Assembly: GCA_963714095.1 (NCBI GenBank)
Contig: OY970230.1
Location: forward strand, 198,206 to 262,205
DNA: 64,000 nt
Reading direction: 5' to 3'
DNA from: Candidatus Gottesmanbacteria bacterium
GTDB lineage: Bacteria; Patescibacteriota; Microgenomatia; UBA10105; UBA927
Under the pieces are notes generated by a model. It saw only the letters and a list, made by a program, of their open reading frames with translations, was not told the origin of the DNA and ran no database searches. The stretch's first letter is position 1. Every line of letters begins with the position of its first letter. Positions 1 through 64,000 of this stretch are shown here, piece after piece. The position numbers and the translations under genes were made by a program.

Positions 1-2
1 TG

Positions 3-605
3 ATCTATCTCGTCCGTCACGGGGAAACGGAATGGAACGTGAAAAGAGTAATGCAGGGAAAGACAGACATCCGCTTAAACGCTTTAGGACGGAAACAAGC
101 TAGAACTGTAGCAATCACCCTTAAAAATATTCACTTTGATGCATTTTATTCTTCGCCTCTTACCCGCACGATGGAAACAGCAAAAATAATTAACAAATTT
201 CACCATCTATCAATAATTACTGACAGTGATCTGCAGGAAAGAAACTTTGGTAGCCTTGAGGGTAAGTCCTACGAAGAAGTAAATAGGTTTCATCCGGGTC
301 TCATATTTAGTGAAATATGGAATTATCCGAACTTTAGGCCACCGGATGGTGAAAGCGCGTCGGACGTACTCAAACGGGCGAAGCGATTTTCAGTTAAAAT
401 CTTACGGATTCATAAGGGCCAACATGTTCTTGTTGTTTCACACGGAGACGTGCTTCGCTCTATTATCGGATCTTTTATGAACATCCACCCTAAATATTTT
501 TTAGATGTGTATGTAGGAAACACCGGTTTAACCGTACTGGAAACATCAGGCAAAGGTGAACCAACATTACATGTCATGAATTATAAAACTCCAATAAATC
601 ATTAG
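3..605 (+). CDS. Histidine phosphatase family protein (phosphoglycerate-mutase-like). 5' end lies outside the window; frame is open from nt 3 (LIYLVRHGETEWN...).
   Basis: The RHGE catalytic motif is in frame at the window start, and VSHGDV occurs later in the protein. Both are hallmarks of the histidine phosphatase superfamily. Confidence 0.7.
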   Translation: MYLVRHGETEWNVKRVMQGKTDIRLNALGRKQARTVAITLKNIHFDAFYSSPLTRTMETAKIINKFHHLSIITDSDLQERNFGSLEGKSYEEVNRFHPGLIFSEIWNYPNFRPPDGESASDVLKRAKRFSVKILRIHKGQHVLVVSHGDVLRSIIGSFMNIHPKYFLDVYVGNTGLTVLETSGKGEPTLHVMNYKTPINH

Positions 606-1075
606 AGCGTGTAATCTTTGGAGAACTGGCTTTTGGCGCCGGAGGTGTCGGTAAATTCCAGATTCAGCGTTACTTTTGAAACTCCGGGGTCGGGTGTGCA
701 GACATTCCTTGAGCAGGTGCCCAGATAGATTTCCTGGCTGATGGCGTCCTTTCCGGTCACGTCCATCGGCTTACTTCCGCTCGTTACGCCTTTCACAAGC
801 CCGTTACTGTCATAGGTAAGCTCATAGGCAATGCTGGCCATTTTGCTGCCCATTCCCTTCACACTGATGTCGACGGTGTTGGCAGCAGTCGCACTTTTGG
901 TAAAATCAACGCTGATGGACGCGTCAACCGAAGGAACCGGGGTAGTGGTAATATCCGTCGTCGTTTGAGTCGTCGCGGGCGGCGTACCGGAAAAAACCGC
1001 TTTATACACAACAAATCCCGTAACCAAAAGTAAAACTACTAAAACGCTGATAATAATTCTGATCTTTTTGCTCAT
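602..1075 (-). CDS. Small membrane-anchored protein with a Thr-rich linker
   Basis: N-terminal hydrophobic anchor (IIISVLVVLLLVTGFVVY) is followed by a TPPATTQTTTDITTTPVPS linker. No recognisable enzymatic motif. Confidence 0.5.
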   Translation of the reverse strand: MSKKIRIIISVLVVLLLVTGFVVYKAVFSGTPPATTQTTTDITTTPVPSVDASISVDFTKSATAANTVDISVKGMGSKMASIAYELTYDSNGLVKGVTSGSKPMDVTGKDAISQEIYLGTCSRNVCTPDPGVSKVTLNLEFTDTSGAKSQFSKDYTL

Positions 1076-1084
1076 ATTTCCAGC

Positions 1085-2371
1085 TTACCCGTTTCCCAAT
1101 TTTTCGTCAATATAGGCCGCGAGTTTACTGATATTGACGCGGTCCTGGCGAGTCGTGTCGCGGTCACGCACCGTTACCGTATCATCCTCCAGGGTTGTGT
1201 AGTCGACTGTAATGCACCATGGTGTGCCGGCTTCATCCTGCGCCAGATACCGCTTGCCGATGTTCCCGCGGTCATCCCACGCAGTCAGAAAGCGCGTTTT
1301 GATGCTGTCATAGACAGTTTTAGCCGTACGAACGAGCTCAGGTTTGTTGGCAACCAGCGGGAATACGGCGGCCTTTTTTGGAGCCAACCGCGGATCAAGT
1401 TTCAGGACAATCCGCTTTTCCTCCTGAACATACGCCTCCAGTAGGAAAAACAACGCAGCACGGTCAACGCCTCCGGATGTTTCGATAACCCACGGCGTAT
1501 ATTCTACGCCTGCGATATCATCTCTGTATTTCAGCTTATGATTCCCCAAATCAAAATCGCCGCGGTGATGGATTCCCTCAAATTCGCTCCATCCGAACGG
1601 CGCATTATATTCAATATCCGTTGCGCGCCGTGCATAGTGCGCCCGCTCATCGTCCCGGTGATCCCGAAACCGCAGATGTGAAACATCCATACCCAGTGAC
1701 GTATACCATTTGATACGCGCTTCTTTCCAGTACTCAAACCATTTATCCCCTTCCGTATCGTCGGGTTTGACAAAAAACTCCAACTCCATCTGTTCAAACT
1801 CCCGTGAGCGGAAGGTAAAATTCCCCGGGGTTATTTCATTCCTAAATGCTTTTCCGATTTGGGCAATACCAAAGGGAATTTTTATACGGGTTGAATCAAC
1901 GACATTTCTGAAATTTACGAAAACCCCCTGTGTGATTTCTCCGCGAAGATACACTTTCTCTTTTGGCTCAGTAACACCCAAGTAAACTTCCGTCAGAAGA
2001 TTAAACTGTTTTGGCTGCGTCCATTCTATTTTCTCTTTATGCTCCTTCTGGTGATCTGTAAGGAGCTCCTGTTTATCAGCACGGAACCGCTTATGGCAAA
2101 TTTTACATTCAACTAAGGGATCGGCAAACGCTTTCGTGTGGCCTGAAGCTTCCCAGACGACAGGGTTCATGATGATGGCGGCATCCATGCCCACGACGTC
2201 ATCGCGCAGCTGCACCATCGTGCGCCACCACTCGTTTTTGATATTCTTTTTCAGTTCCACACCTAAGGGGCCGTAATCCCAGAACCCGGTAATGCCTCCG
2301 TAAATCTCACTGCCCGGATAAATAAATCCGCGGCGTTTGGCAAGAGCTACAATGCTGTCCAGACTGGTCAT
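1085..2371 (-). CDS. glyQS: Glycine--tRNA ligase, dimeric alpha2 (GlyQS) type
   Basis: The N-terminus (RRGFIYPGSEIYGGITGFWDYGPLG) and the overall 428-aa class II aaRS architecture match alpha2 GlyRS. Confidence 0.9.
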   Translation of the reverse strand: MTSLDSIVALAKRRGFIYPGSEIYGGITGFWDYGPLGVELKKNIKNEWWRTMVQLRDDVVGMDAAIIMNPVVWEASGHTKAFADPLVECKICHKRFRADKQELLTDHQKEHKEKIEWTQPKQFNLLTEVYLGVTEPKEKVYLRGEITQGVFVNFRNVVDSTRIKIPFGIAQIGKAFRNEITPGNFTFRSREFEQMELEFFVKPDDTEGDKWFEYWKEARIKWYTSLGMDVSHLRFRDHRDDERAHYARRATDIEYNAPFGWSEFEGIHHRGDFDLGNHKLKYRDDIAGVEYTPWVIETSGGVDRAALFFLLEAYVQEEKRIVLKLDPRLAPKKAAVFPLVANKPELVRTAKTVYDSIKTRFLTAWDDRGNIGKRYLAQDEAGTPWCITVDYTTLEDDTVTVRDRDTTRQDRVNISKLAAYIDEKLGNG

Positions 2372-2383
2372 AGTGAAATTGTA

Positions 2384-2944
2384 TCAAATGTTGAAGTGGG
2401 ACACCAGCCGCACGGTTTTAAGCCGCCGTTCCAACAACTGTTCAACATAGGAATCCAATGATCCTGTCGGGGGCCTGCGTCCCCGTTCCAAATATCCAAG
2501 CTCGCGAAGGAGGGCCGCGGCAAAACGCTCCCGAAGTACATCAATACGTTCACCTTTCACGGAGGAAAGAGCGGCAAGAGCATCGCAAAGAAGCAAAAAG
2601 ACATCTTCGTGCGCCTGCCCGGCTGGAAGTAATCCGTCAATAAGTTCGCACAGATAATAGGCGGCGCCGATGCGATGAAGATCCGACCGTACTCCTTGGT
2701 ATGAAGCAATCGGCGATACTTCCGTCAGGGTTTCCATCCCGCTTCCTATGTGGATCGTCGCAATAACGCGGTTAAATATCTCAATATGAGGTCCGCGTTT
2801 ACTGGATATTTTGCGTACCCCTTTTGCAAGCCACCGCATTTTGCCGGATTGTCTGGTAAATACCGTCAGAATTCTGTCTGCCTCGCCAACATTGTGTCGT
2901 TTGAGAATAACGCCTTCGACCGTATACACACGCGGAGGCGGCAT
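2384..2944 (-). CDS. recO: DNA repair protein RecO, short form (186 aa)
   Basis: The N-terminal OB-fold signature (EGVILKRHNVGEADRILTVFTRQSGK...AKGVRK) is typical of RecO. The protein is shorter than canonical RecO. Confidence 0.65.
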   Translation of the reverse strand: MPPPRVYTVEGVILKRHNVGEADRILTVFTRQSGKMRWLAKGVRKISSKRGPHIEIFNRVIATIHIGSGMETLTEVSPIASYQGVRSDLHRIGAAYYLCELIDGLLPAGQAHEDVFLLLCDALAALSSVKGERIDVLRERFAAALLRELGYLERGRRPPTGSLDSYVEQLLERRLKTVRLVSHFNI

Positions 2945-2945
2945 G

Positions 2946-4940
2946 TTAGAAGGTAAATTCTGTATCAGACAGGAGGGTTGTATTCACTTTTTCGTTCCCG
3001 TTTAGCTTCAGTATAAAATTCTGATCAGATGAACCGGACTGGCGCTGGACTAGGAGGTGATATTTTCCGTCAGTTTCTTTGACCGGCGACGAATACGTGA
3101 GTGTCAGTTGCGCAACACCCAACGGGTTCACGGTAAGGAAACCCTGGAACATCGTCTTTCCCAAACTCGACGCGGTGGTCATGGGTGTCGCCTTCCCGTC
3201 TTGCGGTGACTGGGTCCCCTGACTTTGCTTGAGCTGGCTCCCCGCCGGCACATAGATGCGGATCCAATCCCGAAGCGGAGCATTCAGACACAATCCGCCG
3301 CTGGCCAAACCGCAATCGCTGCCCGGATACGGATTTTTGTAGTCAATCGTGAGATTGGTCGTCATCGTGCCATCACCGTTCACCGTTGTATCTTTTGTGA
3401 TCTTTTCCGAAACGAACATATTGGATTTGGCGCCGCCCATGTTCGCTTCGTTAATCGTAAGATAATCCCACCCCTGCCCTTCCTTATACTTCAATATTGC
3501 GGCACTTTCCGATGCTGTCATAATACGTCCGGCCATATTAAAATTCTCTGCGGCTTTTTGGATTGTGGGGTCAGTAAAATACGTCTGTATATGTTTATCC
3601 GTAATCTCTGTCAAGAGCATCTGGAAGAGGTTTCCCCAATATTTTGACGGGGAAACGCCGAGGGCCATTTGTAACATCTGGCGCATCAGCTCACCGATTT
3701 CGCCTTTCCGGTCAGTACGGACATAATTAACCGGCCTCGAAGAATAATCCTCAAGCTCGTAAATCGCCTCAGCACAATTGCAGCGGGGATCAATAGCCGC
3801 ACTAAATACTCTCCCGCTTGCGTTGATGGGGCCCAATATTTTGAGCGCATCTACGAGTACATGCGTATCCATGGTGATAATACCGTCTATGTTGTGTTCT
3901 GTCCCGGACGTATTATCGTACATTGACTGAAATTGCTGCATGGAAATTTTAAAATCCGGTGATAAATTCGAATCCCGGATATTTAAATTGTAAACACCCG
4001 GCAAATACGCAAGAATTTCCGGTGGTGCAGGATATTTTTTGGTAAGCGCTGCATCGAGAGAATAAATATCATCGGATTTCTCCAGAATTGCTTTTCCGCC
4101 GACGAACCGAAACTGCGCATATGATGTCATGAATCCACCTGTCGGCCGCAGCTCCTTGTCATTTTGGAAAATCACCAGGTACCGCTTTTCCGCAGGATAC
4201 CCCAGAATTTTCGGCAGATTAGTAAGGAGGGGCTGGGCGTTCACAAACAAGTTCGCGGCATTTTCTATAACCTCCTTGGCTCCGACCAGCTGAGGCCGTA
4301 TAGAAGTTTTGCCGATGTGATCCGGATAGCGGTTGGGGTCGATATAATCAATTTCTTTCCGTAACGTATCGATACTCGACGCCATGGTGTTGATTTTCGG
4401 AACCAAGGCGTTCATGGTTTTGACTGCAGTCTGGATCCGGTCGTCTGCCGTTCCCGAAACGAAATTACTTTTACCCTTGAGTCCTAAAAGATCAGCGTTC
4501 GGTTCCAAAGCAGCGACAGCCGCGTCCCCCGCATCAAGCCCCGCAAATCCGGCTTTTATGGCATGATCGCCGTCTGAGATATACGCGCCTAAAAACGGAA
4601 CATGTTCCAAAGGAAGTACTTTGTTATATTCGTCTCGAAGTGCAGTCAGGCTCGTCCTCGTTGCCGCGAGCCCTTCTTTGGTTTTGACAATGTCCTGTTT
4701 TTTAATCGCCGCGCCAGTCTCACGAGCGGCGGCAATGACGGCCGGTGCTTTGGAAATCACTCCGCGCAGCGGTAAAAGCATAATGCCGATAATGACAAAA
4801 ATAAGGACAAGGATTCCCAAAGGAATAGCGATAATTTTCCACGGAAATGATTTTTTTGTATGCATAGGTGGCGGTACTATCGGCATCACCCGCGGAGCAG
4901 GTGTCGTCGGTAAATTAATTTTTTTCAGTTCCTCGGGCAT
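2946..4940 (-). CDS. Membrane-anchored extracytoplasmic protein of unknown function (664 aa), possibly DUF4012-like
   Basis: Pro-rich cytoplasmic N-terminus, a single TM (IIAIPLGILVLIFVIIGIMLL), then a large hydrophilic domain. The family assignment is from memory only. Confidence 0.55.
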   Translation of the reverse strand: MPEELKKINLPTTPAPRVMPIVPPPMHTKKSFPWKIIAIPLGILVLIFVIIGIMLLPLRGVISKAPAVIAAARETGAAIKKQDIVKTKEGLAATRTSLTALRDEYNKVLPLEHVPFLGAYISDGDHAIKAGFAGLDAGDAAVAALEPNADLLGLKGKSNFVSGTADDRIQTAVKTMNALVPKINTMASSIDTLRKEIDYIDPNRYPDHIGKTSIRPQLVGAKEVIENAANLFVNAQPLLTNLPKILGYPAEKRYLVIFQNDKELRPTGGFMTSYAQFRFVGGKAILEKSDDIYSLDAALTKKYPAPPEILAYLPGVYNLNIRDSNLSPDFKISMQQFQSMYDNTSGTEHNIDGIITMDTHVLVDALKILGPINASGRVFSAAIDPRCNCAEAIYELEDYSSRPVNYVRTDRKGEIGELMRQMLQMALGVSPSKYWGNLFQMLLTEITDKHIQTYFTDPTIQKAAENFNMAGRIMTASESAAILKYKEGQGWDYLTINEANMGGAKSNMFVSEKITKDTTVNGDGTMTTNLTIDYKNPYPGSDCGLASGGLCLNAPLRDWIRIYVPAGSQLKQSQGTQSPQDGKATPMTTASSLGKTMFQGFLTVNPLGVAQLTLTYSSPVKETDGKYHLLVQRQSGSSDQNFILKLNGNEKVNTTLLSDTEFTF

Positions 4941-4995
4941 GTTCTTTATTGTCTCGTATTTGCCAGGTACTTGTCAATGGACCGCGGACGGAAGA

Positions 4996-5634
4996 CTAGA
5001 CTGCGCCTTTACCGGAGATCATTGCCCACGGACTCCTGAAAAGTATGGCGATATCCATGAGCAGTGACCGTTTTTTTACGTAATCCGCATCCATTTTAAT
5101 CCGTTTATCAAAATTCACCTCGCTTCTCCCCGACACCTGCCAATGCCCGGTAATGCCAGGTTTGGCAGACAGCACAATTTTCACTAAATTTTTGGTATGC
5201 GGGTATTTCCGCTGCTGTTCCACGAGTTCGTCCGGATAATACGGACGGGGTCCCACGAGACTCATGTCTCCGCGGATCACATTCACAAGCTGGGGAATTT
5301 CATCAAGAGAATGTTTCCTTATAAACCGTCCCACCCGAGTGACCCGGGGATCATCCAACAGTTTGTAACTATTCCGTTTATATTCGCTGTACAGTTTTGC
5401 CAACTTAGGATCACTCCGGAGCTGTTCATGGGCATTCACGACCATGGAGCGGAATTTAAAGAGTTTAAAGAGTTTCCCGTTTTTTCCGACCCGCTGGGGA
5501 GTATCGGCAAATACCGGACCTTCACTATCCAAAACAATTGCGACGGCTGTAATAAGGCTGATCGGCAGAAACAAAAGGAATATGAATATGCTTCCCACAA
5601 GATCAATGCATCGTTTAATAAACGTGTATATCAT
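4996..5634 (-). CDS. Polyprenyl-phosphate sugar-phosphate transferase, small PglC/WbaP-C-terminal type (initiating transferase)
   Basis: Single N-terminal TM. The KFRSM motif and the [21 protein letters not shown] motif are hallmarks of the 'bacterial sugar transferase' family. Confidence 0.85.
5455..5475. repeat. Short in-frame tandem repeat (tttaaagag x2 + ttt) inside the sugar-transferase gene
   Basis: Direct 9-bp tandem duplication. It encodes KLFKLFKF immediately before the conserved KFRSM motif. Confidence 0.5.
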
Positions 5635-5646
5635 ACGTTGAACCCC

Positions 5647-6729
5647 TCAGGTAAGATGCTCGTTTTGGGTACCCTTTAAACTTTCAACGAGTTTTTTAAT
5701 TTTCGGAACGGAGGATTTGTTGCAGACCAGAATCACATCGTTTGTTGCAACGATAAGGGCATCCTTCACGTCTATCGTCGTCACCAGCTGATCCGTGTAA
5801 TTATAGACCAATGAATCTTCCGTGTCCGTCAGGAGCACTTTTCCCTCCGTTACGTTTTTATCCGCAGCCTCCTCAAGCGCTTCTTTTAATGCTTCCCACG
5901 CCCCGATATCACTCCATCCGATATCCTCAGAAATAACATAGGCAGTAGACGGATTCAGATTTTCCAGAATCAGATTATCAAAACTGTTTTTTTCCAATGT
6001 AGGATAGACGCTGGCAAGCGTTTCCTCGAACCGATCTGTATGCCAGCTCTCGGAAATACGGGAAAGTCCCGCATATATATTCGGTGCAAACTGTTTATAT
6101 TGCGACCATAAAAATTGCGGCGTGGTGACAAAGTATCCTAGATTCCAAGCATGATGATCACTTTCAAAGTACCGTTTCGCTGTTTTTGCGTCAGGCCGGT
6201 ATTGACAGTCAACAAACGAATAAATTGGAATTTCGTTGGCGGTCATCATTCTTTTACCGTACTCAATCCACCCCAAATTTTCACTGGCAAACCGTGGTTT
6301 TTGCGCAACAAACACTATCCTGTTGGAATCTTTTTTTACAATTTCTCCTGCAGCAACAAGAATTTTCCGGAACAGTGCTTCCTTTTTTACCAAATGATCG
6401 CTCCACACAATGACCATAGGCTCCAGAGGAAAATCCCGGACAAGGAGTGACGTAATCAAACCAACCGCAGGCCCGACATCCCGCATCTCCGGCTCGCCTA
6501 TCACGTGATCAGGCGGCAATTCCCCTAATTGTTTTTGGACGATCGCAACATACGGCGCGCCCGTGGAAACATAGATGTCCTTCCATGAAAAGTCCGGCAG
6601 CAATCTGTTGGCTGCCAGCTGCAAGGTTGAGGAACTTCCTATAATTTTTTCAAACTGTTTCGGAGATTTTTTCCGGGAAAGCGGCCATAACCGCGTTCCC
6701 ACTCCTCCTGCAAAAATGACTGCTTTCAT
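5647..6729 (-). CDS. manC: Mannose-1-phosphate guanylyltransferase (GDP-mannose pyrophosphorylase)
   Basis: N-terminal MKAVIFAGGVGTRLWPLSRKKSPKQF nucleotidyltransferase motif. About 360 aa, lacking the isomerase domain. Confidence 0.75.
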   Translation of the reverse strand: MKAVIFAGGVGTRLWPLSRKKSPKQFEKIIGSSSTLQLAANRLLPDFSWKDIYVSTGAPYVAIVQKQLGELPPDHVIGEPEMRDVGPAVGLITSLLVRDFPLEPMVIVWSDHLVKKEALFRKILVAAGEIVKKDSNRIVFVAQKPRFASENLGWIEYGKRMMTANEIPIYSFVDCQYRPDAKTAKRYFESDHHAWNLGYFVTTPQFLWSQYKQFAPNIYAGLSRISESWHTDRFEETLASVYPTLEKNSFDNLILENLNPSTAYVISEDIGWSDIGAWEALKEALEEAADKNVTEGKVLLTDTEDSLVYNYTDQLVTTIDVKDALIVATNDVILVCNKSSVPKIKKLVESLKGTQNEHLT

Positions 6730-7817
6730 TGTATTTTTGTGGCGAGTCTTTCAACCGTGACCCGCATTTCTTTTTTAAATCTTTCTATACCAAAACGTTC
6801 TGCGTTAGCTCTGCATGAACCGCTATCATACCACCCTTTGTTAAATATATGCAAAGCGCGGATCAACGATTCTTTTGTCTGTGCATCAAACAAAATTCCT
6901 GTTTTCCCTTCGATCACAGTTTCCGCCATGCCGCTCTGTCGATAACAGATAACCGGCTTACCGCACGATTGTGCTTCAAGAGCGATTAAACCAAAATCCT
7001 CATCGCCTGCGAACACAAAAGCACGGCACCTTTGATAATAGGCAACAAGATCTGCGTCTGTCAAATAACGCGTAATAAAAGTGATATTATTTTTTGCCCT
7101 CCTCTGCAACACCCGATTGCCCAATCCGCTCCCGATAATTATGAGCGGCCAGCCAAGCTCGTTAAACGCATCAATGACGAGATCTATGCGCTTGTATGGG
7201 ACAAAGCGGGATACCAAAAGAAAATAATTTTCCTTATTCTTTGCAATTCTAAATGTATTCGTATCTATCGGAGGATAAATCACCGTATCGACGTTGCGAT
7301 GATAATATTTCTTTATACGATCCGCGACGTGGCTCGAAATAGTAATGTAATAATCAGGCCGGGAAGAGGCAATTAAATCCCACCGCTTCAGGGTTGGTGT
7401 AAACATTTTCAACATACGTGCGGATACATAATCGGCCCGTTCCATATAGGTCGAATTTCCGCTCCATAAATACCGTGTCGGCGTAAGGCAATAGCAAATA
7501 TGGACGGTGCCCGGCTTGGTAATGATGTTTTTGGCTTCGGCAGACGTCACTGATAGAACCACATCGTACGCGTCAAAAGAAAATGACTCAAACGCCATAG
7601 GGGTAAGCCACGGAAACAGTTCGTGATGCCTTTTTGCAAACGGCACATGCTGCAGAAACGAAGTGTGAACGTCAAAAACGTCTGCCCATGACGCACGGCG
7701 CGGATCATAGACTGCGGTAAAAAGAGGCGCGTCCGGCCAAATCTCATGAAGAGCGAGTAAGACTCGTTCCGCCCCGCCCCATTTATTAACCCGGTCGTAC
7801 ACCAGTGCAATTTTCAT
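6726..7817 (-). CDS. Glycosyltransferase family 4 (GT-B fold)
   Basis: C-terminal domain carries the EX7E-type motif (FAGDEDFGLIALEAQSCGKPVI). ATGA overlap with the upstream manC. Confidence 0.8.
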   Translation of the reverse strand: MKIALVYDRVNKWGGAERVLLALHEIWPDAPLFTAVYDPRRASWADVFDVHTSFLQHVPFAKRHHELFPWLTPMAFESFSFDAYDVVLSVTSAEAKNIITKPGTVHICYCLTPTRYLWSGNSTYMERADYVSARMLKMFTPTLKRWDLIASSRPDYYITISSHVADRIKKYYHRNVDTVIYPPIDTNTFRIAKNKENYFLLVSRFVPYKRIDLVIDAFNELGWPLIIIGSGLGNRVLQRRAKNNITFITRYLTDADLVAYYQRCRAFVFAGDEDFGLIALEAQSCGKPVICYRQSGMAETVIEGKTGILFDAQTKESLIRALHIFNKGWYDSGSCRANAERFGIERFKKEMRVTVERLATKIQ

Positions 7818-8271
7818 ATATTTTTAACGTATCACTCGCCATTTTGTGCCAGGAATATTTTTTCACAATACTTGAATCAACTGGTGGTCTTTTTTTTGCT
7901 GCACGGGTCAAAATTTTTGCAAGATCCTCTGCGCTGTGCGGATCAAAATAGATTGCACAGTTCCCGAGTATCTCATGAAACACAGGAATGTCGCTTACTA
8001 TCACGGGACAATTATTTGCAAGAGCTTCAAGGGCCGGAAGACCGAACCCTTCCATAAGCGAAGGAAACACGAGCGCCTGGGCATTTTTATATAACTCTGA
8101 AAGTTCTACGTCGGTTACGGTTTTGGGTTGTACCCCTAATCGTTTATAGAAAAAATCATCGTTCCCGACAAAAACAACCCGTACACCGGCCTTCAATGCA
8201 GCGCGCATAAGTAACTCCACATTCTTATGCGGGTATGCATTCCCCACGTATAAAAAATAGTTATCCTTCAT
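7786..8271 (-). CDS. GT4 glycosyltransferase, C-terminal (donor-binding) domain only
   Basis: YFLYVGNAYPHKN...FPSLMEGFGLPALEALANNCPVI is the GT4 C-domain motif. The ORF starts 11 nt inside the end of the preceding N-domain ORF, in another frame. Confidence 0.6.
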   Translation of the reverse strand: MKDNYFLYVGNAYPHKNVELLMRAALKAGVRVVFVGNDDFFYKRLGVQPKTVTDVELSELYKNAQALVFPSLMEGFGLPALEALANNCPVIVSDIPVFHEILGNCAIYFDPHSAEDLAKILTRAAKKRPPVDSSIVKKYSWHKMASDTLKIYENCTGVRPG

Positions 8272-8782
8272 AAATAACTTCTATCTGCTCGGACAACACA
8301 TCAAAATGATCAAGAATTTCTTTTTTCGTACTTTCCGAAACGGCAATTATTTTTTCGCTCCAGAAAATTGCTTTTAACAGAGAAATATAATATCCCAGGC
8401 GGCGGATTTTGTAGAAAACATACGACAGCGTCGTTGCTTTTCCTGTGTCAAAATGCAAAATCGTCAGGTCGTGGATGGTCACGATACATTTTCCGAAATA
8501 GAAAAGCGGGACATTAAAATAGGGAACATGCAAAAGATCGAGATGCTCACTGTTAAAAATCGCCGGCATGAACAGCTGTTCAGTGACACTATGCCATGGA
8601 ATGTCCGCTAACCGTTTCGTCCATCTGGCATTAGGCAATGCAAACGAATCAAACGCAGATTTCCGTAAAAAAACCACGTAGGAATTTTTATCATCAATCT
8701 TCCCCAATTCTGCAATAAGATTGCGGACATATCGTCCGACGCCGGTCTCGTTTACAAGACGTGCATCTATGCCTATCTTCAT
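8261..8782 (-). CDS. GT4 glycosyltransferase, N-terminal (acceptor) domain only
   Basis: MKIGIDARLVNETGVGRYVRNL... ends at VIYEG exactly at the GT-B interdomain linker. It is a paralog of the N-termini at 17765..18325 and 16635..17768. Confidence 0.6.
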   Translation of the reverse strand: MKIGIDARLVNETGVGRYVRNLIAELGKIDDKNSYVVFLRKSAFDSFALPNARWTKRLADIPWHSVTEQLFMPAIFNSEHLDLLHVPYFNVPLFYFGKCIVTIHDLTILHFDTGKATTLSYVFYKIRRLGYYISLLKAIFWSEKIIAVSESTKKEILDHFDVLSEQIEVIYEG

Positions 8783-9648
8783 ATAGAAAATTGTTTTAAG
8801 AAAAATAACCGCATCGAATAAAATAGATTAATGACGAGAGATACAACCGGTCCGTATTTTTTCGCATAATGTTTTTTGTAAAACAGCCAGTTATACTCAT
8901 GAAAATAAATCTCGGTTATAACCGCCCGCGAACGAAGAGCACTGCTTCTTCCGCTCTGCTTCTTCTTATGAAGGACTATCGCCTCCGGATTAAACCACAC
9001 TTCCCAACCCTTCTGTTTAAACCGGTACGCCCAATCGATATCCTCAGCATACATAAAATAATCTTCATCAAGGAGACCCACCTCATGTATTGCCTCACTC
9101 CTAGCAAAGAAAAATGCACCGCTCACGCAGTCCACCTGATGGGGAATCGTGATATTTTTGTACCCCATGTGATACTGCCCGAAGATGCGCGACTCTGGGA
9201 ATAATTTTTCAAGACCAATCATATACGTGAAAGCTGCCCACGGCGTCGGGAATCCCCTGTGGCACGCCGGATCCATCTTTCCGTTTGCCAATTCCAGCCG
9301 GCAGGTGGCAGCCCCCGCCTTCAGGTGCCCGTCCATAAACCGCAGCATCGCGCCGATGGAGCCCTCCCGGATCTCCGTATCTGAATTTAACAGTAAAATA
9401 TATTTTCCTTTGGCAATTTTTATCCCTTTGTTATTCGCTTTGGCAAACCCTAAATTCTTCGTGTTCAAAATGAGCCGTATGTCGGGAATCTTTTTGAATA
9501 GTTCCGTGCTTCCGTCGGACGACCCGTTATCTACCACGATAATTTCCAACACTACTCCTTCCGACCACTTCCGTATCGAGTCCAGACATGCCTTCGTCAT
9601 GTCTTTTGTGTTGTAATTGACAATAATAATGGAAAGCTCAGTGTTCAT
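8779..9648 (-). CDS. Glycosyltransferase family 2 (GT-A)
   Basis: LSIIIVNYNT...EIIVVDNGSSDGS, with DXD-type context. ATGA overlap with the downstream gene. Confidence 0.8.
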   Translation of the reverse strand: MNTELSIIIVNYNTKDMTKACLDSIRKWSEGVVLEIIVVDNGSSDGSTELFKKIPDIRLILNTKNLGFAKANNKGIKIAKGKYILLLNSDTEIREGSIGAMLRFMDGHLKAGAATCRLELANGKMDPACHRGFPTPWAAFTYMIGLEKLFPESRIFGQYHMGYKNITIPHQVDCVSGAFFFARSEAIHEVGLLDEDYFMYAEDIDWAYRFKQKGWEVWFNPEAIVLHKKKQSGRSSALRSRAVITEIYFHEYNWLFYKKHYAKKYGPVVSLVINLFYSMRLFFLKQFSI

Positions 9649-10786
9649 ACGCTTCTATCCAAACTCTGTCCTGTTGTTGGGCTATCCTGTCCCACGAATA
9701 TTCTTTTTCTATAAGCGCACGGGCGTTATGTACGATATCCGCACGCTTTTTTGCGTCACGAAGTTTTACTATCGATTCCAAAATTTCATCAGTAGTATCG
9801 GCAACCAAAAAATGTTTTTCTGCTTCTCCCTGCATCCCCGCGATTCCCAAAGAAGAAGCTACAACCGGCAGTCCTGCTGCCATCGCTTCCAATATTTTAT
9901 ATTTTGTCCCGCCCCCGATACGTATAGGAGCCAGCATAATGTCTGCACCGTTGAGTTCATCCTGAATACTGTCTACGCTGCCGGCATAATACGGACCGCG
10001 CGGAGCATATTTACCCACGATACGAAGCTGAGCGTCGGGGTACACTTTGCCAATCGCTGGCCAAATATCATGGATAATGTACTGGGCTGCGTCCCTGTTT
10101 TCCATCCACCGGAAATTCCCGACATATAAAAATTTTGGATTTTTGGACATTATTTTTTTCGGACGGAATGCAAACGCCTTCGTATCTACGCCGTTGGGCA
10201 CGACGGAAACATTGGGCTGCCCTATATACGACCGGTCACTTTCCGACACGGAAATTATCTTTGTTGCCTTTCTCCACACATGCCGTTCCCACAATTTCAT
10301 TTTTATGACATCGCGTAAAAGCAGCGGCCGCAGTACACCGATTTTAAATTTCCTCACATAGGATTCATACACGGTATGTTCAATGTTATGTTCGGCTACA
10401 ACTATAGGAATACGGTGCTCCGTCGGAATCGAGGGCCATACGTATCCCGGCTCGATATGGATACAATCATAGTTACCCATGGAAATCTCATCAGATAAAA
10501 GCGCAAGCATCTCACTGTTATGATAACTTTGCCATAATAACGGGTATGAACCGATCATGGATTTTAATAGATATTTCGGCTGCCACACGCGTCCGCGGTG
10601 TACCGTTGTGACACTTTTACAAAATGACAATTCCGGCAAGTATTTCTTTTCACTTTCTGACCGGATAAACGAATAAAGATGGATCTCGTGTATTCCCGCG
10701 AGGCGTTTCAGTAAATTATATATGCGGATCTGACCTCCGGAGTACAGCGGGTATGGCAATATTGCTGATACGAATAAAATCTTCAT
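9638..10786 (-). CDS. Glycosyltransferase family 4
   Basis: FLYVGNFRWMENRD...GGTKYKILEAMAAGLPVVAS is the GT4 C-domain signature. Confidence 0.8.
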   Translation of the reverse strand: MKILFVSAILPYPLYSGGQIRIYNLLKRLAGIHEIHLYSFIRSESEKKYLPELSFCKSVTTVHRGRVWQPKYLLKSMIGSYPLLWQSYHNSEMLALLSDEISMGNYDCIHIEPGYVWPSIPTEHRIPIVVAEHNIEHTVYESYVRKFKIGVLRPLLLRDVIKMKLWERHVWRKATKIISVSESDRSYIGQPNVSVVPNGVDTKAFAFRPKKIMSKNPKFLYVGNFRWMENRDAAQYIIHDIWPAIGKVYPDAQLRIVGKYAPRGPYYAGSVDSIQDELNGADIMLAPIRIGGGTKYKILEAMAAGLPVVASSLGIAGMQGEAEKHFLVADTTDEILESIVKLRDAKKRADIVHNARALIEKEYSWDRIAQQQDRVWIEAYEH

Positions 10787-10790
10787 GAAT

Positions 10791-12236
10791 TTACTTTGCC
10801 GCAGCAGGTGTCGCTTCTTTTGGCTTTGTTAAATCAATGATTGCAAATGTATCGTTCCGTACTAATACCGTGTACTTTGCGGCAAGGTCGCGGGTCTCAG
10901 TATCGGCATCGGTTGGTGACACGGTGACGTATGCAGTTGCTCCCATGGCGATTTTCTTATCGATATCAAACCCCTCGGGCCAACCCTGACGCTGGGTCTG
11001 ATACAAAAATGTCGTGTCTCCGTTATATGGCGCTATCACTTTGGCATCTTTCGGAAGTATAGCGTCGGCGGCTTTCCCCGCCGCAACAATTTCAGGATGA
11101 TTAATCCAATAATATGTCCGTATCGTAAACCATGAAAAACCGAGCGCCGCGGCTATACTTAGAATCGCGACGATAATCCCGGGAATTTTCATTCTGAACA
11201 GTGATACGAAGCCTTTCGCGGTATAAATCGCGACAACCGGAAGAATAAGAATTTGATAATAATCATGCTGGACGTTGCCTGTGGCAAAAATAATAAAATA
11301 CAGAAGAGTTCCGACGGCTAACCATCGGAAAATCCATCCTTCTTTTTTATCCGCAGATGACGCCAGGCCTAAACCGAACGGGATAAGCCCCCAGAATCCG
11401 AGGATAAGATCTCCCAAACGGGTCGCAAAAAGCCAGTGAAACCATGCGCCTTTGAAGCGGATACCGTTGCCGTTTAATAACCATGTACTTGCCGGAATGC
11501 CTTCCGGAAATTGAAGTATCCAGCGGCGCCATAATAAAAGTGGGATCACCGAAATAGTGCCGTACAGAAGGTATTTAAAAAATGTTTGTTTCGAAATACC
11601 AGATTGCCTAAAAATAATATACGGGATGGGAATAAGAAGAAATACCGCCATGGGTTTAGACAACAATGCCAATGCGCCTGCAATAGCGCTGACAATGACC
11701 CAGCGAAAATTTTTCCTCCGCCCGACCAGCCACAAACTCAACACGGACCAGAATACCATCTGCGGATCCGGCAGTATGGTTCTGCCGTAGTACATACTGT
11801 ACGGCAGTACAGCAAAAAGAAATGCAGCAAACAAACCGGTAACAGGGTCAATATATTGGGCTACCAATAGTCCTAAGACAACCGTTGTTCCGGCGGATGC
11901 CGCGATCGTCACGATTCGGAGCCACACTTCAATCGGAATCTTCGGAATACTCAATTTGCCCAATACCGCAATAACCTGATAGATCGGGAATTCCACCATC
12001 CGCCAGCCCTGCGGGTTATCTTTACCGGATTGAATGTTCGAGAGGTCATCATATCTCGGGTGTAGTGGGTCTATCCCGAACCGCAAAAAATTCCGGGCAA
12101 CAGCAGCGGTATCGGCCTGGCGCCAACTATGCCAGTCCGCGACCGGATACGTAATATGGTATAACCGCACACCACAAGCCGCCACGCCAATACAAAACAA
12201 AAGGGGAATAAAATATTTAGCGATAAATTTTCCCAT
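10791..12236 (-). CDS. Polytopic membrane protein, candidate GT-C-fold glycosyltransferase (ArnT/PMT-like)
   Basis: About 12 predicted TM segments. An acidic loop motif follows TM1 (DWHSWRQADTAAVARNF), as in GT-C first periplasmic loops. Confidence 0.5.
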   Translation of the reverse strand: MGKFIAKYFIPLLFCIGVAACGVRLYHITYPVADWHSWRQADTAAVARNFLRFGIDPLHPRYDDLSNIQSGKDNPQGWRMVEFPIYQVIAVLGKLSIPKIPIEVWLRIVTIAASAGTTVVLGLLVAQYIDPVTGLFAAFLFAVLPYSMYYGRTILPDPQMVFWSVLSLWLVGRRKNFRWVIVSAIAGALALLSKPMAVFLLIPIPYIIFRQSGISKQTFFKYLLYGTISVIPLLLWRRWILQFPEGIPASTWLLNGNGIRFKGAWFHWLFATRLGDLILGFWGLIPFGLGLASSADKKEGWIFRWLAVGTLLYFIIFATGNVQHDYYQILILPVVAIYTAKGFVSLFRMKIPGIIVAILSIAAALGFSWFTIRTYYWINHPEIVAAGKAADAILPKDAKVIAPYNGDTTFLYQTQRQGWPEGFDIDKKIAMGATAYVTVSPTDADTETRDLAAKYTVLVRNDTFAIIDLTKPKEATPAAAK

Positions 12237-12239
12237 ACA

Positions 12240-15233
12240 TTATTTTTCGACTTTCATAAGCTGTTTCAACTGATAGTTTTCGAAAATAAATCTCTCCGCT
12301 GCAAACCCTACTTGTACTGGCGTGCTATATGCGGCTTCAGGCGTTGAAACGTTTGTCGTCGTATACCCATATGCATTCAACCGGAAAATATGCCACAAAG
12401 GATCCGCTAACCCTGTCGGGAAAATCCACGCGCGCCCGTACCTGATTGGCGTATTGATAAATATGAAACTGGTATATTGCCGAAGCGGGAAAAATTGCTT
12501 ACTTAAAGCAAGAAGTGTATTCTGGGAAACGGAACTTGCTTTTTTCCAATCAGTACTCAAACGCCCGATTTCCGACACATTCCATACGATAAGTCCTGCG
12601 ATTGCGGCAACGACAACGAATTTCACGGCGGCCTGCCGTGAGCGTTTCCACCATACAGATATCCCCGTACCCAGTGCCACAATAAAAAATCCGCTCGCGG
12701 CAAACACGTACCGTTCACTCATGTTTCCCAACCCGATAAATGCCAAAAGTGCAACGAAGCCGCATAATGCCCAGAAAAACACTGCGCGGTACGCGGCAAC
12801 GCGGCGCCAAACTTTCCATACGCATGCGGCAACGCCACCGATAAGCAATAACCCAGTCCCCACGGCAATCATGCGATGAATCCGCAGATACTCCCGCAGT
12901 ATTCCCCAGGATTCAATGACGCGGGTTCCGAAAAAGGTTGAGACGACATAGCCGACGGTGTTTCCGATAACGTTAAACGGCAACGTCGAGAGTTTGTAGC
13001 CATAATCTCCTGATGGAGGCACAGCACCCGAAGCAGTCCTGACAATCCAATACAGCGGTATTGCTATCAAAGGTAAGAACGTTGTCCAGTGGCGTTTACC
13101 CAGTATTACCCACGCAACGAGACAGTAAATAAGAGGCGCGACGATCATCCCATCATATGAGAGCATAGCGGACACGAGTAAAAGGAGTGACGCACAATAT
13201 ACTACCCATTTACCCCATGTAGGGCGCCGTCCGTACATCACCAAAAGAACGATACTGCCGAACAAACTGGCTGCAGAAAGTAAACTGCTCTGCCCTGAAA
13301 TCCAAAAAACATTTTCGTTGTGTATGGCAAGTGAAGTAAAGAGCAAGGCAAAAACCAGCGCTACCCAACGTTTGACGTCCGTCAGAACCAGCAGAAGATA
13401 CACAAAATACGCGCTTACGGCCAAAAGCAGGTACGACAAGAAGTGATACCCTTCGGGCTTCAGCCAAAACACCGCATACAGGACAAAATACCAAAACTTC
13501 GGTATCGGACGATAAAAAAATCCCTGGGCATTCGTAAAGTACGAAAGCAAACCCGAGAACGGCGTACTGGCTGCCCACCGCAGCCAGGTAAAATCATCCG
13601 CGACGAAATAGTTAGAAATGGAAGAACCGAAAAGCACAATGGCTGCCAGAAATAAATACATGGCATATGCGATATCATGCGTTAATGCGCGCCACATCAG
13701 TCTCATATAATCCGTAAACCGAAATTCAACCGTCGTAAGGAGTGCAAGCGCGACTCCAAGGAGTAACCATAACGTAAAGGCCACCTTCGACGCTTCAAAC
13801 ACGTCAATAAGAATCCCGTTAAATATTAAACCCGTGAGACCTCCGAATACGCCGACAACAAACGCCTTCTGATATCCGACGAGCGTTTCTTTCCGCCTGA
13901 AAAATATAACATAGGCGGCAAGAAGTATCCCTAAAAACGCAACAGTTCCCAATATGCCGGTTTCACCCAGCATCCTGACATAATCGCCGTCGGATGCCAC
14001 TGATAGCGTCGAATAGCCGCTCCCCAACAGGATATTCCGTTTGAAAGCGGTCATTGCTAGAGGCCACTCCCCCTGCAGACGCGTCGTGATGGAAATGTCA
14101 TAAACGAGCGCCTTCTGGATGAGGAAGCTTCCGGAAACCGTAGCGATTTCTCCCGTTCCGCTTTCGAGACTCACGCTGGTGTAAGAAATCGTCTTTACCT
14201 GGCTCGAAGCCGAAGCAGGCGCCTGCGACGCAGGCAAACCGATATATTCACTTCCTGTCGGCAAATTTTCCACAGCCGGAGATGCAGACTGCTGAACAAC
14301 CGCAGTTGTCCCTTCGAGGGACGCAAGTGTCCCGACCGGTTTACCGGTAGACAAATCCACAATGACGTCATTATATCTGAATGTTTTATAAAACCGATCC
14401 GATGCACCATTAAAAAAATTCAGCAGGAAAAAACTGAAGAGTATAACCGGAATGATAAACCATTTCTTTTTATACCAAAAAAGCATCACGCTTATCGCGA
14501 CAAGATACACGAGAAACGACGTCCGTGATTGTGTGAGAAACAGCATGACGAGCGATCCGACGGACACCATGAAAAATATAATTTTCTGCCACAGTTTATT
14601 GGCCGCAAATACAAACGCGGTAAGAATCGGAACGGTGAAAACGACAAATGCAGCAAGATCATAATGTCCTCCAAAGGTTGAAGGGATGCGCGCCGTAGGC
14701 GGAAGACGAAGCGGTATTCCCTTTGCGAACTGCTCGTTCATCGTCAAAAATGCCGGCCAGCCGAAAAATTTTTCACCAAGTCCGTATACGATAATGCCTA
14801 CTGTTGTTCCCACAAGCGTCCAGATGACCGCCGTAACCAACGACTTCTTCCTGGCAACGACGTCAAATGCTATAAAAAACAGCATCATGTATTCTATCCG
14901 CCGGAGCCAATGCAGCAAAACAAGATGGGGGAAATACCCGACAAGCTTTGGACCGATAAAAATCATGGAAAAGACAGCCGAAATAAGGCCGACGCCCCAA
15001 AAAACAAGAATCGGCCATGTAAGCGGCGTTTTCGGAATATGACGCTGCTGTAGGCGCAGCAGAACATACACACCAACTGCAGCCGCAACAAAAAAATCTT
15101 CCAGGCGTATATAAACAAACGTCCGGATAACATTAATAAGCGGCAACTTCGGATAGAGCGGAATAAACGCCAAAAAAAACAATATCGTCAGTCCGCCGAT
15201 GTTACTGGTTAACCAATGCAAGGCCTTCTTCAT
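12240..15233 (-). CDS. 997-aa fusion membrane protein: N-terminal O-antigen ligase/Wzy-like domain plus a C-terminal second polytopic (GT-C-like) domain
   Basis: The LTQSRTSFLVYLV motif and a large loop ending RMLGETGILG resemble the Wzy_C/WaaL family. A Ser/Thr/Ala-rich linker is present. The C-terminal half has about 10 further TM segments with a VADDFTWLRW motif. Confidence 0.55.
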   Translation of the reverse strand: MKKALHWLTSNIGGLTILFFLAFIPLYPKLPLINVIRTFVYIRLEDFFVAAAVGVYVLLRLQQRHIPKTPLTWPILVFWGVGLISAVFSMIFIGPKLVGYFPHLVLLHWLRRIEYMMLFFIAFDVVARKKSLVTAVIWTLVGTTVGIIVYGLGEKFFGWPAFLTMNEQFAKGIPLRLPPTARIPSTFGGHYDLAAFVVFTVPILTAFVFAANKLWQKIIFFMVSVGSLVMLFLTQSRTSFLVYLVAISVMLFWYKKKWFIIPVILFSFFLLNFFNGASDRFYKTFRYNDVIVDLSTGKPVGTLASLEGTTAVVQQSASPAVENLPTGSEYIGLPASQAPASASSQVKTISYTSVSLESGTGEIATVSGSFLIQKALVYDISITTRLQGEWPLAMTAFKRNILLGSGYSTLSVASDGDYVRMLGETGILGTVAFLGILLAAYVIFFRRKETLVGYQKAFVVGVFGGLTGLIFNGILIDVFEASKVAFTLWLLLGVALALLTTVEFRFTDYMRLMWRALTHDIAYAMYLFLAAIVLFGSSISNYFVADDFTWLRWAASTPFSGLLSYFTNAQGFFYRPIPKFWYFVLYAVFWLKPEGYHFLSYLLLAVSAYFVYLLLVLTDVKRWVALVFALLFTSLAIHNENVFWISGQSSLLSAASLFGSIVLLVMYGRRPTWGKWVVYCASLLLLVSAMLSYDGMIVAPLIYCLVAWVILGKRHWTTFLPLIAIPLYWIVRTASGAVPPSGDYGYKLSTLPFNVIGNTVGYVVSTFFGTRVIESWGILREYLRIHRMIAVGTGLLLIGGVAACVWKVWRRVAAYRAVFFWALCGFVALLAFIGLGNMSERYVFAASGFFIVALGTGISVWWKRSRQAAVKFVVVAAIAGLIVWNVSEIGRLSTDWKKASSVSQNTLLALSKQFFPLRQYTSFIFINTPIRYGRAWIFPTGLADPLWHIFRLNAYGYTTTNVSTPEAAYSTPVQVGFAAERFIFENYQLKQLMKVEK

Positions 15234-16071
15234 ATATTGTGACCAAATCCTGCTTTCCGAGGATTTTACCGATACTAATTGAAACGGTCGCCTTAACCGT
15301 CAACATAAATTTTAACACAGATACCTCCTGCGGTGTTTTGTGCTTCCGATAAAAATACAGAAGCCCGCGGAATATATTTGCCACTGGCGCCCGCTTATTG
15401 CCGCTGGAAGCGGCACCGGTATGAATAAAGCGCGCGTCAGGAGTAAAAAAGACGGAATATCCTTTTCGAGCCGCACGATAGAGAAATTCTATCTCATCCA
15501 TATACATAAATATCCCCTGATCGAATAACCCCACATCATAAAAAGAGTCCCTAGTGCCGAGTAAACATGCTCCTGACACCCAACCAACACGCCTCGTATG
15601 GTCCGGCGAATACCGGGTTATCGATATCTTATCTCCGCGGCAAAACAACATGAGAAATATATACCAAAGGGAAAACTCGGGCCCGCAGGACGGCTGAAGC
15701 GATCCATCCTCGTTGTAGAGTTTTCCTCCGACGAAAGATTTAGGATGTGCCAGAGCAAATTCATATAATTTTTCAAAAGCACCATTGAGCGCATCGATAT
15801 CGGAATTGAGCATAAGAACATAGGTCCCCTTCGCAATATGAAGACCCATGTTATTGGCGGTACCATAACCTACATTTTCCTTATTGAGTATTTTTATTAC
15901 CTGAGGAAATTGTGTATTCAACATCGCAACAGAACCGTCACGGGACGCATTATCGACAACAATGATTTCATATGTCAACTTGGAATGTTTAAGAGTCTCA
16001 ACGATTGACCGCAGACACCGCCCCGTCAAGTGTTTAGTGTTAAAACTGGGGATAATAATTGATAGATCCAT
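15202..16071 (-). CDS. Glycosyltransferase family 2
   Basis: MDLSIIIPSFNT...EIIVVDNASRDGS. Confidence 0.8.
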   Translation of the reverse strand: MDLSIIIPSFNTKHLTGRCLRSIVETLKHSKLTYEIIVVDNASRDGSVAMLNTQFPQVIKILNKENVGYGTANNMGLHIAKGTYVLMLNSDIDALNGAFEKLYEFALAHPKSFVGGKLYNEDGSLQPSCGPEFSLWYIFLMLFCRGDKISITRYSPDHTRRVGWVSGACLLGTRDSFYDVGLFDQGIFMYMDEIEFLYRAARKGYSVFFTPDARFIHTGAASSGNKRAPVANIFRGLLYFYRKHKTPQEVSVLKFMLTVKATVSISIGKILGKQDLVTIYEEGLALVNQ

Positions 16072-16074
16072 ACG

Positions 16075-16638
16075 TCACTGGAAGAGCCTCGAAAACTTCA
16101 GCGTATAGTGAAGATTTTTCGACCGGTCTCGGATATGGCTAGCCGGGACCCCCCCGACCACTTCGTAGTCTCCCACGTCTTTGGTGACGACTGCCCCGGA
16201 TGCTATGACTGCCCCGCGTCCTACATGGACACCGGGTAAAATCGTAACTCTCGTTCCTATGACTGCATAATCATCGATAACAACCGGCGCCGCGACTTCG
16301 ACAAAATCCGGGCTATCTATATCATGCTCCATGGTGTAAATGCGTACTTCACCGGCAATCGACACATTATTGCCTATTTTTAATGGGTGTCCATTCGATT
16401 TTAGATAGGTAACGAAATTTTTCATCCGGCCGTCTAAAAATGCATCATTACCTATCACGGTATTGTGCCCTATCGCGACACCCGCCGGCTGATTAAACTC
16501 CGCACGCCAGTGAATAGAAGAGTCCTTTCCGATTTTAATCCGGAAGAGTGTCCGGTAAAGAAATAAACGAATCGTATGACTCGGAATATAGCCGGTAAGC
16601 GTACAAAGATATACCCAAAAATCTATGAGTGCCCTCAT
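16075..16638 (-). CDS. Hexapeptide-repeat (LbH) O-acetyltransferase, WcaF/maltose-acetyltransferase-like
   Basis: Left-handed beta-helix repeats (IGNNVSIAGEVRIY...ILPGVHVGRGAVIASGAVVTKDV). Start set at the internal ATG (16638), which forms an ATGA overlap with the upstream GT4. The longer extension would overlap that gene by 60 nt. Confidence 0.7.
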   Translation of the reverse strand: MRALIDFWVYLCTLTGYIPSHTIRLFLYRTLFRIKIGKDSSIHWRAEFNQPAGVAIGHNTVIGNDAFLDGRMKNFVTYLKSNGHPLKIGNNVSIAGEVRIYTMEHDIDSPDFVEVAAPVVIDDYAVIGTRVTILPGVHVGRGAVIASGAVVTKDVGDYEVVGGVPASHIRDRSKNLHYTLKFSRLFQ

Positions 16639-17768
16639 ACTTTGCCTCCCACTTTTTCCAATACCTCCAGTGTCTGTTGTGCCGCTTTTTCCCATGTAAA
16701 TTTTTTCACCTGTGCAAGTCCCGCGTCCACACGCTGCCGCCCTTGTATCAGGTTTCTCTGCCGTACTGCCGTAAGAAGCCCGGCAGCGATACTTTCTGCA
16801 CTACCCGCGTCCACATAAATCCCTGCCCTGCCAGCTATCTCAGGAAGACTGGAAACGTTCGAAACGACTACTGGGCATTTATACGCCATCGCCTCCAGAA
16901 CCGGAAGCCCAAACCCTTCGTACAGGCTCGGGAGAGCAAAACAGAGCGCATGTTTGTAAAAAGACGGAAGTTCACCATCAGGCACAAAATCCAAAAATTT
17001 TACGCTCTGAATGACTCCGAATTTTTTCGGAGCGGCAAGGATATCCTCATACAGCCAACCCTTTTTCCCGATGATGACAAGCTGAAGATCGGAGAACTTC
17101 TGCTTATTGGTTCCGATAAACCGTGCAAACGCCTCGATGAGCTTCACATAATTTTTTCTTGGCTGAATCGTGCCTACAGATAGGATAAAATTCCTGCTCA
17201 TATCGTATTTTTTTGTCAACGTTTCAATTGGAACAGAGGAAGTCGTTTTTTTATCCATAGTGAAACCGGGATACATCACAAAAACCCTATCCCCGGATAC
17301 GTGATATTGCCTAATTATAGCATTTTTGCTGAACTCGCTTATCGTCAGTATCCTTGCCGCATGTGCGACTCCATACCCTGTCCATTGCTTCAGCTGATAC
17401 AGATCCTTCGGTTTAAACATTTCGGGATACAACAGGTACGACAAATCCATAATCGCCATCACCCTGGGAACGCGTACAAAACGGGGTATATAGTGCGTCG
17501 GAGAAAACATAACATCAAGTGCAGGCTCCTCTTTCCGAATCGCCAGAGGCAATCCCACCAACGTCCATAATTTCGACGGTCTGCATACGCGATACTGCCA
17601 GTACCTCGTTTCTTTCGGCATATCATTTTGCGCAGACCCGGGCAAAAACACAGTTACGTTGTGCCCAGCCATGAGCGGATAAAGATGCACAAGAATTTCG
17701 TACGCGTACCGGCCGATACCCACGCGGTTAACGACATTTGCTTCATACCCGTCGATTCCTATATTCAT
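16635..17768 (-). CDS. Glycosyltransferase family 4 (full length)
   Basis: MNIGIDGYEANVVNRVGIGRY N-domain plus FALPSLYEGFGLPVLEAMAYKCPVV C-domain. Confidence 0.8.
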   Translation of the reverse strand: MNIGIDGYEANVVNRVGIGRYAYEILVHLYPLMAGHNVTVFLPGSAQNDMPKETRYWQYRVCRPSKLWTLVGLPLAIRKEEPALDVMFSPTHYIPRFVRVPRVMAIMDLSYLLYPEMFKPKDLYQLKQWTGYGVAHAARILTISEFSKNAIIRQYHVSGDRVFVMYPGFTMDKKTTSSVPIETLTKKYDMSRNFILSVGTIQPRKNYVKLIEAFARFIGTNKQKFSDLQLVIIGKKGWLYEDILAAPKKFGVIQSVKFLDFVPDGELPSFYKHALCFALPSLYEGFGLPVLEAMAYKCPVVVSNVSSLPEIAGRAGIYVDAGSAESIAAGLLTAVRQRNLIQGRQRVDAGLAQVKKFTWEKAAQQTLEVLEKVGGKV

Positions 17769-18325
17769 AATGAAAACCCCGGATATATAACGTGGAGTTT
17801 GCTTTCAGGAATGTGCAACAGCTCCATAATGTCTTTTTTTGTCGATTCACTGTCACAAAAAATGGCTGCGCATTCTTTTTTCACCCACCTGAGCCTCCGT
17901 GCATGCGTAGCCACAATACCCATATCCATTTCCTTTAGAAAACGTATCGTCGAAAGATCATGAACGGTTGTCACACCTTTTGCATGGAATAGCGGCGGCT
18001 GCGTCCAATCGCTGCTCCAAAAAACATCCAACGGCCCGGTAAATGTTTCAACAGGCAGAACATGAAAACTGTTCCACATGATGTCCAAGAGTTTCGGCGG
18101 AAGAGGAATCCTCTTTAATTCTACATTTGGATTTATCTTCCTCATTTCCTGAAAAAACTCTTCAAATATATGTTTTTTCCGGAGTGATGCGCCGAATAAA
18201 ACATATGTATTTCCCTTATCAATTTTTAAAAGCGTTTTAACCATGCGCCGGACATAGGCTGCCACTCCGGTGCCCTCGTAGACTATCTGGCTGATATCTA
18301 TTCCGATACGCATATACCCTATCAT
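17765..18325 (-). CDS. Orphan GT4 N-terminal domain (186 aa), no C-domain
   Basis: MRIGIDISQIVYEGTGVAAYVRR... ends VIYPGFSL at the interdomain linker. ATGA-coupled to the downstream full-length GT4. Confidence 0.5.
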   Translation of the reverse strand: MIGYMRIGIDISQIVYEGTGVAAYVRRMVKTLLKIDKGNTYVLFGASLRKKHIFEEFFQEMRKINPNVELKRIPLPPKLLDIMWNSFHVLPVETFTGPLDVFWSSDWTQPPLFHAKGVTTVHDLSTIRFLKEMDMGIVATHARRLRWVKKECAAIFCDSESTKKDIMELLHIPESKLHVIYPGFSL

Positions 18326-18326
18326 C

Positions 18327-19940
18327 TCATTTTTCAGGTAAATAATACAAAAACTCCTGTGCTTTTGCCCGTTGCTGTTGTGTTAACCCTGATACTAAAG
18401 ACTTTTTTATATAGAGACATGTAGGTTTTCCTTCCGAATACCACTGTGCATAGAAAGGTAAAAATTGGGACGGAAAACGCGGATGAACCGGTGCGTCCGG
18501 AGTGCAAAAATCATACAGGATATCCGGCGGATCATGGGTAAACATATCGATCATGGCGTTATAATATTTATCTTTAAATCGGATCGGGTAGTAAAACGAA
18601 TATGAATAAGAAGAACTCCTGCCTGATGCGACATACAAAAACTCATCCGCTCCGTTGGTAAAAAGCGTTTGCTGAGGCACAGTTACTGCTTTAATAACTT
18701 CACTTATCTGCAAATAATTCCCGTAATTGGTGATAAACTCCGTCTGCTCGTCAACGTGCTGGTAGATGAAAGATCGCGGAGAAAATAACACGTAGGCAAC
18801 TAAGCACCCTATGATAATAAAAAATATGTATCGTTTACGGACTACCCAAAGCATTTCATAAAAAAGATACAACGACGAAAACAGGAAAATACCATACCAG
18901 TTTATTTCGTGAAACGCTTCAAAATATTGCAAACCCGGAATTGCAGGCCGGAGATTTGCCAAACCCAAAACAATAAAAAGGAATCCCAATACCCACATGT
19001 TTTTCTTTGTTTTCAGCCACAGAAAAACAGAAAAACCAAAAACGACAGTCAAACATATCAATTGAATACGAAAATCATTCCACCTTCCGGCAATAAGAAT
19101 ATAGAGGGGGTAAAAAAATGACTTAACGACGCCGGTACCGAAAAAATGACCCGCTTGCAGCTCGCTGGGTAATCCTGTCTGTAAATTCAGGGTAATAACA
19201 TTATAAACAAAATCACGGACAGGAAACAATATGAATAATCCCGCGGTTAAAATAAAAAATATAGCGAGGGCGATTTTACCGACATTTTTGAAAAACACAG
19301 GGCGGATAATAATGCCAAAAAGAAATATCGCTACCAACACGTACGGTTCTCGCATAAACACAACAAACCATAGACACAGGGCTGTTAAAACGATCTCCCA
19401 ATGGAACACAGGTTTCTTGCGGAGCGTATGCAATCCCAAACCGGTTAGGTACACGAGGGGATATACGATAAAACCTTCAGCCAGAAACCTATCACCAAAA
19501 ACATAAAATTTTGAAAATTCATATAAGAGTGTATATGCAAATCCGGTTATTCCGAACCTCCAACAGATAAAAACGTCAAAAACAAATCCAAACACTAATA
19601 AAAACTGCCGGTGTTGCAATAACAATGCATATATATTAACCGGATGCCCATAGTGCTGAATAACCAAACTAAGATATGCCATAAGCGGCATGTGGTTAAA
19701 GTAAATTTGTGAATACAGTTGCTTGCCCTTCCCAATAAAATATCCGCCAACATAGTTAAAACAGTCATCGAAACAACCAAACGCATTAATTTTCGGAATA
19801 TAGATCTTATAAAGAAAATAATACACAGGGATAAGAAGAATAAACCAGATCGTCAGGCGTACTAACGGATGTGATAAAACGGCGTTCCATGCAAAAGCAT
19901 TATTCTTTTTTTGCATAAGGATCAGGGGAATAACCATCAC
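18327..19940 (-). CDS. Polytopic membrane protein (537 aa), candidate GT-C-like
   Basis: More than 10 TM segments, with a FGCFDDCFNY acidic motif after TM1. Confidence 0.45.
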   Translation of the reverse strand: MMVIPLILMQKKNNAFAWNAVLSHPLVRLTIWFILLIPVYYFLYKIYIPKINAFGCFDDCFNYVGGYFIGKGKQLYSQIYFNHMPLMAYLSLVIQHYGHPVNIYALLLQHRQFLLVFGFVFDVFICWRFGITGFAYTLLYEFSKFYVFGDRFLAEGFIVYPLVYLTGLGLHTLRKKPVFHWEIVLTALCLWFVVFMREPYVLVAIFLFGIIIRPVFFKNVGKIALAIFFILTAGLFILFPVRDFVYNVITLNLQTGLPSELQAGHFFGTGVVKSFFYPLYILIAGRWNDFRIQLICLTVVFGFSVFLWLKTKKNMWVLGFLFIVLGLANLRPAIPGLQYFEAFHEINWYGIFLFSSLYLFYEMLWVVRKRYIFFIIIGCLVAYVLFSPRSFIYQHVDEQTEFITNYGNYLQISEVIKAVTVPQQTLFTNGADEFLYVASGRSSSYSYSFYYPIRFKDKYYNAMIDMFTHDPPDILYDFCTPDAPVHPRFPSQFLPFYAQWYSEGKPTCLYIKKSLVSGLTQQQRAKAQEFLYYLPEK

Positions 19941-20910
19941 GATGATTTTTATGCCATTTCCAGGCAGATGAAACGATAGTTTCTATATCTGAGTATTTTG
20001 GCCGCCAGCCGAATTCTTTCTTAAAATGTGTGGAGTCTGCAACGAGACTGTGCGGATCACCCGCCCGCCGCGGTGCCTCCCGCACGGCAAAATCTACCCC
20101 GGTCACCTTTTTAACCTCCGCGACAACTTCCTTATTTGTCATCCCATCCCCTGTTGCGAGGTTATATACGTCGGTTTTATGACCATGAGTTAATGCGTCC
20201 AGCGCCAATAAATGCGCCTCCGCAAGGTCCTCAATATGAATGTAGTCCCGCAGACACGACCCGTCGCGCGTCGGATAATCAGTTCCATACAGCAAAAATT
20301 CTTTCTGCTTTCCCATAGCCACACGGATCGCAACCGGAATAATATGTGTTTCAGGGAGATGATCTTCGCCGTTATCACCGCCCAGCGCTGCACCGCATGC
20401 ATTAAAATACCGGAGACTGATACTTCTTATATGATGCTGATAATCCGTCACGCGTAATAGCTCCTCGAAACACCATTTCGACAGCCCGTACGGGCTCGTG
20501 GGATTTTTTGCATGACTCTCCGGTATCGGAATAATTGTCGGATTTCCGTAGACGGCGGCAGTGGAAGAAAAAATAATTGTATCAACCCCATGCTCCTGCA
20601 TCACAGCGAGGAGTGTCATGGGCGCAATAATATTATTTTTCATGTATTTAATAGGATCCCGGACGGATTCTTCCACCATGAGGTATCCGGCAAAATGGAT
20701 GACTGCTTCAATCGAATATTTTGAAAAAATCGGCTCGAGCGTTGCTTTATCTTTAATATTACCCACGATAAGAGGCACCGTGGCCGGTAACGCCTGCCTG
20801 TGGCCGTATTCGAGGGAATCCACGACGATCGGGTGGTAGCCCCGCGCAACAAGCATCCGCACCATATTGCTTCCGATATAGCCGGCGCCTCCGGTAACAA
20901 GCACGTTCAT
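19900..20910 (-). CDS. galE: UDP-glucose 4-epimerase
   Basis: MNVLVTGGAGYIGSNMVRML..., a YxxxK SDR-extended fold, about 336 aa, typical of GalE. Confidence 0.8.
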   Translation of the reverse strand: MNVLVTGGAGYIGSNMVRMLVARGYHPIVVDSLEYGHRQALPATVPLIVGNIKDKATLEPIFSKYSIEAVIHFAGYLMVEESVRDPIKYMKNNIIAPMTLLAVMQEHGVDTIIFSSTAAVYGNPTIIPIPESHAKNPTSPYGLSKWCFEELLRVTDYQHHIRSISLRYFNACGAALGGDNGEDHLPETHIIPVAIRVAMGKQKEFLLYGTDYPTRDGSCLRDYIHIEDLAEAHLLALDALTHGHKTDVYNLATGDGMTNKEVVAEVKKVTGVDFAVREAPRRAGDPHSLVADSTHFKKEFGWRPKYSDIETIVSSAWKWHKNHRDGYSPDPYAKKE

Positions 20911-20914
20911 TCCT

Positions 20915-21136
20915 CTATTTTACTTTATTGGGCCGCAGGAGGGAAATCAGAAGGAAAGAGAGCGTGAACGCAGCACCATACCAAGTCAGACGCTCGGCGG
21001 TAAAAAAAGTCCACGTAGCAAATAACGGAATCGCCAAAACCCAGCTTGCGAGGCCGGCAAACAGAAATAACCGGGGCTTTCTAATTAAAAGTAATACGAC
21101 AAATACCAGAAAAAATCCTATATCCTGCGGCTTCAT
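20915..21136 (-). CDS. Small two-TM membrane protein (73 aa)
   Basis: Two hydrophobic helices. ATGA overlap with the upstream gene. Otherwise unsupported. Confidence 0.3.
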   Translation of the reverse strand: MKPQDIGFFLVFVVLLLIRKPRLFLFAGLASWVLAIPLFATWTFFTAERLTWYGAAFTLSFLLISLLRPNKVK

Positions 21137-22077
21137 TGTTTGTAATATGCAATCGTTTTATGTAACCCATCTTCGACGGTCACCTTTGGCGTCCATTGTA
21201 AACGGGTTTTTATCTTTGTTATATCCGGCTTACGCTGGGTCGGATCATCCTCCGGCAATGCTTCAAAAGTAATGGGGGACGCCGATCCTGTCAGCACCTT
21301 AATTTTTTGAGCAAGATCTTTAACCGTGTACTCTTCCGGATTTCCCAGATTAAATACTTCACCTTTGAGGTTGTCGGCGAGCATAACCGCCAGAATTCCG
21401 GATACGAGATCCGAAACGTAACAAAATGACCGGGTCTGTGAACCGCTCCCAAATACCGTCAACGGTTTTTCTTCAAGGGCCTGGTTAATAAAATTTGAAA
21501 CCACACGACCATCATCTTTGCGCATCCTCGGGCCGTAGGTGTTGAATATGCGGATAATACGGGCATCAAGGCCGTATTTCCGAACATAAACCATTGTGAT
21601 TGCCTCTGCAAACCGCTTGGATTCATCGTAACATGCGCGGACTCCGTTAGGATTCACGTTCCCCCAATACAATTCTGTCTGCGGATGCTCCTTTGGATCC
21701 CCGTATACTTCCGATGTGGATGCCTCTAAATATCGTGATGTATGATCCCGCGCAAACTGCAACATATGAATGGTCCCAACTGAGTTGACCAACGCAATTT
21801 CCTCGGAGAGTTTTTTAAAATCCATCGGCGAAGCCGGAGACGCAAGGTTAAAGACGTAATCAATGTGTCCTAGAATATCGGGAGCTGACTCGATAATATC
21901 GTGGCGCAAAAACGAGAAATTTGAGTTTTGTTTCGCCGATTCAATATTTTTTTCAGATCCTGTCAGAAGATTATCTATGCACAATACTTTGTGCCCGAGT
22001 CCCAGTAACGCATCACAAAGGTGCGATCCGATAAATCCTGCCCCGCCGCTAACTACGCTGGTTTTTTGATCTGTCAT
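21133..22077 (-). CDS. UDP-glucuronate decarboxylase (UDP-xylose synthase)-like extended SDR
   Basis: VVSGGAGFIGSHLCDALLGLGHKVLCIDNLLTG...YDESKRFAE is the UXS/ArnA-like pattern. The first ATG (22077) is used. The longer ORF in the track starts at TTG. Confidence 0.7.
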   Translation of the reverse strand: MTDQKTSVVSGGAGFIGSHLCDALLGLGHKVLCIDNLLTGSEKNIESAKQNSNFSFLRHDIIESAPDILGHIDYVFNLASPASPMDFKKLSEEIALVNSVGTIHMLQFARDHTSRYLEASTSEVYGDPKEHPQTELYWGNVNPNGVRACYDESKRFAEAITMVYVRKYGLDARIIRIFNTYGPRMRKDDGRVVSNFINQALEEKPLTVFGSGSQTRSFCYVSDLVSGILAVMLADNLKGEVFNLGNPEEYTVKDLAQKIKVLTGSASPITFEALPEDDPTQRKPDITKIKTRLQWTPKVTVEDGLHKTIAYYKQ

Positions 22078-22081
22078 GCAT

Positions 22082-22792
22082 CTATTGTAGCATACGGATA
22101 CGGATGGCTCCTGCAAGCGACCGCAGGAGTTCTTTCACGTTTGCATTGGAAGCTCCATGTGTTCTGTCCCGGAAACTTATGGGGACTTCCGTTATTCGAA
22201 AACTGTTCTGCTTCAGTTTATATGCTATTTCCGACAGTACGATAAACCCGGTTTCATGAAGGTGCACGCGCACCAAAAATTCCGCTGCTTTTCGGGAGTA
22301 TAATCGGAAACCGTTGGTATAATCCGTTAAGTGCAACCCAAGCCATATGCTTAACAAGGCGTTAATTACTCTGCTTTGAATAAGTCGACGCCACGGCCAT
22401 TTTACAATATGGCTCTGTTTAAGATACCGCGAACCGATAACCAAATCTGCCCCGCGGCGTACGGCTAAAAACCGTCCGAACTCTGCCGGTGAATGCGCTA
22501 GATCTGCATCCATCTCAAAACAATATTGTATTTCCTTATGTTTGAGGGCTTCAGCTAATCCCCGAATGACGGCACTCCCTCTGCCCATTTTGTGCTCGCG
22601 GGAAATAAGAACCACGTTGGGAAAATCCCTTTGAAGCATTCCTGACAGTTGTATTACTTCGTTGGCAGGAGAGTCATCAACAACCACGATCAGAGCATCC
22701 GGGAGGTATTTTTCTATATCTTTTAATAAAATACTTAAATTTTTTTGTTCGTTATACGCCGGAATAATGACTGAAATACCTTGATTATTCAT
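22082..22792 (-). CDS. GT2 polyprenol-phosphate sugar synthase (Dpm1/ArnC-like), soluble short form
   Basis: ISVIIPAYNEQKNL...VVVDDSP plus a C-terminal Dpm1-like segment. Confidence 0.7.
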   Translation of the reverse strand: MNNQGISVIIPAYNEQKNLSILLKDIEKYLPDALIVVVDDSPANEVIQLSGMLQRDFPNVVLISREHKMGRGSAVIRGLAEALKHKEIQYCFEMDADLAHSPAEFGRFLAVRRGADLVIGSRYLKQSHIVKWPWRRLIQSRVINALLSIWLGLHLTDYTNGFRLYSRKAAEFLVRVHLHETGFIVLSEIAYKLKQNSFRITEVPISFRDRTHGASNANVKELLRSLAGAIRIRMLQ

Positions 22793-22813
22793 ATAAGTAT
22801 TTAATATTCACGG

Positions 22814-25096
22814 CTAATTTTTTTCAAATATTGCTATTTGTGCGTTATCGAATATCTTTGTCAGGTGTAACGACGTAATTTCATAATCGGAAATATCAGA
22901 GCCCAGATATCTGGGGATAACAATAAGTTTACTGTCGTAATCTGATATCTTAAGAACGTTATCTTCCGGTCTCATAACCATTTCCCACTTTTTGCCGGTT
23001 ATCGTTTGTCCTATACGGTAGTCAGTATATACAATCGGTTTTACTGCTTTATATATCGGCAGTATCGAATTATCTACCTGCTCTACATACAACACGCTCT
23101 TTTTTTGATTTTTAATAATTTGCAGCGCATGTATTTCATACGTTGTAAGGGCATACTTGCTCCTTGAATAAACAACAGTTACTGCAAGAGACAACAGAAT
23201 GAGGGGAGGGATAATACTGCATAACACTAACATATTCCTCGTTTTGTACTTCCGGAATATAACGATAGCAATCGTAACCAGCACAATTGCAAGAACAGCG
23301 AGGGATGCAAATACAGCCCCGTATGTTGTTTTATCGAGAGGAAAATACGGAACATGCATATACAGAAATACCATCAGCGCATAATAGGCCCAATACAGAT
23401 ATTTCTTTACCTTTCCTGAAGGTCTAACGATGAATACATAATGAAGGACAAACAGGATAAAAAACGGCAGAACTTTACTGACGTACACGGTGGTTAAAAC
23501 GGGAAAAAGATGTAAAGAAAAAAGAATGATAAGTGGTATTGTCTCTTTTTTGTCAAAAAGAAAGGTTACATTTTGTACTAAAAACGGAAACGCAATAAGG
23601 AGCGGAAGGAGTAATAATAAAAACTCATTCACTGATGTCCGGATATTTTTTCTGATGCAACAGATGACGGCGAAATAGAGAATGTAGAGGACACAGAGAA
23701 TCTGAAATGGGCTCATTCCCGGTTTTTCCTGATCAAACGAGAAACTTTTTCCGCCGCGACTCTCAGGGTACACCTGTACTCCCGTCGGAGTAAAATATGC
23801 AACTTTATCGTTTCCTGCATACAGCTCTACATCGTTTCCTTTTTCCTTCGTCGTAAGCTGGTCGCTCGTTTTTCTGATGAAAATACCCTGATCGGGAAAG
23901 GTCATTGAATCAATAATTTCCTGCTCATTTATTCTTAAGGTTGGCTGACTGTTCGGAAGGATATCGAAATCCTCCGGAATCTTATCTGCGTAATTCCTTA
24001 GATCAACGAAAGAAACAACGCCGTTTATTTTCTGCACCGTCGCCCGGTAGTTTTCCGACATATACCAGAATGACTGATTGTTTGAGTCGTAATCCGTTGA
24101 GAGAAAATGGGTTCTGCCTGCAAATACTTTCTTCTGCGCCAAAAACCGCTGGGCGTACTCCTGTGCCGGCACTATATCTACTTTGCCGGATGCCTGTATT
24201 TCCCTGGCTTTGGTGAGCATCGTTTTATACGATTGCTGAAATGTTTCGAGTGTTTCTCCGTTCTCCAGTCCCATCACGAAATTGCCGAATGGTTTCTGCA
24301 AAAAAATCGAGGCAAGGTAGTCGACGTACTCCGGTGTATATCCTCTCGCCGAATAATCCTGCAGACTATACAAAGGATCTGCATACCCTTTAAGGGGATC
24401 CCGTATCGCCCACTGCAGAATTACCACCTTTGTGCTTTCGGCAAACGATGCTGCCGGTATTCCCTCATTCCCTTTTGAAGGAAGATACGGAATATCCCAC
24501 GGAGTCCCCCAAATGGAATACGTATCCAAATTAAATTGGTCTGCCGCCCTCAGAGCTGCGGTGATCCCGTATTTTTCCTGCATATAAGAAAGCGAGTCTC
24601 CGCCGATCCACCAGGCGCCGACTGTCTTGGGATAATATCCGAAAATTTCCTTAAATTTAAAAAAGGCCGCGTCTATCAACTTTCGTCTTTCGCTCTGATC
24701 ATAGGAGCTTAATAATAATCCGTCGGAAAAGTACCATTCCCCCTGTCCCCGAAACTGAACGTTGGATTTCTGGGCATAATTCCTGTCAATCTCAAACAGC
24801 AATCCGAATTCCTGGCCCTTCATTTCCTGTTTGGCAAATTCGGTCATGTCTTTATTCTCCAAAGCTCCATATTGAAACAGCCACGTCGCATAAACACCGA
24901 CCTCACTCGTAACCTGCCACTGAGCTTTCAGGCTGGCAAGCAAATCATCAGACGCGTGTCCGAGTCCGTTCCCCCGGACAAGATTGATGACGGTAATTGC
25001 GGGACGTGAGGCACTATCCTGAGCTTCGGAATGACACGGGAAGCAGAAAAAGAAAACAATGATTAAAAAAGTAAACAGAACAATTCTTTTTATCAC
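22814..25096 (-). CDS. Large secreted/membrane protein (760 aa): signal peptide, ~450-aa extracytoplasmic domain, C-terminal polytopic membrane region
   Basis: N-terminal signal peptide (IVLFTFLIIVFFFCFPCHSEA). The hydrophilic domain has no motif I can name. It is followed by at least 6 TM segments. Confidence 0.45.
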   Translation of the reverse strand: MIKRIVLFTFLIIVFFFCFPCHSEAQDSASRPAITVINLVRGNGLGHASDDLLASLKAQWQVTSEVGVYATWLFQYGALENKDMTEFAKQEMKGQEFGLLFEIDRNYAQKSNVQFRGQGEWYFSDGLLLSSYDQSERRKLIDAAFFKFKEIFGYYPKTVGAWWIGGDSLSYMQEKYGITAALRAADQFNLDTYSIWGTPWDIPYLPSKGNEGIPAASFAESTKVVILQWAIRDPLKGYADPLYSLQDYSARGYTPEYVDYLASIFLQKPFGNFVMGLENGETLETFQQSYKTMLTKAREIQASGKVDIVPAQEYAQRFLAQKKVFAGRTHFLSTDYDSNNQSFWYMSENYRATVQKINGVVSFVDLRNYADKIPEDFDILPNSQPTLRINEQEIIDSMTFPDQGIFIRKTSDQLTTKEKGNDVELYAGNDKVAYFTPTGVQVYPESRGGKSFSFDQEKPGMSPFQILCVLYILYFAVICCIRKNIRTSVNEFLLLLLPLLIAFPFLVQNVTFLFDKKETIPLIILFSLHLFPVLTTVYVSKVLPFFILFVLHYVFIVRPSGKVKKYLYWAYYALMVFLYMHVPYFPLDKTTYGAVFASLAVLAIVLVTIAIVIFRKYKTRNMLVLCSIIPPLILLSLAVTVVYSRSKYALTTYEIHALQIIKNQKKSVLYVEQVDNSILPIYKAVKPIVYTDYRIGQTITGKKWEMVMRPEDNVLKISDYDSKLIVIPRYLGSDISDYEITSLHLTKIFDNAQIAIFEKN

Positions 25097-25120
25097 AATG
25101 AATTATTTTAAAACATACCC

Positions 25121-26980
25121 TTATTTCGCATCTATACGAAGTATCAGGTATTTCGTGTCTTCATAGACTGTTTCGTATGTTGCGGTAAGCAATTTTTCGT
25201 CAACGGCATACGGAAAATCGTTTTTCTTCCATCTCGGAATAAGGATATATGAGATATTACTTGCTTTGGCAGCCGAGATATCACCCTGGTACACCCTAGA
25301 AACAACAGGCGACCGGTCTACCCAGCCGACATTCCCGTAAAAACCGAAATAATTGGTCCTCCCTGCTAAAACTACCGGGTCTATGATGTCCGAATATGAC
25401 ACAAAAATCGCGTCTCGTTGTGTGTTTTTTTTAATCCAGGAAATAACCGCGGCTGTATCCTTATCTACCAGCGGATACGCGAACTCATTCTTTACGACCA
25501 TAAGGTCGATAGCACCTGATACCGTAAGGGTAAATAAAAGAGCGAGTGCAAGCAGTCTAAATCCGACTCTTTTCCGCCGCAAAAGCCAAACAATTCCGCA
25601 TGCGGCACTGATATTGACACCGATGATGAGAACTGACAGAAATTTCTGGTCAAATCCATGCTTCCCGTACGCCGCATACAGGCATAGAGCAGCAAAAAAC
25701 AGAAAGAACGGAGCGATGACACCTCTTCGTTGTTTAGGAATTACGAAAAAACCCGCAACTGCAACGAACGGCAATATGCCGAGATTTTCCCACAAATACT
25801 GAAAAATGTTCCATTGCGGTAACCGGCCCGTTCCCTGTAATGATAACCCCAGTGACCATACGCTTTTCCATACGGAAACAAACGGCAAAACTGACATCAC
25901 AACCGTTCCTAGTGCGCACACGGAAAACGTAACCGACTCACGCCATCGTCTCCTCAAAAGCATAAGAAGAACAATGATTGCTCCGACAAGTGCACTGACA
26001 GGTATGTTCCAAAAAAACATACCGCCGGTTAATACACCCAATACGGCGCCGTTGAAATTCGTTAACCGTTTATCATCGGACAGCTTGAGGAGACACATAA
26101 TCAGGAAAAGCCCGAGCGCAATACTAAAAGCCAGATGCCGCTGATTCACATAATTATTGAGCGTCATAAAAACGGAAATAACGGATCCGTCATACGGTCC
26201 GGCAAACGGGTACGCGGGAAGTCTCCAGGTGGTATGAAAAAATGCAAAGTTAAAACCTTTTTGGGGTATGAAATACCAAAACGTCAGCGTACTGTGCGTA
26301 ATTGTCAACAATACCGCAACCCATCCGGCGAGTTTCGTTTGTTTCAGAAATACTTGCGGCAAAAAATAAACAATTATGAGAAGTGACGCAAATGAAACTA
26401 TGCTGGGAATATTCATAGCCCATACGATCGGAACACCGAAATATTCCCAGAGAGCGACGAAAAAATAGAAAAGGAAATGATAAAAAAATGGCAGTCCAGA
26501 CTGAAACGGAGACATAAACGGAATATTATTTCCCCATGAAAATGACCGCACGATCCCGAGTGAATGCCCGAAATCAAACACGTTATTACTTCCGACAAAT
26601 AATGTTCCGCCTGTTCCTGCACGAAACGTTTTCATCATCAGCCACGAACTGAAAAGAACTGAAAAAAGGACGATAAGTACGTCACCAAATGTCAGGACAG
26701 ACGTTGAATTCGATTTTTTTATTTTCACAAAACGGCTTAAGATGAATACTACTGCGATAAAGAGAACCGTGCTCCAAAGAATCGATTCTCCGGTTTGCCT
26801 CAGTAAACTTGCCAATATATAGGTTGTCGGTACTCCGATACCGATGCCGACTATCATGGAACCGACAAACGCAAGCAATACAGGCATTCCGGAAAACCAT
26901 TTTTTTACGACGATCGAACCCAAAAACGTTAATGAAATAATGTAGAGAGCAAGAATGAGCAAATGGATACCCTGTTGCAT
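25121..26980 (-). CDS. Polytopic membrane protein (619 aa), candidate GT-C-like
   Basis: More than 12 TM segments. VFDFGHSLGIVRSF motif in an early loop, and a C-terminal soluble domain. Confidence 0.45.
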   Translation of the reverse strand: MQQGIHLLILALYIISLTFLGSIVVKKWFSGMPVLLAFVGSMIVGIGIGVPTTYILASLLRQTGESILWSTVLFIAVVFILSRFVKIKKSNSTSVLTFGDVLIVLFSVLFSSWLMMKTFRAGTGGTLFVGSNNVFDFGHSLGIVRSFSWGNNIPFMSPFQSGLPFFYHFLFYFFVALWEYFGVPIVWAMNIPSIVSFASLLIIVYFLPQVFLKQTKLAGWVAVLLTITHSTLTFWYFIPQKGFNFAFFHTTWRLPAYPFAGPYDGSVISVFMTLNNYVNQRHLAFSIALGLFLIMCLLKLSDDKRLTNFNGAVLGVLTGGMFFWNIPVSALVGAIIVLLMLLRRRWRESVTFSVCALGTVVMSVLPFVSVWKSVWSLGLSLQGTGRLPQWNIFQYLWENLGILPFVAVAGFFVIPKQRRGVIAPFFLFFAALCLYAAYGKHGFDQKFLSVLIIGVNISAACGIVWLLRRKRVGFRLLALALLFTLTVSGAIDLMVVKNEFAYPLVDKDTAAVISWIKKNTQRDAIFVSYSDIIDPVVLAGRTNYFGFYGNVGWVDRSPVVSRVYQGDISAAKASNISYILIPRWKKNDFPYAVDEKLLTATYETVYEDTKYLILRIDAK

Positions 26981-26983
26981 ATG

Positions 26984-28672
26984 TTATTTCCGGCGTTTCA
27001 GTATAAGTATTACTGCTGAACTGACGAGCGTAATACTACTGATTCCGACACCTATATTTGCCAGTATTTGTTGTCTGGCGACGATCGGAGGAATTGTACT
27101 AATCATAGTAAACTGAGTATTTTTAAAAACCGCTACACCGGTAAAATCAGTGTCCTCAATAAGTGTCGTATTTTTAAGAGCATCTATTAGGAGGCTGCGT
27201 TCGTCGGGATTAAAACGGTAATCCGTAAGGAAAAACTGCTTCGTGAGATCAGTCGGCACGATCACATATCCGACTCCTGAATCTGCCAGACTCTTCATAA
27301 ATTCAGGCGTTTTAATCATGGCGATAACGGCAGATATTGAAGCGCCATTAAACAGTTCATTGGATGTCAGCAATGGGTGAACCTCTGACGTATATGCAAA
27401 CGGGTCGTTTTGAGGTATCCATAACGTGCGCGATGGTTTTGCATCCCCGACCAGTACATCTTTCAGGCGGACGTAATCGGCGGAAATTCGCGGTGGCAGG
27501 AAATTGCCCCGCATTTGGCCTAAAAAAACCGGCCGGATGGTAAAACACCAATACAACAGAAAGATGGTCCATATAAGTATTTCATTTATATGAATTTTTT
27601 CCGTGAGCCGCTGAAGTGTATACGGGATTAAAACGGAATATCCAAGAGCAGTAAAAACATATACTTTCGTGGGATCGCGGAACATGACAAATCCGGGTAT
27701 ATGGATAAACATCCACTGAAAAATTTCTCCGAACGGATCATTGACGCCTTTTGCAAGAAACACACCCAGAAGCGCGAGCACACCGAAAAAAAATATTTTT
27801 CTTGACCGATCCGCGGCTTTTTTTTCAACGAACAAAAACGCGCAAAATGCCAGGAGAGGCAAAATGAGAAATTCCGGCTGCAGGAAATAGACTTTTCCGA
27901 ATAAATTTTCCGGCCAATTCGGATGAAGAAGTGAAAGCGCATGGGAAAAATCCGCAGAGCTTAAAAATTTGAGCATGCCGGGACTCGTAAATTGATCTCC
28001 GAGTGATTGTATCCCACCTCCGCCAAACACCGTCGGCAAAATCCAAAAAGCGTGCGAACAAAGTCCGATGATGCCGGGGACAATAAACGTCGAAATAATT
28101 ATCGTGCCGATATATTTACTTCCGTACAGATACCAATGGAGAAAAAAATATAAACCTATAGCGATAACTGCAAGATATGCCAATCGTATATCGAGTACTA
28201 TTAACAACGCAAAATATAAACCGTTTCCAATAGACGTTCGTATATTCTGTTGTACGGGGGTATCAATACCCTCCGTAAACTTCAGAAACACCAAGGGCAG
28301 AAATGCAAATGCCCAGGCAACACCCAACTGACCTCCGCTGAAAAGAAGGAGAAAATATGTATTTGTGGTATAAATTACGGAACCCAACACGGCAAACAAG
28401 GGTCTATTAACACATCTTCTGACCAGCCGATATGATGAATACACTGCCAGAACAAAAGCGATGATCCAAAATAGTTTGTCTATGAAAAACCATGAAAATC
28501 CGAGCAGTGATAGTATTTTCAACACGAAACGGTACGGATATTCAAGCCACAAACGGGGCAACAGACTTTGCCCGAAACCTTTTGTCGTATCCCAAACGGG
28601 CGGCAACCATGAAAACTGCCGGATTTGTTCTTCAAACAAAAACGGCGCATCACCGGAAGCAAAAAATATCAT
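26984..28672 (-). CDS. Polytopic membrane protein (~563 aa)
   Basis: Many TM segments. Start chosen at the ATG that forms an ATGA overlap with the upstream stop. Confidence 0.45.
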   Translation of the reverse strand: MIFFASGDAPFLFEEQIRQFSWLPPVWDTTKGFGQSLLPRLWLEYPYRFVLKILSLLGFSWFFIDKLFWIIAFVLAVYSSYRLVRRCVNRPLFAVLGSVIYTTNTYFLLLFSGGQLGVAWAFAFLPLVFLKFTEGIDTPVQQNIRTSIGNGLYFALLIVLDIRLAYLAVIAIGLYFFLHWYLYGSKYIGTIIISTFIVPGIIGLCSHAFWILPTVFGGGGIQSLGDQFTSPGMLKFLSSADFSHALSLLHPNWPENLFGKVYFLQPEFLILPLLAFCAFLFVEKKAADRSRKIFFFGVLALLGVFLAKGVNDPFGEIFQWMFIHIPGFVMFRDPTKVYVFTALGYSVLIPYTLQRLTEKIHINEILIWTIFLLYWCFTIRPVFLGQMRGNFLPPRISADYVRLKDVLVGDAKPSRTLWIPQNDPFAYTSEVHPLLTSNELFNGASISAVIAMIKTPEFMKSLADSGVGYVIVPTDLTKQFFLTDYRFNPDERSLLIDALKNTTLIEDTDFTGVAVFKNTQFTMISTIPPIVARQQILANIGVGISSITLVSSAVILILKRRK

Positions 28673-31629
28673 ACGCGATGAATCCTTTGTTGATCTTTTC
28701 GCACTGTCAGAATAATAGCAACGCAAACGAAACCCGCAATGGTTATCACGGCCCCGATATAAAATATGCTCTGCGGTTGATAATAGATGGTTGCATCATA
28801 TGTTCCCTTTGTATCTATAATCCAACCGTTGGCAAAACCGTTTGTCAGGACATGCCGGCTTTCCTGTAAGGTCTCCCCGTTGATTTTTATCTTCCACCGC
28901 GCGTCGAAGCCGGCGTTGTAGAGTAACAAAAATGCTTTTTGGGCATTATTGATGTGCACTGTGACATTTGTAGGATTCTTTTGAATAAATGTAACAGCCG
29001 GCGAAGAGATGTTTATGGATTCATGATTCCGGTGGGCATAAACGGCGGGTTGCTGCCTGGGAACATTATCGGCCGCAGCAGTAAGTTCAACTGTGTGAAA
29101 GCCTGCGGTCAAATAGACATTTTTTGGATTGGTAACTAATGATCCGTCTAATTTGAGAGTCTGGGAGGAGACATCATAAACGAGCAGCTGGTAATTGGCA
29201 TCAGTATCCACGGTCAACCCATACCGGTATTCCTGTTGTCCGTCTCCCATCCAAACCAAAGGTTGTACGCGGACAATCATTGTCTGGAAATACGACTCAA
29301 ATTCCGGATCCTTCCCTAATTCTCTTTGCTGGGCCAGAAAATAAGCCAAAATACGGTTTGCATAGACCGTTTTATCGCGTCCGGAAAGATTGTCCATAAT
29401 CTTCACAGCATCGTTCATCGCCAATTCGTACCGCGCTTGTGCCGATTGTAACCGGGCAATATTATTTTCCGTGCGGAATTCCATATACTCTCCCAGTCTG
29501 GTCTGTGCGTGGGCAATAAGTACGTCGATCTTTGCAGAGCCGGTCTTCGCGTTATTATTTTCACGCTCTTCTTTCCATGTTATGTATGGATATGCCACGG
29601 AACCGGGGAGTATGCGCGGCCGGAGTATCGTGATTCCTGATACATATTTATTCCATTCTGCCGTTTTGCAAAAATAACATTCACCACCGTACACAATAGA
29701 TGTAGCCAGGGAAGTAGCCGGACCCGCTCCCGTTCCATCCCCGATTTCGACGACCGGCACCGCAGGTTCAACTCCTACGATATCCGAACCGCTCGCGGAT
29801 AAATCCCCCTGAAAATCTGTCACCGCACCTGCGGCTTGGACAATCGGAGGTGCGGATCCCGGCAAATCCCATAACTGCCACTCCCCTTTGTCAAACGTTT
29901 TCGTTAAACCGAAAGCGGTAGCAATAGGCACAAAATCAGGGGCAGGTTGAGGCTTGGAAAACTGAACATCGCGCCGGACCAAAATAGAACGGACTCGAAG
30001 TATGGATGCCAGATTGAAAAATGAACGCCTATCATGACTATCCAGTGCCTCATACATACGGTTCACCAGCTCGCCACCTGTACCGGTGGCGTCATTGGCA
30101 ATAATCGGAACGGTCGAGATTAATCTCGGAAGCACGTCGAGACTGTAAAACCCCCACCGATACGTATCAATCGGCTGATTAATAAACCCCGCGTCAAGCG
30201 GCGGATAGATGAGGATATTCCCTGAATACGGGTCTGCGCTATTCATAACTTTTGCCGTGTCTGTTACATAAGGCGGAACCGAGACGCGCGTGGTAAAATC
30301 TTTGGAGAATTGAAATATGTCCGATACAAAAAACGGATAGTGATACACGAATAAACCCGTAATGAAACCCGCGGCAATAAGAGCCTGCACCAGTCTTCCT
30401 TTTATGGATTGCAGAACGGAGTTCAGCATAAAACCGGAAAGAATAATCATCGGAATCCACACTAACGGCGCAAATTTATAAAAGCTTGAACGGAAAATTG
30501 CAAATCCCGGCACGTGACGCATCGCCCAAATAAATGCCACACCGAACGGGGGATGCGATCCAGCGGCCAGTACCAACCCTATGAGCAAAAGTATGTAGAG
30601 ACATACAAGGAACCAGATCTGACGGATATTTTTTCTTTTCCATAACAGGAATATTGAACCGACAAAAACGATAATTGCAGGAATAAAACTTGCAATAATC
30701 AAAAGATGGTTGGTAAGAAATTGATGCGCAAACGGATTATAGACATTGTCATACCAATCGGGGATTCCCTGTAAACGCAGAAGATTTATAATGCTCGCAT
30801 TTTTGCTGATCACACCTTCCCATGCAATGAGCCCCTCAATTCCCCCATAAGCTCCTACCGTCTGACTGTATGTTCCGAGATATAGACTGAGCTGCGGTAA
30901 AACCCAATAGGCATTGACAGTCAAAAACGAAACGGACATGCCGCACGCGATGAAACATAACCGCTTCAGCACCCCCCGTCCGTCTTTGCGGATTGCAATG
31001 ATAGAAAAAATAATAAATGAACATACCAGCCCGACAAGCGTTGCCCCATACAACGGCGGAGACCCTCCCCCGTTCAGAATAAAATAGAGAAGCCCGAAGG
31101 CAATTGCATGCCTGACAATATTCTTCTTACGGATAATTGTCCGGTACAGAAGAGCAACTGCTATAGGGAGCGCGGCAAACAGTGAAAATTCTGCCCGCTC
31201 CGCAATAAACCACCCCTGTAAAATATAAAAATTGTACATCGCAAATGCCGATGACCACAGACGTAAAAATCTGTATTGCTTCTGCGGAAATACGAGATAT
31301 ATACCTAGCCACATGCCGAAACCGATAAGAAAAAACCACAATACGAGAGCGATTCGTTGACCCCAAAGGATCGATCCTGTAAGTACTGAAAATAGCGTTT
31401 CCGGAAACTGCGTCACAAGAAATGCCTTGTATAACGCCCAATCTATCCCGAAGTTCACAATCGGATTCCACGAATAAAACAAATTTTTTAGATTTACCAC
31501 TGGCATCAGCCGGAATCCACTATCATGCCCGAGAAGCATCTGACTACCACTCAACCAATGAAGAGGTAAAAGAGATGTAATGAATATAAACAGGAGTTCA
31601 ATAAAATATGCACGTCGAATATATTTCAT
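28669..31629 (-). CDS. Very large membrane protein (986 aa): N-terminal polytopic domain, large extracytoplasmic domain, C-terminal TM anchor
   Basis: GHDSGFRLMPV motif after TM1, a central hydrophilic region of about 450 aa, and a final TM (IGAVITIAGFVCVAIILTV). Confidence 0.45.
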   Translation of the reverse strand: MKYIRRAYFIELLFIFITSLLPLHWLSGSQMLLGHDSGFRLMPVVNLKNLFYSWNPIVNFGIDWALYKAFLVTQFPETLFSVLTGSILWGQRIALVLWFFLIGFGMWLGIYLVFPQKQYRFLRLWSSAFAMYNFYILQGWFIAERAEFSLFAALPIAVALLYRTIIRKKNIVRHAIAFGLLYFILNGGGSPPLYGATLVGLVCSFIIFSIIAIRKDGRGVLKRLCFIACGMSVSFLTVNAYWVLPQLSLYLGTYSQTVGAYGGIEGLIAWEGVISKNASIINLLRLQGIPDWYDNVYNPFAHQFLTNHLLIIASFIPAIIVFVGSIFLLWKRKNIRQIWFLVCLYILLLIGLVLAAGSHPPFGVAFIWAMRHVPGFAIFRSSFYKFAPLVWIPMIILSGFMLNSVLQSIKGRLVQALIAAGFITGLFVYHYPFFVSDIFQFSKDFTTRVSVPPYVTDTAKVMNSADPYSGNILIYPPLDAGFINQPIDTYRWGFYSLDVLPRLISTVPIIANDATGTGGELVNRMYEALDSHDRRSFFNLASILRVRSILVRRDVQFSKPQPAPDFVPIATAFGLTKTFDKGEWQLWDLPGSAPPIVQAAGAVTDFQGDLSASGSDIVGVEPAVPVVEIGDGTGAGPATSLATSIVYGGECYFCKTAEWNKYVSGITILRPRILPGSVAYPYITWKEERENNNAKTGSAKIDVLIAHAQTRLGEYMEFRTENNIARLQSAQARYELAMNDAVKIMDNLSGRDKTVYANRILAYFLAQQRELGKDPEFESYFQTMIVRVQPLVWMGDGQQEYRYGLTVDTDANYQLLVYDVSSQTLKLDGSLVTNPKNVYLTAGFHTVELTAAADNVPRQQPAVYAHRNHESINISSPAVTFIQKNPTNVTVHINNAQKAFLLLYNAGFDARWKIKINGETLQESRHVLTNGFANGWIIDTKGTYDATIYYQPQSIFYIGAVITIAGFVCVAIILTVRKDQQRIHRV

Positions 31630-33266
31630 ATCTTTTCTCGTTTCTTAAAAATTTCAATAGTTGATCCATCGATGGGAACGAAAACGTCACGAAAACGATC
31701 GTATCCCAACGATTCTATCACTGTGGCATTAACGCCCCCAGGTACTTTATCCAACACATAATCGGCCTGATGTAACTCCAACTTTTTGGGCAATACGGCA
31801 TCTTTCGGCACTTCTGTGTCCATAACCATTATATCTCGCTGCTCGTACGTCAGAATGGACAGGAACGCATTATCAAGCGGCTCAAAGGCAAACAGCTTAA
31901 CAACGTCTGGCTTTCCGGGCCCTTTCCAATCATTACGAATTGTTGACACCATCACATCCGCATTAACAAATTCTTTATTCGGCGGCCACACTATGGGCGT
32001 CAGATATATACGGCGCGGATGATGAATAAATTCCGGGAGAACAATATCCTTTAAACCCTGTTTCCCCATCGGACCAATTGCCCAAAACGCACCGAAATAA
32101 CTGCAAACGGCAACCACCACGAAACAAACCGTGAAAAATCTTCTGACCGCCGAATGTTGGATGCCCGCAAGGGGTAATACGGCCAAAAAAGCCATATAGG
32201 GATACAAAGGCACGATGAACCGGTCTTCCTTCCACACCGCCATACCAGTAAAAAACAGATACGGCACCGCGACACCCAGAAGGGGCACCCCATATCGTTT
32301 CCATTTCCATAGTGCAATAAGCACACCGACCGCAAACGGAATAAAAATCCAAACCGTATTCTGGGACATAATGTTGAAATAATACATGACGGATCTTGTT
32401 GATAACGTATTTGCCATATCGGGGCTGCGGTATTGTGCCACCCACTCTGCTCCGTACGTCTGGTTGTTCTTAACGTATACGTCAAAAAAAATGTGGGCGT
32501 TGGGAATGTAATATGCAAAAATCGGTACAACTACTCCGATAATCAAAAATAAGACAATGTTAACGATAATGTTCTTTCTGACTTTCTTTTCCCTCACAGC
32601 CTGCCCGACAGACATAATAAATACCGCCAGCGCCGGCCCCAACACAAATACCGGTCCAACCCAACGCGTCAGTGATGCCAGTGCCAGAAAAACTGCCGCA
32701 ACGAGAGTTTCTTTTGTTTTTACGAAACTATTTGTTTTGAGAAGAAATACGACCGACCATATACAGAACGTGCTCACCGCTGTTTCCGTATATGTAAAAT
32801 GTGAATAAAACAATACGTTTCCTAAACTTGCAAATACTATTGCGACAAGAAGTGATTTTTTTTGAGTAAAATACGTTCTGGCTATTACATACGTCCCGAT
32901 AATCGCCGCAAGGTAAAAAAGTCCGTTCAGAAGCAATGCCATCTTGTACGTATACGCTGTTCCGAAAATCAGTAATAATAGTGCTATAACAATACTGAAT
33001 ACCGGCTGCCGGTATCCGCTCGCCGCAAGAATACTCCCCCACGAAACTGACAATGGATGACGGAATTGATCATACAAATTCACTGCCAGAGAAAGATATT
33101 GATGTTCGTCCCATTGGGGATATTGATGAGATCTATAGATATAAAAAGCAAATGAAAGATAAACAAAAACAAGAAGACTTATACTTATCAGACTAAAAAG
33201 TTTATGGTGCGATTGAAGCTGACCCTTGTTGTTTTTTTGTAGCTCTCTTTCATAAAATAACCTCAT
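31626..33266 (-). CDS. Polytopic membrane protein, candidate GT-C glycosyltransferase (PMT/ArnT-like)
   Basis: HQYPQWDEHQYLSLAVNLYDQF is a DE-type motif after TM1. Start placed at the second Met to leave a divergent promoter region. The longest ORF would start at 33356. Confidence 0.5.
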   Translation of the reverse strand: MRLFYERELQKNNKGQLQSHHKLFSLISISLLVFVYLSFAFYIYRSHQYPQWDEHQYLSLAVNLYDQFRHPLSVSWGSILAASGYRQPVFSIVIALLLLIFGTAYTYKMALLLNGLFYLAAIIGTYVIARTYFTQKKSLLVAIVFASLGNVLFYSHFTYTETAVSTFCIWSVVFLLKTNSFVKTKETLVAAVFLALASLTRWVGPVFVLGPALAVFIMSVGQAVREKKVRKNIIVNIVLFLIIGVVVPIFAYYIPNAHIFFDVYVKNNQTYGAEWVAQYRSPDMANTLSTRSVMYYFNIMSQNTVWIFIPFAVGVLIALWKWKRYGVPLLGVAVPYLFFTGMAVWKEDRFIVPLYPYMAFLAVLPLAGIQHSAVRRFFTVCFVVVAVCSYFGAFWAIGPMGKQGLKDIVLPEFIHHPRRIYLTPIVWPPNKEFVNADVMVSTIRNDWKGPGKPDVVKLFAFEPLDNAFLSILTYEQRDIMVMDTEVPKDAVLPKKLELHQADYVLDKVPGGVNATVIESLGYDRFRDVFVPIDGSTIEIFKKREKI

Positions 33267-33381
33267 ATTGTTTCGTTGGTTCGTATGCAATACTATGTAC
33301 CTATTATATCCTGACTTTACCGAAAATCTTGATAATAAATAATAACACAGTTGCAAAAATTTAACTAAACCGCAAAGCCTT
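33267..33381. promoter_or_regulatory. Divergent promoter region between the GT-C-like gene (minus) and the acyltransferase-3 gene (plus)
   Basis: One of the few non-coding gaps in the window, and it is AT-rich. Its length depends on which start is chosen for the minus-strand gene. Confidence 0.2.
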
Positions 33382-34593
33382 ATGAACCGACAACCCTCTC
33401 CCCATTATGCATTTTTAGACGGCCTCAAAGGAATTGCTATTGTCATGATTGTCGCGTTTCACCTACAATTTATATATTCAGGATTTTCCGATTATTTAAG
33501 CAAGCTCCTAGCGTTTAGCGGTGTATGGGTAAATATGTTTTTCGTAATTTCCGCGTTTACCCTCACGGCGAGCGTCTATAATCAGCGTTTATTTAATTTT
33601 TTCCGGTATTTCTATAAACGTTTTCTTCGGATAACACCAGCATATTACGTAATGCTTGTTATTGCGTTTATCGTTATGCCAACTATGGTCAGAACATTTC
33701 TGTGGGGAAATAATATCCAGAATCTATTTCAACACATTCTCTTCATTAACACAGCCCCGTTTAATCATACCAATCAAGTTTCAATTCTGGGAGTGGAATG
33801 GTATATACCGGTACAATTTTGGCTCTATCTTGTCATACCATTTATCGTAATCACCCTTAGGGGAAATGGTATTATATTTTCGGCGCTTTTATTGGTATCG
33901 TTGTTTCTTCATTCAGATAAAAACGCACTCTTCCATTATCAGAATTTTTTTGATTTCGCCTCAAGTATACAGAACTTTCTCTGGGTCTATGTATTTGCTA
34001 TCGGTGCTCAAATGGTGCGTATGAATAAAAAAATTCATCTGTCGTTCTCATCCATTATCACAGGACTGGGAATTCTGGCAGGCTCTGTTTATTTTATTCT
34101 CACTATCCAAACTAAAAGTGAACGGTTCTATATAACTGCATTGATCGTCATGTTATATCAGATCCTCTTGAAAACACGCATTATCCGCCGCGTATCAACA
34201 ACCCATTCCTCGTTGGTACCGATACTCGAACATATTGACGTTCTTATATTATTTATTTTGTTTTATAAATATATCCTGAATTGGTACTTTGTAAAAAACC
34301 CTCATGAATTTATGGCATTCTGGTCAATTGCGCTGGTTATTGCGTCATATGCCCGCCCATGGTTCCTCCAGAAGTTATTGGAAAATCGTGCTGTTGTACT
34401 GCTGGGGAAATATAGTTATGAGATCTATCTCACGCATTTTTTCGTTATTACGGCGGTAGGTTATATTATTCCAAAACAAGGGCCATACATCCGCACGCTC
34501 TACATTCTTCCCATCATCGCCATTCTCTCGTATCTTTTACGCCAATTTGTTTCCAAACCTGCGCTGGATTTATATCCACTCAAAAATCAATAA
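33382..34593 (+). CDS. Acyltransferase family 3 (OafA/OatA-like) membrane O-acyltransferase
   Basis: FLDGLKGIAIVMIVAFHL start, 10 TM segments, plus-strand. Confidence 0.75.
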   Translation: MNRQPSPHYAFLDGLKGIAIVMIVAFHLQFIYSGFSDYLSKLLAFSGVWVNMFFVISAFTLTASVYNQRLFNFFRYFYKRFLRITPAYYVMLVIAFIVMPTMVRTFLWGNNIQNLFQHILFINTAPFNHTNQVSILGVEWYIPVQFWLYLVIPFIVITLRGNGIIFSALLLVSLFLHSDKNALFHYQNFFDFASSIQNFLWVYVFAIGAQMVRMNKKIHLSFSSIITGLGILAGSVYFILTIQTKSERFYITALIVMLYQILLKTRIIRRVSTTHSSLVPILEHIDVLILFILFYKYILNWYFVKNPHEFMAFWSIALVIASYARPWFLQKLLENRAVVLLGKYSYEIYLTHFFVITAVGYIIPKQGPYIRTLYILPIIAILSYLLRQFVSKPALDLYPLKNQ

Positions 34594-35612
34594 CTTATGT
34601 ATCGTTTCATTACCCTATGATAACCATAACGTACTTCAGAGTATCCGTACGCCATGAGCGTCATGAAACATGCAATAGGATGCAGGAACCATGCGCCTTC
34701 ATGAACCGCAATGTAGCCTCGGATACTCAACGAAAGCGGTTCAATAAATGTCAGTGAATAGATAATAAACAGTAATAAATTTTTCCGGTCTGTGGCAGAA
34801 TGAGGATCGTAGACCAAATAATGACGCTTGGATTTTAACGGATCATAATATCGCCCCTTATACTCAACACGGCGTTTAAGAAATGAGACAATACTCGATC
34901 CTGTATAATGAATTATCGAATTATTAACAGCAGCAAATTCGGTATATCCCTTCTCAACAAGCATCGCAAATGCGTCGGTATGGAGGAAGGTATCAGGATT
35001 CAGATTGACCTTCATTATCAGATCTCTCCGGAACATATGTCCGTTATCACCAAGAGTGGGTAACGTATCCTTTGTATAAGATAAAATTGTATACCCATGT
35101 GTTCGCTTTCGTTCAATTCCTTTATGATATTCCGATTCAAACCGCGGAAGCTTATCGGATTTATCAAGATAGTAAAGAAGAGGGTCATTAATACCGAATA
35201 ACGCACAATATTTTGTAAAGGCGGGCATTGATGCCTCGTACGTATTATATTTACTGAACGCGCAAACGACGTTCCTGTTTTGAACAAACGGTTGAACCAT
35301 CTGTTGTAACCAATTTTTGCTGGGGAGAATATTATCCGGTTCAAGAATCAAAATAAGTTCTCCCCTGGCAAGTTGAATCCCCAGAGATATCCGTACCTGT
35401 GCCTTTTCTAATAAATCTTTTCGTACAACGACGCGTGTATTATATTGTTTAATAAAATCAAGCGTCTCTTTGGGTGAACCGGCGTCCATAACGATATGTT
35501 CGATTTTTGAACAGGGATAATCCTGATTACGAATTGCTGTAAGCATCTTTCTCCATAGAAAAATTGGTGTATTATATGATCCAGTAATAATAGTTATAGA
35601 CGGATGAACCAT
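34587..35612 (-). CDS. Glycosyltransferase family 2-like
   Basis: ITIITGSYNT...IVMDAGSPKET, a GT-A N-terminal pattern. Confidence 0.6.
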   Translation of the reverse strand: MVHPSITIITGSYNTPIFLWRKMLTAIRNQDYPCSKIEHIVMDAGSPKETLDFIKQYNTRVVVRKDLLEKAQVRISLGIQLARGELILILEPDNILPSKNWLQQMVQPFVQNRNVVCAFSKYNTYEASMPAFTKYCALFGINDPLLYYLDKSDKLPRFESEYHKGIERKRTHGYTILSYTKDTLPTLGDNGHMFRRDLIMKVNLNPDTFLHTDAFAMLVEKGYTEFAAVNNSIIHYTGSSIVSFLKRRVEYKGRYYDPLKSKRHYLVYDPHSATDRKNLLLFIIYSLTFIEPLSLSIRGYIAVHEGAWFLHPIACFMTLMAYGYSEVRYGYHRVMKRYISY

Positions 35613-35768
35613 AATAAAATTATAAATTCTCTTTTTTATGATCCTCGTAGCGTTGAGAATAATATTTCGCTATTATCGAACATATTTTAAAAATGAATGT
35701 ACGATATCTAAATAATTTGGTTATTTACAATAATATTAACTTCATCTCTGATATTTGTAGGGAAAATA

Positions 35769-36455
35769 TTATTTAATTCGTCGAATAAATTTAGCAGGAA
35801 TACCGGAAACAATTGTATAGCTTTGTACATCTTTTGTAACCACCGATCCGGCACCAATAATAGCACCTTTACCTATGGTTACCCCACACAAAATAGCCAC
35901 TCCCGTTCCAATCCACACATCTTCACCAATATGTACTCCGCCGGTACTACCTGTTTGAAACCGTTTAGGAATTTTTGTATTTTTATAACCATGGTCCAAT
36001 GTATACACTCGTACGTGATCCGAAATCATCGTATTATCTCCGATTTCAATAAGCCCCCCTAACCCATCAATAAAACTACCGATGGAAAGCGAAAAGTTTT
36101 TCCCAATTCGCACTCCGTCCGGTCCCGACCATATAGCGGCCCTGTCATAAATCATACTATTATCACCTATTGATATTTTTCCTGAAGCGAAAAGTGTTAC
36201 ATAATCCTTAATCCAGATGTTACGGCCAAGATGAATTTTTGAACCTCGAATAAATTTACACCCACGTCCGATCAGAATTAACCCATTGGAAGAAATTTGA
36301 ATTTTGGAAAATAAACCTCGTAAAATACACAAAAATAATCCTGAACCGGAGGAGAATATATGAGAAATCAAGTCATCAACTAAGGCATGAACCAATTCAT
36401 CGTTGTTCGATACATGATAATACTGCCGTAACAAACTTATTCTTCTTGATTTCAT
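35769..36455 (-). CDS. Hexapeptide-repeat (LbH) acetyltransferase
   Basis: Repeated [LIV]GxxxxI hexapeptides ([14 protein letters not shown]...[29 protein letters not shown]). Confidence 0.7.
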
Positions 36456-36577
36456 AGTTAAAATAGAATATTACGCAATCACCTTGATCACTTGAATATA
36501 AAATCACCTAATTTTAATTTCGTTTTATTCCAATATCTATCGTAATAGTTTTGCATATATGACAGCTATGATAAGAT
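36456..36577. promoter_or_regulatory. AT-rich divergent intergenic region, likely holding promoters for the LbH acetyltransferase (minus) and the GT4 (plus)
   Basis: 122-bp AT-rich gap between divergent starts. It contains TTGCAT...TAAGAT and TTGATC...TAATTT hexamer pairs. Confidence 0.25.
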
Positions 36578-37765
36578 ATGTTGCATTATACAAATACCGA
36601 AGCAAGAATGAAACATCTCAAAAGTGTACTGTATATTAATTTCGCACCGTACGATAACGCGGGAAAAATTCTGGATTATCTGCTCACGCGATATGAATAT
36701 GTTTATCATTTTTCCTTCAATTTCCATTATCTGCATAATGCGGAAAATGATAGTTCTTTGGTTATTTACAAACACCGTGTCATTATATCGAGACAATCAA
36801 TATTTCAACTCTTACCCCACCCCGGACTTATCTTTCTTCTTTTGCCGATACGATCGATTATATTTCTTCTGGAAATAATCCGTTATAGCAAAACAATAAA
36901 TAAACGGTACGGTGAAATAGATGATTATTTTACTGTTAATGCTTATACGGCATGGTGCGGCCTAATCCTTAAAAGATTACATTTTGTAAAGAGAACGATA
37001 TTCTGGGTATGGGATTATTATCCGCCGCACGATAAAAGCAAAGTTGTTACCTTTATGCGGTGGCTCTATTGGCACTTCGATAAACGAGCAACCCATTCTG
37101 ATAGGCTTATTTTTCTTAATCACCGGCTTGAAAATCTCAGAAAAAAAAATGGGATTTTACCCGCCTCGAAGCGTTACCCTATTATCGGAATCGGAACCAA
37201 TCTCATACAGATGAAACGAAAAATATCCGATTCACTCTTATTTATAGGCGTATTGAAACATAGTCAGGGGTTGGAATTACTTATACGGAATAGCGATAAA
37301 CTTCACCGCGCATATCCAAAACTGGATGTGCATATTATTGGCACCGGCCCGGAAGAAAATTATCTTAAAAGTATTGCAACACAGAGCTCTGTACCGTTTT
37401 ATTTCCATGGAATTCAGGATGTGTTTTCAACGACAGCAAAAAATATTATCAAAAAAACTTCAATCGGAATAGCACCATATAAACCAGAGGCGGGAAACGT
37501 TTCTTATTACGGTGACCCGTCCAAAATAAAAAACTATATCGGATACGGATTGCCGGTCATCACAACAAATGTCTTTGAATTTGCCAAAGAGATTCGCAAT
37601 TCTCATGCGGGCATAGTCATACAATATGATATTAATGCTTTTATCCGAGCATTAAACACAATCTATAAAACGTACGGCGAATATGCCGAAAACGCACATA
37701 ATTTGGCTAAAAAATACGACTACAGAACTAACTATGCAGATATGTTTGAGGATAATGAAGGGTAA
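36578..37765 (+). CDS. GT4-like glycosyltransferase (plus-strand, AT-rich)
   Basis: LFIGVLKHSQGLELLI...IIGTGPEE...GIAPYKPEAGNVSYYGDPSKIKNYIGYGLPVI is a GT-B C-domain. Start is uncertain (Met1 or Met11). Confidence 0.6.
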   Translation: MLHYTNTEARMKHLKSVLYINFAPYDNAGKILDYLLTRYEYVYHFSFNFHYLHNAENDSSLVIYKHRVIISRQSIFQLLPHPGLIFLLLPIRSIIFLLEIIRYSKTINKRYGEIDDYFTVNAYTAWCGLILKRLHFVKRTIFWVWDYYPPHDKSKVVTFMRWLYWHFDKRATHSDRLIFLNHRLENLRKKNGILPASKRYPIIGIGTNLIQMKRKISDSLLFIGVLKHSQGLELLIRNSDKLHRAYPKLDVHIIGTGPEENYLKSIATQSSVPFYFHGIQDVFSTTAKNIIKKTSIGIAPYKPEAGNVSYYGDPSKIKNYIGYGLPVITTNVFEFAKEIRNSHAGIVIQYDINAFIRALNTIYKTYGEYAENAHNLAKKYDYRTNYADMFEDNEG

Positions 37766-37773
37766 TAGAAAAC

Positions 37774-38823
37774 TCAATGTTTTCCTGCATTAAAACACAT
37801 ATCTGACAGAATCTGATCAATAGTATATGTATAATTCCACTTGGGGTAATGTCGTTTAAATTTATTTACATCAGATATATACCAAATATGATCTCCTATC
37901 CGTGGTCTATCAACATATCGAACACGAATTTTTTTGTCAAGTAATTTTTCAACTTTCCGGATTGCTTCAAGAATAGAAATACTGGCATGTCTGGATCCGC
38001 CGATATTGTAAACCTCACCGCTCCTTGGTTTCTTATATACCTCATAAAATGCTCTTATCAGATCCATTGAATGGATATTGTCGCGAACCTGTTTCCCCTT
38101 ATAACCCAGAATAGTATATTCCGTGTCTTCTTTGATGCATTTTACAAGATATGCTAAAAACCCGTGAAGTTTAACTGCGGAATGCATTGGTCCTGTAAGG
38201 CATCCGCCCCTAAACACGGTTGTTTTCAAGCCAAAATATCTTCCGTACTCCTGAACCATAAGATCAGCAGAGGTCTTTGAAACTCCAAAAATACTGTGTG
38301 TTGTATGGTCCAGACTCATCGTTTCATCAATTCCGTTATATAAGTGATGGCTGCGAGGAAGTTCCCATCGTGTTTGTTTTTCAATAAACGGCAGCAGGTT
38401 CGGGCTGTCACCATAAACTTTATTGGTTGAGGTAAATATAAATACCGCTTTCGGACAATATTTTCTGTATTGCTCTAATAAGAGAAGTGTCCCATATGCA
38501 TTAACCGAAAAATCCGTTAATGGTTCTTTTGCTGCCCAATCGTGTGACGGCTGGGCCGCCGTATGTATAATTAAATCAAAGGTATGATGAGAAAATAGAT
38601 TCCGTATTTTTATTTCATCACGTATATCAATTGTATGATGGTGATAATTACTAAATAATTTTATTAATCGTTTTTTGCTCCACGTTGTGTCACCATCTTT
38701 ACCAAAAAAATACGATCGCAGGTTATTATCTATACCATGAACGTCAAAATCTTTTGCACAAAAAAAAGCTACCGCTTCGGATCCAATAAGGCCATTCGAT
38801 CCTGTTATGAGAACTTTTTTCAT
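37774..38823 (-). CDS. NAD-dependent sugar-nucleotide epimerase, CDP-tyvelose/paratose 2-epimerase (RfbE)-like
   Basis: [37 protein letters not shown] and YNIGG blocks align with my memory of RfbE. Confidence 0.65.
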
Positions 38824-39983
38824 ACCTTCTGAAATGCTTGATCAAATAAATTATCCCAATTATAGGATTCCGCCATATGACGTGCAAGCAATCGGGCACG
38901 ACAGATTTTCTTTGAATCCTTCATAAGCGAAGTTAAGAGCGTAACCAACGCATTCTTTGTATATGGTATTACATACCCACAGCCTTTTTTAACAAGTTCT
39001 TTTGCAACGTATGGCACCTTTGTGGTGATAACGGGTATCCCTGCCAAAAGATATTGCTTTATTTTTGACTGATCAGCATAAAAGGAAAACGGATGATCAG
39101 AGGTATATAGTGCTAATCCAATGGCCGATTTTGAGAGTCGACTAATAATATATTTTTGGTCATCGGAAAATCCAAGGAAATGGACTCTCGACGTTACGCC
39201 ATACTCATGTGCAATTTTTTTTAGAGTACCTTCATAATACCCCGAACCGATAACAATCAGACAAACCTTTTTAAATCTGCCAGCAAGTTGAGGTAACGCT
39301 TCTATTGCCAGTTGTACACCCTGTTCTTTTGTTAAAAACCCAAGATATGCGATTTCAAATGGATTAAACACTGTTAAATGGCCCGCGGACCTTCGTGATA
39401 AGTGAACACCATGAGGAACCACTATTTGATGCGGAAACTTCACACCCCATCTTTGTTCCCTTGCTTTTATCATACGGGGTGTGAGATTCCATGTTGAAGT
39501 AGCATAACGAGCACATAACATCTCTAAATAATGATAAAAACGATTTACTATTTTATTCTTAAATCTAACAGGAACATAATCGATAACGTAATATATTGTT
39601 TTTTTTACAATACCTATTCGCATAAGAATAATTCCGCAAAATGCGTTAAGGTTACCGGCTCCTATAAAGTAATCGACACGCCCTTTTAAAACATAAACAG
39701 ACCAAAACAGTGTAACAAATGAATCTTTTAGATACGCAATAAATTCAGGAAGCCTCATTCGGATAAAATGACCGCGTTTTTGGAGAACACCGAATTCGTA
39801 TAACGAATACGAAGATTCTACTATTGGATTGTGTGCTGTTTGATATGGATGGCTAATGAAAAGCACTCTCAGGGCGTGCTTCTTTAATAAATAATCACGA
39901 ACTTCATGCGGTATACCATGAACAATATCATGGCAGACGACAACTGCGCTTTTTGAGGTAAAATCCATATTCATATCACTCAT
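38820..39983 (-). CDS. Glycosyltransferase family 4
   Basis: GT-B C-domain ([13 protein letters not shown]...[33 protein letters not shown]). Confidence 0.7.
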
Positions 39984-40020
39984 ACCTCGTATAATATATT
40001 TCTACCATGGTAGTCTGAAG

Positions 40021-41694
40021 TTAATATTCCTTGCTCAATTGCTCACGAACAACACCACGAATATCGTTTGATATATCCCTCACAATATGTATGTCTCCGA
40101 AATAAGATAATGCGATGATTTGGTCGGTTTTTAATAAAGAATTATGTTTAAATAGATCTATTAACGCGTGAGTGTCCGTAAAATATCCGAAACCCATACC
40201 GTTAACTTCTCGATATCCTTGTTGATTTACCCCCCACAAAAAAGCATCTTTTTGAGACAGCAATGCAGGGGACACTTTACCGCTTTTGTAGTACATGCAC
40301 ATCAGCGTATACCCTATCCCCTGTTGAAACGGTAAATGTTGATTCGGAATCAGATAAAAATTCTCCACGTTACCGGATATATAAAATATCGGGTTTTTGG
40401 GAGGCATAGGTATAATAGTTAAAACCTGTTTAATAACGGATTGGCGTTCCTCTGCAACAACAATCTGGCCTCCGACATCTCGTCTGATGAATTGTATATT
40501 CTTATACAAATATCCAAGGCAAATCAACAAAATTAAAGAAACAACGCTTCGACGTATAAACGCAGACGTTGACTTTAGCTTGCTTAAGAAAATATCCGTA
40601 TAGATACCAAGTAATATTCCCCCTCCCGCCATGCTGAAGTAAAAATATCGGGAATCCAAATAACTTGACCCTCTTATAAGGACGGCATATGGTAAAAAGC
40701 TACAAAGAATCAAAAATGTTCCAGCAAAAATTACATTCCTCTTGTCTTTCAATATAACTGCTGTAATTGCGATACCTATTAATAAAATAATCGAGACGGA
40801 AAGAAATAGCGTATCTGTATAATGAGAAATTAAACCCAACGACGGGCTTATTTTGACAACTAACGGGTAAGGAATAAATACCTGTGAAAAAGAAATAACC
40901 GGATAAAAAATTACATTCTTACTAATTTGTACAACACCACCGGAAGACTGACCGACAAAGGCACCAACTTGCGTCGATGGCTGCATGAATTGGATAATAT
41001 TGACAAAAACGATAATAGAAAAAAATAGTATTAATGGCAAAAACAGTTTGATAATTTTTCGTAATTTCAATTTCCCGCGATTGAGCAACAGAAGCAGTAC
41101 AGGCAAAAAAATAACCAGACTGATACTAAGCTCTTTCAAATAATAGGACATAATCAGGCATAATTGAGCCCAGACAACATATATATTTTTATTTTTCCGT
41201 ATATACATGACGGTCAATAAGATAGAAAACAAACTTAAAAAAGATGATGCAAGCGTAGGTGGACTCGTGGCAAACCAACTTAAGGCCTGAATTCCGTTAT
41301 ACGATGCAACAAAAAACATCCCTGCTACCCATGCGGCAATAAGATTTCCAGTGAGCAGACTGACAATCCCAAATACAAGAATTCCGTTTGCAGCGTGCAT
41401 AATGATAGAAAATAGGGCAAACGGCCATACCTGGAACGGGAAAATACGAAAAAATATGTAAAGGATTGGCACCGTCAGCGGGCGCCCAGTTCCCAATAAA
41501 AGCTGAAACCACGTTTCCCCTTTTAAGTTTCCGCTTAGACCGTTCGATAGGAACAACCCTAATCCAGCCCACTCGTCCTGTTGATAAAACGTTTTGAATA
41601 ATCCGCTGTATGCGGTGATAGTCAATACAAGGGAACACAGAGAAAAAATAATAAAAGATGTCTTTGAAAAACTAGACTGCTTCTTCATAATCAT
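40021..41694 (-). CDS. Polytopic membrane protein (557 aa), candidate GT-C-like
   Basis: About 12 TM segments, with a YQQDEWAGLGLF acidic motif after TM1. Confidence 0.45.
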   Translation of the reverse strand: MIMKKQSSFSKTSFIIFSLCSLVLTITAYSGLFKTFYQQDEWAGLGLFLSNGLSGNLKGETWFQLLLGTGRPLTVPILYIFFRIFPFQVWPFALFSIIMHAANGILVFGIVSLLTGNLIAAWVAGMFFVASYNGIQALSWFATSPPTLASSFLSLFSILLTVMYIRKNKNIYVVWAQLCLIMSYYLKELSISLVIFLPVLLLLLNRGKLKLRKIIKLFLPLILFFSIIVFVNIIQFMQPSTQVGAFVGQSSGGVVQISKNVIFYPVISFSQVFIPYPLVVKISPSLGLISHYTDTLFLSVSIILLIGIAITAVILKDKRNVIFAGTFLILCSFLPYAVLIRGSSYLDSRYFYFSMAGGGILLGIYTDIFLSKLKSTSAFIRRSVVSLILLICLGYLYKNIQFIRRDVGGQIVVAEERQSVIKQVLTIIPMPPKNPIFYISGNVENFYLIPNQHLPFQQGIGYTLMCMYYKSGKVSPALLSQKDAFLWGVNQQGYREVNGMGFGYFTDTHALIDLFKHNSLLKTDQIIALSYFGDIHIVRDISNDIRGVVREQLSKEY

Positions 41695-42709
41695 ATTTTC
41701 CCGAAAGAAAAGATGCGTAATAACGGTAATTCGGATACTTCATGATCATGGGAAATAGTTGTGAGTCTGCTTTTTTCCGTATAACCCGCTGAATATAGGC
41801 ACGTTGATGCATCGTTTTCCCAATTGAACGAATATTCCACCATATTGCCCGATGAATTGCCAACCATAATGAAAATTTACCTCTGAGGAGCATATACCAT
41901 GCCATACAAAGGGACAAAAACAGGTGAAACGGAACTATTTCAAAAATCGCGGGCGTACCAAGATTCTTGGTATAGGAATTAATCCTGTTTTTAAACGAAT
42001 GAAACTGAATAAATGCGTTATTCATGGAACTGCTCGTTGCGCCCATTTTGTGGTAAATAATGGATTTATATGCATACACAATTTTATACCCCGCAAGCCA
42101 CACACGGTGACACATATCAGTTTCCTCAAAATATGCAAAATAATCAGGATCGAATATATTTCCATTAATAGATATCAGGCTCAAAACAGATTTTTTAAAC
42201 ATCATACATGCGCCTTTGGCTGTATAGAGATAAATCTGTTTATCGTATTTCGGCTGGTCTTTTTTTCCGAAACCGTAATGATACAAAAAACCCGTCGGCG
42301 TCAGAAATGCGCCCACACTATCGTATGTATCGGGCCTATCCATAAGAAGAATTTTACTTTGAGCACACGCGATTTTTTTATCGGTTTCCAATATCTCAAC
42401 TAATTCCGTGAGAAACGTTTTCGTCACCCGCGTGTCGTTATTAAGAAACAAAACATATTTCCCTTTCGATTCCCTATACCCGATGTTATTGGCATCTGAG
42501 AAACCAAGATTCTTTTTGTTTATAAGAATTTTAGTTTTGGGGTACTGTTTTTTAACCCAATCCACCGAACCGTCTTTAGAAGCGTTATCAACGAAAATTA
42601 TTTCATAATTTTTATAGTCCTGTTTCGCAAGCGAACCAAAACATTCCGGCAACCACTGTATTCCGTTCCAATTTACTATAATAATAGATACTAACTGATT
42701 GATTTTCAT
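41672..42709 (-). CDS. Glycosyltransferase family 2
   Basis: VSIIIVNWNG...EIIFVDNASKDGS. Confidence 0.75.
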   Translation of the reverse strand: MKINQLVSIIIVNWNGIQWLPECFGSLAKQDYKNYEIIFVDNASKDGSVDWVKKQYPKTKILINKKNLGFSDANNIGYRESKGKYVLFLNNDTRVTKTFLTELVEILETDKKIACAQSKILLMDRPDTYDSVGAFLTPTGFLYHYGFGKKDQPKYDKQIYLYTAKGACMMFKKSVLSLISINGNIFDPDYFAYFEETDMCHRVWLAGYKIVYAYKSIIYHKMGATSSSMNNAFIQFHSFKNRINSYTKNLGTPAIFEIVPFHLFLSLCMAWYMLLRGKFSLWLAIHRAIWWNIRSIGKTMHQRAYIQRVIRKKADSQLFPMIMKYPNYRYYASFLSGKYDYEEAV

Positions 42710-42771
42710 ATAAACGGACCTGTGTTCATTTATTTCTTATTGCAAATGCTAGAATTATATACGTATCAATA

Positions 42772-43587
42772 CTATCTTTTTGTAAATACGAACAATCCGC
42801 ATCCGTAATCCGAATTTGCTAAAATACGCTGAGCTATGTGCTCTCGAAAATTTCCTTGATCATCAACACCAGATAGTTCAACAAGTTGTAAATCTTTAAA
42901 ATAATCAAGTATTTGTTGGGGAGAATGGACCCTGTGGGCATTAAAACATAAACGTGGTTTTCCTACCGGAAGAGAAAAATAGAGTTTACCATGTTTAGAA
43001 AGCACACGAACGAGTTCTTTGCATGCTTTCTTTGTCCCATAAGGATCTAAACGATCACCATATCTGCCCAACCCAATATGTTCAGCAACGTGAAGGCAAG
43101 ATAAGGAATCAATTGAGTTGTCCCTAAACGGCAAATCAAGTATATTACCCTTCTGTGAATCAAGATTATGTAATTTTGCCTGGAGTGGACGTATATCAAT
43201 AAACGTTACTTTAGTGAAAGAAGATAAATGACCAACCAAAAAAATACTTGATCCTATATCATAGTGGTGTTTTACACGGGATTCATAAATTTTTTTACTT
43301 GCCCATGTATCCTGATAAAAATAGTGCTTATCAAAATCTGTTTTTGGTGTCCGGTCATAAATCATAGGATATGTATCAAGTAATGCAAGAGGCTCCGCCC
43401 CTTTCATGGCGGCGTATCGAATCATATCGTAAACGTACCGACCATATCGGGGTATCGAAATAAATAACCTTATTGGATCGATGATAGGATTAATGCTTCG
43501 ATATATAAAGTATTCAACATCAAGACGAACGTTATGGAATTTCTTCATAGGGAGGATTGTATAGTTTTTCCATTTCGTTGTATACAA
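42772..43587 (-). CDS. Putative SAM-dependent methyltransferase
   Basis: Weak class-I MTase pattern (DIGSS...ILDLPFRDNSIDSLSCLHVAEHI). Confidence 0.45.
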   Translation of the reverse strand: MYTTKWKNYTILPMKKFHNVRLDVEYFIYRSINPIIDPIRLFISIPRYGRYVYDMIRYAAMKGAEPLALLDTYPMIYDRTPKTDFDKHYFYQDTWASKKIYESRVKHHYDIGSSIFLVGHLSSFTKVTFIDIRPLQAKLHNLDSQKGNILDLPFRDNSIDSLSCLHVAEHIGLGRYGDRLDPYGTKKACKELVRVLSKHGKLYFSLPVGKPRLCFNAHRVHSPQQILDYFKDLQLVELSGVDDQGNFREHIAQRILANSDYGCGLFVFTKR

Positions 43588-43593
43588 ATCCCT

Positions 43594-44421
43594 TCATAAA
43601 GTTATCCTTCCAACTAAATAGCCAATCCCCAATACTCCCATTTCGCATGACTTCATAAACAACATACCTATTCCAACGAAAGGATTTGTAAATAATAGGC
43701 GAGGTTGAGAGAAAAATAAACCAAAACGGGAATGAATACTTCCCTGCCGCCGTCCATATTGTGCATTAGATTTCTTTTTCAGATATTGCGGCACTCGTTT
43801 ACCGTAATAATATTTCTTACTCAGAGTTTTAATAAGCGATAACCGTCCTTCATTATGGAAGATATATGAGGCAATTCGTCCGATAGAGTCTTTCCCGTAT
43901 CTTTCTTTTAGTCGCTGCGGCAAATCATAGTCTTCCGGTCCTGTAAGTTCTTCATCATAACCGCCGAGTTTAATAAATATATCCTTCCGGTAAAAACGTG
44001 CCGCTTCGATCCATTCAACACCTTCGTAAAAGGATCTCTCCAATGCCTTACAGTCTGACCAAAATCCGGCACCGACCGATCGCTCGGGAATAATAACGGC
44101 AGTGTATTTATTCGTTAGCACTGTTTTAACACACTCCAGAACAATATTGGGTGATAATATCATGTCGGCGTCTACGAAAAGAAGATAGTCTCCTTTTGCC
44201 TTTTTTGCACCAAAATTACGCTGGGCAGACCGTTCCGGCCCCCTATCATAGACCAAAGCATCCAGTTCTTCCGCTATATTTTTTGTCCCGTCTGAAGATG
44301 CATTATCTACAACTATCAATTCAATGAACTGATATGATTGTTTTTGTATACTGGAAAGGCATGCGCGAATATTAGCTTCCTCATTACGCGTTGTAACAAT
44401 GACAGATACGAGTGTTTTCAT
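43594..44421 (-). CDS. Glycosyltransferase family 2
   Basis: MKTLVSVIVTTRNEE...ELIVVDNASSDGT. Start set at the internal ATG, which is preceded by AAGGAAA. The longer ORF to 44670 looks like a spurious extension. Confidence 0.7.
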   Translation of the reverse strand: MKTLVSVIVTTRNEEANIRACLSSIQKQSYQFIELIVVDNASSDGTKNIAEELDALVYDRGPERSAQRNFGAKKAKGDYLLFVDADMILSPNIVLECVKTVLTNKYTAVIIPERSVGAGFWSDCKALERSFYEGVEWIEAARFYRKDIFIKLGGYDEELTGPEDYDLPQRLKERYGKDSIGRIASYIFHNEGRLSLIKTLSKKYYYGKRVPQYLKKKSNAQYGRRQGSIHSRFGLFFSQPRLLFTNPFVGIGMLFMKSCEMGVLGIGYLVGRITL

Positions 44422-44500
44422 AAGTACAATTTCCTTGATTGTATCAAAAGCCGGACATTTCTTCTTGTAAGACATATAGAAGCGTCCTATACTTATCCGC

Positions 44501-45010
44501 ATGAATCGTTCAGGTATTACTTTTGTCTTATTATTCATTCTATTACTGTCCCTTTGCACAACCGTACATGCCACGTCATGCCAAACGATACCAATGGAGC
44601 AAAAAATGTATCTTAAAATTATGGATCTTCGTGATAGGGCAATGATCTTTTTTCTCATGGACCCGCTCAAGAAAATTTCATATAGGCAAAAACGGGCGGA
44701 TGAACTCTATCAACAGGCTTCCCAAACTACCAATCCCTCGCTCACATATGCGGAAGCACTTCGGGCGGAAGATTCAATAACGCAACTTGTGAGTGATATT
44801 CGGTCATTACCAAATACCGAAAAAGTTGATATCGTTAGTTTAGAACAGTCAATGCGGCAGCATCAGCAAATTATTTCTTCAATGAAAACTAATTGTGATT
44901 GGAGCCTGATTAACCAGTTTATTCAAAAAAACAGATTTATTGCAAGACAACTCTATTTTGAACGATTACCGACTGATAAAAACCAGCAGTTATTTAAGGA
45001 AATCCGATAA
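44501..45010 (+). CDS. Secreted protein of unknown function (169 aa)
   Basis: Clear signal peptide (ITFVLLFILLLSLCTTVHA). Plus-strand, inside the AT-rich segment. Confidence 0.45.
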   Translation: MNRSGITFVLLFILLLSLCTTVHATSCQTIPMEQKMYLKIMDLRDRAMIFFLMDPLKKISYRQKRADELYQQASQTTNPSLTYAEALRAEDSITQLVSDIRSLPNTEKVDIVSLEQSMRQHQQIISSMKTNCDWSLINQFIQKNRFIARQLYFERLPTDKNQQLFKEIR

Positions 45011-46979
45011 CACGAATAGAAATATCTTTCCATTGACATGTGCCGAGATTCTGTTGAAATATCCGGATACCCTGAAGTTCCTCTCCTGCAAATTGTTCTA
45101 CTGCGCGTGAATCGGGATAGACATTTAGTTCACCGGCAAAATCCGCCGGTTGTTCAGAAAAACGATACCACGTAGTGCCGTCCGAGGAACCAAAAATATA
45201 CGCACTTGCGATAGGGTACGCACATTCGGGCTTAACAAAGTTAAACTCAATTCTTTTCACCCTGTTTTGCTTTTCCATACGCAATTCCAACAGATCAGAC
45301 GCCTTTTCCGTCACCTCAAACTTCTCATTTCTTTCATGGGTCATATCTACGCCGTGCGCAAGATGCAACGGGTCGTTTTTCCATATATACAGAAGCGGAA
45401 CACCATCAATCTGAACCGTATAAACCGGAGTGAGCATATTACGCAGAAAACGCATCCGGAAAAAATCATTGACGTTCAAACCCGGATATGTCAATTCCAT
45501 TACATATTCTCCTTGTTGCGCATAGAGGTCGGAATTCGTACCCACGAGGACTAAATCGTTCCGAAAATAGACCGTTGGAACCGCCGAAAAAATTGCGGTA
45601 CCGAGAGCTATCTTTGATCCGAGTTCGGCATGAGCATTAATCCAAAGAGCTCCCTGTTTATATGCATTTCCATACGTATTATTTGCGCCATCCAAACCAT
45701 ATTTCATGGCGCCGGGTAATCCTCCGATGAGTGCGTTATAATACACGTTTTCGTTCGGATGTAATTGAACCATTGTATAGATAATCGGTATATATCCCGA
45801 AATCGCAATCAGAATAATGATCTGCCGTATCGCCCGCCTTTTTTGCAATCGCATAACATGTTCAACTGCTACTCCACAAAGGAGTGATAAGGGGATCATA
45901 TACTCCATAATTTGACGCAGGCTGCCGCCATATAAATACTCGAGGGGAATTGTTGCCCGACCTACTGTAACAAAAATCCAAAGTAACCAAAGAAAAACCG
46001 CGCTGCTTTTACCGAAAGCATATTTCCAGCCAATAACACTCCCCGTCAAAAAAAACAGAAGCGTCGGAATTGGCATCGACGTGCATAACACTACTATGGT
46101 ATTCCAGTCTGAACAATGCACGAACCAGGGAATCGTACCAAAATAATATCCGCAGCTATTTGCGGCATTGGATACTCCCAAATAATACTGAATTACCTGG
46201 AATGTCTTCTGAATCGGCGATGACCACAATGCCGGATACGATATGAAAAACATCCCATATGCAATAATCGGAATAACGATACAGGAGGTAATAACTATCC
46301 GCCGGAGCGGTTTTTTCTCCCACCACCTCAGGGATATAAACCACGGAATGAGAATAAATACAGAAAATACTATATTGAACTTGGTCCCGAGGGATAATCC
46401 GAAAAAAATTGCCGAAACGAAAACCGGCCAATATTTTTTGTATTCAACGGCGAACCATAGAAAAAATAGCGCACCTGTATAATATGAAGCAACCAACGGA
46501 TCCTTAATATTAAAATGCTGTTCGGCAAACAACAGCGGCAACGTGATTAAGGAACACACCGAAAAAAAAGACGCTACAGGACCAAAAACCAGATATGACC
46601 AGCATCCGACTAGGACGACCATGAAGAGAGTCATAAGCAAAACATACACTTCATAGCTTTCAATATCTCCGACTAATCCAAATTTACCCCACAGAATTCT
46701 GTTTGTTGCCGCCATCAAAATGTCAGAAAGCGGCGGGTGACCAATAGTCATTTTCGTCGTCCATGCCCAATCTAACGGACTATTCTGGTAATAACTTAAC
46801 CTTTTGGATTTGAGATCAGGCTTGTCAGTTTTACCAGTTTCAAAAAATCGTAAATAGATATTTCCCCGGACCAAATGCTGATACGTGTCCCAATTTACAC
46901 CGTAATCGTAGATGGTTTTAAACGATAATACGGAAAAAACCGCGATAAGGAAGAGTGTCGGAAATATTCGCCATTTCAT
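44994..46979 (-). CDS. Polytopic membrane protein with a C-terminal extracytoplasmic domain, candidate GT-C-like
   Basis: GVNWDTYQHLVRGNIYL motif after TM1 and more than 12 TM segments. Start placed at the ATG that forms an ATGA overlap with the upstream stop. The longest ORF runs to 46997. Confidence 0.45.
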   Translation of the reverse strand: MKWRIFPTLFLIAVFSVLSFKTIYDYGVNWDTYQHLVRGNIYLRFFETGKTDKPDLKSKRLSYYQNSPLDWAWTTKMTIGHPPLSDILMAATNRILWGKFGLVGDIESYEVYVLLMTLFMVVLVGCWSYLVFGPVASFFSVCSLITLPLLFAEQHFNIKDPLVASYYTGALFFLWFAVEYKKYWPVFVSAIFFGLSLGTKFNIVFSVFILIPWFISLRWWEKKPLRRIVITSCIVIPIIAYGMFFISYPALWSSPIQKTFQVIQYYLGVSNAANSCGYYFGTIPWFVHCSDWNTIVVLCTSMPIPTLLFFLTGSVIGWKYAFGKSSAVFLWLLWIFVTVGRATIPLEYLYGGSLRQIMEYMIPLSLLCGVAVEHVMRLQKRRAIRQIIILIAISGYIPIIYTMVQLHPNENVYYNALIGGLPGAMKYGLDGANNTYGNAYKQGALWINAHAELGSKIALGTAIFSAVPTVYFRNDLVLVGTNSDLYAQQGEYVMELTYPGLNVNDFFRMRFLRNMLTPVYTVQIDGVPLLYIWKNDPLHLAHGVDMTHERNEKFEVTEKASDLLELRMEKQNRVKRIEFNFVKPECAYPIASAYIFGSSDGTTWYRFSEQPADFAGELNVYPDSRAVEQFAGEELQGIRIFQQNLGTCQWKDISIRVIGFP

Positions 46980-47680
46980 ATTTTTTGCATACAGCAATAA
47001 ATATTGGTAAACCCCCGTTCCTTTTGATATTCCTCGTCCAATTTTCGCTCAAAAAATCGGGCGAAAAATGGGGATCTGCGGAAAATCCATTTTGATATAT
47101 AAAGATTTAAAATCCAGGCTGTTTCCCACCATGCACCGGCACATTGGATTTTAACAATCTTCATGCCTGACCCCCGGACATACGCGATAATCGAACCTAC
47201 CGTATAATGCCTGTGGCCAGTTAACCAAAACGCCGGATCCAATAACGTGCTAATAATAAACCGGTGCGGCGTAGAAATATAACACGCACCACCCCGTTTC
47301 AGTACGCGGGAAATCTCCCGAAACATTATATATTCCGTTCCTTTTGGAATGTGCTCGAGAACTTCCCACGATACGACTGTATCAAACGAACGTTTTGGAA
47401 AAGGTATTACTGTGGCGCTGCCGACGATAAAATGAATTTTTTTGTCATAAATAGACCGCTTCGCCGTACGAAAATCTTCCTCAGTCAACTCAGTTCCCAC
47501 GATAGATCGGACGTTATTTTTTTTCGCAAATACCTCAAACCACCCATACCCGCAGCCGATATCGAGAACTTTTTTATATGTTATATCACCGATCCGTACA
47601 AAAGAAGCCGTAAAACGCAGACGTTCATGAAGCGGAGCATATGGCGATACCTTGGTGATATTTTTCATACAGGGCGACAA
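46976..47680 (-). CDS. Class I SAM-dependent methyltransferase
   Basis: VLDIGCGYGWF (motif I)...VVSWEVLEHIP. The start codon at 47680 is TTG. An in-frame ATG lies at 47668. Confidence 0.7.
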   Translation of the reverse strand: MSPCMKNITKVSPYAPLHERLRFTASFVRIGDITYKKVLDIGCGYGWFEVFAKKNNVRSIVGTELTEEDFRTAKRSIYDKKIHFIVGSATVIPFPKRSFDTVVSWEVLEHIPKGTEYIMFREISRVLKRGGACYISTPHRFIISTLLDPAFWLTGHRHYTVGSIIAYVRGSGMKIVKIQCAGAWWETAWILNLYISKWIFRRSPFFARFFERKLDEEYQKERGFTNIYCCMQKI

Positions 47681-47720
47681 ATAACTCCTTGCTTATACCT
47701 ATGATTCGCACAAAATACCC

Positions 47721-49031
47721 TTATCGCAGGTTTTGTAATCGGAAAAATGATTCCAATGTTTTTTCTATATATCCGATCATTTGAACTGTAATACCGGGCC
47801 AGACTCCTATCCAAAATCCGTAATTCATAACCGTGTCTGAATTTTTCATAGATCCGGAAATACGTATATCTTTTCTACCGATATAGGCGGGGTGACGAAG
47901 AAGGTTTCCGGCAAACAGATTTCGGGTCCCGATGTTATGTTCCTCCAAATACTTGACCAATTCCAGCCGTGTAAATGGCGCAGTATCTTTGACAACCAGC
48001 ATAAATCCGAACCAGCAGGGGTCAGAGACCGGATCCCACTCGGGCAAAATAAAATATTTCTCATATTTTTTGAAAAAATCATATAGAAGGGTGAAATTTC
48101 TCTTACGCTTTTTTATAAATACGGGAAGTTTTTTTAACTGGGCAACGCCGATAGCCGCCTGAAAATCAGTCAGCTTGAGATTGTAACCGATTTGAGAATA
48201 AATATATTTATGATCGTATCCTTTCGGCAGTTCCCCAAGCTGCCAGCCAAAACGCCGTTTGCATGTATTGTCCTTCCCCGTATCGCACCAGCAATCCCTC
48301 CCCCAATCACGGAACTGACGCAGAGCCTTATGAATCAGAGGATTATTCGTCACAATCGCCCCGCCTTCGCCCATGGTAATCTGATGTGCCGGATAAAAAG
48401 AAAAGGTCCCGATATGGCCAAACGTGCTTAACTTTTTGCCCTGATATGTCGATCCGAGCCCGTCGCAGCAATCCTCAATAAACCATAGATTATACTTCAC
48501 TACGAGCCGCATAATGCCCTCTATGGGCAAAGGATTCCCGAGGGTATGTGCAAGCATGATAACCCTTGTTTTCTTCGTTATAGCCTGTTCTATAGCCTCA
48601 CACGTAGGATTTCTTGTCCCCAAATCAACATCTACGAATACCGGCACGCATTTATTCTGAATAATAGGATTAACGGTCGTCGGAAAGGCACACGCTGCGG
48701 CGATGATTTCATCTCCCGGCTTGAGTGCTTTTTTGCCGAATACGGAAGACGTGAGGGCGGTCAATGCCAGCAAGTTGGCGGAAGATCCGGAATTTACCAG
48801 TGTTACGTATCGTATGCCGAGATACGAAGCAAAATTCTTTTCAAACTTTTTGGCAAACTCCCCCTCCGTCCACCACCCGTCCAGCACTGCTTCCGCACCA
48901 CTGAGCAATTCCTGTTGGTCAAACACTTTCCCGGAAACCGGTACTGAAGACTTTCCGGGTTTAAATGGACGGGTGGAATATTTCTGACGTGCGTATGAAC
49001 GAATTAGCCCTGCAATATTTGCTGGCATCAT
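47721..49031 (-). CDS. ddhC: CDP-6-deoxy-D-xylo-4-hexulose 3-dehydrase (E1, DdhC/RfbH-like), PMP-dependent with a [2Fe-2S] motif
   Basis: DegT-family fold. The active-site position has His (SFYPAHQITMGEGG) instead of Lys. A Cys cluster (DCWCDTGKDNTCKRRF) matches the E1 iron-sulfur motif. Confidence 0.75.
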   Translation of the reverse strand: MMPANIAGLIRSYARQKYSTRPFKPGKSSVPVSGKVFDQQELLSGAEAVLDGWWTEGEFAKKFEKNFASYLGIRYVTLVNSGSSANLLALTALTSSVFGKKALKPGDEIIAAACAFPTTVNPIIQNKCVPVFVDVDLGTRNPTCEAIEQAITKKTRVIMLAHTLGNPLPIEGIMRLVVKYNLWFIEDCCDGLGSTYQGKKLSTFGHIGTFSFYPAHQITMGEGGAIVTNNPLIHKALRQFRDWGRDCWCDTGKDNTCKRRFGWQLGELPKGYDHKYIYSQIGYNLKLTDFQAAIGVAQLKKLPVFIKKRKRNFTLLYDFFKKYEKYFILPEWDPVSDPCWFGFMLVVKDTAPFTRLELVKYLEEHNIGTRNLFAGNLLRHPAYIGRKDIRISGSMKNSDTVMNYGFWIGVWPGITVQMIGYIEKTLESFFRLQNLR

Positions 49032-49954
49032 ATATTTTTCTTCAAAATCGACTGAATTGTTTCTATAATTTGGTTGACAGTCAAACCGTTGGCCTCTCTC
49101 ATATATTCCTGCAAACCCATACCTTTCGTAAACCTATCGGGTACACCGATTCGCCTGAAAGGAATTGCATTACCGTGTTCCGCGAGTATTTCCGATACTG
49201 CGCTTCCTAATCCTCCGATTACACTGTGTTCCTCCAAAGTAAATATCGCTTTCGTGTATTTTGCGGAATCCAAAATCAATTGCTGATCTATGGGTTTTAT
49301 TGTATGCATACTGATCAACCGTCCCTGCATTCCCTGAATGGCAAGTTTCTCAACCACATCTATACCGCGTGCGACAAGCGTTGATGTTGCAATAAGACAA
49401 TAGTCCTTTCCTTTCCTCAGGATAATACCCTTACCAATTTTAAAATGCGGCGGCTTATCATACAAACGAGGTTCTCCGGCTTTCCCGATCCGCAGATAGA
49501 CGGGACCTTTGTGCATCAAGGCGGCCCGCGTCGCTAGCTCCGCCTCTATCGGATCTGCCGGGCAGACTATTGTCATGTTCGGGAGGGTTCGCATTATACC
49601 GATATCTTCCAGACTATGATGTGTATGTCCGTAGGGACCGTATGCGAATCCCGCCCCAACACCGACAATTTTAACATTCAAATTTTGATAGCAAATATCA
49701 TTCCTCACCTGTTCAAAATTCCGCATGGTAACAAACGGAATAATAGAATAGATAATAGGAATTTTTCCCTCAAGCGCCATACCCGCCGCGACCCCTGTCA
49801 TGTTCTGCTCGGCAATCCCCATATTAATATATTGCCGGGGCACCTCATGAATATACTTTTCAAAAACGGAATATCCCAAATCTCCTGTAAGCAGGATGAT
49901 CCGTCTATCTTGTTTTGCCAACTGAAGTATCGTTTTCGTAAATGCTATTCTCAT
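49028..49954 (-). CDS. Transketolase, C-terminal (pyrimidine-binding) subunit
   Basis: GIAEQNMTGVAAGMALEG is the transketolase Pyr-domain signature. ATGA overlap with ddhC. Confidence 0.8.
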   Translation of the reverse strand: MRIAFTKTILQLAKQDRRIILLTGDLGYSVFEKYIHEVPRQYINMGIAEQNMTGVAAGMALEGKIPIIYSIIPFVTMRNFEQVRNDICYQNLNVKIVGVGAGFAYGPYGHTHHSLEDIGIMRTLPNMTIVCPADPIEAELATRAALMHKGPVYLRIGKAGEPRLYDKPPHFKIGKGIILRKGKDYCLIATSTLVARGIDVVEKLAIQGMQGRLISMHTIKPIDQQLILDSAKYTKAIFTLEEHSVIGGLGSAVSEILAEHGNAIPFRRIGVPDRFTKGMGLQEYMREANGLTVNQIIETIQSILKKNI

Positions 49955-50784
49955 ACTGCTTCCAAATCCTTTAATGCTTTATCAAACTCCTTTTCCGTCG
50001 GAGCTTTATACTGGGACGAAACTGTGCCTATATACCTGGCTACACCCCCAAGACCTTTTATCGTATGAGCGATAATTACCGATGGCTTTCCGTTTCGGAA
50101 TGGAAGAGTTCTAAACGTTTGGATAACTTTCTTAATATTATGCCCGTCTACCTCCGCGACTTCCCAATCAAAACTTTGCCATTTTTCTTTCAACGGTTCC
50201 AGATCTAACACATCTTTGGTGAATCCGAAGCCCTGCAGCTTATTATAATCGACGATAGCAATAAGGTTATCCAGCTTATGATATCCGGCAAACAATATAG
50301 CTTCCCATGTAGAACCTTCATCACATTCACCGTCGGACAGTACAGCGAATACTCGATAAGCCTTTTTATCCTGTTTCCCTACCCACGCCATTCCTGCAGC
50401 CATGGGTAACCCGTGGCCCAGAGAACCGGACGAAATTTCAATACCCGCGATACCTCGTACCGAATGTCCCGGCAATAATCCGCCGTCATGCTCATAGCCT
50501 TTCAACAGTTTTTTATCAAAGAAGCCACGTTCTGCAAGTACGGCATACAGAGCTTTAGCGTCATGCGCTTTGCTGAATACCAGCCTGTCCCGACGTGGAT
50601 TCACCGGATCGCCGGGATATACCTTCATTATCCGAAAATACAACGCTACCAAAATTTCCACACACGATAGCGCGCCGCCCGTATGTGCACTCTGAGCCAG
50701 ATAGCTCATCGTCAGAATATCCCGACGGATATCTCTTGCAATAGTTTCTAACGTTTTTCTTTTACTACGGGTAATTGTTCTCAT
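49951..50784 (-). CDS. Transketolase, N-terminal (ThDP-binding) subunit
   Basis: SAHTGGALSCVEIL...GSLGHGL...SDGECDEG is the ThDP/PP-domain motif. First ATG is used. The track ORF starts at TTG (50796). Confidence 0.8.
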   Translation of the reverse strand: MRTITRSKRKTLETIARDIRRDILTMSYLAQSAHTGGALSCVEILVALYFRIMKVYPGDPVNPRRDRLVFSKAHDAKALYAVLAERGFFDKKLLKGYEHDGGLLPGHSVRGIAGIEISSGSLGHGLPMAAGMAWVGKQDKKAYRVFAVLSDGECDEGSTWEAILFAGYHKLDNLIAIVDYNKLQGFGFTKDVLDLEPLKEKWQSFDWEVAEVDGHNIKKVIQTFRTLPFRNGKPSVIIAHTIKGLGGVARYIGTVSSQYKAPTEKEFDKALKDLEAV

Positions 50785-50921
50785 CTTCAGTATCAATATA
50801 ATAATTATTTATCGTTTTACGCATGATCAACCTCACTATACTTTTTTAAACCCTGCATTCGTTTCAGAAACATTTTCCTCTTCGTTCTATCAGGGGATGC
50901 ACGCTTCTCTGCTTTTCTTCG

Positions 50922-52034
50922 TTACCGATATCGAATAAGTTTTGTGAGCTTCTCACAAATGAATGCAACGTCCGATTCTGTTATATCGGCGGCAGACGGC
51001 AGGTTGAATCCATATTTCTCTACTTTTGCGGCTTCAGGATTAGGGAATCGGCGCTCGTACATGGGAAATCCGCTCATCCGGGGAAACGCGACCCTTCCAT
51101 GAATATTCCATCGTTCCAATTTACTTACCAAATCCTTATTGGATATTTTTTTTGAAGTGAGTAAAGCGGAGGGATATGCGTAATTACTGCGGCATCCGGG
51201 CCTTTCTTTAATGAGTTTTAATTCATGTACATCTTTCAGCCGTGAGTAATACCAGCCGAATATTCTCCGTTTTTTTGCAACGAGTTCTTCTATGCGCTCG
51301 ACCTGAGCAAGCGCCAGGGCTGCTGTCACATTTGCCATTTGATATTCATATCCCAGTGAATCACACCAAAAATTGAATTTCCTATTCGTTCTGCCCATGT
51401 TACTGAAAAGAATAGCTTTATCAAGGTATGCCTTATTATTTGTAATAAACATCCCGCCTTCACCAGAAACGGCGATTTTTGCCCCATGAAATGAATAGGC
51501 GCCGACGTCACCGAACGTGCCCACTTTCTTTCCTTTATATAAGGAGCCGAGCGAAGGAGCCGCATCTTCAATAACTTTAAGTTTATACTTTCCGGCAATT
51601 CGCATTATTTCATCCATTTCCGCCGGATGCCCGAAGGTATGAACGAGCATAATACCTTTCGTCTTTTTTGTAATTGCGCGTTCTACGGCTTTGGGATCAA
51701 TACACCATGTATCAGGATCAATATCAACAAATACAGGAGTTGCACCCGTATATGCGATCACGTGAGCGGTTGCGGCCCAACTGGTATCCACACATATTAC
51801 CTCGTCACCTTTTTGAAAACCGCAGACCAAACATGCAAGATGGAGTGAATGTGTTGCACAAAAACCGGCTAAAGAATACTTCGCACCGGTATAGTCACAC
51901 ATACGTTTTTCTAGTTTCTTTATATGCTTGTCAAATGTTGAGTACCACCCTGTCTTAACAGCATCGACAACATAATCAACTTCTTTTTGAGTCATCGATG
52001 GACCTGCAAAACTAATCCTTTTATATTTTTTCAT
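50922..52034 (-). CDS. DegT/DnrJ/EryC1-family PLP-dependent sugar aminotransferase
   Basis: Catalytic Lys is retained (YSFHGAKIAVSGEGG). Confidence 0.75.
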   Translation of the reverse strand: MKKYKRISFAGPSMTQKEVDYVVDAVKTGWYSTFDKHIKKLEKRMCDYTGAKYSLAGFCATHSLHLACLVCGFQKGDEVICVDTSWAATAHVIAYTGATPVFVDIDPDTWCIDPKAVERAITKKTKGIMLVHTFGHPAEMDEIMRIAGKYKLKVIEDAAPSLGSLYKGKKVGTFGDVGAYSFHGAKIAVSGEGGMFITNNKAYLDKAILFSNMGRTNRKFNFWCDSLGYEYQMANVTAALALAQVERIEELVAKKRRIFGWYYSRLKDVHELKLIKERPGCRSNYAYPSALLTSKKISNKDLVSKLERWNIHGRVAFPRMSGFPMYERRFPNPEAAKVEKYGFNLPSAADITESDVAFICEKLTKLIRYR

Positions 52035-52719
52035 ACGGTAATTTCATAACTACACTATATCGTTTTATTGTTCCTTTATAACCTTTGGGTGCATTTTGCC
52101 ATTCAATTCTATCAGATTTAACAATCCTGATCATGGGCGTCCGTTTCACTTCAGTAAAATCAAGCTTTCGGTAAAGGCGAATGGCTCTTATATTATCAGA
52201 CGTTGTAGACAGCATATACGTTTTAATTCCAAATTCAACCCTGCCCCAACATATCATATGACGTATCGCATCTTCTATAATTCCGGGGTATAAATTCACA
52301 CCACGCACAATATTATCTATTTCGCAGATACGTTTTTGAAAATTAAAACGATACAAGCCGATATGACCGATGTACCGGTTTTTTACTTTTATCATAAATA
52401 AAATCCTGTCGGGTTCATTCACAACTTTATCGCGCAACCATTTTTCGGTTCCTTCCAAGGTAACCGGGAATATTGCAGGAAACCATTGCTCATGCTTTTT
52501 TCTCCATAACGCGAGTAGTTTAATAATTTTTTTATCAGTTCTCTGGTTGTCCGTAACGAGAACTAAATAATAACGAATTTTTCTAAAAATTATTTTAATT
52601 TGTAATTTTTTTCCGTGTTTAAGCAATGAAATTTTGTCTTTCACCAAACTGCTGATATCTCGCTCCGTTAATTTCATAATCAACCTAATGCTCTGTCTTT
52701 TATTCTTTCGATATATCAA
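52021..52719 (-). CDS. GNAT-family N-acetyltransferase (putative amino-sugar N-acetyltransferase)
   Basis: C-terminal GNAT-like block (IGHIGLYRF...YMLSTTSDNIRAIRLYRKLDF). Weak. Confidence 0.45.
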   Translation of the reverse strand: MIYRKNKRQSIRLIMKLTERDISSLVKDKISLLKHGKKLQIKIIFRKIRYYLVLVTDNQRTDKKIIKLLALWRKKHEQWFPAIFPVTLEGTEKWLRDKVVNEPDRILFMIKVKNRYIGHIGLYRFNFQKRICEIDNIVRGVNLYPGIIEDAIRHMICWGRVEFGIKTYMLSTTSDNIRAIRLYRKLDFTEVKRTPMIRIVKSDRIEWQNAPKGYKGTIKRYSVVMKLPYEKI

Positions 52720-52723
52720 CTAA

Positions 52724-53686
52724 TTATTTCAAGATAGAATTATACCAGCGGCGGATTAAAGGAAGTGTGTTTTTAATCGAATATGTAGGTCTCCATCCCA
52801 GATTGATAATCTTCCCTGCATTCAAATGCTGGTACGGAATTTCGTTCTTCGCCGAGTTTTCTATAACATACGGTATTTTTCTTTTTAGTATCCTTTCTGT
52901 TTGCCTGATGAGAGCTATCACTGAACACGAGTCGCTGGAGGATAAATTAAATGCCTCCCCATTAGTTTTATCTCTATGTTCAAGAAGGAACAAATAGCCG
53001 GATACTACATCTTCAACGTAAATATAGTCCCGGACATATGAACCGTCACTTCGAATAACCAATTTTTCTTTCGTGACAACTGCTTTCATTATTCCCGGAA
53101 TAATCCGTGAAAAATTCAGATCACCTTCTCCGTAAATATTTCCTGCCCGTGTAACGACGATAGGCAAATGGTATGTTTTTGCGTATGCGTGTGCGAGAAG
53201 ATCCGTTGCCGATTTAGAAACCTCATATGGATGGTCGCCTCTCAAAGGATCCGTCTCGATATAGGGTTTCCTGCTTTTTCCGTAGCTTTTATCAGACGAT
53301 GCAACAATGACTCCTTTCACATGAGTAAAAAGTCGTGCCGCATCGAGAATATAGGTGGTACCCATGATATTAGTTTCAATTGTTTCCACGGGATTTTCGT
53401 AGGCAGTAGGCACTATTGCCTGAGCGGCTAAGTGGAAAATATAGTCAATTTCATATTTTGACACGATATCAAAAACCCGATCTTTATCTTTAAGGTCACA
53501 TGAAACAAGAACGGTATTTTTTGATAACCGTTCGGTCATGAAATATGAACGGGGGTCTAATGATCGAAACGGCACAAATACCGTTGCATGCCTCCCTAGT
53601 AAGGCTTTCACAAGATGACTTCCAACAAACCCCGTTCCGCCTGTGACCAGAATGTTCTTTCCTGTTAATCTTTCCATATTTTCCAT
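52724..53686 (-). CDS. ddhB: CDP-glucose 4,6-dehydratase-like (DdhB/RfbG-like) extended SDR
   Basis: LTGKNILVTGGTGFVGSHL...YENPVETIETNIMGTTYILDAAR, compared with the RfbG pattern EPVETYSTNVMGT. Confidence 0.7.
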   Translation of the reverse strand: MENMERLTGKNILVTGGTGFVGSHLVKALLGRHATVFVPFRSLDPRSYFMTERLSKNTVLVSCDLKDKDRVFDIVSKYEIDYIFHLAAQAIVPTAYENPVETIETNIMGTTYILDAARLFTHVKGVIVASSDKSYGKSRKPYIETDPLRGDHPYEVSKSATDLLAHAYAKTYHLPIVVTRAGNIYGEGDLNFSRIIPGIMKAVVTKEKLVIRSDGSYVRDYIYVEDVVSGYLFLLEHRDKTNGEAFNLSSSDSCSVIALIRQTERILKRKIPYVIENSAKNEIPYQHLNAGKIINLGWRPTYSIKNTLPLIRRWYNSILK

Positions 53687-54441
53687 TCAGGATTCCGTTT
53701 CCATAATGTATTAAGACGTTCCAAATCCGCATATGTATCCATCGATTGCCAAAAACCTTTATGGACAAAAAGAGATAGCTCCCGGTCTTTAACAAGCCTT
53801 TTTAGTGCCTCATGTTCATATTCAGCCGGCCGCAGATAATTAAAAAACTTTTTATCAAATACCATAAATCCGCCGTTTACCCAATCCTGTAAAACAGGTT
53901 TTTCGACAAACTCCGTTACCCTGTGTTTAACATTTTGCCGGACCATTCCGTATTTACTTTTCGGATACACGCCAGTTATGGTACCGATTGTTTTTTGTTT
54001 TCTGTGAAACTGAACTAATTGCCGGATATTGATATTAGACACACCGTCCCCGTACGTAACCATAAAATCTTTATCAGTTTTCGGGATATAATCTTTTACA
54101 CGTATTATTCTTTCACCCGGAAGTGTCCCCTCTCCCGTATCTACAAAGGTAATTTTGAAATTATCGGCGGCAGATGGGTTTTTATGAAAAATCGCTGAGC
54201 CGGATTTTGTGGATAACGTAAAATTTTGTGAAAAATATTTTTGATTTAAAAAATACTCCTTAATCATATCCCCCTTATACCCGAGGGCAATGATAAAATC
54301 ATTAAACCCGTAGTACGCATACATTTTCATGATATGCCACAGGATTGGTTTATTGCCGACCAACACCATGGGTTTTGGTTTAAACTCTGTTTCCTCCTTT
54401 AATCTGTATCCTATACCGCCACATAAAATAATCGTCTTCAT
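53665..54441 (-). CDS. ddhA: Glucose-1-phosphate cytidylyltransferase
   Basis: MKTIILCGGIGYRLKEETEFKPKPMVLVGNKPILWHIMKMYAYYGFNDFIIALGYKG closely follows the RfbF/DdhA pattern (257-aa class). Confidence 0.85.
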   Translation of the reverse strand: MKTIILCGGIGYRLKEETEFKPKPMVLVGNKPILWHIMKMYAYYGFNDFIIALGYKGDMIKEYFLNQKYFSQNFTLSTKSGSAIFHKNPSAADNFKITFVDTGEGTLPGERIIRVKDYIPKTDKDFMVTYGDGVSNINIRQLVQFHRKQKTIGTITGVYPKSKYGMVRQNVKHRVTEFVEKPVLQDWVNGGFMVFDKKFFNYLRPAEYEHEALKRLVKDRELSLFVHKGFWQSMDTYADLERLNTLWKRNPEWKIWKD

Positions 54442-54453
54442 ATTTAGTGGCCT

Positions 54454-54482
54454 ATTATAACATTTATTGTCTTTTCGAAAAG
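54454..54482 (-). promoter_or_regulatory. Candidate internal promoter upstream of ddhA, with a perfect 12-bp palindrome
   Basis: The minus strand reads cttttcgaaaag (perfect palindrome, 54471..54482), then 16 nt, then TATAAT (54459..54454), 12 nt before the ddhA ATG. Confidence 0.2.
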
Positions 54483-54498
54483 TTTTACCGGGGCAGTT

Positions 54499-55608
54499 TT
54501 AGATGTGTATTGCTTTATTTAATAAATGGAGACTTTGTTTAACGGCATCTGTCCAACGCAGGTTGGCTACCCACTTTCTGGCGTTTATTTGATATTCTTT
54601 ATAGTGTAATTTGTCTCTATATAATTTCACCGCCTCCCGTGCCATTTCTCGGGGCGAGCAGCTTTCGATAACCATCCCTGTTTTTCCATGAATGACAACG
54701 TCCCTCAATCCGGGAACGTTATAAACAATTGCAGGTGTGCCTACGGACGCAGCCTCAAGAACAACAAGTCCCCACCCCTCTTTCACAGATGCGTGAAGAA
54801 GAAGGTGTGCCCGTGCCATACGGTTATATTTTTCTTTTTCAGAAACGTTTCCAAAAAAGATTACCCGTTCTTTTATACCGTATTCCGTTATCATTCTTTT
54901 CAATTCATCGATATACTCAGGCTCACCGCCTCCGATAATCCATAACACTGCATCCGTCTGTTCACGCACAATAAACGAAAACGCTTTAATAACCTCCTCG
55001 ATACCCTTCATACGGACGACACGGGATACAAACAGGTATGTAGGATGTATTTCTTTATTTTTCGAGGTTATATGAAACCGGCCGTGTACGGTAATCGGAC
55101 AGGGAATATTTACGCATTGTGATCGGGGAATACCGCGGGATACCAGTTCATCAATCGTCGACGGCGCATCCGTCCAAAAATAACAGTGACGATACAATCG
55201 GAAACACCATCGTTCCAGAAATTTTCCGATGACGTTTTTGGGAAACGAAAACATATAATCCCATATTTCTCCTGCTATCTCATGAATAAAAACGACGACC
55301 GGTTTCCCAGTGAAGAGCGTAGAAAAAAAAGGAAATCCGTGCACCTCGTCGACAATGATATCAAAAGCATTCCTGTGAGTAAGCAAGTAAAATGGGACGT
55401 ACAGATATATTGTGAGTGAGCCCGCCCGCCGGATAAAACGGACACTCTGAACCGTTTCTTCTTTTTTAGCACCGGAATATGCGGCAGTGAGCCATGTCAC
55501 ATCATTCCCCGCTGCCACCCACCCCTTTGCATGCTCAAAGGTCACTACTTCGGCCCCTCCGGATTTCGGATGACGAACATCACGCCAATTAAGTATTAAT
55601 ATGCGCAT
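54499..55608 (-). CDS. Glycosyltransferase family 4
   Basis: HASVKEGWGLVVLEAASVGTPAIV is the C-domain motif. Confidence 0.75.
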   Translation of the reverse strand: MRILILNWRDVRHPKSGGAEVVTFEHAKGWVAAGNDVTWLTAAYSGAKKEETVQSVRFIRRAGSLTIYLYVPFYLLTHRNAFDIIVDEVHGFPFFSTLFTGKPVVVFIHEIAGEIWDYMFSFPKNVIGKFLERWCFRLYRHCYFWTDAPSTIDELVSRGIPRSQCVNIPCPITVHGRFHITSKNKEIHPTYLFVSRVVRMKGIEEVIKAFSFIVREQTDAVLWIIGGGEPEYIDELKRMITEYGIKERVIFFGNVSEKEKYNRMARAHLLLHASVKEGWGLVVLEAASVGTPAIVYNVPGLRDVVIHGKTGMVIESCSPREMAREAVKLYRDKLHYKEYQINARKWVANLRWTDAVKQSLHLLNKAIHI

Positions 55609-55616
55609 AATTCTTC

Positions 55617-56807
55617 CTATTTATGTCCGGCAGTAAATACCTTTATGATTGTTTGGATTTCTCCAGTCGTCAGTTCCGGATTATTGCCAAAATATAATCC
55701 TTGTTCATGTATGAGCTTCACGTTGACGCATTCGCGGAAATTACCCTTCACGTATTTGGTAAAAAACGGTTGTTCTGTCATATCGCCGCCGACAACCGGC
55801 CTGATTTCAATCCTGTTACCGCAGGCCTTTACTAACGAATCCCGGATTGCGGTTGATTTGCATATAACGGGCACGGCAAAATTTGAAATTGTATCCATGT
55901 GATCATATCGTATAGGATAGTAATCCGGCGACTGATAAATTCTTCCGGCAATTTTTTTAAAATTATTCTGCCGTTTCTTAATTATTTCAGGGAGAAATTT
56001 AATTTGAATTTGTCCTAGATACCCGGTAATTTCCGTCGGACGGAAATTATACCCTAAATCATAGAACGTATACCGCCCATAAAACGACGGGTTTGCAAGA
56101 AATTTTCTCCGGGCCGTCTGTTCCGGAACTGACAGATTTCTATCCCAACCGTGAGCCCGCACCATGATGAGCATACTCGCGAGATCACTGTTATCTGTAC
56201 AAACCGCACCTCCTTCGACTGTTGACATGTGGTGTCCAACGTAAAACGAAAATGTACCTGCCTCTCCGAAATTACCGAGTTTTTTGGCATGATAAACAGA
56301 TCCCAGAGATTCACAGTTGTCTTCTACGAACAGCATGCCGCGTTTATTGCAGAGATCCATAACTTTATCAATATCGTCACATAATCCGAGAAGGTTTGTA
56401 AGGAGAAGTGCTTTTAGTTTATACCTAGCTAATGTGTTTAACAGGGTTCTACTGGATACATTCAGGGTGTCTAGTTCCACGTCAACTGGTACCGGCTTCA
56501 GACCCAACTGAATAAGCGGCATAACGTTGGTAGACCATGTGACGGCGGAAAATCCGACCATGTCTCCTTTGTGAATTTTACCTAGATTAAGAAGGGCCTG
56601 AATAAGCGCTAAATTTGCGGAACTGCCGCTGTTGAGCAATACACAGTATTTTTTCCCCTGCCAGAAAGCAAATTGTTTCTCAAATGCTTCGCACTCCTTA
56701 CCGAAACTTAACTGTTTGGCGACCAATAAAAATTGGATCAGCTTCCGTTTTGTTTCGTTTTCTTTATAAAATGTCGATTTTATAAGTGTAATCATGTTAA
56801 TGAACAA
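55617..56807 (-). CDS. DegT-family sugar 3-dehydratase-like enzyme (ColD/E1-type active-site His, no Fe-S motif)
   Basis: The NSGSSANLALI block is paralogous to ddhC. The active-site position is His (FSFYVGHHMSTVEGG). The Cys cluster is absent. Confidence 0.65.
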   Translation of the reverse strand: MFINMITLIKSTFYKENETKRKLIQFLLVAKQLSFGKECEAFEKQFAFWQGKKYCVLLNSGSSANLALIQALLNLGKIHKGDMVGFSAVTWSTNVMPLIQLGLKPVPVDVELDTLNVSSRTLLNTLARYKLKALLLTNLLGLCDDIDKVMDLCNKRGMLFVEDNCESLGSVYHAKKLGNFGEAGTFSFYVGHHMSTVEGGAVCTDNSDLASMLIMVRAHGWDRNLSVPEQTARRKFLANPSFYGRYTFYDLGYNFRPTEITGYLGQIQIKFLPEIIKKRQNNFKKIAGRIYQSPDYYPIRYDHMDTISNFAVPVICKSTAIRDSLVKACGNRIEIRPVVGGDMTEQPFFTKYVKGNFRECVNVKLIHEQGLYFGNNPELTTGEIQTIIKVFTAGHK

Positions 56808-56823
56808 AATTGCGCGTCGTAAA

Positions 56824-57615
56824 TTACCCTATGTTTATGCGGAAATTCAATTCCGGATCAAACCGCCACTTTCGTTTGCTTGCATCATCATAATAATGAA
56901 GAATACGCAAACGATAAAATACTGCAAGAGTATCATTCAGCGTATTGTAAATGACCGGCAGAAATTTTCTCCAGGAAATGCTCGATTTTGCGGAAAATAA
57001 ATTAATTTCTATCGGCGCTTCATATATTTTTCTGTATCCTAAATAATATGCCACGGCAAGTATTTCAATATCGAAGGCAAATTGTTTTACGAGGAGTCTC
57101 GGAAGAACATCTTCTAGAAGCTTTCGCCTGTATATTTTCATCCCCACCTGCGTATCACGCACATTTAGTCCGAATAATATTCTCGTAATTTGTTGATATA
57201 CCCACGAAATAATTTTTCGTATATACGGATACTCTACTTTTGAATCCGGGTGGCGTTTACTTCCGATAATTGCATCCGCATGTTGAAACTCAAATTCTGC
57301 AAGCATGAGAGGAAGTGCTTCCGGCTTAAGATCTCCCCCCGCATCCATAAAACCGACAACATCTCCTTTTGCCTGAGAAAAACCGAATCGCACTGCATAT
57401 CCCTTTCCGTGATTGGTTTGATAACCTGTTATATGAACCCGAGAATCATGTATTGTTTTAATTTCTTCTGTGCTCTTATCCAATTTTCCGTCAATGACCG
57501 GAATAATCTCAAAATCTCTATGCATCTTTGATAATACGTTGATGATATCCGTGATATCACGTTTAATTGTTTTTTCCTGTTTATAGACCGGAATAATAAG
57601 ACTAAATTTTTTCAT
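56824..57615 (-). CDS. Glycosyltransferase family 2
   Basis: FSLIIPVYKQEKT...VIDGKLDKS...DAGGD. Confidence 0.75.
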   Translation of the reverse strand: MKKFSLIIPVYKQEKTIKRDITDIINVLSKMHRDFEIIPVIDGKLDKSTEEIKTIHDSRVHITGYQTNHGKGYAVRFGFSQAKGDVVGFMDAGGDLKPEALPLMLAEFEFQHADAIIGSKRHPDSKVEYPYIRKIISWVYQQITRILFGLNVRDTQVGMKIYRRKLLEDVLPRLLVKQFAFDIEILAVAYYLGYRKIYEAPIEINLFSAKSSISWRKFLPVIYNTLNDTLAVFYRLRILHYYDDASKRKWRFDPELNFRINIG

Positions 57616-58858
57616 GGGATCCTAAAAGATAATATCCTCCGGCAATTATATCGTAAAGCATACATACGCTGATATTAATATAAATAACTCCGATTATACT
57701 CGAATGGAACATACTTATACCGATAATCTGCACGACCGCCGCTCCCATAGAAAATAACCAAATATGCAGTTTTCCAACGGCCAGACATGACATTGCGATG
57801 ATGTTGGCCACGGAAAACAGGCCCAGGAAAATCCCGAACAGCCCCAGCATTGCCCCTGCCCCGGCATATGCGTTTCCAAAAAGCATACCTACGATAAAGT
57901 TCGGGAACACAAAATAAAGAATGGTTATGGCAACCGATATTGCTCCAACTATTCCGACGGCAGAAAAAATAAGTTTTTTTGTTTTGGAGCCCGTGGCTAC
58001 CCGCTCAGAAGCAATCGGAAAAAGCACTATTGGAACAGCCGATGACGCGTAAAATATAATTTTTCCGAGAATCGCCAGCGCGGCATACAATCCTGCGTCA
58101 TGCGCACTGAAAAAATGTCTGACGAGTATGATATCCGTTGAGTAAAGTGATGTAATACCAAGCTGCATGAGAAGCGTTGGTACTGCAAAGGCAAACATAT
58201 CACGGCCTTTAAGTTTTGTTGGCCGCGCCTTTACCGACAACACGAATCGAAGCGGAATAAAATACAAAGCGTAAACAATAATACTCGCCAGTACCGCAGC
58301 CAACATCACTCCCGGGACTCCCCACGCGACCAAAGGAATACTCACCAAAAGTTTTACAAGGATGGCAAGAGCTCCCATAACGCCCACCCAAATAAATTTT
58401 TGATATCCGTTCAGCATGCCTGCTGTTGCAACTGTTACCAGTGAAACAACGAACAATGCATAGAGGAGCATAATCAATACTGAAGACGATAAATGAAGAA
58501 ATGATGTTATATACGGTCCTGTTATGAGAATAATCGGCACACCAACCACGGTGACTATCACAAATACTTTCGTTGCTTCAATGAAGAGCGATTTCGCCTG
58601 TCCGACTTCGCCATGTGCTTTAAAACCTGAAACAAATTTCACGATCACGGTTTGCGCAACCGTCAGCGGCACGGTAAATATATAGAGGAGCGATAAAAGA
58701 GAAGCTAATGCGCCATAGCCGGACGGACCAAGAAGTCTTCCCATTATCAGGTGATACAGGTACGAAAGCACATTGGCGCTCATGGTCCCGACAAAGACGA
58801 TAGCGCTGCTCCGTGCTAATTTATTTGAGGTAAACTTCTGTATAAATCCTTTATTCAT
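57602..58858 (-). CDS. wzx: Polysaccharide flippase (Wzx / MOP-superfamily PST)
   Basis: 418 aa with about 12 TM segments. The N-terminus (KLARSSAIVFVGTMSANVLSYLYHLIMGRLLGPSGYG) is typical of Wzx/RfbX. Confidence 0.7.
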   Translation of the reverse strand: MNKGFIQKFTSNKLARSSAIVFVGTMSANVLSYLYHLIMGRLLGPSGYGALASLLSLLYIFTVPLTVAQTVIVKFVSGFKAHGEVGQAKSLFIEATKVFVIVTVVGVPIILITGPYITSFLHLSSSVLIMLLYALFVVSLVTVATAGMLNGYQKFIWVGVMGALAILVKLLVSIPLVAWGVPGVMLAAVLASIIVYALYFIPLRFVLSVKARPTKLKGRDMFAFAVPTLLMQLGITSLYSTDIILVRHFFSAHDAGLYAALAILGKIIFYASSAVPIVLFPIASERVATGSKTKKLIFSAVGIVGAISVAITILYFVFPNFIVGMLFGNAYAGAGAMLGLFGIFLGLFSVANIIAMSCLAVGKLHIWLFSMGAAVVQIIGISMFHSSIIGVIYINISVCMLYDIIAGGYYLLGSHEKI

Positions 58859-58872
58859 ACGTTATCGCGTAT

Positions 58873-60336
58873 CTAGCGCCATTCCTCTGTTTGCCTGTAT
58901 ATCTCACTGGAGTTGATACGTTGATACCCCGCCTTACTAAGCTCTGCACTTGAACTGCCGGACAAATCCAAAAAAGACGTGCCCCCTATACGAAATGATT
59001 GCCGATTTTCAACATTATTTGATGGTATCATATTCATTCCGATTTTAATTCCTGCCTCACCTGCCCGCCCTTCCGCCTCCAGGAACAGCTCTAGGGCTAA
59101 GGGTAAAGGATATTGAGCTTTATAATCATACAAAGCAATGTGTTTTCCTGGGTACCGTGAATATAACGATGTTTTCCAAATCTTAACTAATTGATCTACC
59201 ACATTAACTTTTCCTGTAATCTCTCTACAATCGGATGTAAAGCTCATTATAACAACGAATAGACAAACTAGAATTCCCAGGAATCGAGATTTCATAAATA
59301 TCTTATAAACTACCCAGGCGGAAAGGGTGAGGATAAATGGCTGAAGAAATACCGTATAGCTATCGAATAAAGGAACGTGTGAGTAGCGGAGCATACCTAA
59401 AATTCCGAAAAAAGAACAAATAATTACAATAAATTCAGCAACAATTTTTTTTCTGATGCATCCATATATAAATAACACCGAGACCAATATCATAAAGCCT
59501 GCTCCTATAAATTGATTGCCTCCGATTATTCTTCCCCATGTCGTTGGCCAATAAATTGTAAGGTATGTCAACCATCTTCTTCCTAAAGCTTCCAGTGGTA
59601 TGCGATACTGATCAAAACGGATGTAATAGATCATATTTCTCATATTAACGAACCCGTTCCGTATATCGAATAGTAATATCGGTAATGCACCAATAATACC
59701 GCCTGCGAGTAACAAAAGAACATTTGATACGTGAAATTTTTTCTCCGTGATTTGTGCGATTAAAACACAAATTCCGAGGATAAAAAGACCGCTACCCTGA
59801 AGATGAAAAGACGCACCCGTTGAAATCAAAAAACCTAATGCAAAGATATAACGGTTCTTACCTGATCGTAAAAAACGAACAACTGACCATAATGCGAATA
59901 TCGATATTATTGCCAAGGGAGATTCATTTGTCAGGCTGACTGATTGAGCGATTTGAGCGGTTGATACCGCGCTAAATAATCCCAATAAAATTCCAAACTT
60001 CGTATCAATTAACTCTGTACCAAACTGAATCATCAAGTAAACAAAAAAAACATATATCAAAGTCAAAACTATCCAGGGAGTTAAGACAGAAGCCGGATAT
60101 AACGCGGTTGCCGCCATAATAAACCAATACCACTGACCACCTGTTTGAAATGGTCCAGCTGACGAAAAAGGTCCGAGAAGCGGAATTTTATGTTCAGCGA
60201 GAGCCGCACGGGCAACAAGAGCGTCATGAGCTTGATCATACCCGAGCTCCCAACGATTACCATAATCGTAAAACCTCAAAATAAATGCCAAGAGAACAAT
60301 GCCTACTGTAACGATAATTATGCTATGTTTCTTCAT
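58873..60336 (-). CDS. Polytopic membrane protein, candidate GT-C glycosyltransferase (ArnT/PMT-like)
   Basis: YDYGNRWELGYDQAHDALVARAAL motif after TM1, and more than 11 TM segments. Confidence 0.5.
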   Translation of the reverse strand: MKKHSIIIVTVGIVLLAFILRFYDYGNRWELGYDQAHDALVARAALAEHKIPLLGPFSSAGPFQTGGQWYWFIMAATALYPASVLTPWIVLTLIYVFFVYLMIQFGTELIDTKFGILLGLFSAVSTAQIAQSVSLTNESPLAIISIFALWSVVRFLRSGKNRYIFALGFLISTGASFHLQGSGLFILGICVLIAQITEKKFHVSNVLLLLAGGIIGALPILLFDIRNGFVNMRNMIYYIRFDQYRIPLEALGRRWLTYLTIYWPTTWGRIIGGNQFIGAGFMILVSVLFIYGCIRKKIVAEFIVIICSFFGILGMLRYSHVPLFDSYTVFLQPFILTLSAWVVYKIFMKSRFLGILVCLFVVIMSFTSDCREITGKVNVVDQLVKIWKTSLYSRYPGKHIALYDYKAQYPLPLALELFLEAEGRAGEAGIKIGMNMIPSNNVENRQSFRIGGTSFLDLSGSSSAELSKAGYQRINSSEIYRQTEEWR

Positions 60337-60352
60337 GAAGACTACACAGTTA

Positions 60353-61039
60353 CTAATTTATAAACCGGTATTTAATGATCGTCCAGAAAGCAATAATGCC
60401 GTCACGCCATGTCAGTTTTTTCCCTTCATTAAACTTTCTTCCGTAATAGGAAATAGGGACTTCATATATTTGGTACCCGTTTTTAAGTACTTTGACTGTA
60501 AGTTCCGGTTCGACATCAAACCGCTTGGCACGAATCGTGATTCCGTTCAGCACCCCATGCCGGAATACTTTGTAACAGGTTTCCATATCCGTGATATCGG
60601 TATTGAATAATATGTTTGTTACAAATGTCACAAATTTATTCCCCTGCGCATAAATGAACATAGTTGAAAGATGTGGGCCCAAAAATCGCGAGCCGTACAC
60701 CACATCAACGTGCGGGTTGTCAAATGGAGATAAAAGCACGGGGTAATCGTTCGGACTATATTCCAAATCCGCATCCTGAACCAAGATCACGTCTCCCGTA
60801 GCTTTTTTAAATCCGATGCTTAAGGCGTTTCCCTTTCCTTCATTTTTTTCTTTGTAAATAACACGTACCTTCTTCTCCCAGGATTTCAAAACCGTTTTTG
60901 TGCGGTCTTTTGATCCGTCATCAACAACAATTATTTCCTTTGACCAGCCGGGTATGGCAACCTTTTCGATCCGCTGAAGGATTTCGTTAATCGTATGTTC
61001 TTCGTTATACACGGGTACGATAACGGAAAGTTTTTTCAC
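60353..61039 (-). CDS. GT2 polyprenol-phosphate sugar synthase (Dpm1-like), soluble
   Basis: LSVIVPVYNEEHTI...IIVVDDGSKDRT...VQDADLE. 228 aa, no TM. Confidence 0.7.
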   Translation of the reverse strand: MKKLSVIVPVYNEEHTINEILQRIEKVAIPGWSKEIIVVDDGSKDRTKTVLKSWEKKVRVIYKEKNEGKGNALSIGFKKATGDVILVQDADLEYSPNDYPVLLSPFDNPHVDVVYGSRFLGPHLSTMFIYAQGNKFVTFVTNILFNTDITDMETCYKVFRHGVLNGITIRAKRFDVEPELTVKVLKNGYQIYEVPISYYGRKFNEGKKLTWRDGIIAFWTIIKYRFIN

Positions 61040-62076
61040 ACCAATGCCCTTTCATACGCCGCGACAGTCTCCACTACGACTCTTTTCCAGGTAAACTGTT
61101 TTACCCATACCAATTGACGCATCGCCTGAGCTCGTCTGTCGACAGTAAGCATTTTCTTTATGCCCGCAAGGATCTCTTCCGGTTTTGGTGACACCTGTAA
61201 CGCCGGCCCTGCTATCTCTTTGAGGCTTGAGGTATTTGTGCAAACAACCGGGCAACCGCAGGCCATAGCTTCCAGTACCGGCAGACCGAATCCCTCATAG
61301 TAAGAGGGTTGTACATAGACCGAAGCCATGGAGTAAAAACCAGCAAGATCAGCCAGAGGCACGTTTCCCGGACAAATAACCACGTGTTCCAAATCATGCT
61401 CAAGAATAAACTGATTGATTTCCTGCGTTTCGGTGAGCGTCTCGCAAAATGCTCGGCCGACAAGAACTAATTTATATTCTAATAATTCACTGTGTTGACG
61501 AAGCGCTGCAAAAGCCTGCAATAGCCCGATCACATTTTTATTCCAATTGACGTCCCCGACAAAAAGAATATATTGTTTTGGTAAGGCATATTTCTTTCGT
61601 ATAGCAGCTACTAATTTTGAATCGGTAACCGGATGATACATCGCGTCACGAGCTAAATAAACAGTATCGACAATCTCTTTTTTAACGCCTACAATCCGTA
61701 CAATATCATTTTTTGAAGCGTTTGAGTCAGCAATAATTCGACTCGCGCCTCGAAGTGACAATTTCTGGACCTGCCATTTGATGTTGCCGCGGATGCCTGC
61801 CGGAAATTTGTACGGGAACACCAGAGGAATAAGGTCGTGAACCGTCACCAAAGTCGGCTCCGGTTTAACCAGAGGCAACGTCAGGAAAAACGGGTCAAAA
61901 TACGGATAATGCACGATATCTGCATCGTCCGGCACACGCTGATGACCTGTAAAATAAATATATGTGTGCTGTTTTCCGTATTTTTCCAACCCATCAATAA
62001 GATTCTTCGTATACACACCGATCCCCCGTGCGCGATGCGCGGATTCCAAAGGAGTTATGTCTATTGCTACCTTCAT
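61036..62076 (-). CDS. Glycosyltransferase family 4
   Basis: MKVAIDITPLESAHRARGIGVYT...YVQPSYYEGFGLPVLEAMACGCPVV. Start set at the internal ATG, which forms an ATGA overlap with the upstream stop. The ORF to 62169 looks like a spurious extension. Confidence 0.75.
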   Translation of the reverse strand: MKVAIDITPLESAHRARGIGVYTKNLIDGLEKYGKQHTYIYFTGHQRVPDDADIVHYPYFDPFFLTLPLVKPEPTLVTVHDLIPLVFPYKFPAGIRGNIKWQVQKLSLRGASRIIADSNASKNDIVRIVGVKKEIVDTVYLARDAMYHPVTDSKLVAAIRKKYALPKQYILFVGDVNWNKNVIGLLQAFAALRQHSELLEYKLVLVGRAFCETLTETQEINQFILEHDLEHVVICPGNVPLADLAGFYSMASVYVQPSYYEGFGLPVLEAMACGCPVVCTNTSSLKEIAGPALQVSPKPEEILAGIKKMLTVDRRAQAMRQLVWVKQFTWKRVVVETVAAYERALV

Positions 62077-63641
62077 TGTAAAGAAGTATACCCTAAAATG
62101 ACCAGAACGGCCACGCTTATAACTGAAAGCGCATCCGCGACTTTTCGCACGGGCGTATCGGCAAACCACACGCGGATAGCGTGAGTTCCCTGCGGCACGG
62201 ATATATGTATGATGCCGTCACCTCTATAGTTGATGGGGACTTCTTTGCCGTCAACGGATGCTGTCCATCCGGGAAAATACAGCGTACTCACCGTTACAGT
62301 ACCGGCTTTGTCCATAAGGACGGTAAAATCCTTTTCCATGTACTCCCAACGAGTCTTCTGGGTCATCTGCCCGTTTTCAATTGCATACGGTGCTGCCGGC
62401 CGAGTAGTTTTCCATCCTGTCCAGATCGTCGAGAAACTGTTTCCCATAGACGAGGTTCCGTCGGTAAAATTCGGCCTTGCCAGGTAGTATGCCTCGTTTC
62501 GCGGTTCATAAAGAACCGGACGTGCGTAGGACGCGGCAAGCGCGACACTCAAAACAGCCAAGAATAACCCCCACCACGGACGTTTTAGTCTACTAGTCCA
62601 TACTGCCGCGCTGAAACCGGCAACCGGAATAACAAATGATAACAATCTCCAGGGGTATTGCACAAACGAGAGAGGCTTTATAAGCTCCCACAGAGGAGTA
62701 GAAATCGGCAACATAAAAACGATGCACAAACCGATGATACTCAAAAAATACGCAAATAATTTCGTGTAAGCGCTTTTTGGCTTACGCAACAAAACCCATA
62801 ATGCTCCTGCCATTGCCAACATCGGGGCTATTCCTATCTGTACGGACATGGCAGTACCAAAACTTCCGGTTCCTGAAAAACCTGTTCCCCAGGATGGAAT
62901 TAATAGTTCATACCAGTCAACAAAATATTGCCGGAAGTTCACGGTATTGAGACCCACAACATATTTGGATTCGATAAGTGCCGGCAGCCAGAAAAATGCG
63001 GAAAGTCCGATCCCACCAAGCATCCATAGGGCTCCTTTTTTATTCCGAATAAGAGCATACCCCAGTAAAAACGGCGTATAAAGCATCGCCATGATGTTGT
63101 GCGAAAGAATAAGGAGCCCATATACAATAGCGAACCAGAATAACTTTTTCTTTTCCAGCAGGTAAAAGCACAACAAAAGAAATGCAGTCGCCCAGACTTC
63201 ACCGATCGATCCGCGCACGTACATATCGACAAAAAGATACGGGACAAAGGCGGCAACGATTGATCCGACTGCGGACGGAAGGGCACCAAACAGGGTCAGT
63301 AGCCAGAGAAAAGCCGCCGCTGAGAGTGCTATATACCCCAAACCCATACTCATCTGAAATGCGTATACAGCATCATGAGTCAACATGCGCATAAATGAAC
63401 CGATATAGTCAGGCATGGGGTACTGATAATTAAAAATGGGTATCCCGTACCCGCTGTTCATATCCGGCGCCCATCGGGGAACTATGTATCCGGCTCCCAA
63501 CATCCGGGAAAATTCGACGATGCGGATAATATGATATTCACCGTCATGTGTCGGTATATACGCCTTACCAAACAGTGGACTGACCGCAAAAAAAATTGCC
63601 GCAATACATATGACGGCGGAGAGGACTACAGTTTTTTTCAT
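62073..63641 (-). CDS. Polytopic membrane protein (522 aa) with a C-terminal extracytoplasmic domain, candidate GT-C-like
   Basis: PTHDGEYHIIRIVEF motif after TM1, about 12 TM segments, and a C-terminal beta-rich domain with a final TM. Confidence 0.45.
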   Translation of the reverse strand: MKKTVVLSAVICIAAIFFAVSPLFGKAYIPTHDGEYHIIRIVEFSRMLGAGYIVPRWAPDMNSGYGIPIFNYQYPMPDYIGSFMRMLTHDAVYAFQMSMGLGYIALSAAAFLWLLTLFGALPSAVGSIVAAFVPYLFVDMYVRGSIGEVWATAFLLLCFYLLEKKKLFWFAIVYGLLILSHNIMAMLYTPFLLGYALIRNKKGALWMLGGIGLSAFFWLPALIESKYVVGLNTVNFRQYFVDWYELLIPSWGTGFSGTGSFGTAMSVQIGIAPMLAMAGALWVLLRKPKSAYTKLFAYFLSIIGLCIVFMLPISTPLWELIKPLSFVQYPWRLLSFVIPVAGFSAAVWTSRLKRPWWGLFLAVLSVALAASYARPVLYEPRNEAYYLARPNFTDGTSSMGNSFSTIWTGWKTTRPAAPYAIENGQMTQKTRWEYMEKDFTVLMDKAGTVTVSTLYFPGWTASVDGKEVPINYRGDGIIHISVPQGTHAIRVWFADTPVRKVADALSVISVAVLVILGYTSLQ

Positions 63642-64000
63642 ACCTTTCGTTTCGCAAGATACCGGAATCCGAGATATCCCGCATAGAAGACTAAAGGAAT
63701 GACGGTTAATCCGGAACGAAGAGCGGGCCCGGGTCCTTCATAATACCCCATCCACATATACGGAAGATTCCGTAGTTCCAAGGCAAATGAGAGTACTATC
63801 GTAAATCCCCACAAATACCGATGTGACGCAAACGGCAATAATGCTGCGGTTGCAACGAGCCATACTGCATACCATGGATACAATTCTTCGCGGATCGGGG
63901 CAACGATAAAAAAGACCGCTGCCAGAAAAATATATGCATATACGAGCATCCGTTCAAAAGAGACATTCCGGAAAAACAGAAGTGGCGCCAATACAACCGT
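63638..64000 (-). CDS. Membrane protein, partial (N-terminus outside the window)
   Basis: The frame stays open to the window edge (…TVVLAPLLFF). Three hydrophobic helices are visible. Confidence 0.4.
   Translation of the reverse strand, partial: TVVLAPLLFFRNVSFERMLVYAYIFLAAVFFIVAPIREELYPWYAVWLVATAALLPFASHRYLWGFTIVLSFALELRNLPYMWMGYYEGPGPALRSGLTVIPLVFYAGYLGFRYLAKRKV

What the first reader, a model, noticed from the sequence alone, without database searches (positions are those of the whole stretch)
49028..50784. Split transketolase (N- and C-subunit genes) embedded between the E1 dehydrase and a sugar aminotransferase
The two ORFs carry the ThDP-binding and pyrimidine-binding halves of transketolase as separate, ATGA-coupled genes. 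They sit in the middle of a deoxysugar operon, not with pentose-phosphate genes. A ThDP-dependent two-carbon (glycolaldehyde) transfer onto a 4-keto-6-deoxy sugar nucleotide would give a C-branched or chain-extended sugar, analogous in logic to the YerE step in yersiniose biosynthesis. With E1 and an aminotransferase in the same operon, this could specify a rare branched amino-dideoxy sugar.
Basis: inference. Interest (0 to 1): 0.7.

Follow-up and report, generated by a model that had tools for sequence, protein, structure and literature searches.

The report
Sugar-pathway split transketolase, not housekeeping
Two overlapping genes in a deoxysugar operon of an uncultured Gottesmanbacteria-like bacterium encode a remodelled two-subunit transketolase that most likely adds a two-carbon branch to a CDP-linked 3,6-dideoxy-4-keto sugar, and it belongs to a large, uncharacterised family found next to sugar-nucleotide genes across bacteria and archaea.

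Summary
On the minus strand, 50784-49951 (277 aa, ThDP/PP domain) and 49954-49028 (308 aa, Pyr plus C domains) overlap by ATGA. They lie between a DegT aminotransferase and a bona fide E1/RfbH, which also overlaps by ATGA. Glucose-1-P cytidylyltransferase and a CDP-glucose 4,6-dehydratase lie upstream.

This is not a canonical transketolase. Cofactor and donor residues are kept. However, E. coli TK H261, H461 and D469 are Gln, Gly and Tyr here. H261->Gln is invariant in the 120 nearest TK-N relatives. Canonical CPR split transketolases sit in a DnaE-TK-Fpg-SecA neighbourhood and keep these residues in 117-120 of 120 cases.

The His461->Gly family occurs in at least 593 species genomes from more than ten phyla, including archaea. 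Its operon neighbours are DegT enzymes, sugar SDRs, methyltransferases and glycosyltransferases, never pentose-phosphate genes. The residue at the D469 position tracks the context: Tyr or Ala goes with E1. Natural SDR::TK-N and GNAT::TK-N fusions exist.

Best reading: a dedicated ThDP enzyme that adds a two-carbon ketol to the CDP-3,6-dideoxy-4-ketohexose made by RfbF, RfbG and E1. This is YerE logic on a transketolase scaffold.

There is no biochemistry. I could not test for a second transketolase in this genome. I rate it a new variant of a known kind.

The parts
53665..54441 (-). Glucose-1-phosphate cytidylyltransferase-like gene (RfbF/DdhA type). First step: makes CDP-glucose.
   Evidence: NTP_transferase. 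TIGR02623 G1P_cyt_trans scores 272.8 bits over the full length, just under the cut-off of 300. Members of its 90% cluster are named glucose-1-phosphate cytidylyltransferase by JGI.
52724..53686 (-). Sugar-nucleotide 4,6-dehydratase (RfbG/DdhB type). Makes the 4-keto-6-deoxy intermediate.
   Evidence: Epimerase and GDP_Man_Dehyd families. The best NCBIfam model is CDP-glucose 4,6-dehydratase at 189.5 bits, below the cut-off of 278. It overlaps the end of rfbF.
52021..52719 (-). GNAT acyltransferase, probably an N-acetyltransferase for an amino sugar. The start codon is uncertain.
   Evidence: Acetyltransf_3 and Acetyltransf_1. Weak PseH similarity. GNAT lies directly upstream of TK-N in L011 and L018. 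It is fused to TK-N in P0090 and P0111; Pfam confirmed the domains for P0090.
50922..52034 (-). DegT-family PLP aminotransferase with the Schiff-base Lys present.
   Evidence: PF01041 at 2e-98. LegC/PseC-like by NCBIfam. The nearest solved structures are a sugar aminotransferase and perosamine synthetases. Lys is at the catalytic position.
49951..50784 (-). TK-N: the ThDP-diphosphate (PP) domain subunit of the split transketolase.
   Evidence: Transketolase_N. 200 bits to 6YAK chain N. It keeps EcTK H26, H66, H100, D155 and N185, but H261 is Gln258. SDG and SSQY are invariant in the 120 nearest relatives.
49028..49954 (-). TK-C: the pyrimidine-binding plus C-terminal domain subunit of the split transketolase.
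   Evidence: Transket_pyr plus Transketolase_C. 244 bits to 6YAJ. It keeps R358, S385, E411 and H473. H461->Gly100, D469->Tyr108 and R520->Lys158.
47721..49031 (-). E1: CDP-4-keto-6-deoxy-D-glucose 3-dehydrase (RfbH/DdhC/AscC type).
   Evidence: NCBIfam RfbH 650.5 bits against a cut-off of 423. 521 bits to Yersinia E1 3BCX over residues 5-432, with His at the Lys position and the Cys...CxCx7C iron-sulfur motif.
46976..47680 (-). Class I SAM methyltransferase, a probable tailoring step.
   Evidence: Methyltransf_11, Methyltransf_25 and Methyltransf_23. Methyltransferases are among the commonest operon neighbours of this transketolase family.
44994..46997 (-). Large multi-pass membrane protein with weak PMT_2 (ArnT/PMT-like glycosyltransferase) similarity. 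It may transfer the finished sugar. Whether it belongs to the unit is uncertain.
   Evidence: PF13231 PMT_2 at E=2e-4, below the gathering score. It overlaps the end of the methyltransferase gene.

Best explanation
The two genes encode an alpha2beta2-type, ThDP-dependent split transketolase that has been recruited into nucleotide-sugar biosynthesis. It is not the pentose-phosphate enzyme. Proposed route: RfbF makes CDP-glucose. RfbG oxidises and dehydrates it to CDP-4-keto-6-deoxyglucose. E1, with a cellular reductase, removes the 3-OH to give CDP-3,6-dideoxy-4-ketohexose. The transketolase loads a two-carbon ketol unit on ThDP as dihydroxyethyl-ThDP, taken from a ketose phosphate or hydroxypyruvate. 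It then adds this unit to the C-4 carbonyl, creating a tertiary alcohol with a 4-C-hydroxyacetyl (glycolyl) branch. The new branch ketone is then tailored. Here that would be by the aminotransferase, GNAT and methyltransferase; in other lineages by an SDR and an O-methyltransferase. A glycosyltransferase then transfers the sugar to a surface glycan. What is shown: gene order and overlaps, domain content, which residues are kept and which replaced, cassette conservation, family-wide context, and the fusions. What is inferred: the reaction itself, the donor, the acceptor and the order of steps.
For: (1) Anatomy. ATGA overlaps link TK-N to TK-C and TK-C to E1, inside an rfbF-rfbG-GNAT-AT-TK-E1-MT string.

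(2) Active site. The cofactor and donor side is intact: EcTK H26, H66, H100, D155, N185, E411 and H473. H100, which is Phe in DXS (PMC7661550), is kept. On the acceptor side, H461->Gly and D469->Tyr, and H261->Gln. H261->Gln is invariant in the 120 nearest TK-N relatives. Gly and Tyr are kept throughout the CPR clade of TK-C. By contrast, 117 of 120 TK-C and 120 of 120 TK-N found with canonical CPR queries keep His, Asp and His.

(3) The cassette recurs. NTP-transferase, 4,6-dehydratase, TK-N, TK-C and E1 appear together in Levyibacteriota and other CPR genomes, in archaea, Geobacter, Oryzomonas, Paenibacillus, Acidobacteriota and Planctomycetota, and in Paenibacillus chibensis as E1-RfbF-RfbG-SDR-TKN-TKC-TylF MT. 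All 26 E1/ColD-like neighbours carry the dehydratase His.

(4) Family context. I tallied 135 operonic neighbours of the pair. They are DegT (33), sugar SDR/4,6-dehydratase (24), Polysacc_synt_2 (16), GT2 (16), methyltransferases (13) and Bac_transf (11). No pentose-phosphate enzyme is among the top 25 families.

(5) The residue at the D469 position follows context: Tyr or Ala with E1, Gln with RfbF but no E1, Leu with a downstream aminotransferase. Naive Fisher tests give p=0.001 and p=3e-5.

(6) Rosetta-stone fusions. An SDR::TK-N fusion occurs in the finished plasmid of Paenibacillus cellulosilyticus, within rfbF-rfbG-C-MT-[SDR::TKN]-TKC-TylF-GT. GNAT::TK-N fusions also exist.

(7) A separate canonical split transketolase sits in a GatB-DnaE-TK-Fpg-SecA neighbourhood in one Woesebacteria MAG and one unnamed metagenomic contig.

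(8) Precedent. YerE adds a C2 unit to CDP-3,6-dideoxy-4-keto-glucose. Split transketolases are proposed for hydroxyacetyl transfer to keto sugars (PMC12247030). AziC5/C6 does a transketolase step followed by an aminotransferase step (PMC9570651).
Against: There are no enzymatic or glycan-structure data for any family member. The 2025 review states that no ketone-accepting transketolase has been characterised (PMC12247030).

The operon's aminotransferase resembles 4-aminotransferases such as perosamine synthetase. Such an enzyme would compete for the same C-4 keto group, so the operon may make two sugars, or the order of steps may differ.

No E3 (AscD/RfbI-like) reductase motif is present in the window (a weak test).

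This operon has no SDR next to the transketolase, unlike the Paenibacillus and Geobacter versions.

R358 and S385, which contact phosphate, are kept, so phosphosugars are not excluded.

R520->Lys also occurs in 14 of 120 canonical enzymes, so it is not diagnostic.

A 137-nt gap separates the aminotransferase from TK-N. Co-transcription is not shown, and promoter and terminator scans were at chance level.

I could not check for a second, canonical transketolase in this genome.
Confidence: 0.6

Rival explanations
1. Same acceptor and same branching logic, but the enzyme works like DXS or YerE. It decarboxylates pyruvate and transfers an acetyl-equivalent (hydroxyethyl-ThDP). The product is a yersiniose-type 4-C-acetyl or 1-hydroxyethyl branch rather than a glycolyl branch.
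For: TK-C scores as well against DXS as against human transketolase (124 against 119 bits). EcTK H261, which contacts the donor C1-OH, is Gln in this clade. YerE and the PDH-like branching enzymes use pyruvate (PMC12247030).
Against: EcTK H100 is kept. DXS consistently has Phe there, and H100F/L mutations are what raise pyruvate use (PMC7661550). H26, H66 and H473 are also kept. Most of the wider family keeps His at the 261 position (HY in 68 of 88).
Confidence: 0.15
2. It extends a non-nucleotide aldehyde by two carbons, as AziC5/C6 does. The aminotransferase then converts the new ketone to an amine and the GNAT acetylates it. The resulting small amino-polyol or acyl unit is later attached to the sugar or glycan.
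For: AziC5/C6 is a split transketolase whose two-carbon extension of an aldehyde is followed by an aminotransferase (PMC9570651). An aminotransferase lies immediately downstream of the pair in 23 of 80 loci. GNAT::TK-N fusions exist.
Against: In this clade the tightest partner is E1 (ATGA overlap), not the aminotransferase. A 3-dehydratase homologue accompanies nearly every Tyr-type transketolase. The SDR fused to TK-N in Paenibacillus is of the nucleotide-sugar type. No gene that would supply an aldehyde substrate is in the operon.
Confidence: 0.12
3. It is simply the organism's housekeeping pentose-phosphate transketolase and happens to lie in a glycan island. Alternatively it supplies sedoheptulose-7-P or other sugar phosphates for the heptose genes seen near related cassettes.
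For: CPR housekeeping transketolases are also split genes (PMC7143001). Heptose-pathway genes (SIS, GHMP kinase, HAD-NTP transferase) and a TAL_FSA gene lie within 8 kb of the pair in L002, L004 and L006. R358 and S385 are kept. I could not show a second transketolase in this genome.
Against: H461, D469 and H261 are replaced. They are kept in 117-120 of 120 canonical CPR-type sequences and in E. coli, human and C. hydrogenoformans transketolase. No pentose-phosphate gene is among the top 25 families of 135 operon neighbours. The tree mixes archaea, Firmicutes and Deltaproteobacteria, the pattern expected of a transferred accessory cassette. A distinct canonical pair with housekeeping synteny exists in one Woesebacteria MAG and one unnamed metagenomic contig.
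Confidence: 0.08

Closest known systems
YerE of Yersinia pseudotuberculosis (yersiniose A pathway; ddhA-ddhB-ddhC-ddhD-yerE-yerF)
   Same: A ThDP enzyme encoded beside G1P cytidylyltransferase, CDP-glucose 4,6-dehydratase and E1. It adds a two-carbon unit to the C-4 carbonyl of CDP-3,6-dideoxy-4-keto-glucose, giving a tertiary alcohol (PMC12247030). An SDR follows in the Paenibacillus and Geobacter versions, as YerF does.
   Different: YerE belongs to the decarboxylase (acetolactate-synthase-like) superfamily, is a single chain, and uses pyruvate. The window enzyme has a transketolase fold in two chains and keeps the residues that bind a hydroxylated donor. No E3 gene is present here.
Split-gene transketolases of the miharamycin and amipurimycin clusters, plus 13 Streptomyces homologues (Krug et al. 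2024, as summarised in PMC12247030)
   Same: Split transketolases outside the pentose-phosphate pathway, proposed to transfer a hydroxyacetyl unit onto a keto sugar.
   Different: Those lie in actinomycete antibiotic clusters, and their acceptor is not a CDP-3,6-dideoxyhexose. Their function is still unproven (PMC12247030). I could not obtain their sequences, so the relationship to this clade is untested. Here the setting is cell-surface glycan clusters of CPR bacteria, many other phyla and archaea.
AziC5/AziC6 (azinomycin azabicycle pathway)
   Same: A split transketolase that does a two-carbon extension, after which an aminotransferase converts the new ketone to an amine, with an N-acetyltransferase in the same pathway (PMC9570651). 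The window operon also has an aminotransferase and a GNAT.
   Different: The acceptor is N-acetyl-glutamate semialdehyde, an aldehyde, not a sugar-nucleotide ketone. No E1 or CDP-sugar genes are involved.
Carboxydothermus hydrogenoformans split transketolase (PDB 6YAK/6YAJ) and canonical CPR split transketolases (e.g. L088)
   Same: The same two-gene architecture. These are the best solved-structure matches (200 and 244 bits). The ThDP-binding residues are the same.
   Different: They keep H261, H461, D469 and R520. The canonical CPR pair lies in a housekeeping neighbourhood, GatB-DnaE-TK-Fpg-SecA.
1-Deoxy-D-xylulose-5-phosphate synthase (DXS)
   Same: The Pyr and C domains score similarly to those of transketolase. 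DXS is a ThDP carboligase of the same superfamily.
   Different: DXS is a single chain, has Phe at EcTK position 100 (PMC7661550), and keeps the Asp and Arg that bind glyceraldehyde-3-P. The window enzyme keeps His100 and lacks the Asp.

Membership tests
Canonical transketolase (EC 2.2.1.1, pentose-phosphate enzyme) | PP, Pyr and C domains with ThDP/metal-binding residues ((G/S)DG...N, and Glu411 on the Pyr domain) | tested here: met
   Pfam domains. D151, N181 and E49 align to EcTK D155, N185 and E411. SDG in place of GDG is also present in a canonical CPR transketolase.
Canonical transketolase (EC 2.2.1.1, pentose-phosphate enzyme) | Catalytic and donor-binding histidines H26, H66, H100, H261 and H473 (EcTK numbering) | tested here: inconclusive
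   Four of the five are kept. H261 is Gln258, invariant in the 120 nearest relatives. It is His in 120 of 120 canonical-type TK-N sequences.
Canonical transketolase (EC 2.2.1.1, pentose-phosphate enzyme) | Residues that bind the phosphosugar acceptor: R358, S385, H461, D469 and R520 | tested here: not met
   R358 and S385 are kept. H461->Gly100, D469->Tyr108 and R520->Lys158. 117 of 120 canonical-type TK-C sequences keep His and Asp.
Canonical transketolase (EC 2.2.1.1, pentose-phosphate enzyme) | Housekeeping or pentose-phosphate genomic setting, and the only transketolase of the genome | tested here: inconclusive
   The setting is a deoxysugar operon. Family neighbours include no pentose-phosphate genes. 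Whether the genome has another transketolase could not be determined.
Split-gene (alpha2beta2) transketolases | PP domain and Pyr+C domains on two adjacent, co-oriented genes | tested here: met
   ATGA overlap. TK-N lies directly upstream of TK-C in 75 of 80 related loci. The best PDB match is the split enzyme 6YAK.
Split-gene (alpha2beta2) transketolases | Assembly into an active heterotetramer | not testable with these tools
   This needs co-expression and gel filtration, as was done for ChTK (PMC7661550).
YerE-like sugar C-branching lyases | Decarboxylase (acetolactate-synthase-like) superfamily fold | tested here: not met
   Only Transketolase_N, Transket_pyr and Transketolase_C families match. 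There are no TPP_enzyme_N/M/C hits.
YerE-like sugar C-branching lyases | Encoded with ddhA/B/C-type genes that make CDP-3,6-dideoxy-4-keto-glucose | tested here: met
   RfbF-like, 4,6-dehydratase and bona fide E1 are in the same gene string. This recurs in 16 of 80 related loci.
YerE-like sugar C-branching lyases | C-C coupling to the C-4 ketone of the CDP-sugar | not testable with these tools
   This requires an enzyme assay.
Secondary-metabolite split transketolases (AziC5/C6; miharamycin/amipurimycin type) | Sequence membership of the same clade | not tested
Streptomyces plasmid hits at about 40-42% identity exist, but I did not examine them.
E1 / RfbH (CDP-4-keto-6-deoxyglucose 3-dehydrase), for the neighbouring gene | His in place of the Schiff-base Lys, the 2Fe-2S Cys motif, and a score above the curated family cut-off | tested here: met
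   NCBIfam 650.5 bits against 423. Alignment to 3BCX. His at the Lys column.
E1 / RfbH (CDP-4-keto-6-deoxyglucose 3-dehydrase), for the neighbouring gene | A dedicated E3 (AscD/RfbI) reductase partner | tested here: not met
   No ORF in the window carries the plant-type 2Fe-2S motif or the FNR motifs (motif-level test only). None was seen in the Paenibacillus cassette either.

The most novel reading that the evidence does not exclude
The His461->Gly split transketolases would be a pan-prokaryotic, entirely uncharacterised class of nucleotide-sugar C-branching or chain-extending enzymes. They occur in hundreds of species across more than ten phyla, plus archaea. The single pocket residue at the EcTK D469 position would be tuned to the sugar made by the neighbouring genes. 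In that case Gottesmanbacteria and other CPR bacteria decorate their surface with a so far undescribed 4-C-glycolyl (or 4-C-(1-acetamido-2-hydroxyethyl)) 3,6-dideoxyhexose. A side effect: metabolic reconstructions that count any 'transketolase' hit as pentose-phosphate capacity would over-call that pathway in CPR genomes.
Probability: 0.4. Interest if true: 0.75.

Novelty: new variant of a known kind. Interest (0 to 1): 0.6.

Why it matters
ThDP-dependent C-branching of sugar nucleotides is experimentally established for YerE-type enzymes. The 2025 review also lists PDH-like (alpha-KADH2) ThDP enzymes that branch sugars in secondary metabolites. Transketolases that accept ketones are explicitly listed as unproven and sought after for making tertiary alcohols (PMC12247030).

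This locus, and the family around it, gives a concrete hypothesis that can be tested in cultivable organisms. The same cassette is present in Paenibacillus chibensis NBRC 15958, P. cellulosilyticus KACC 14175 and Geobacter sp. OR-1.

It predicts new branched deoxysugars on the surfaces of CPR bacteria, archaea and common soil phyla. It offers natural sequence variation at the very positions (H461, D469, R520) that protein engineers mutate in E. coli transketolase (from my own knowledge of that literature, not retrieved here). It also warns that 'transketolase' annotations in reduced genomes need an active-site check before they are used as evidence for a pentose-phosphate pathway.

Tried and rejected
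(1) A second transketolase in the same genome. I searched the 5.8-billion-protein set with a canonical-type TK-C (P0187) and a canonical CPR TK-N (L088). I looked for hits on contigs of 1,088,247, 762,565, 572,083 or 1,066,891 bp, the lengths of contigs that carry the sugar-type pair. There were none among the 120 listed in each search, so this is unresolved rather than negative.

(2) The look-up of encoding contigs for the window's GlyRS, to obtain the NCBI accession and further flank, returned 'not on record'. For TK-N only a 43-kb Logan contig was returned.

(3) A 61-sequence TK-C alignment was too diverse for the locus scan. A 16-sequence alignment worked, but the scan stopped at 600 pattern matches. 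The 80 loci are therefore the best of a truncated sample, not a census.

(4) Taxon names for canonical-looking representatives were not available.

(5) The promoter and terminator scan of 46500-55000 was at chance level and says nothing about operon boundaries.

(6) GDG->SDG looked diagnostic at first, but a canonical CPR transketolase has it too. R520->Lys also occurs in 14 of 120 canonical sequences. I dropped both as discriminators.

(7) My first hand reading put Tyr at the H261 position. Alignment shows Gln258 there and Tyr259 next to it.

(8) The papers of Krug et al. 2024 and Romo et al. 2019 are not held. What I say about them comes from the review PMC12247030.

(9) I considered phosphonopyruvate or sulfopyruvate decarboxylase, the split ThDP enzymes common in glycan clusters. 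I rejected this because those belong to the decarboxylase superfamily, and only transketolase-family domains match here.

(10) I did not run structure prediction. The active site forms between chains, and the homology to 6YAK is already unambiguous.

Full report
**What is in the sequence**

All long ORFs between about 37.8 kb and 64 kb lie on the minus strand. The finding's coordinates match two ORFs exactly.
- TK-N runs 50784..49951 (ATG start, 277 aa). The identical protein, P0001, is in the public collection on a 1,088,247-bp contig.
- TK-C runs 49954..49028 (308 aa).
- The TK-N stop overlaps the TK-C start as ATGA. The TK-C stop overlaps the start of the next gene, at 49031, in the same way.
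- Pfam gives Transketolase_N for the first ORF, and Transket_pyr plus Transketolase_C for the second.
- The best solved structures are the two chains of the Carboxydothermus hydrogenoformans split transketolase, at 200 and 244 bits. Human transketolase and DXS come next.

**The surroundings**

In the direction of transcription the string reads as follows.
- A glucose-1-P cytidylyltransferase-like gene (TIGR02623, 273 bits over full length, cut-off 300).
- An SDR whose best model is CDP-glucose 4,6-dehydratase.
- A GNAT.
- A DegT aminotransferase.
- A 137-nt gap.
- TK-N, then TK-C.
- A 436-aa DegT-family protein.
- A SAM methyltransferase.
- A large PMT_2-like membrane protein.

The 436-aa protein is a genuine E1/RfbH.
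- It scores 650 bits against a curated cut-off of 423.
- It scores 521 bits to the Yersinia pseudotuberculosis E1 structure over its whole length.
- It has His in place of the Schiff-base Lys and keeps the Cys...CxCx7C iron-sulfur motif.

The upstream aminotransferase keeps the Lys and is closest to perosamine-synthetase-type 4-aminotransferases.

Where I ran Pfam or NCBIfam, the rest of the window gave glycosyltransferases, sugar epimerases and dehydratases, and sugar transferases. The other large ORFs read as multi-pass membrane proteins. None of the genes I named is a pentose-phosphate gene.

The organism is Gottesmanbacteria-like. The window's GlyRS falls in a 90% cluster named Candidatus Gottesmanbacteria.

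**Is it an ordinary transketolase?**

I aligned both subunits with the real E. coli TktA (fetched from MG1655), human transketolase, the C. hydrogenoformans enzyme and a canonical CPR split transketolase.

Kept in the window enzyme, in EcTK numbering:
- H26, H66, H100, D155 and N185 in TK-N.
- R358, S385, E411 and H473 in TK-C.

Replaced:
- H261 -> Gln258.
- H461 -> Gly100.
- D469 -> Tyr108.
- R520 -> Lys158.

The cofactor and donor side is therefore intact. That includes H100, which is consistently Phe in DXS and whose mutation raises pyruvate use (PMC7661550). The acceptor and phosphate side is rebuilt.

These changes are not noise. H261 -> Gln (SSQY) is invariant in the 120 nearest TK-N relatives, which are 63-73% identical and, where named, come from Levy-, Gottesman- and Woesebacteria. 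H461 -> Gly and D469 -> Tyr are kept throughout the CPR clade of TK-C sequences.

As a contrast I took sequences found with canonical CPR-type queries.
- 117 of 120 TK-C keep His461 and Asp469.
- 120 of 120 TK-N keep His261.
- Lys at the 520 position occurs in 14 of those 120, so it is not diagnostic.
- SDG for GDG is also present in the canonical CPR enzyme.

From my own knowledge of the literature: H461, D469 and R520 are the positions engineers mutate in E. coli transketolase to make it accept non-phosphorylated or bulkier acceptors.

**A separate housekeeping transketolase exists in this group of organisms**

The canonical-type split pair was found in one Woesebacteria MAG and one unnamed 747-kb metagenomic contig. 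In both it lies between GatB/DnaE and Fpg/SecA/SerRS.

A published complete Microgenomates genome has its transketolase genes in an operon with a class I aldolase (PMC7143001).

I could not show that the genome of this window has both kinds. It remains open.

**The cassette is conserved**

In three other CPR genomes the order is NTP-transferase, 4,6-dehydratase, optionally an SDR or methyltransferase, then TK-N, TK-C and a 433-436-aa E1.

I examined the best 80. They come from:
- Patescibacteria
- Acidobacteriota
- Chloroflexota
- Planctomycetota
- Verrucomicrobiota
- Elusimicrobiota
- Paenibacillus
- Clostridium
- Geobacter and Oryzomonas
- archaea (Methanoperedens, Methanosarcinales, Pacearchaeota)

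Findings across these loci:
- TK-N sits directly upstream of TK-C in 75 of 80.
- 88 of 90 TK-C-like ORFs have Gly at the H461 position.
- Of the 50 loci with adequate flanks, 19 have an RfbF-like gene, 12 have an iron-sulfur E1, and 16 have a DegT aminotransferase immediately downstream.
- All 26 E1/ColD-like neighbours carry the dehydratase His. 37 of 42 aminotransferase-like neighbours carry Lys.

I also made an unbiased Pfam tally of 135 operonic neighbours, taking two genes on each side of the pair:
- DegT: 33
- Epimerase/4,6-dehydratase: 24
- Polysacc_synt_2: 16
- GT2: 16
- Methyltransferases: 13
- Bac_transf: 11
- GNAT: 5
- No pentose-phosphate enzyme among the top 25 families.

In Paenibacillus chibensis the module reads E1-RfbF-RfbG-SDR-TKN-TKC-TylF-type O-methyltransferase, next to a nonulosonic-acid gene set. 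This is the yersiniose gene logic (ddhA/B/C, yerE, yerF) with a transketolase where YerE would be.

**The pocket residue follows the sugar context**

A neighbour-joining tree of TK-C groups the sequences by the residue at the D469 position, and by gene context at the same time.

| Residue at D469 position | Lineages | Context |
|---|---|---|
| Tyr | CPR clade | RfbF plus E1 or a ColD-like 3-dehydratase |
| Ala | Paenibacillus, Geobacter, Oryzomonas, Acidobacteriota | RfbF plus E1 |
| Gln | Planctomycetota | RfbF without E1 |
| Leu (often with Arg-Gly-Gly) | Several phyla | Aminotransferase downstream |

Naive Fisher tests give p=0.001 for Ala/Tyr with E1 and p=3e-5 for Leu with a downstream aminotransferase. 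These are not corrected for shared ancestry, so they show a pattern, not independent events.

Among the 150 nearest 50%-identity clusters of the 1.8-billion-protein library, only 12 have His at the H461 position. Among the rest, the 469 position is hypervariable. That is what one expects of a specificity-determining residue in a radiating family.

The tree also interleaves archaea and distant bacterial phyla. This is the pattern of a mobile accessory cassette rather than a vertically inherited core enzyme.

**Fusions**

The finished plasmid of the cultured Paenibacillus cellulosilyticus KACC 14175 carries the following string: rfbF, rfbG, a C-methyltransferase, a 635-aa protein, TK-C, a TylF-type methyltransferase and a glycosyltransferase. 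The rfbF and rfbG names are NCBI's own. The 635-aa protein is a nucleotide-sugar SDR fused to Transketolase_N.

Two metagenomic proteins, P0090 and P0111, are listed as GNAT::TK-N fusions. Pfam confirmed the domains for P0090. These fusions tie the transketolase physically to sugar-tailoring enzymes.

**Mechanism I commit to**

The enzyme is a ThDP-dependent carboligase of the CDP-sugar pathway.
1. It forms dihydroxyethyl-ThDP from a ketose phosphate or hydroxypyruvate. The donor-side residues are kept.
2. It attacks the C-4 ketone of the CDP-3,6-dideoxy-4-ketohexose produced by RfbF, RfbG and E1.
3. The product is a 4-C-glycolyl tertiary alcohol.
4. The new branch ketone is then a natural substrate for tailoring. 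Here that would be the aminotransferase plus GNAT; in other lineages a reductase. This mirrors the transketolase-then-aminotransferase logic of AziC5/C6 in azinomycin biosynthesis (PMC9570651) and the YerE/YerF pair (PMC12247030).

Only the genetics and residue patterns are shown. The reaction, the donor, the acceptor and the order of steps are inferred. My confidence is 0.6 in this form. It is roughly 0.85 for the weaker claim that the pair is a sugar-pathway enzyme rather than the housekeeping transketolase.

**Points against**
- No family member has been assayed.
- The aminotransferase looks like a C-4 aminotransferase and might compete for the same ketone.
- No E3 reductase is present. From memory: E1 homologues such as SpnQ work with general cellular reductases.
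- R358 and S385 are kept.
- The 137-nt gap leaves co-transcription of the upstream genes open.

**Rivals**
- Pyruvate-derived acetyl transfer (0.15).
- AziC5/C6-like extension of a non-nucleotide aldehyde (0.12).
- A housekeeping or precursor-supply role (0.08).

**Comparison with what is known**

By function the closest is YerE, but the membership test fails because the superfamily is different.

By fold and architecture the closest are split transketolases. The canonical-transketolase membership test fails on the acceptor residues and on context.

The closest by both fold and proposed chemistry are the split transketolases of the miharamycin and amipurimycin clusters, and 13 Streptomyces homologues. 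According to a 2025 review these are all from streptomycetes and none has been characterised (PMC12247030). I found no paper in the searchable library describing this family in cell-surface glycan clusters, in CPR bacteria or in archaea, or its coupling to E1. The library is incomplete, so this is absence of evidence only.

**Verdict**

I rate it a new variant of a known kind, namely ThDP-dependent sugar C-branching on a transketolase scaffold coupled to E1. Interest is 0.6. It is not shocking to a specialist, but it gives a concrete, testable handle on an enzyme class that the field explicitly lists as missing. It also points to unknown branched sugars on the surfaces of CPR bacteria and many other prokaryotes.

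Noticed in passing
window 55617-56807 (-): This is a second DegT-family protein (396 aa) with His instead of the Schiff-base Lys and no CxCx7C iron-sulfur motif. That makes it a ColD-like sugar 3-dehydratase (RfbH model 216 bits, below cut-off). The island therefore encodes two different 3-deoxygenation enzymes about 5 kb apart.
   Followed up: partly
L090:7097-9004 (Paenibacillus cellulosilyticus plasmid NZ_CP054609.1); P0090 and P0111: These are natural fusions of TK-N with a nucleotide-sugar SDR (635 aa, finished genome) and with a GNAT (485 aa, short metagenomic contigs). NCBI annotates the SDR fusion only as 'SDR family NAD(P)-dependent oxidoreductase', so its transketolase half is invisible in the annotation.
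   Followed up: yes
e.g. L029:9060-15255, L039, L041, L058 (Acidobacteriota); L023, L055 (Chloroflexota); L073 (Parcubacteria): A second conserved cassette has no CDP-sugar genes. It reads TK-N, TK-C, a DegT aminotransferase with Lys immediately downstream, often a methyltransferase, and a roughly 650-aa Polysacc_synt_2-type protein. Its transketolases have Leu at the D469 position and Arg-Gly-Gly at the start of the signature. This is probably a different acceptor sugar.
   Followed up: partly
L015:10945-12692 (Levybacteria contig CAWBPM010000003.1): A second TK-N/TK-C pair lies directly after the first. Its catalytic positions are strongly divergent: H66->Trp, H100->Cys, and Asn at the H461 position. 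It may be a further neofunctionalised or inactive paralogue.
   Followed up: partly
L088:5127-6972 and the JGI contig: Canonical split transketolases of a Woesebacteria MAG and an unnamed metagenomic contig sit in a conserved GatB-DnaE-TKN-TKC-Fpg-(toxin/antitoxin)-SecA-SerRS neighbourhood. This could serve as a landmark for finding the housekeeping copy in other CPR genomes.
   Followed up: partly
L002:634-3499, L004:1-774 and 15784-16449, L006:15020-16828: Heptose-pathway-like genes (SIS isomerase, GHMP kinase, HAD-fused NTP-transferase) lie within a few kb of the TK-E1 cassette in related CPR genomes. One locus also has a TAL_FSA aldolase. I did not examine whether they are functionally linked.
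   Followed up: no
window 1-64000: Nearly all long ORFs are on the minus strand and GC skew is negative in almost every 2-kb bin. More than 55 kb is glycosyltransferases, sugar-modifying enzymes and very large multi-pass membrane proteins (580-997 aa). This is an unusually large share of a roughly 1.09-Mb genome. Strand asymmetry of this kind has been reported for Microgenomates (PMC7143001).
   Followed up: no
window 32000-44000: GC content drops to 0.36-0.40, against 0.44-0.49 in most of the window. This hints at a mosaic or horizontally acquired origin for parts of the glycan island.
   Followed up: no
window 46976-47680 versus L001:6666-7369: The methyltransferase is one 234-aa ORF in the window. 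In the independent Logan assembly of the same region it falls into two pieces (172 aa called). This is a frameshift difference between assemblies.
   Followed up: no
L010, L011, L012, L014 (records titled 'uncultured Gammaproteobacteria bacterium'): These contigs carry TK-C 61-66% identical to the window's, with the same CPR-type signature and cassette. They group inside the CPR clade of the tree, so the bins are probably mislabelled Patescibacteria.
   Followed up: no

What the first reader, a model, noticed from the sequence alone, without database searches (positions are those of the whole stretch)
47721..56807. Three DegT-fold paralogs with different active-site chemistry: two His-type dehydratases and one Lys-type transaminase
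The PLP-lysine position reads directly from the sequence. It is AHQ in 47721..49031 and GHH in 55617..56807, which are dehydratase-type like E1 and ColD. It is AKI in 50922..52034, a genuine aminotransferase. Only the first has the Cys cluster. Two 3-deoxygenating enzymes in one locus suggest either two different deoxysugars, for example a CDP-linked and a GDP-linked (colitose-like) one, or sequential deoxygenation.
Basis: seen in the sequence. Interest (0 to 1): 0.55.

Follow-up and report, generated by a model that had tools for sequence, protein, structure and literature searches.

The report
Two sugar 3-dehydratases plus one aminotransferase
A cell-surface sugar gene cluster of a tiny uncultured (CPR/Patescibacteria) bacterium encodes an E1-type and a ColD-type sugar 3-dehydratase plus a normal sugar aminotransferase; they most likely make two different 3,6-dideoxy sugars, a combination already known from Yersinia.

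Summary
All three ORFs are DegT-fold proteins.

- **47721-49031** is a true E1/RfbH. It has His216 at the E1 His220 position and all four [2Fe-2S] cysteines.
- **55617-56807** (real start about 56795) has His188 at exactly the ColD His188 position and lacks the Cys triad.
- **50922-52034** has Lys186 at the Schiff-base lysine position.

The three are old family members (26-32% identical), not recent duplicates.

Comparative context assigns them to two pathways. The ColD-like protein belongs to a family found across the Candidate Phyla Radiation (CPR). Its conserved neighbours are GDP-mannose 4,6-dehydratase (gmd) and a GDP-fucose-synthase/ColC-like reductase, and in two genomes it is fused to that reductase. 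This points to a GDP-colitose-type route. Neither partner lies in this 64 kb window.

E1 and the aminotransferase belong to a separate conserved CDP module: cytidylyltransferase, 4,6-dehydratase, E1, a thiamine enzyme (here a split transketolase), a GNAT acetyltransferase and the aminotransferase. This probably makes a branched, aminated 3,6-dideoxy sugar.

"Sequential deoxygenation" is rejected, because both enzymes remove the same 3-OH. Yersinia pseudotuberculosis O:6 (colitose plus yersiniose) is a direct precedent. The finding is a new member of a known kind, of moderate interest.

The parts
47721..49031 (-). P1: E1/RfbH-type CDP-4-keto-6-deoxyglucose 3-dehydratase (436 aa), PMP- and [2Fe-2S]-dependent
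   Evidence: NCBIfam RfbH NF011936 scores 650 bits against a cutoff of 423. Best PDB match is 3bcx (E1), E 1.6e-155, 54% identity over the full length.
48384..48386 (-). Codon of His216 of P1, equivalent to E1 His220
   Evidence: Alignment with 3bcx (wild type) and 3bb8 (H220K). Codon checked.
48261..48467 (-). Codons of Cys189, Cys247, Cys249 and Cys257 of P1, the [2Fe-2S] motif C-X57-C-X-C-X7-C
   Evidence: They align with E1 C193/C251/C253/C261. The motif is absent from P2 and P3.
49028..49954 (-). Transketolase C-terminal half (pyrimidine-binding and C domain). Its stop overlaps the P1 start by 4 nt
   Evidence: Pfam PF02779 and PF02780. An orthologous module in L097 has the same split transketolase.
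49951..50796 (-). Transketolase N-terminal half (ThDP-binding). It overlaps the C-terminal half by 4 nt
   Evidence: Pfam PF00456. In L095, L099, L045, L052 and L071 a YerE/AHAS-type ThDP enzyme takes its place.
50922..52034 (-). P2: Lys-type NDP-sugar aminotransferase (370-aa ORF; called gene 357 aa starting at 51995)
   Evidence: Pfam PF01041, E 2e-98. Best PDB matches are 7b0m and GDP-perosamine synthase, E 1e-67 to 1e-69. Lys186 codon is 51477-51479. Many close homologues (65-76% identical to P2) are GNAT::aminotransferase fusions.
52021..52719 (-). GNAT N-acyltransferase, functional partner of P2
   Evidence: Pfam PF13302 and PF00583. It is adjacent to, or fused with, P2 orthologues.
52724..53686 (-). 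SDR, NDP-hexose 4,6-dehydratase-like (best match is CDP-glucose 4,6-dehydratase, below the curated cutoff)
   Evidence: NCBIfam TIGR02622 scores 189 bits against a cutoff of 278; dTDP-glucose dehydratase scores 169 bits. Orthologues 53-58% identical occur in the same module in L097 and L099.
53665..54441 (-). Glucose-1-phosphate cytidylyltransferase-like (RfbF-like)
   Evidence: NCBIfam TIGR02623 scores 273 bits against a cutoff of 300; the next family scores only 81 bits.
54499..55608 (-). GT4 glycosyltransferase, 8 nt downstream of P3
   Evidence: Pfam PF00534 and PF13439.
55617..56807 (-). P3: ColD-type, Fe-S-free, His-type NDP-4-keto-6-deoxyhexose 3-dehydratase (392 aa from the ATG at 56795)
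   Evidence: Best PDB match is ColD 2gms, E 4.7e-61; E1 gives 7.6e-47. A family HMM scores ColD at 299 bits and E1 at 213 bits, and a neighbour-joining tree places ColD as sister to the family. Foldseek ranks ColD chains 1-12, TM 0.79-0.82. The motifs SGSSANL, EDNCES and RAHGWDRN are shared with ColD.
56232..56234 (-). Codon of His188 of P3, equivalent to ColD His188
   Evidence: The HH dyad is invariant in 73 of 73 orthologues.
46976..47680 (-). SAM-dependent methyltransferase 40 nt downstream of P1; possible tailoring step
   Evidence: Pfam PF08241 and PF13649. Its role is inferred from position only.
5647..6729 (-). Mannose-1-phosphate guanylyltransferase-like (ManC). It is the only GDP-mannose-pathway gene seen in the window
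   Evidence: NCBIfam TIGR01479 scores 213 bits, below its cutoff of 373. Pfam NTP_transferase and ManC beta-helix domains.

Best explanation
The locus joins two independent nucleotide-sugar routes that each need a C-3 deoxygenation, and the third DegT protein works downstream in one of them.

Route A (CDP, 46976-54441):
1. Glucose-1-phosphate is converted to CDP-glucose by the RfbF-like enzyme.
2. The 4,6-dehydratase-like SDR makes CDP-4-keto-6-deoxyglucose.
3. P1 (E1: PMP, His216, [2Fe-2S]), with an unidentified electron donor, makes CDP-4-keto-3,6-dideoxyglucose.
4. The split transketolase, translationally coupled to P1, most likely adds a two-carbon ketol branch to the C-4 carbonyl.
5. P2 (Lys186) transaminates a remaining keto group.
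6. The GNAT N-acylates the new amine.

Route B (GDP): P3 is a ColD-type enzyme. It is Fe-S-free, uses His188, and regenerates PMP from L-glutamate. It converts GDP-4-keto-6-deoxymannose to GDP-4-keto-3,6-dideoxymannose on the way to a colitose-like sugar.

What is shown: the catalytic residues, family membership and conserved gene neighbourhoods.

What is inferred: the nucleotide specificity of P3 in this genome, every step after E1 in route A, and the reductant for E1.
For: Catalytic positions are pinned by PDB variant pairs.

P1:
- It passes the curated RfbH cutoff and has all four cluster cysteines.

P3 family (one search returned 80 loci, of which 73 carry a callable P3 orthologue; they span Microgenomates, Parcubacteria, Peregrinibacteria, SR1 and others):
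- gmd lies within 10 kb in 46 of 73 loci. It scores 525 bits against TIGR01472, above the cutoff of 415. Across all 80 loci, 37 gmd copies lie directly adjacent (within 400 bp) on the same strand.
- An Fcl/ColC-like SDR lies within 10 kb in 44 of 73 loci. Either partner is present in 59 of 73.
- In-frame ColD-like::Fcl-like fusions occur in L052 and L071.
- Window P3 keeps 85 of the 86 columns that are at least 95% conserved in gmd-linked orthologues.

P2:
- Its orthologue loci L095, L097 and L099 each also carry E1 (64-65% identical) and a ThDP enzyme, and each has a GNAT, either separate or fused to the aminotransferase.
- L097 and L099 also carry RfbF (61-68%) and the 4,6-dehydratase-like SDR (53-58%).
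- GNAT::aminotransferase fusions are common among close homologues.

Precedent:
- The Y. pseudotuberculosis O:6 cluster carries ddhDABC plus yer genes and also gmd-colA-colB (PMC5399914).
- Split transketolases have been proposed to branch keto sugars (PMC12247030).
Against: - No gmd and no Fcl/ColC-like gene occurs anywhere in the 64 kb window or in 4.4 kb beyond it.
- In this window P3 sits only one gene upstream of the CDP-glucose genes.
- In the closest P3 clade (at least 58% identity) only 2 of 20 loci have gmd within 10 kb.
- P3 is only 35% identical to E. coli ColD. Characterised ColD-type enzymes are 62-67% identical to each other.
- No E3-type reductase for E1 is present in the window.
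- The RfbF-like and 4,6-dehydratase-like proteins score below the NCBIfam cutoffs.
- No biochemical data exist for any of these proteins.
Confidence: 0.62

Rival explanations
1. P3 acts on the CDP sugar made next door. As a ColD-type enzyme that needs no reductase, it would deoxygenate CDP-4-keto-6-deoxyglucose. It would then either back up E1 or compensate for the missing E3 partner, so that both His-type enzymes feed one CDP pathway.
For: - In the window P3 is separated from the RfbF-like and SDR genes only by a GT4 gene.
- No gmd, ColC-like or E3 gene lies in 64 kb.
- RfbF-like genes occur within 10 kb of P3 orthologues in 8 of 80 loci.
Against: - Orthologue synteny and fusions tie the family to gmd and Fcl-like enzymes, that is, to GDP sugars.
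- Window P3 retains 85 of 86 family-conserved positions, so there is no sign of a specificity switch.
- The CDP module occurs complete with its own E1 and without a P3 orthologue within the 10-kb flanks in L097 and L099.
Confidence: 0.15
2. Both dehydratases supply 4-keto-3,6-dideoxy sugars (one CDP-linked, one GDP-linked) to the same split transketolase. The locus would then make two branched octoses, and P3 would need no ColC-type reductase.
For: - In L076 and L033 the cassette is gmd, P3 orthologue, TK-N, TK-C and an SDR, with no Fcl-like gene.
- The window lacks an Fcl-like gene.
Against: - Only 2 of 73 P3 loci show this arrangement.
- In the window the transketolase is translationally coupled to E1, not to P3.
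- A transketolase using acceptors with two different nucleotides is unprecedented.
Confidence: 0.1
3. P3 is a stranded or decaying gene copy, left without its gmd and ColC partners after a rearrangement, and has no role in this genome.
For: Relatives L015, L019 and L024 have the GT2(56824)-like and GT4(54499)-like genes directly adjacent, with P3 elsewhere next to the Fcl-like gene. P3 therefore appears relocated in the window.
Against: - The ORF is intact and 62-67% identical to relatives.
- All catalytic and family-conserved residues are kept.
- It sits in an operon-like array with 8-28 nt gaps.
- The same P3-GT4 arrangement without partners recurs in Levybacteria (L002) and in L095.
Confidence: 0.05

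Closest known systems
E1 (AscC/DdhC/RfbH), CDP-6-deoxy-L-threo-D-glycero-4-hexulose 3-dehydrase of Yersinia pseudotuberculosis (PDB 3bcx)
   Same: P1 is 54% identical over the full length. It has His at the H220 position, the four [2Fe-2S] cysteines, and the PMP-binding motifs SGSSANL and EDCCD. It sits next to cytidylyltransferase and 4,6-dehydratase genes.
   Different: The tripeptide is 'AHQ' rather than 'AHH', and this holds in all four CPR E1 sequences seen. No E3 (DdhD/AscD) reductase gene is nearby. The downstream partner is a split transketolase plus an aminotransferase and GNAT, not a 4-reductase or epimerase.
ColD (WbdK/ColA), GDP-4-keto-6-deoxy-D-mannose 3-dehydratase of E. coli O55 (PDB 2gms)
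   Same: P3 has His188 at the same residue number, no Fe-S triad, and the ColD-type motifs EDNCES and RAHGW-RN. ColD is its best sequence and fold match. Orthologues are flanked by gmd and an Fcl/ColC-like reductase.
   Different: Identity is only 35%, so this is a separate clade, sister to ColD. In this genome's 64 kb window it lacks gmd and ColC neighbours and sits beside CDP-sugar genes.
Yersinia pseudotuberculosis O:6 O-antigen gene cluster (colitose plus yersiniose A)
   Same: One surface-glycan locus carries both an E1 (ddhC) and a ColD (colA), together with a ThDP-dependent branching enzyme that acts on the E1 product.
   Different: Yersinia uses the YerE (AHAS-type) enzyme and the YerF reductase. 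Here a split transketolase is followed by an aminotransferase and GNAT. The host is a CPR bacterium without LPS.
GDP-perosamine synthase (Per) / PglE / LegC-type sugar 4-aminotransferases
   Same: P2 has the Schiff-base lysine (K186, the same number as in Per) and a full-length DegT fold. PDB matches have E values of 1e-50 to 1e-69.
   Different: It scores below every NCBIfam equivalog cutoff. It is genetically tied to a GNAT, a ThDP enzyme and E1, so its substrate is probably a CDP-linked, possibly branched, keto sugar.
Split-gene transketolases proposed for miharamycin/amipurimycin sugar branching
   Same: Separate N- and C-terminal transketolase halves are encoded inside a sugar pathway next to a keto-sugar-forming step.
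   Different: Those belong to secondary-metabolite clusters. This one lies in a cell-envelope glycan locus. No biochemical evidence exists in either case.

Membership tests
E1 / RfbH (CDP-sugar 3-dehydrase) | Matches the curated family model above its cutoff | tested here: met
   NF011936 scores 650.5 bits against a cutoff of 423. PDB 3bcx gives E 1.6e-155.
E1 / RfbH (CDP-sugar 3-dehydrase) | His replaces the PLP-binding Lys (E1 His220) | tested here: met
   His216 aligns with H220. The column is identified by the 3bcx/3bb8 (H220K) pair.
E1 / RfbH (CDP-sugar 3-dehydrase) | [2Fe-2S] motif C-X57-C-X1-C-X7-C | tested here: met
   Cys189, 247, 249 and 257 align with C193, C251, C253 and C261.
E1 / RfbH (CDP-sugar 3-dehydrase) | Genes that supply CDP-4-keto-6-deoxyglucose lie nearby | tested here: met
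   RfbF-like at 53665-54441 and a 4,6-dehydratase-like SDR at 52724-53686. Each has the CDP family as its best hit, although both fall below the curated cutoffs.
E1 / RfbH (CDP-sugar 3-dehydrase) | Dedicated E3 (DdhD/AscD) NADH-dependent Fe-S flavoprotein reductase partner | tested here: inconclusive
   None was found in the 64 kb window. Only about 6% of the genome is visible, and SpnQ shows that general ferredoxin or flavodoxin systems can substitute (PMC8987622).
ColD (GDP-4-keto-6-deoxymannose 3-dehydratase) | His replaces the Lys (ColD His188) | tested here: met
   His188 aligns with ColD H188. The column is identified by the H188K and H188N variants. It is invariant in 73 of 73 orthologues.
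ColD (GDP-4-keto-6-deoxymannose 3-dehydratase) | No iron-sulfur cluster motif | tested here: met
   The region aligned to the E1 'RDCxCxxxxxxxC' segment reads 'RAHGWDRNLSVPEQTA', as in ColD.
ColD (GDP-4-keto-6-deoxymannose 3-dehydratase) | Closest sequence and fold relative is ColD rather than E1 or the aminotransferases | tested here: met
   phmmer gives 210 bits for ColD and 163 for E1. The family HMM gives 299 and 213 bits, and the neighbour-joining tree places ColD as sister. Foldseek ranks 1-12 are ColD chains.
ColD (GDP-4-keto-6-deoxymannose 3-dehydratase) | Sequence identity in the range seen among characterised ColD-type enzymes (62-67%, PMC10440746) | tested here: not met
   Identity to E. 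coli ColD is 35%. P3 is therefore filed as ColD-type (it works like ColD), not as a member of the narrow ColD orthologue group.
ColD (GDP-4-keto-6-deoxymannose 3-dehydratase) | Genetic linkage to gmd and a ColC/Fcl-type reductase | tested here: inconclusive
   Met for the family: 59 of 73 loci, plus two fusions. Not met in this window. The rest of the genome could not be reached.
ColD (GDP-4-keto-6-deoxymannose 3-dehydratase) | Uses a GDP-linked substrate and regenerates PMP with L-glutamate | not testable with these tools
   This needs an enzyme assay. The structural papers that list the GDP-contact residues are not held. The active-site loop of the AlphaFold model has low confidence.
DegT-type NDP-sugar aminotransferases | Schiff-base lysine and a full-length fold-type I DegT domain | tested here: met
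   P2 Lys186 aligns with the Lys of Per, KdnA and PglE. It is the column that differs (K to A) between 1o61 and 4ztc. PF01041 scores 330 bits.
DegT-type NDP-sugar aminotransferases | Defined substrate and position of amination | not testable with these tools
   P2 falls below all NCBIfam equivalog cutoffs; the best is LegC family at 303 bits against a cutoff of 420. Context points to a product downstream of E1 and the ThDP enzyme.

The most novel reading that the evidence does not exclude
The CDP module (cytidylyltransferase, 4,6-dehydratase, E1, split transketolase, GNAT, aminotransferase) builds a previously undescribed sugar for the CPR cell envelope. The sugar would be a 3,6-dideoxy octose that is C-4-branched and then aminated and N-acylated. 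A transketolase-type enzyme, rather than a YerE-type ThDP enzyme, would do the branching. The two ThDP enzyme classes replace each other in orthologous modules. In parallel, a ColD-type, colitose-like pathway is a widespread CPR trait that has gone unremarked.
Probability: 0.35. Interest if true: 0.6.

Novelty: new member of a known kind. Interest (0 to 1): 0.36.

Why it matters
- The three enzymes are recognisable members of well-studied classes, and the E1-plus-ColD combination has a Yersinia precedent. The finding itself is therefore a solid annotation and not a surprise.
- The comparison did expose two things worth following up. First, a ColD-type gmd/ColD/Fcl-like cassette is conserved across many CPR lineages with roughly 1 Mb genomes. 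This suggests that 3,6-dideoxyhexoses are common in their poorly known cell envelopes.
- Second, there is a conserved E1 / ThDP-enzyme / GNAT / aminotransferase module in which a split transketolase and a YerE-type enzyme are interchangeable. This gives a directly testable candidate for transketolase-catalysed sugar branching, for which no biochemical or structural evidence yet exists.

Tried and rejected
- **Sequential deoxygenation by P1 and P3 on one sugar.** Rejected. Both enzyme types expel the 3-OH of a 4-keto-6-deoxyhexose (mechanism reviewed in PMC8987622), so nothing is left for the second enzyme.
- **Recent local duplication ("paralogs").** Rejected. The pairwise identities are 26-32%.
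- **Looking for gmd of the same genome.** I searched the protein database with a related CPR Gmd and looked for a hit on a 1,088,247-bp contig. None was among the top 120 hits, and Gmd is too conserved for this to mean anything. Inconclusive.
- **Reaching the rest of the genome.**
  - Exact-sequence look-up of the P3 ORF failed because the called gene starts at Met5.
  - The look-up of P0001 returned only a 2.6-kb contig.
  - Walking off the right end of the window gave 4.4 kb more, with no gmd or fcl.
- **Checking GDP-contact residues.** The ColD and E1 structure papers are not held. The AlphaFold model of P3 (pLDDT 82.6) has a low-confidence active-site loop at residues 186-193. Nucleotide specificity could therefore not be tested structurally.
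- **Searching the window for an E3-type reductase, gmd or fcl.** Pfam, NCBIfam and tblastn found none.
- **Literature.** A search for colitose in Patescibacteria found nothing relevant.

Full report
**Observation**

The window region 46.9-57.6 kb is a tight, same-strand (minus) gene array. Three of its ORFs match Pfam PF01041 (DegT/DnrJ/EryC1/StrS) over their full length. I call them P1 (47721-49031), P2 (50922-52034) and P3 (55617-56807).

I fixed the catalytic column with pairs of PDB entries that differ only at that residue.

- **E1.** Wild-type 3bcx reads 'SFYPAHHITMGEGG' and the H220K variant 3bb8 reads 'SFYPAKHITMGEGG'. P1 reads 'SFYPAHQITMGEGG', so P1 His216 corresponds to E1 His220.
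- **ColD.** 2gms reads 'FYSHHIATMEGG', H188K (2r0t) reads 'FYSKH...' and H188N (3b8x) reads 'FYSNH...'. P3 reads 'FYVGHHMSTVEGG', so the first His corresponds to ColD His188.
- **P3 numbering.** The database gene call for P3 (P0001, 392 aa) starts at the ATG at 56795. With that numbering the residue is literally His188.
- **P2.** It reads 'FHGAKIAVSGEGG'. Its Lys186 aligns with the lysine of GDP-perosamine synthase, KdnA and PglE. It is the column that differs (K to A) between 1o61 and 4ztc.

P1 also has Cys189, 247, 249 and 257, which align with E1 C193, C251, C253 and C261. This is the C-X57-C-X-C-X7-C [2Fe-2S] motif. P3 and ColD keep only the single Cys of 'EDNCES' and read 'RAHGW(D/T)RN' where E1 has 'RDWGRDCxC'. 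P2 has none of these.

**What each protein is**

- **P1.** It passes the curated NCBIfam RfbH model (650 bits, cutoff 423) and is 54% identical to Yersinia E1 over 428 residues.
- **P3.** Its best matches are ColD (E 4.7e-61) and then E1 (7.6e-47). Identity is only 35% to ColD and 32% to E1.
- **P3 versus ColD and E1.** A profile built from 73 orthologues scores ColD at 299 bits and E1 at 213 bits. A neighbour-joining tree places E. coli ColD as sister to a monophyletic family containing P3, with P1 and E1 pairing separately. An AlphaFold model (pLDDT 82.6) has ColD chains as Foldseek ranks 1-12 (TM about 0.8), followed by E1.
- **P2.** Its best matches are Lys-type sugar 4-aminotransferases: 7b0m, GDP-perosamine synthase, PglE and ArnB. 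It falls below every NCBIfam equivalog cutoff.
- **All three.** They are 26-32% identical to each other. They are ancient family members, not local duplicates.

**Source and context**

Homologues are labelled Patescibacteria/CPR (Microgenomates, Levybacteria and others), and the gene lies on a 1.09-Mb contig.

Almost the whole window from about 5 to 64 kb is a glycan-synthesis region. It includes a priming sugar transferase, a ManC-like gene, many GT2 and GT4 genes, GT-C/PMT_2-like membrane proteins and a flippase.

The genes around the three DegT proteins run in this order on the minus strand:

1. GT2
2. P3
3. GT4
4. RfbF-like cytidylyltransferase
5. 4,6-dehydratase-like SDR
6. GNAT
7. P2
8. 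TK-N
9. TK-C
10. P1
11. Methyltransferase

There are 4-nt overlaps at TK-N/TK-C and at TK-C/P1. No gmd, Fcl/ColC-like reductase or E3-type reductase is present in the window.

**What P3 does, judged from its relatives**

A scan of one genome per species returned 80 loci with P3 orthologues at 47-67% identity. They come from Microgenomates, Parcubacteria, Peregrinibacteria/Peribacteria, SR1, Berkelbacteria and others. I clustered the neighbouring ORFs. The findings below use the 73 loci with a callable orthologue unless stated.

- **gmd.** A family identified as GDP-mannose 4,6-dehydratase (TIGR01472, 525 bits, cutoff 415) lies within 10 kb in 46 of 73 loci. Across all 80 loci, 37 gmd copies lie directly adjacent on the same strand.
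- **Fcl/ColC-like SDR.** An SDR whose best family is GDP-L-fucose synthase (205-445 bits, below the 500 cutoff, as expected for ColC-like enzymes) lies within 10 kb in 44 of 73 loci.
- **Either or both.** 59 of 73 loci have at least one partner and 31 have both.
- **Fusions.** In L052 and L071 the P3 orthologue is fused in frame to this Fcl-like SDR, giving a 705-aa protein.
- **Invariant residues.** The HH dyad, EDNCES, SGS-ANL and RAHGWDRN motifs are invariant or nearly so across the family.
- **Window P3.** It keeps 85 of the 86 columns that are at least 95% conserved among gmd-linked orthologues.

The family is therefore best read as ColD-type: a GDP-4-keto-6-deoxymannose 3-dehydratase in a colitose-like route.

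Two cautions apply. In the closest clade (at least 58% identity) gmd is within 10 kb in only 2 of 20 loci, although the Fcl-like gene is present in 13. In this window both are missing.

Relatives L015, L019 and L024 have the GT2(56824)-like and GT4(54499)-like genes directly adjacent, with P3 elsewhere beside the Fcl-like gene. P3 therefore seems to have been relocated here. A P3-GT4 pair without partners also occurs in Levybacteria (L002) and in L095.

**What P1 and P2 do, judged from P2's relatives**

Many close P2 homologues (65-76% identical to P2) are GNAT::aminotransferase fusions of about 585 aa. Three P2-orthologue loci were examined.

| Locus | E1 (identity to P1) | GNAT / aminotransferase | ThDP enzyme | RfbF / 4,6-dehydratase-like SDR | Other |
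|---|---|---|---|---|---|
| L097 | 64% | separate GNAT and P2 | split TK-C, TK-N | 61% / 53% | |
| L099 | 65% | separate GNAT and P2 | YerE/AHAS-type | 68% / 58% | GT2; DmpF/DmpG-like pair |
| L095 | 64% | GNAT::AT fusion | YerE-type | not identified | methyltransferase; P3 orthologue (68%) 5 kb away |

All three E1 orthologues carry 'AHQ' and the Cys motif. YerE-type enzymes also accompany the RfbF and SDR genes in L045, L052 and L071, and a TK-N does so in L024.

P1 and P2 therefore belong to one conserved module: cytidylyltransferase, 4,6-dehydratase, E1, a ThDP enzyme, GNAT and the aminotransferase. Within it a split transketolase and a YerE-type enzyme replace each other.

YerE-type enzymes add an acyl branch to the C-4 carbonyl of the E1 product in yersiniose and erwiniose synthesis. 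Split transketolases have been proposed, but not shown, to do the analogous hydroxyacetyl transfer (PMC12247030). The most economical reading has three steps:

1. E1 makes CDP-4-keto-3,6-dideoxyglucose.
2. The transketolase branches it.
3. P2 and the GNAT aminate and acylate the product.

Everything after E1 is inference from gene context. In L076 and L033 a split transketolase sits next to gmd and the P3 orthologue instead.

**Comparison with what is known**

E1, ColD and SpnQ are the three characterised nucleotide-sugar 3-dehydratases. All replace the Lys by His. E1 and SpnQ carry [2Fe-2S] and need a reductase, whereas ColD hydrolyses the intermediate and regenerates PMP from glutamate (PMC8987622).

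Characterised ColD-type enzymes, including the C. jejuni GDP-heptose 3-dehydratases, are 62-67% identical to one another (PMC10440746). P3, at 35%, lies outside that tight group. I file it as ColD-type (it works like ColD) and not as an orthologue in the narrow sense.

A single locus with both an E1 and a ColD is not new. The Y. pseudotuberculosis O:6 cluster has ddhDABC plus yer genes (yersiniose A) and gmd-colA-colB-manB-manC (colitose) (PMC5399914).

**Verdict**

- The finding is a new member of a known kind (E1 plus ColD-type plus a sugar aminotransferase in one glycan locus), here in a CPR bacterium.

Three points remain unresolved:
- whether this genome has gmd and a ColC-like reductase elsewhere;
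- what reduces E1;
- what the transketolase, P2 and GNAT steps really make.

Interest is moderate. It comes mainly from the CPR-wide ColD-type cassette and from the TK/YerE-interchangeable branched-sugar module. Neither appears in the searchable literature.

Noticed in passing
window 49028-50796; L097 11116-12860; L095 16830-18635; L099 7556-9343: A split transketolase is translationally coupled to E1. In orthologous modules of other CPR genomes a YerE/AHAS-type ThDP enzyme takes the same place. In L099 that enzyme lies next to a DmpF/DmpG-like aldolase pair, which could make a 4-hydroxy-2-oxoacid donor. This suggests non-orthologous replacement of the sugar-branching enzyme.
   Followed up: partly
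P0248, P0250, P0253, P0255-P0257, P0264, P0266-P0268 etc.; L095 10001-11752: Many close homologues of P2 (65-76% identical to it) are single GNAT::aminotransferase fusion proteins of about 585 aa. This ties window genes 52021-52719 and 50922-52034 together functionally.
   Followed up: partly
L052 9980-12094; L071 5119-7218: The P3 orthologue is fused in frame to a GDP-fucose-synthase/ColC-like SDR (about 705 aa), with gmd immediately upstream. This would be a natural ColD::ColC fusion.
   Followed up: partly
L014-L093: The gmd / ColD-type / Fcl-like cassette occurs in many CPR lineages with roughly 1-Mb genomes. It also occurs in bins labelled Woesearchaeota (L051) and Limisphaerales (L032), which may reflect gene transfer or mis-binning. 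No paper in the library links Patescibacteria with colitose.
   Followed up: partly
L076 8939-13998; L033 5266-11161: In two genomes the split transketolase plus an SDR sits with gmd and the ColD-type gene in place of the Fcl-like reductase. Branching may therefore also occur on the GDP-linked 4-keto-3,6-dideoxy sugar.
   Followed up: no
window 37774-38823: An SDR of 349 aa has no confident family assignment; its best hit is dTDP-glucose 4,6-dehydratase at 115 bits against a cutoff of 365. It is conserved at 61-66% identity in 7 P3 loci and lies directly downstream of P3 in L015. It is a candidate 4-keto reductase or dehydratase partner.
   Followed up: no
window 7786-8271 / 8261-8782, and 17765-18325: GT4 glycosyltransferase halves are encoded as separate, overlapping ORFs (an N-terminal Glyco_transf_4 part and a C-terminal Glycos_transf_1 part). 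They could be split genes, frameshifts or assembly errors.
   Followed up: no
window 32000-44000: G+C falls to 0.36-0.40, against 0.41-0.49 in the rest of the window. This stretch of glycosyltransferase and GT-C genes may have a different origin.
   Followed up: no
window 47721-49031; L095, L097 and L099 E1 orthologues: All four CPR E1 sequences read 'AHQ' after the catalytic His, where Yersinia E1 reads 'AHH'. The second His is not conserved in this lineage. By contrast, the HH dyad is invariant in the ColD-type family.
   Followed up: no
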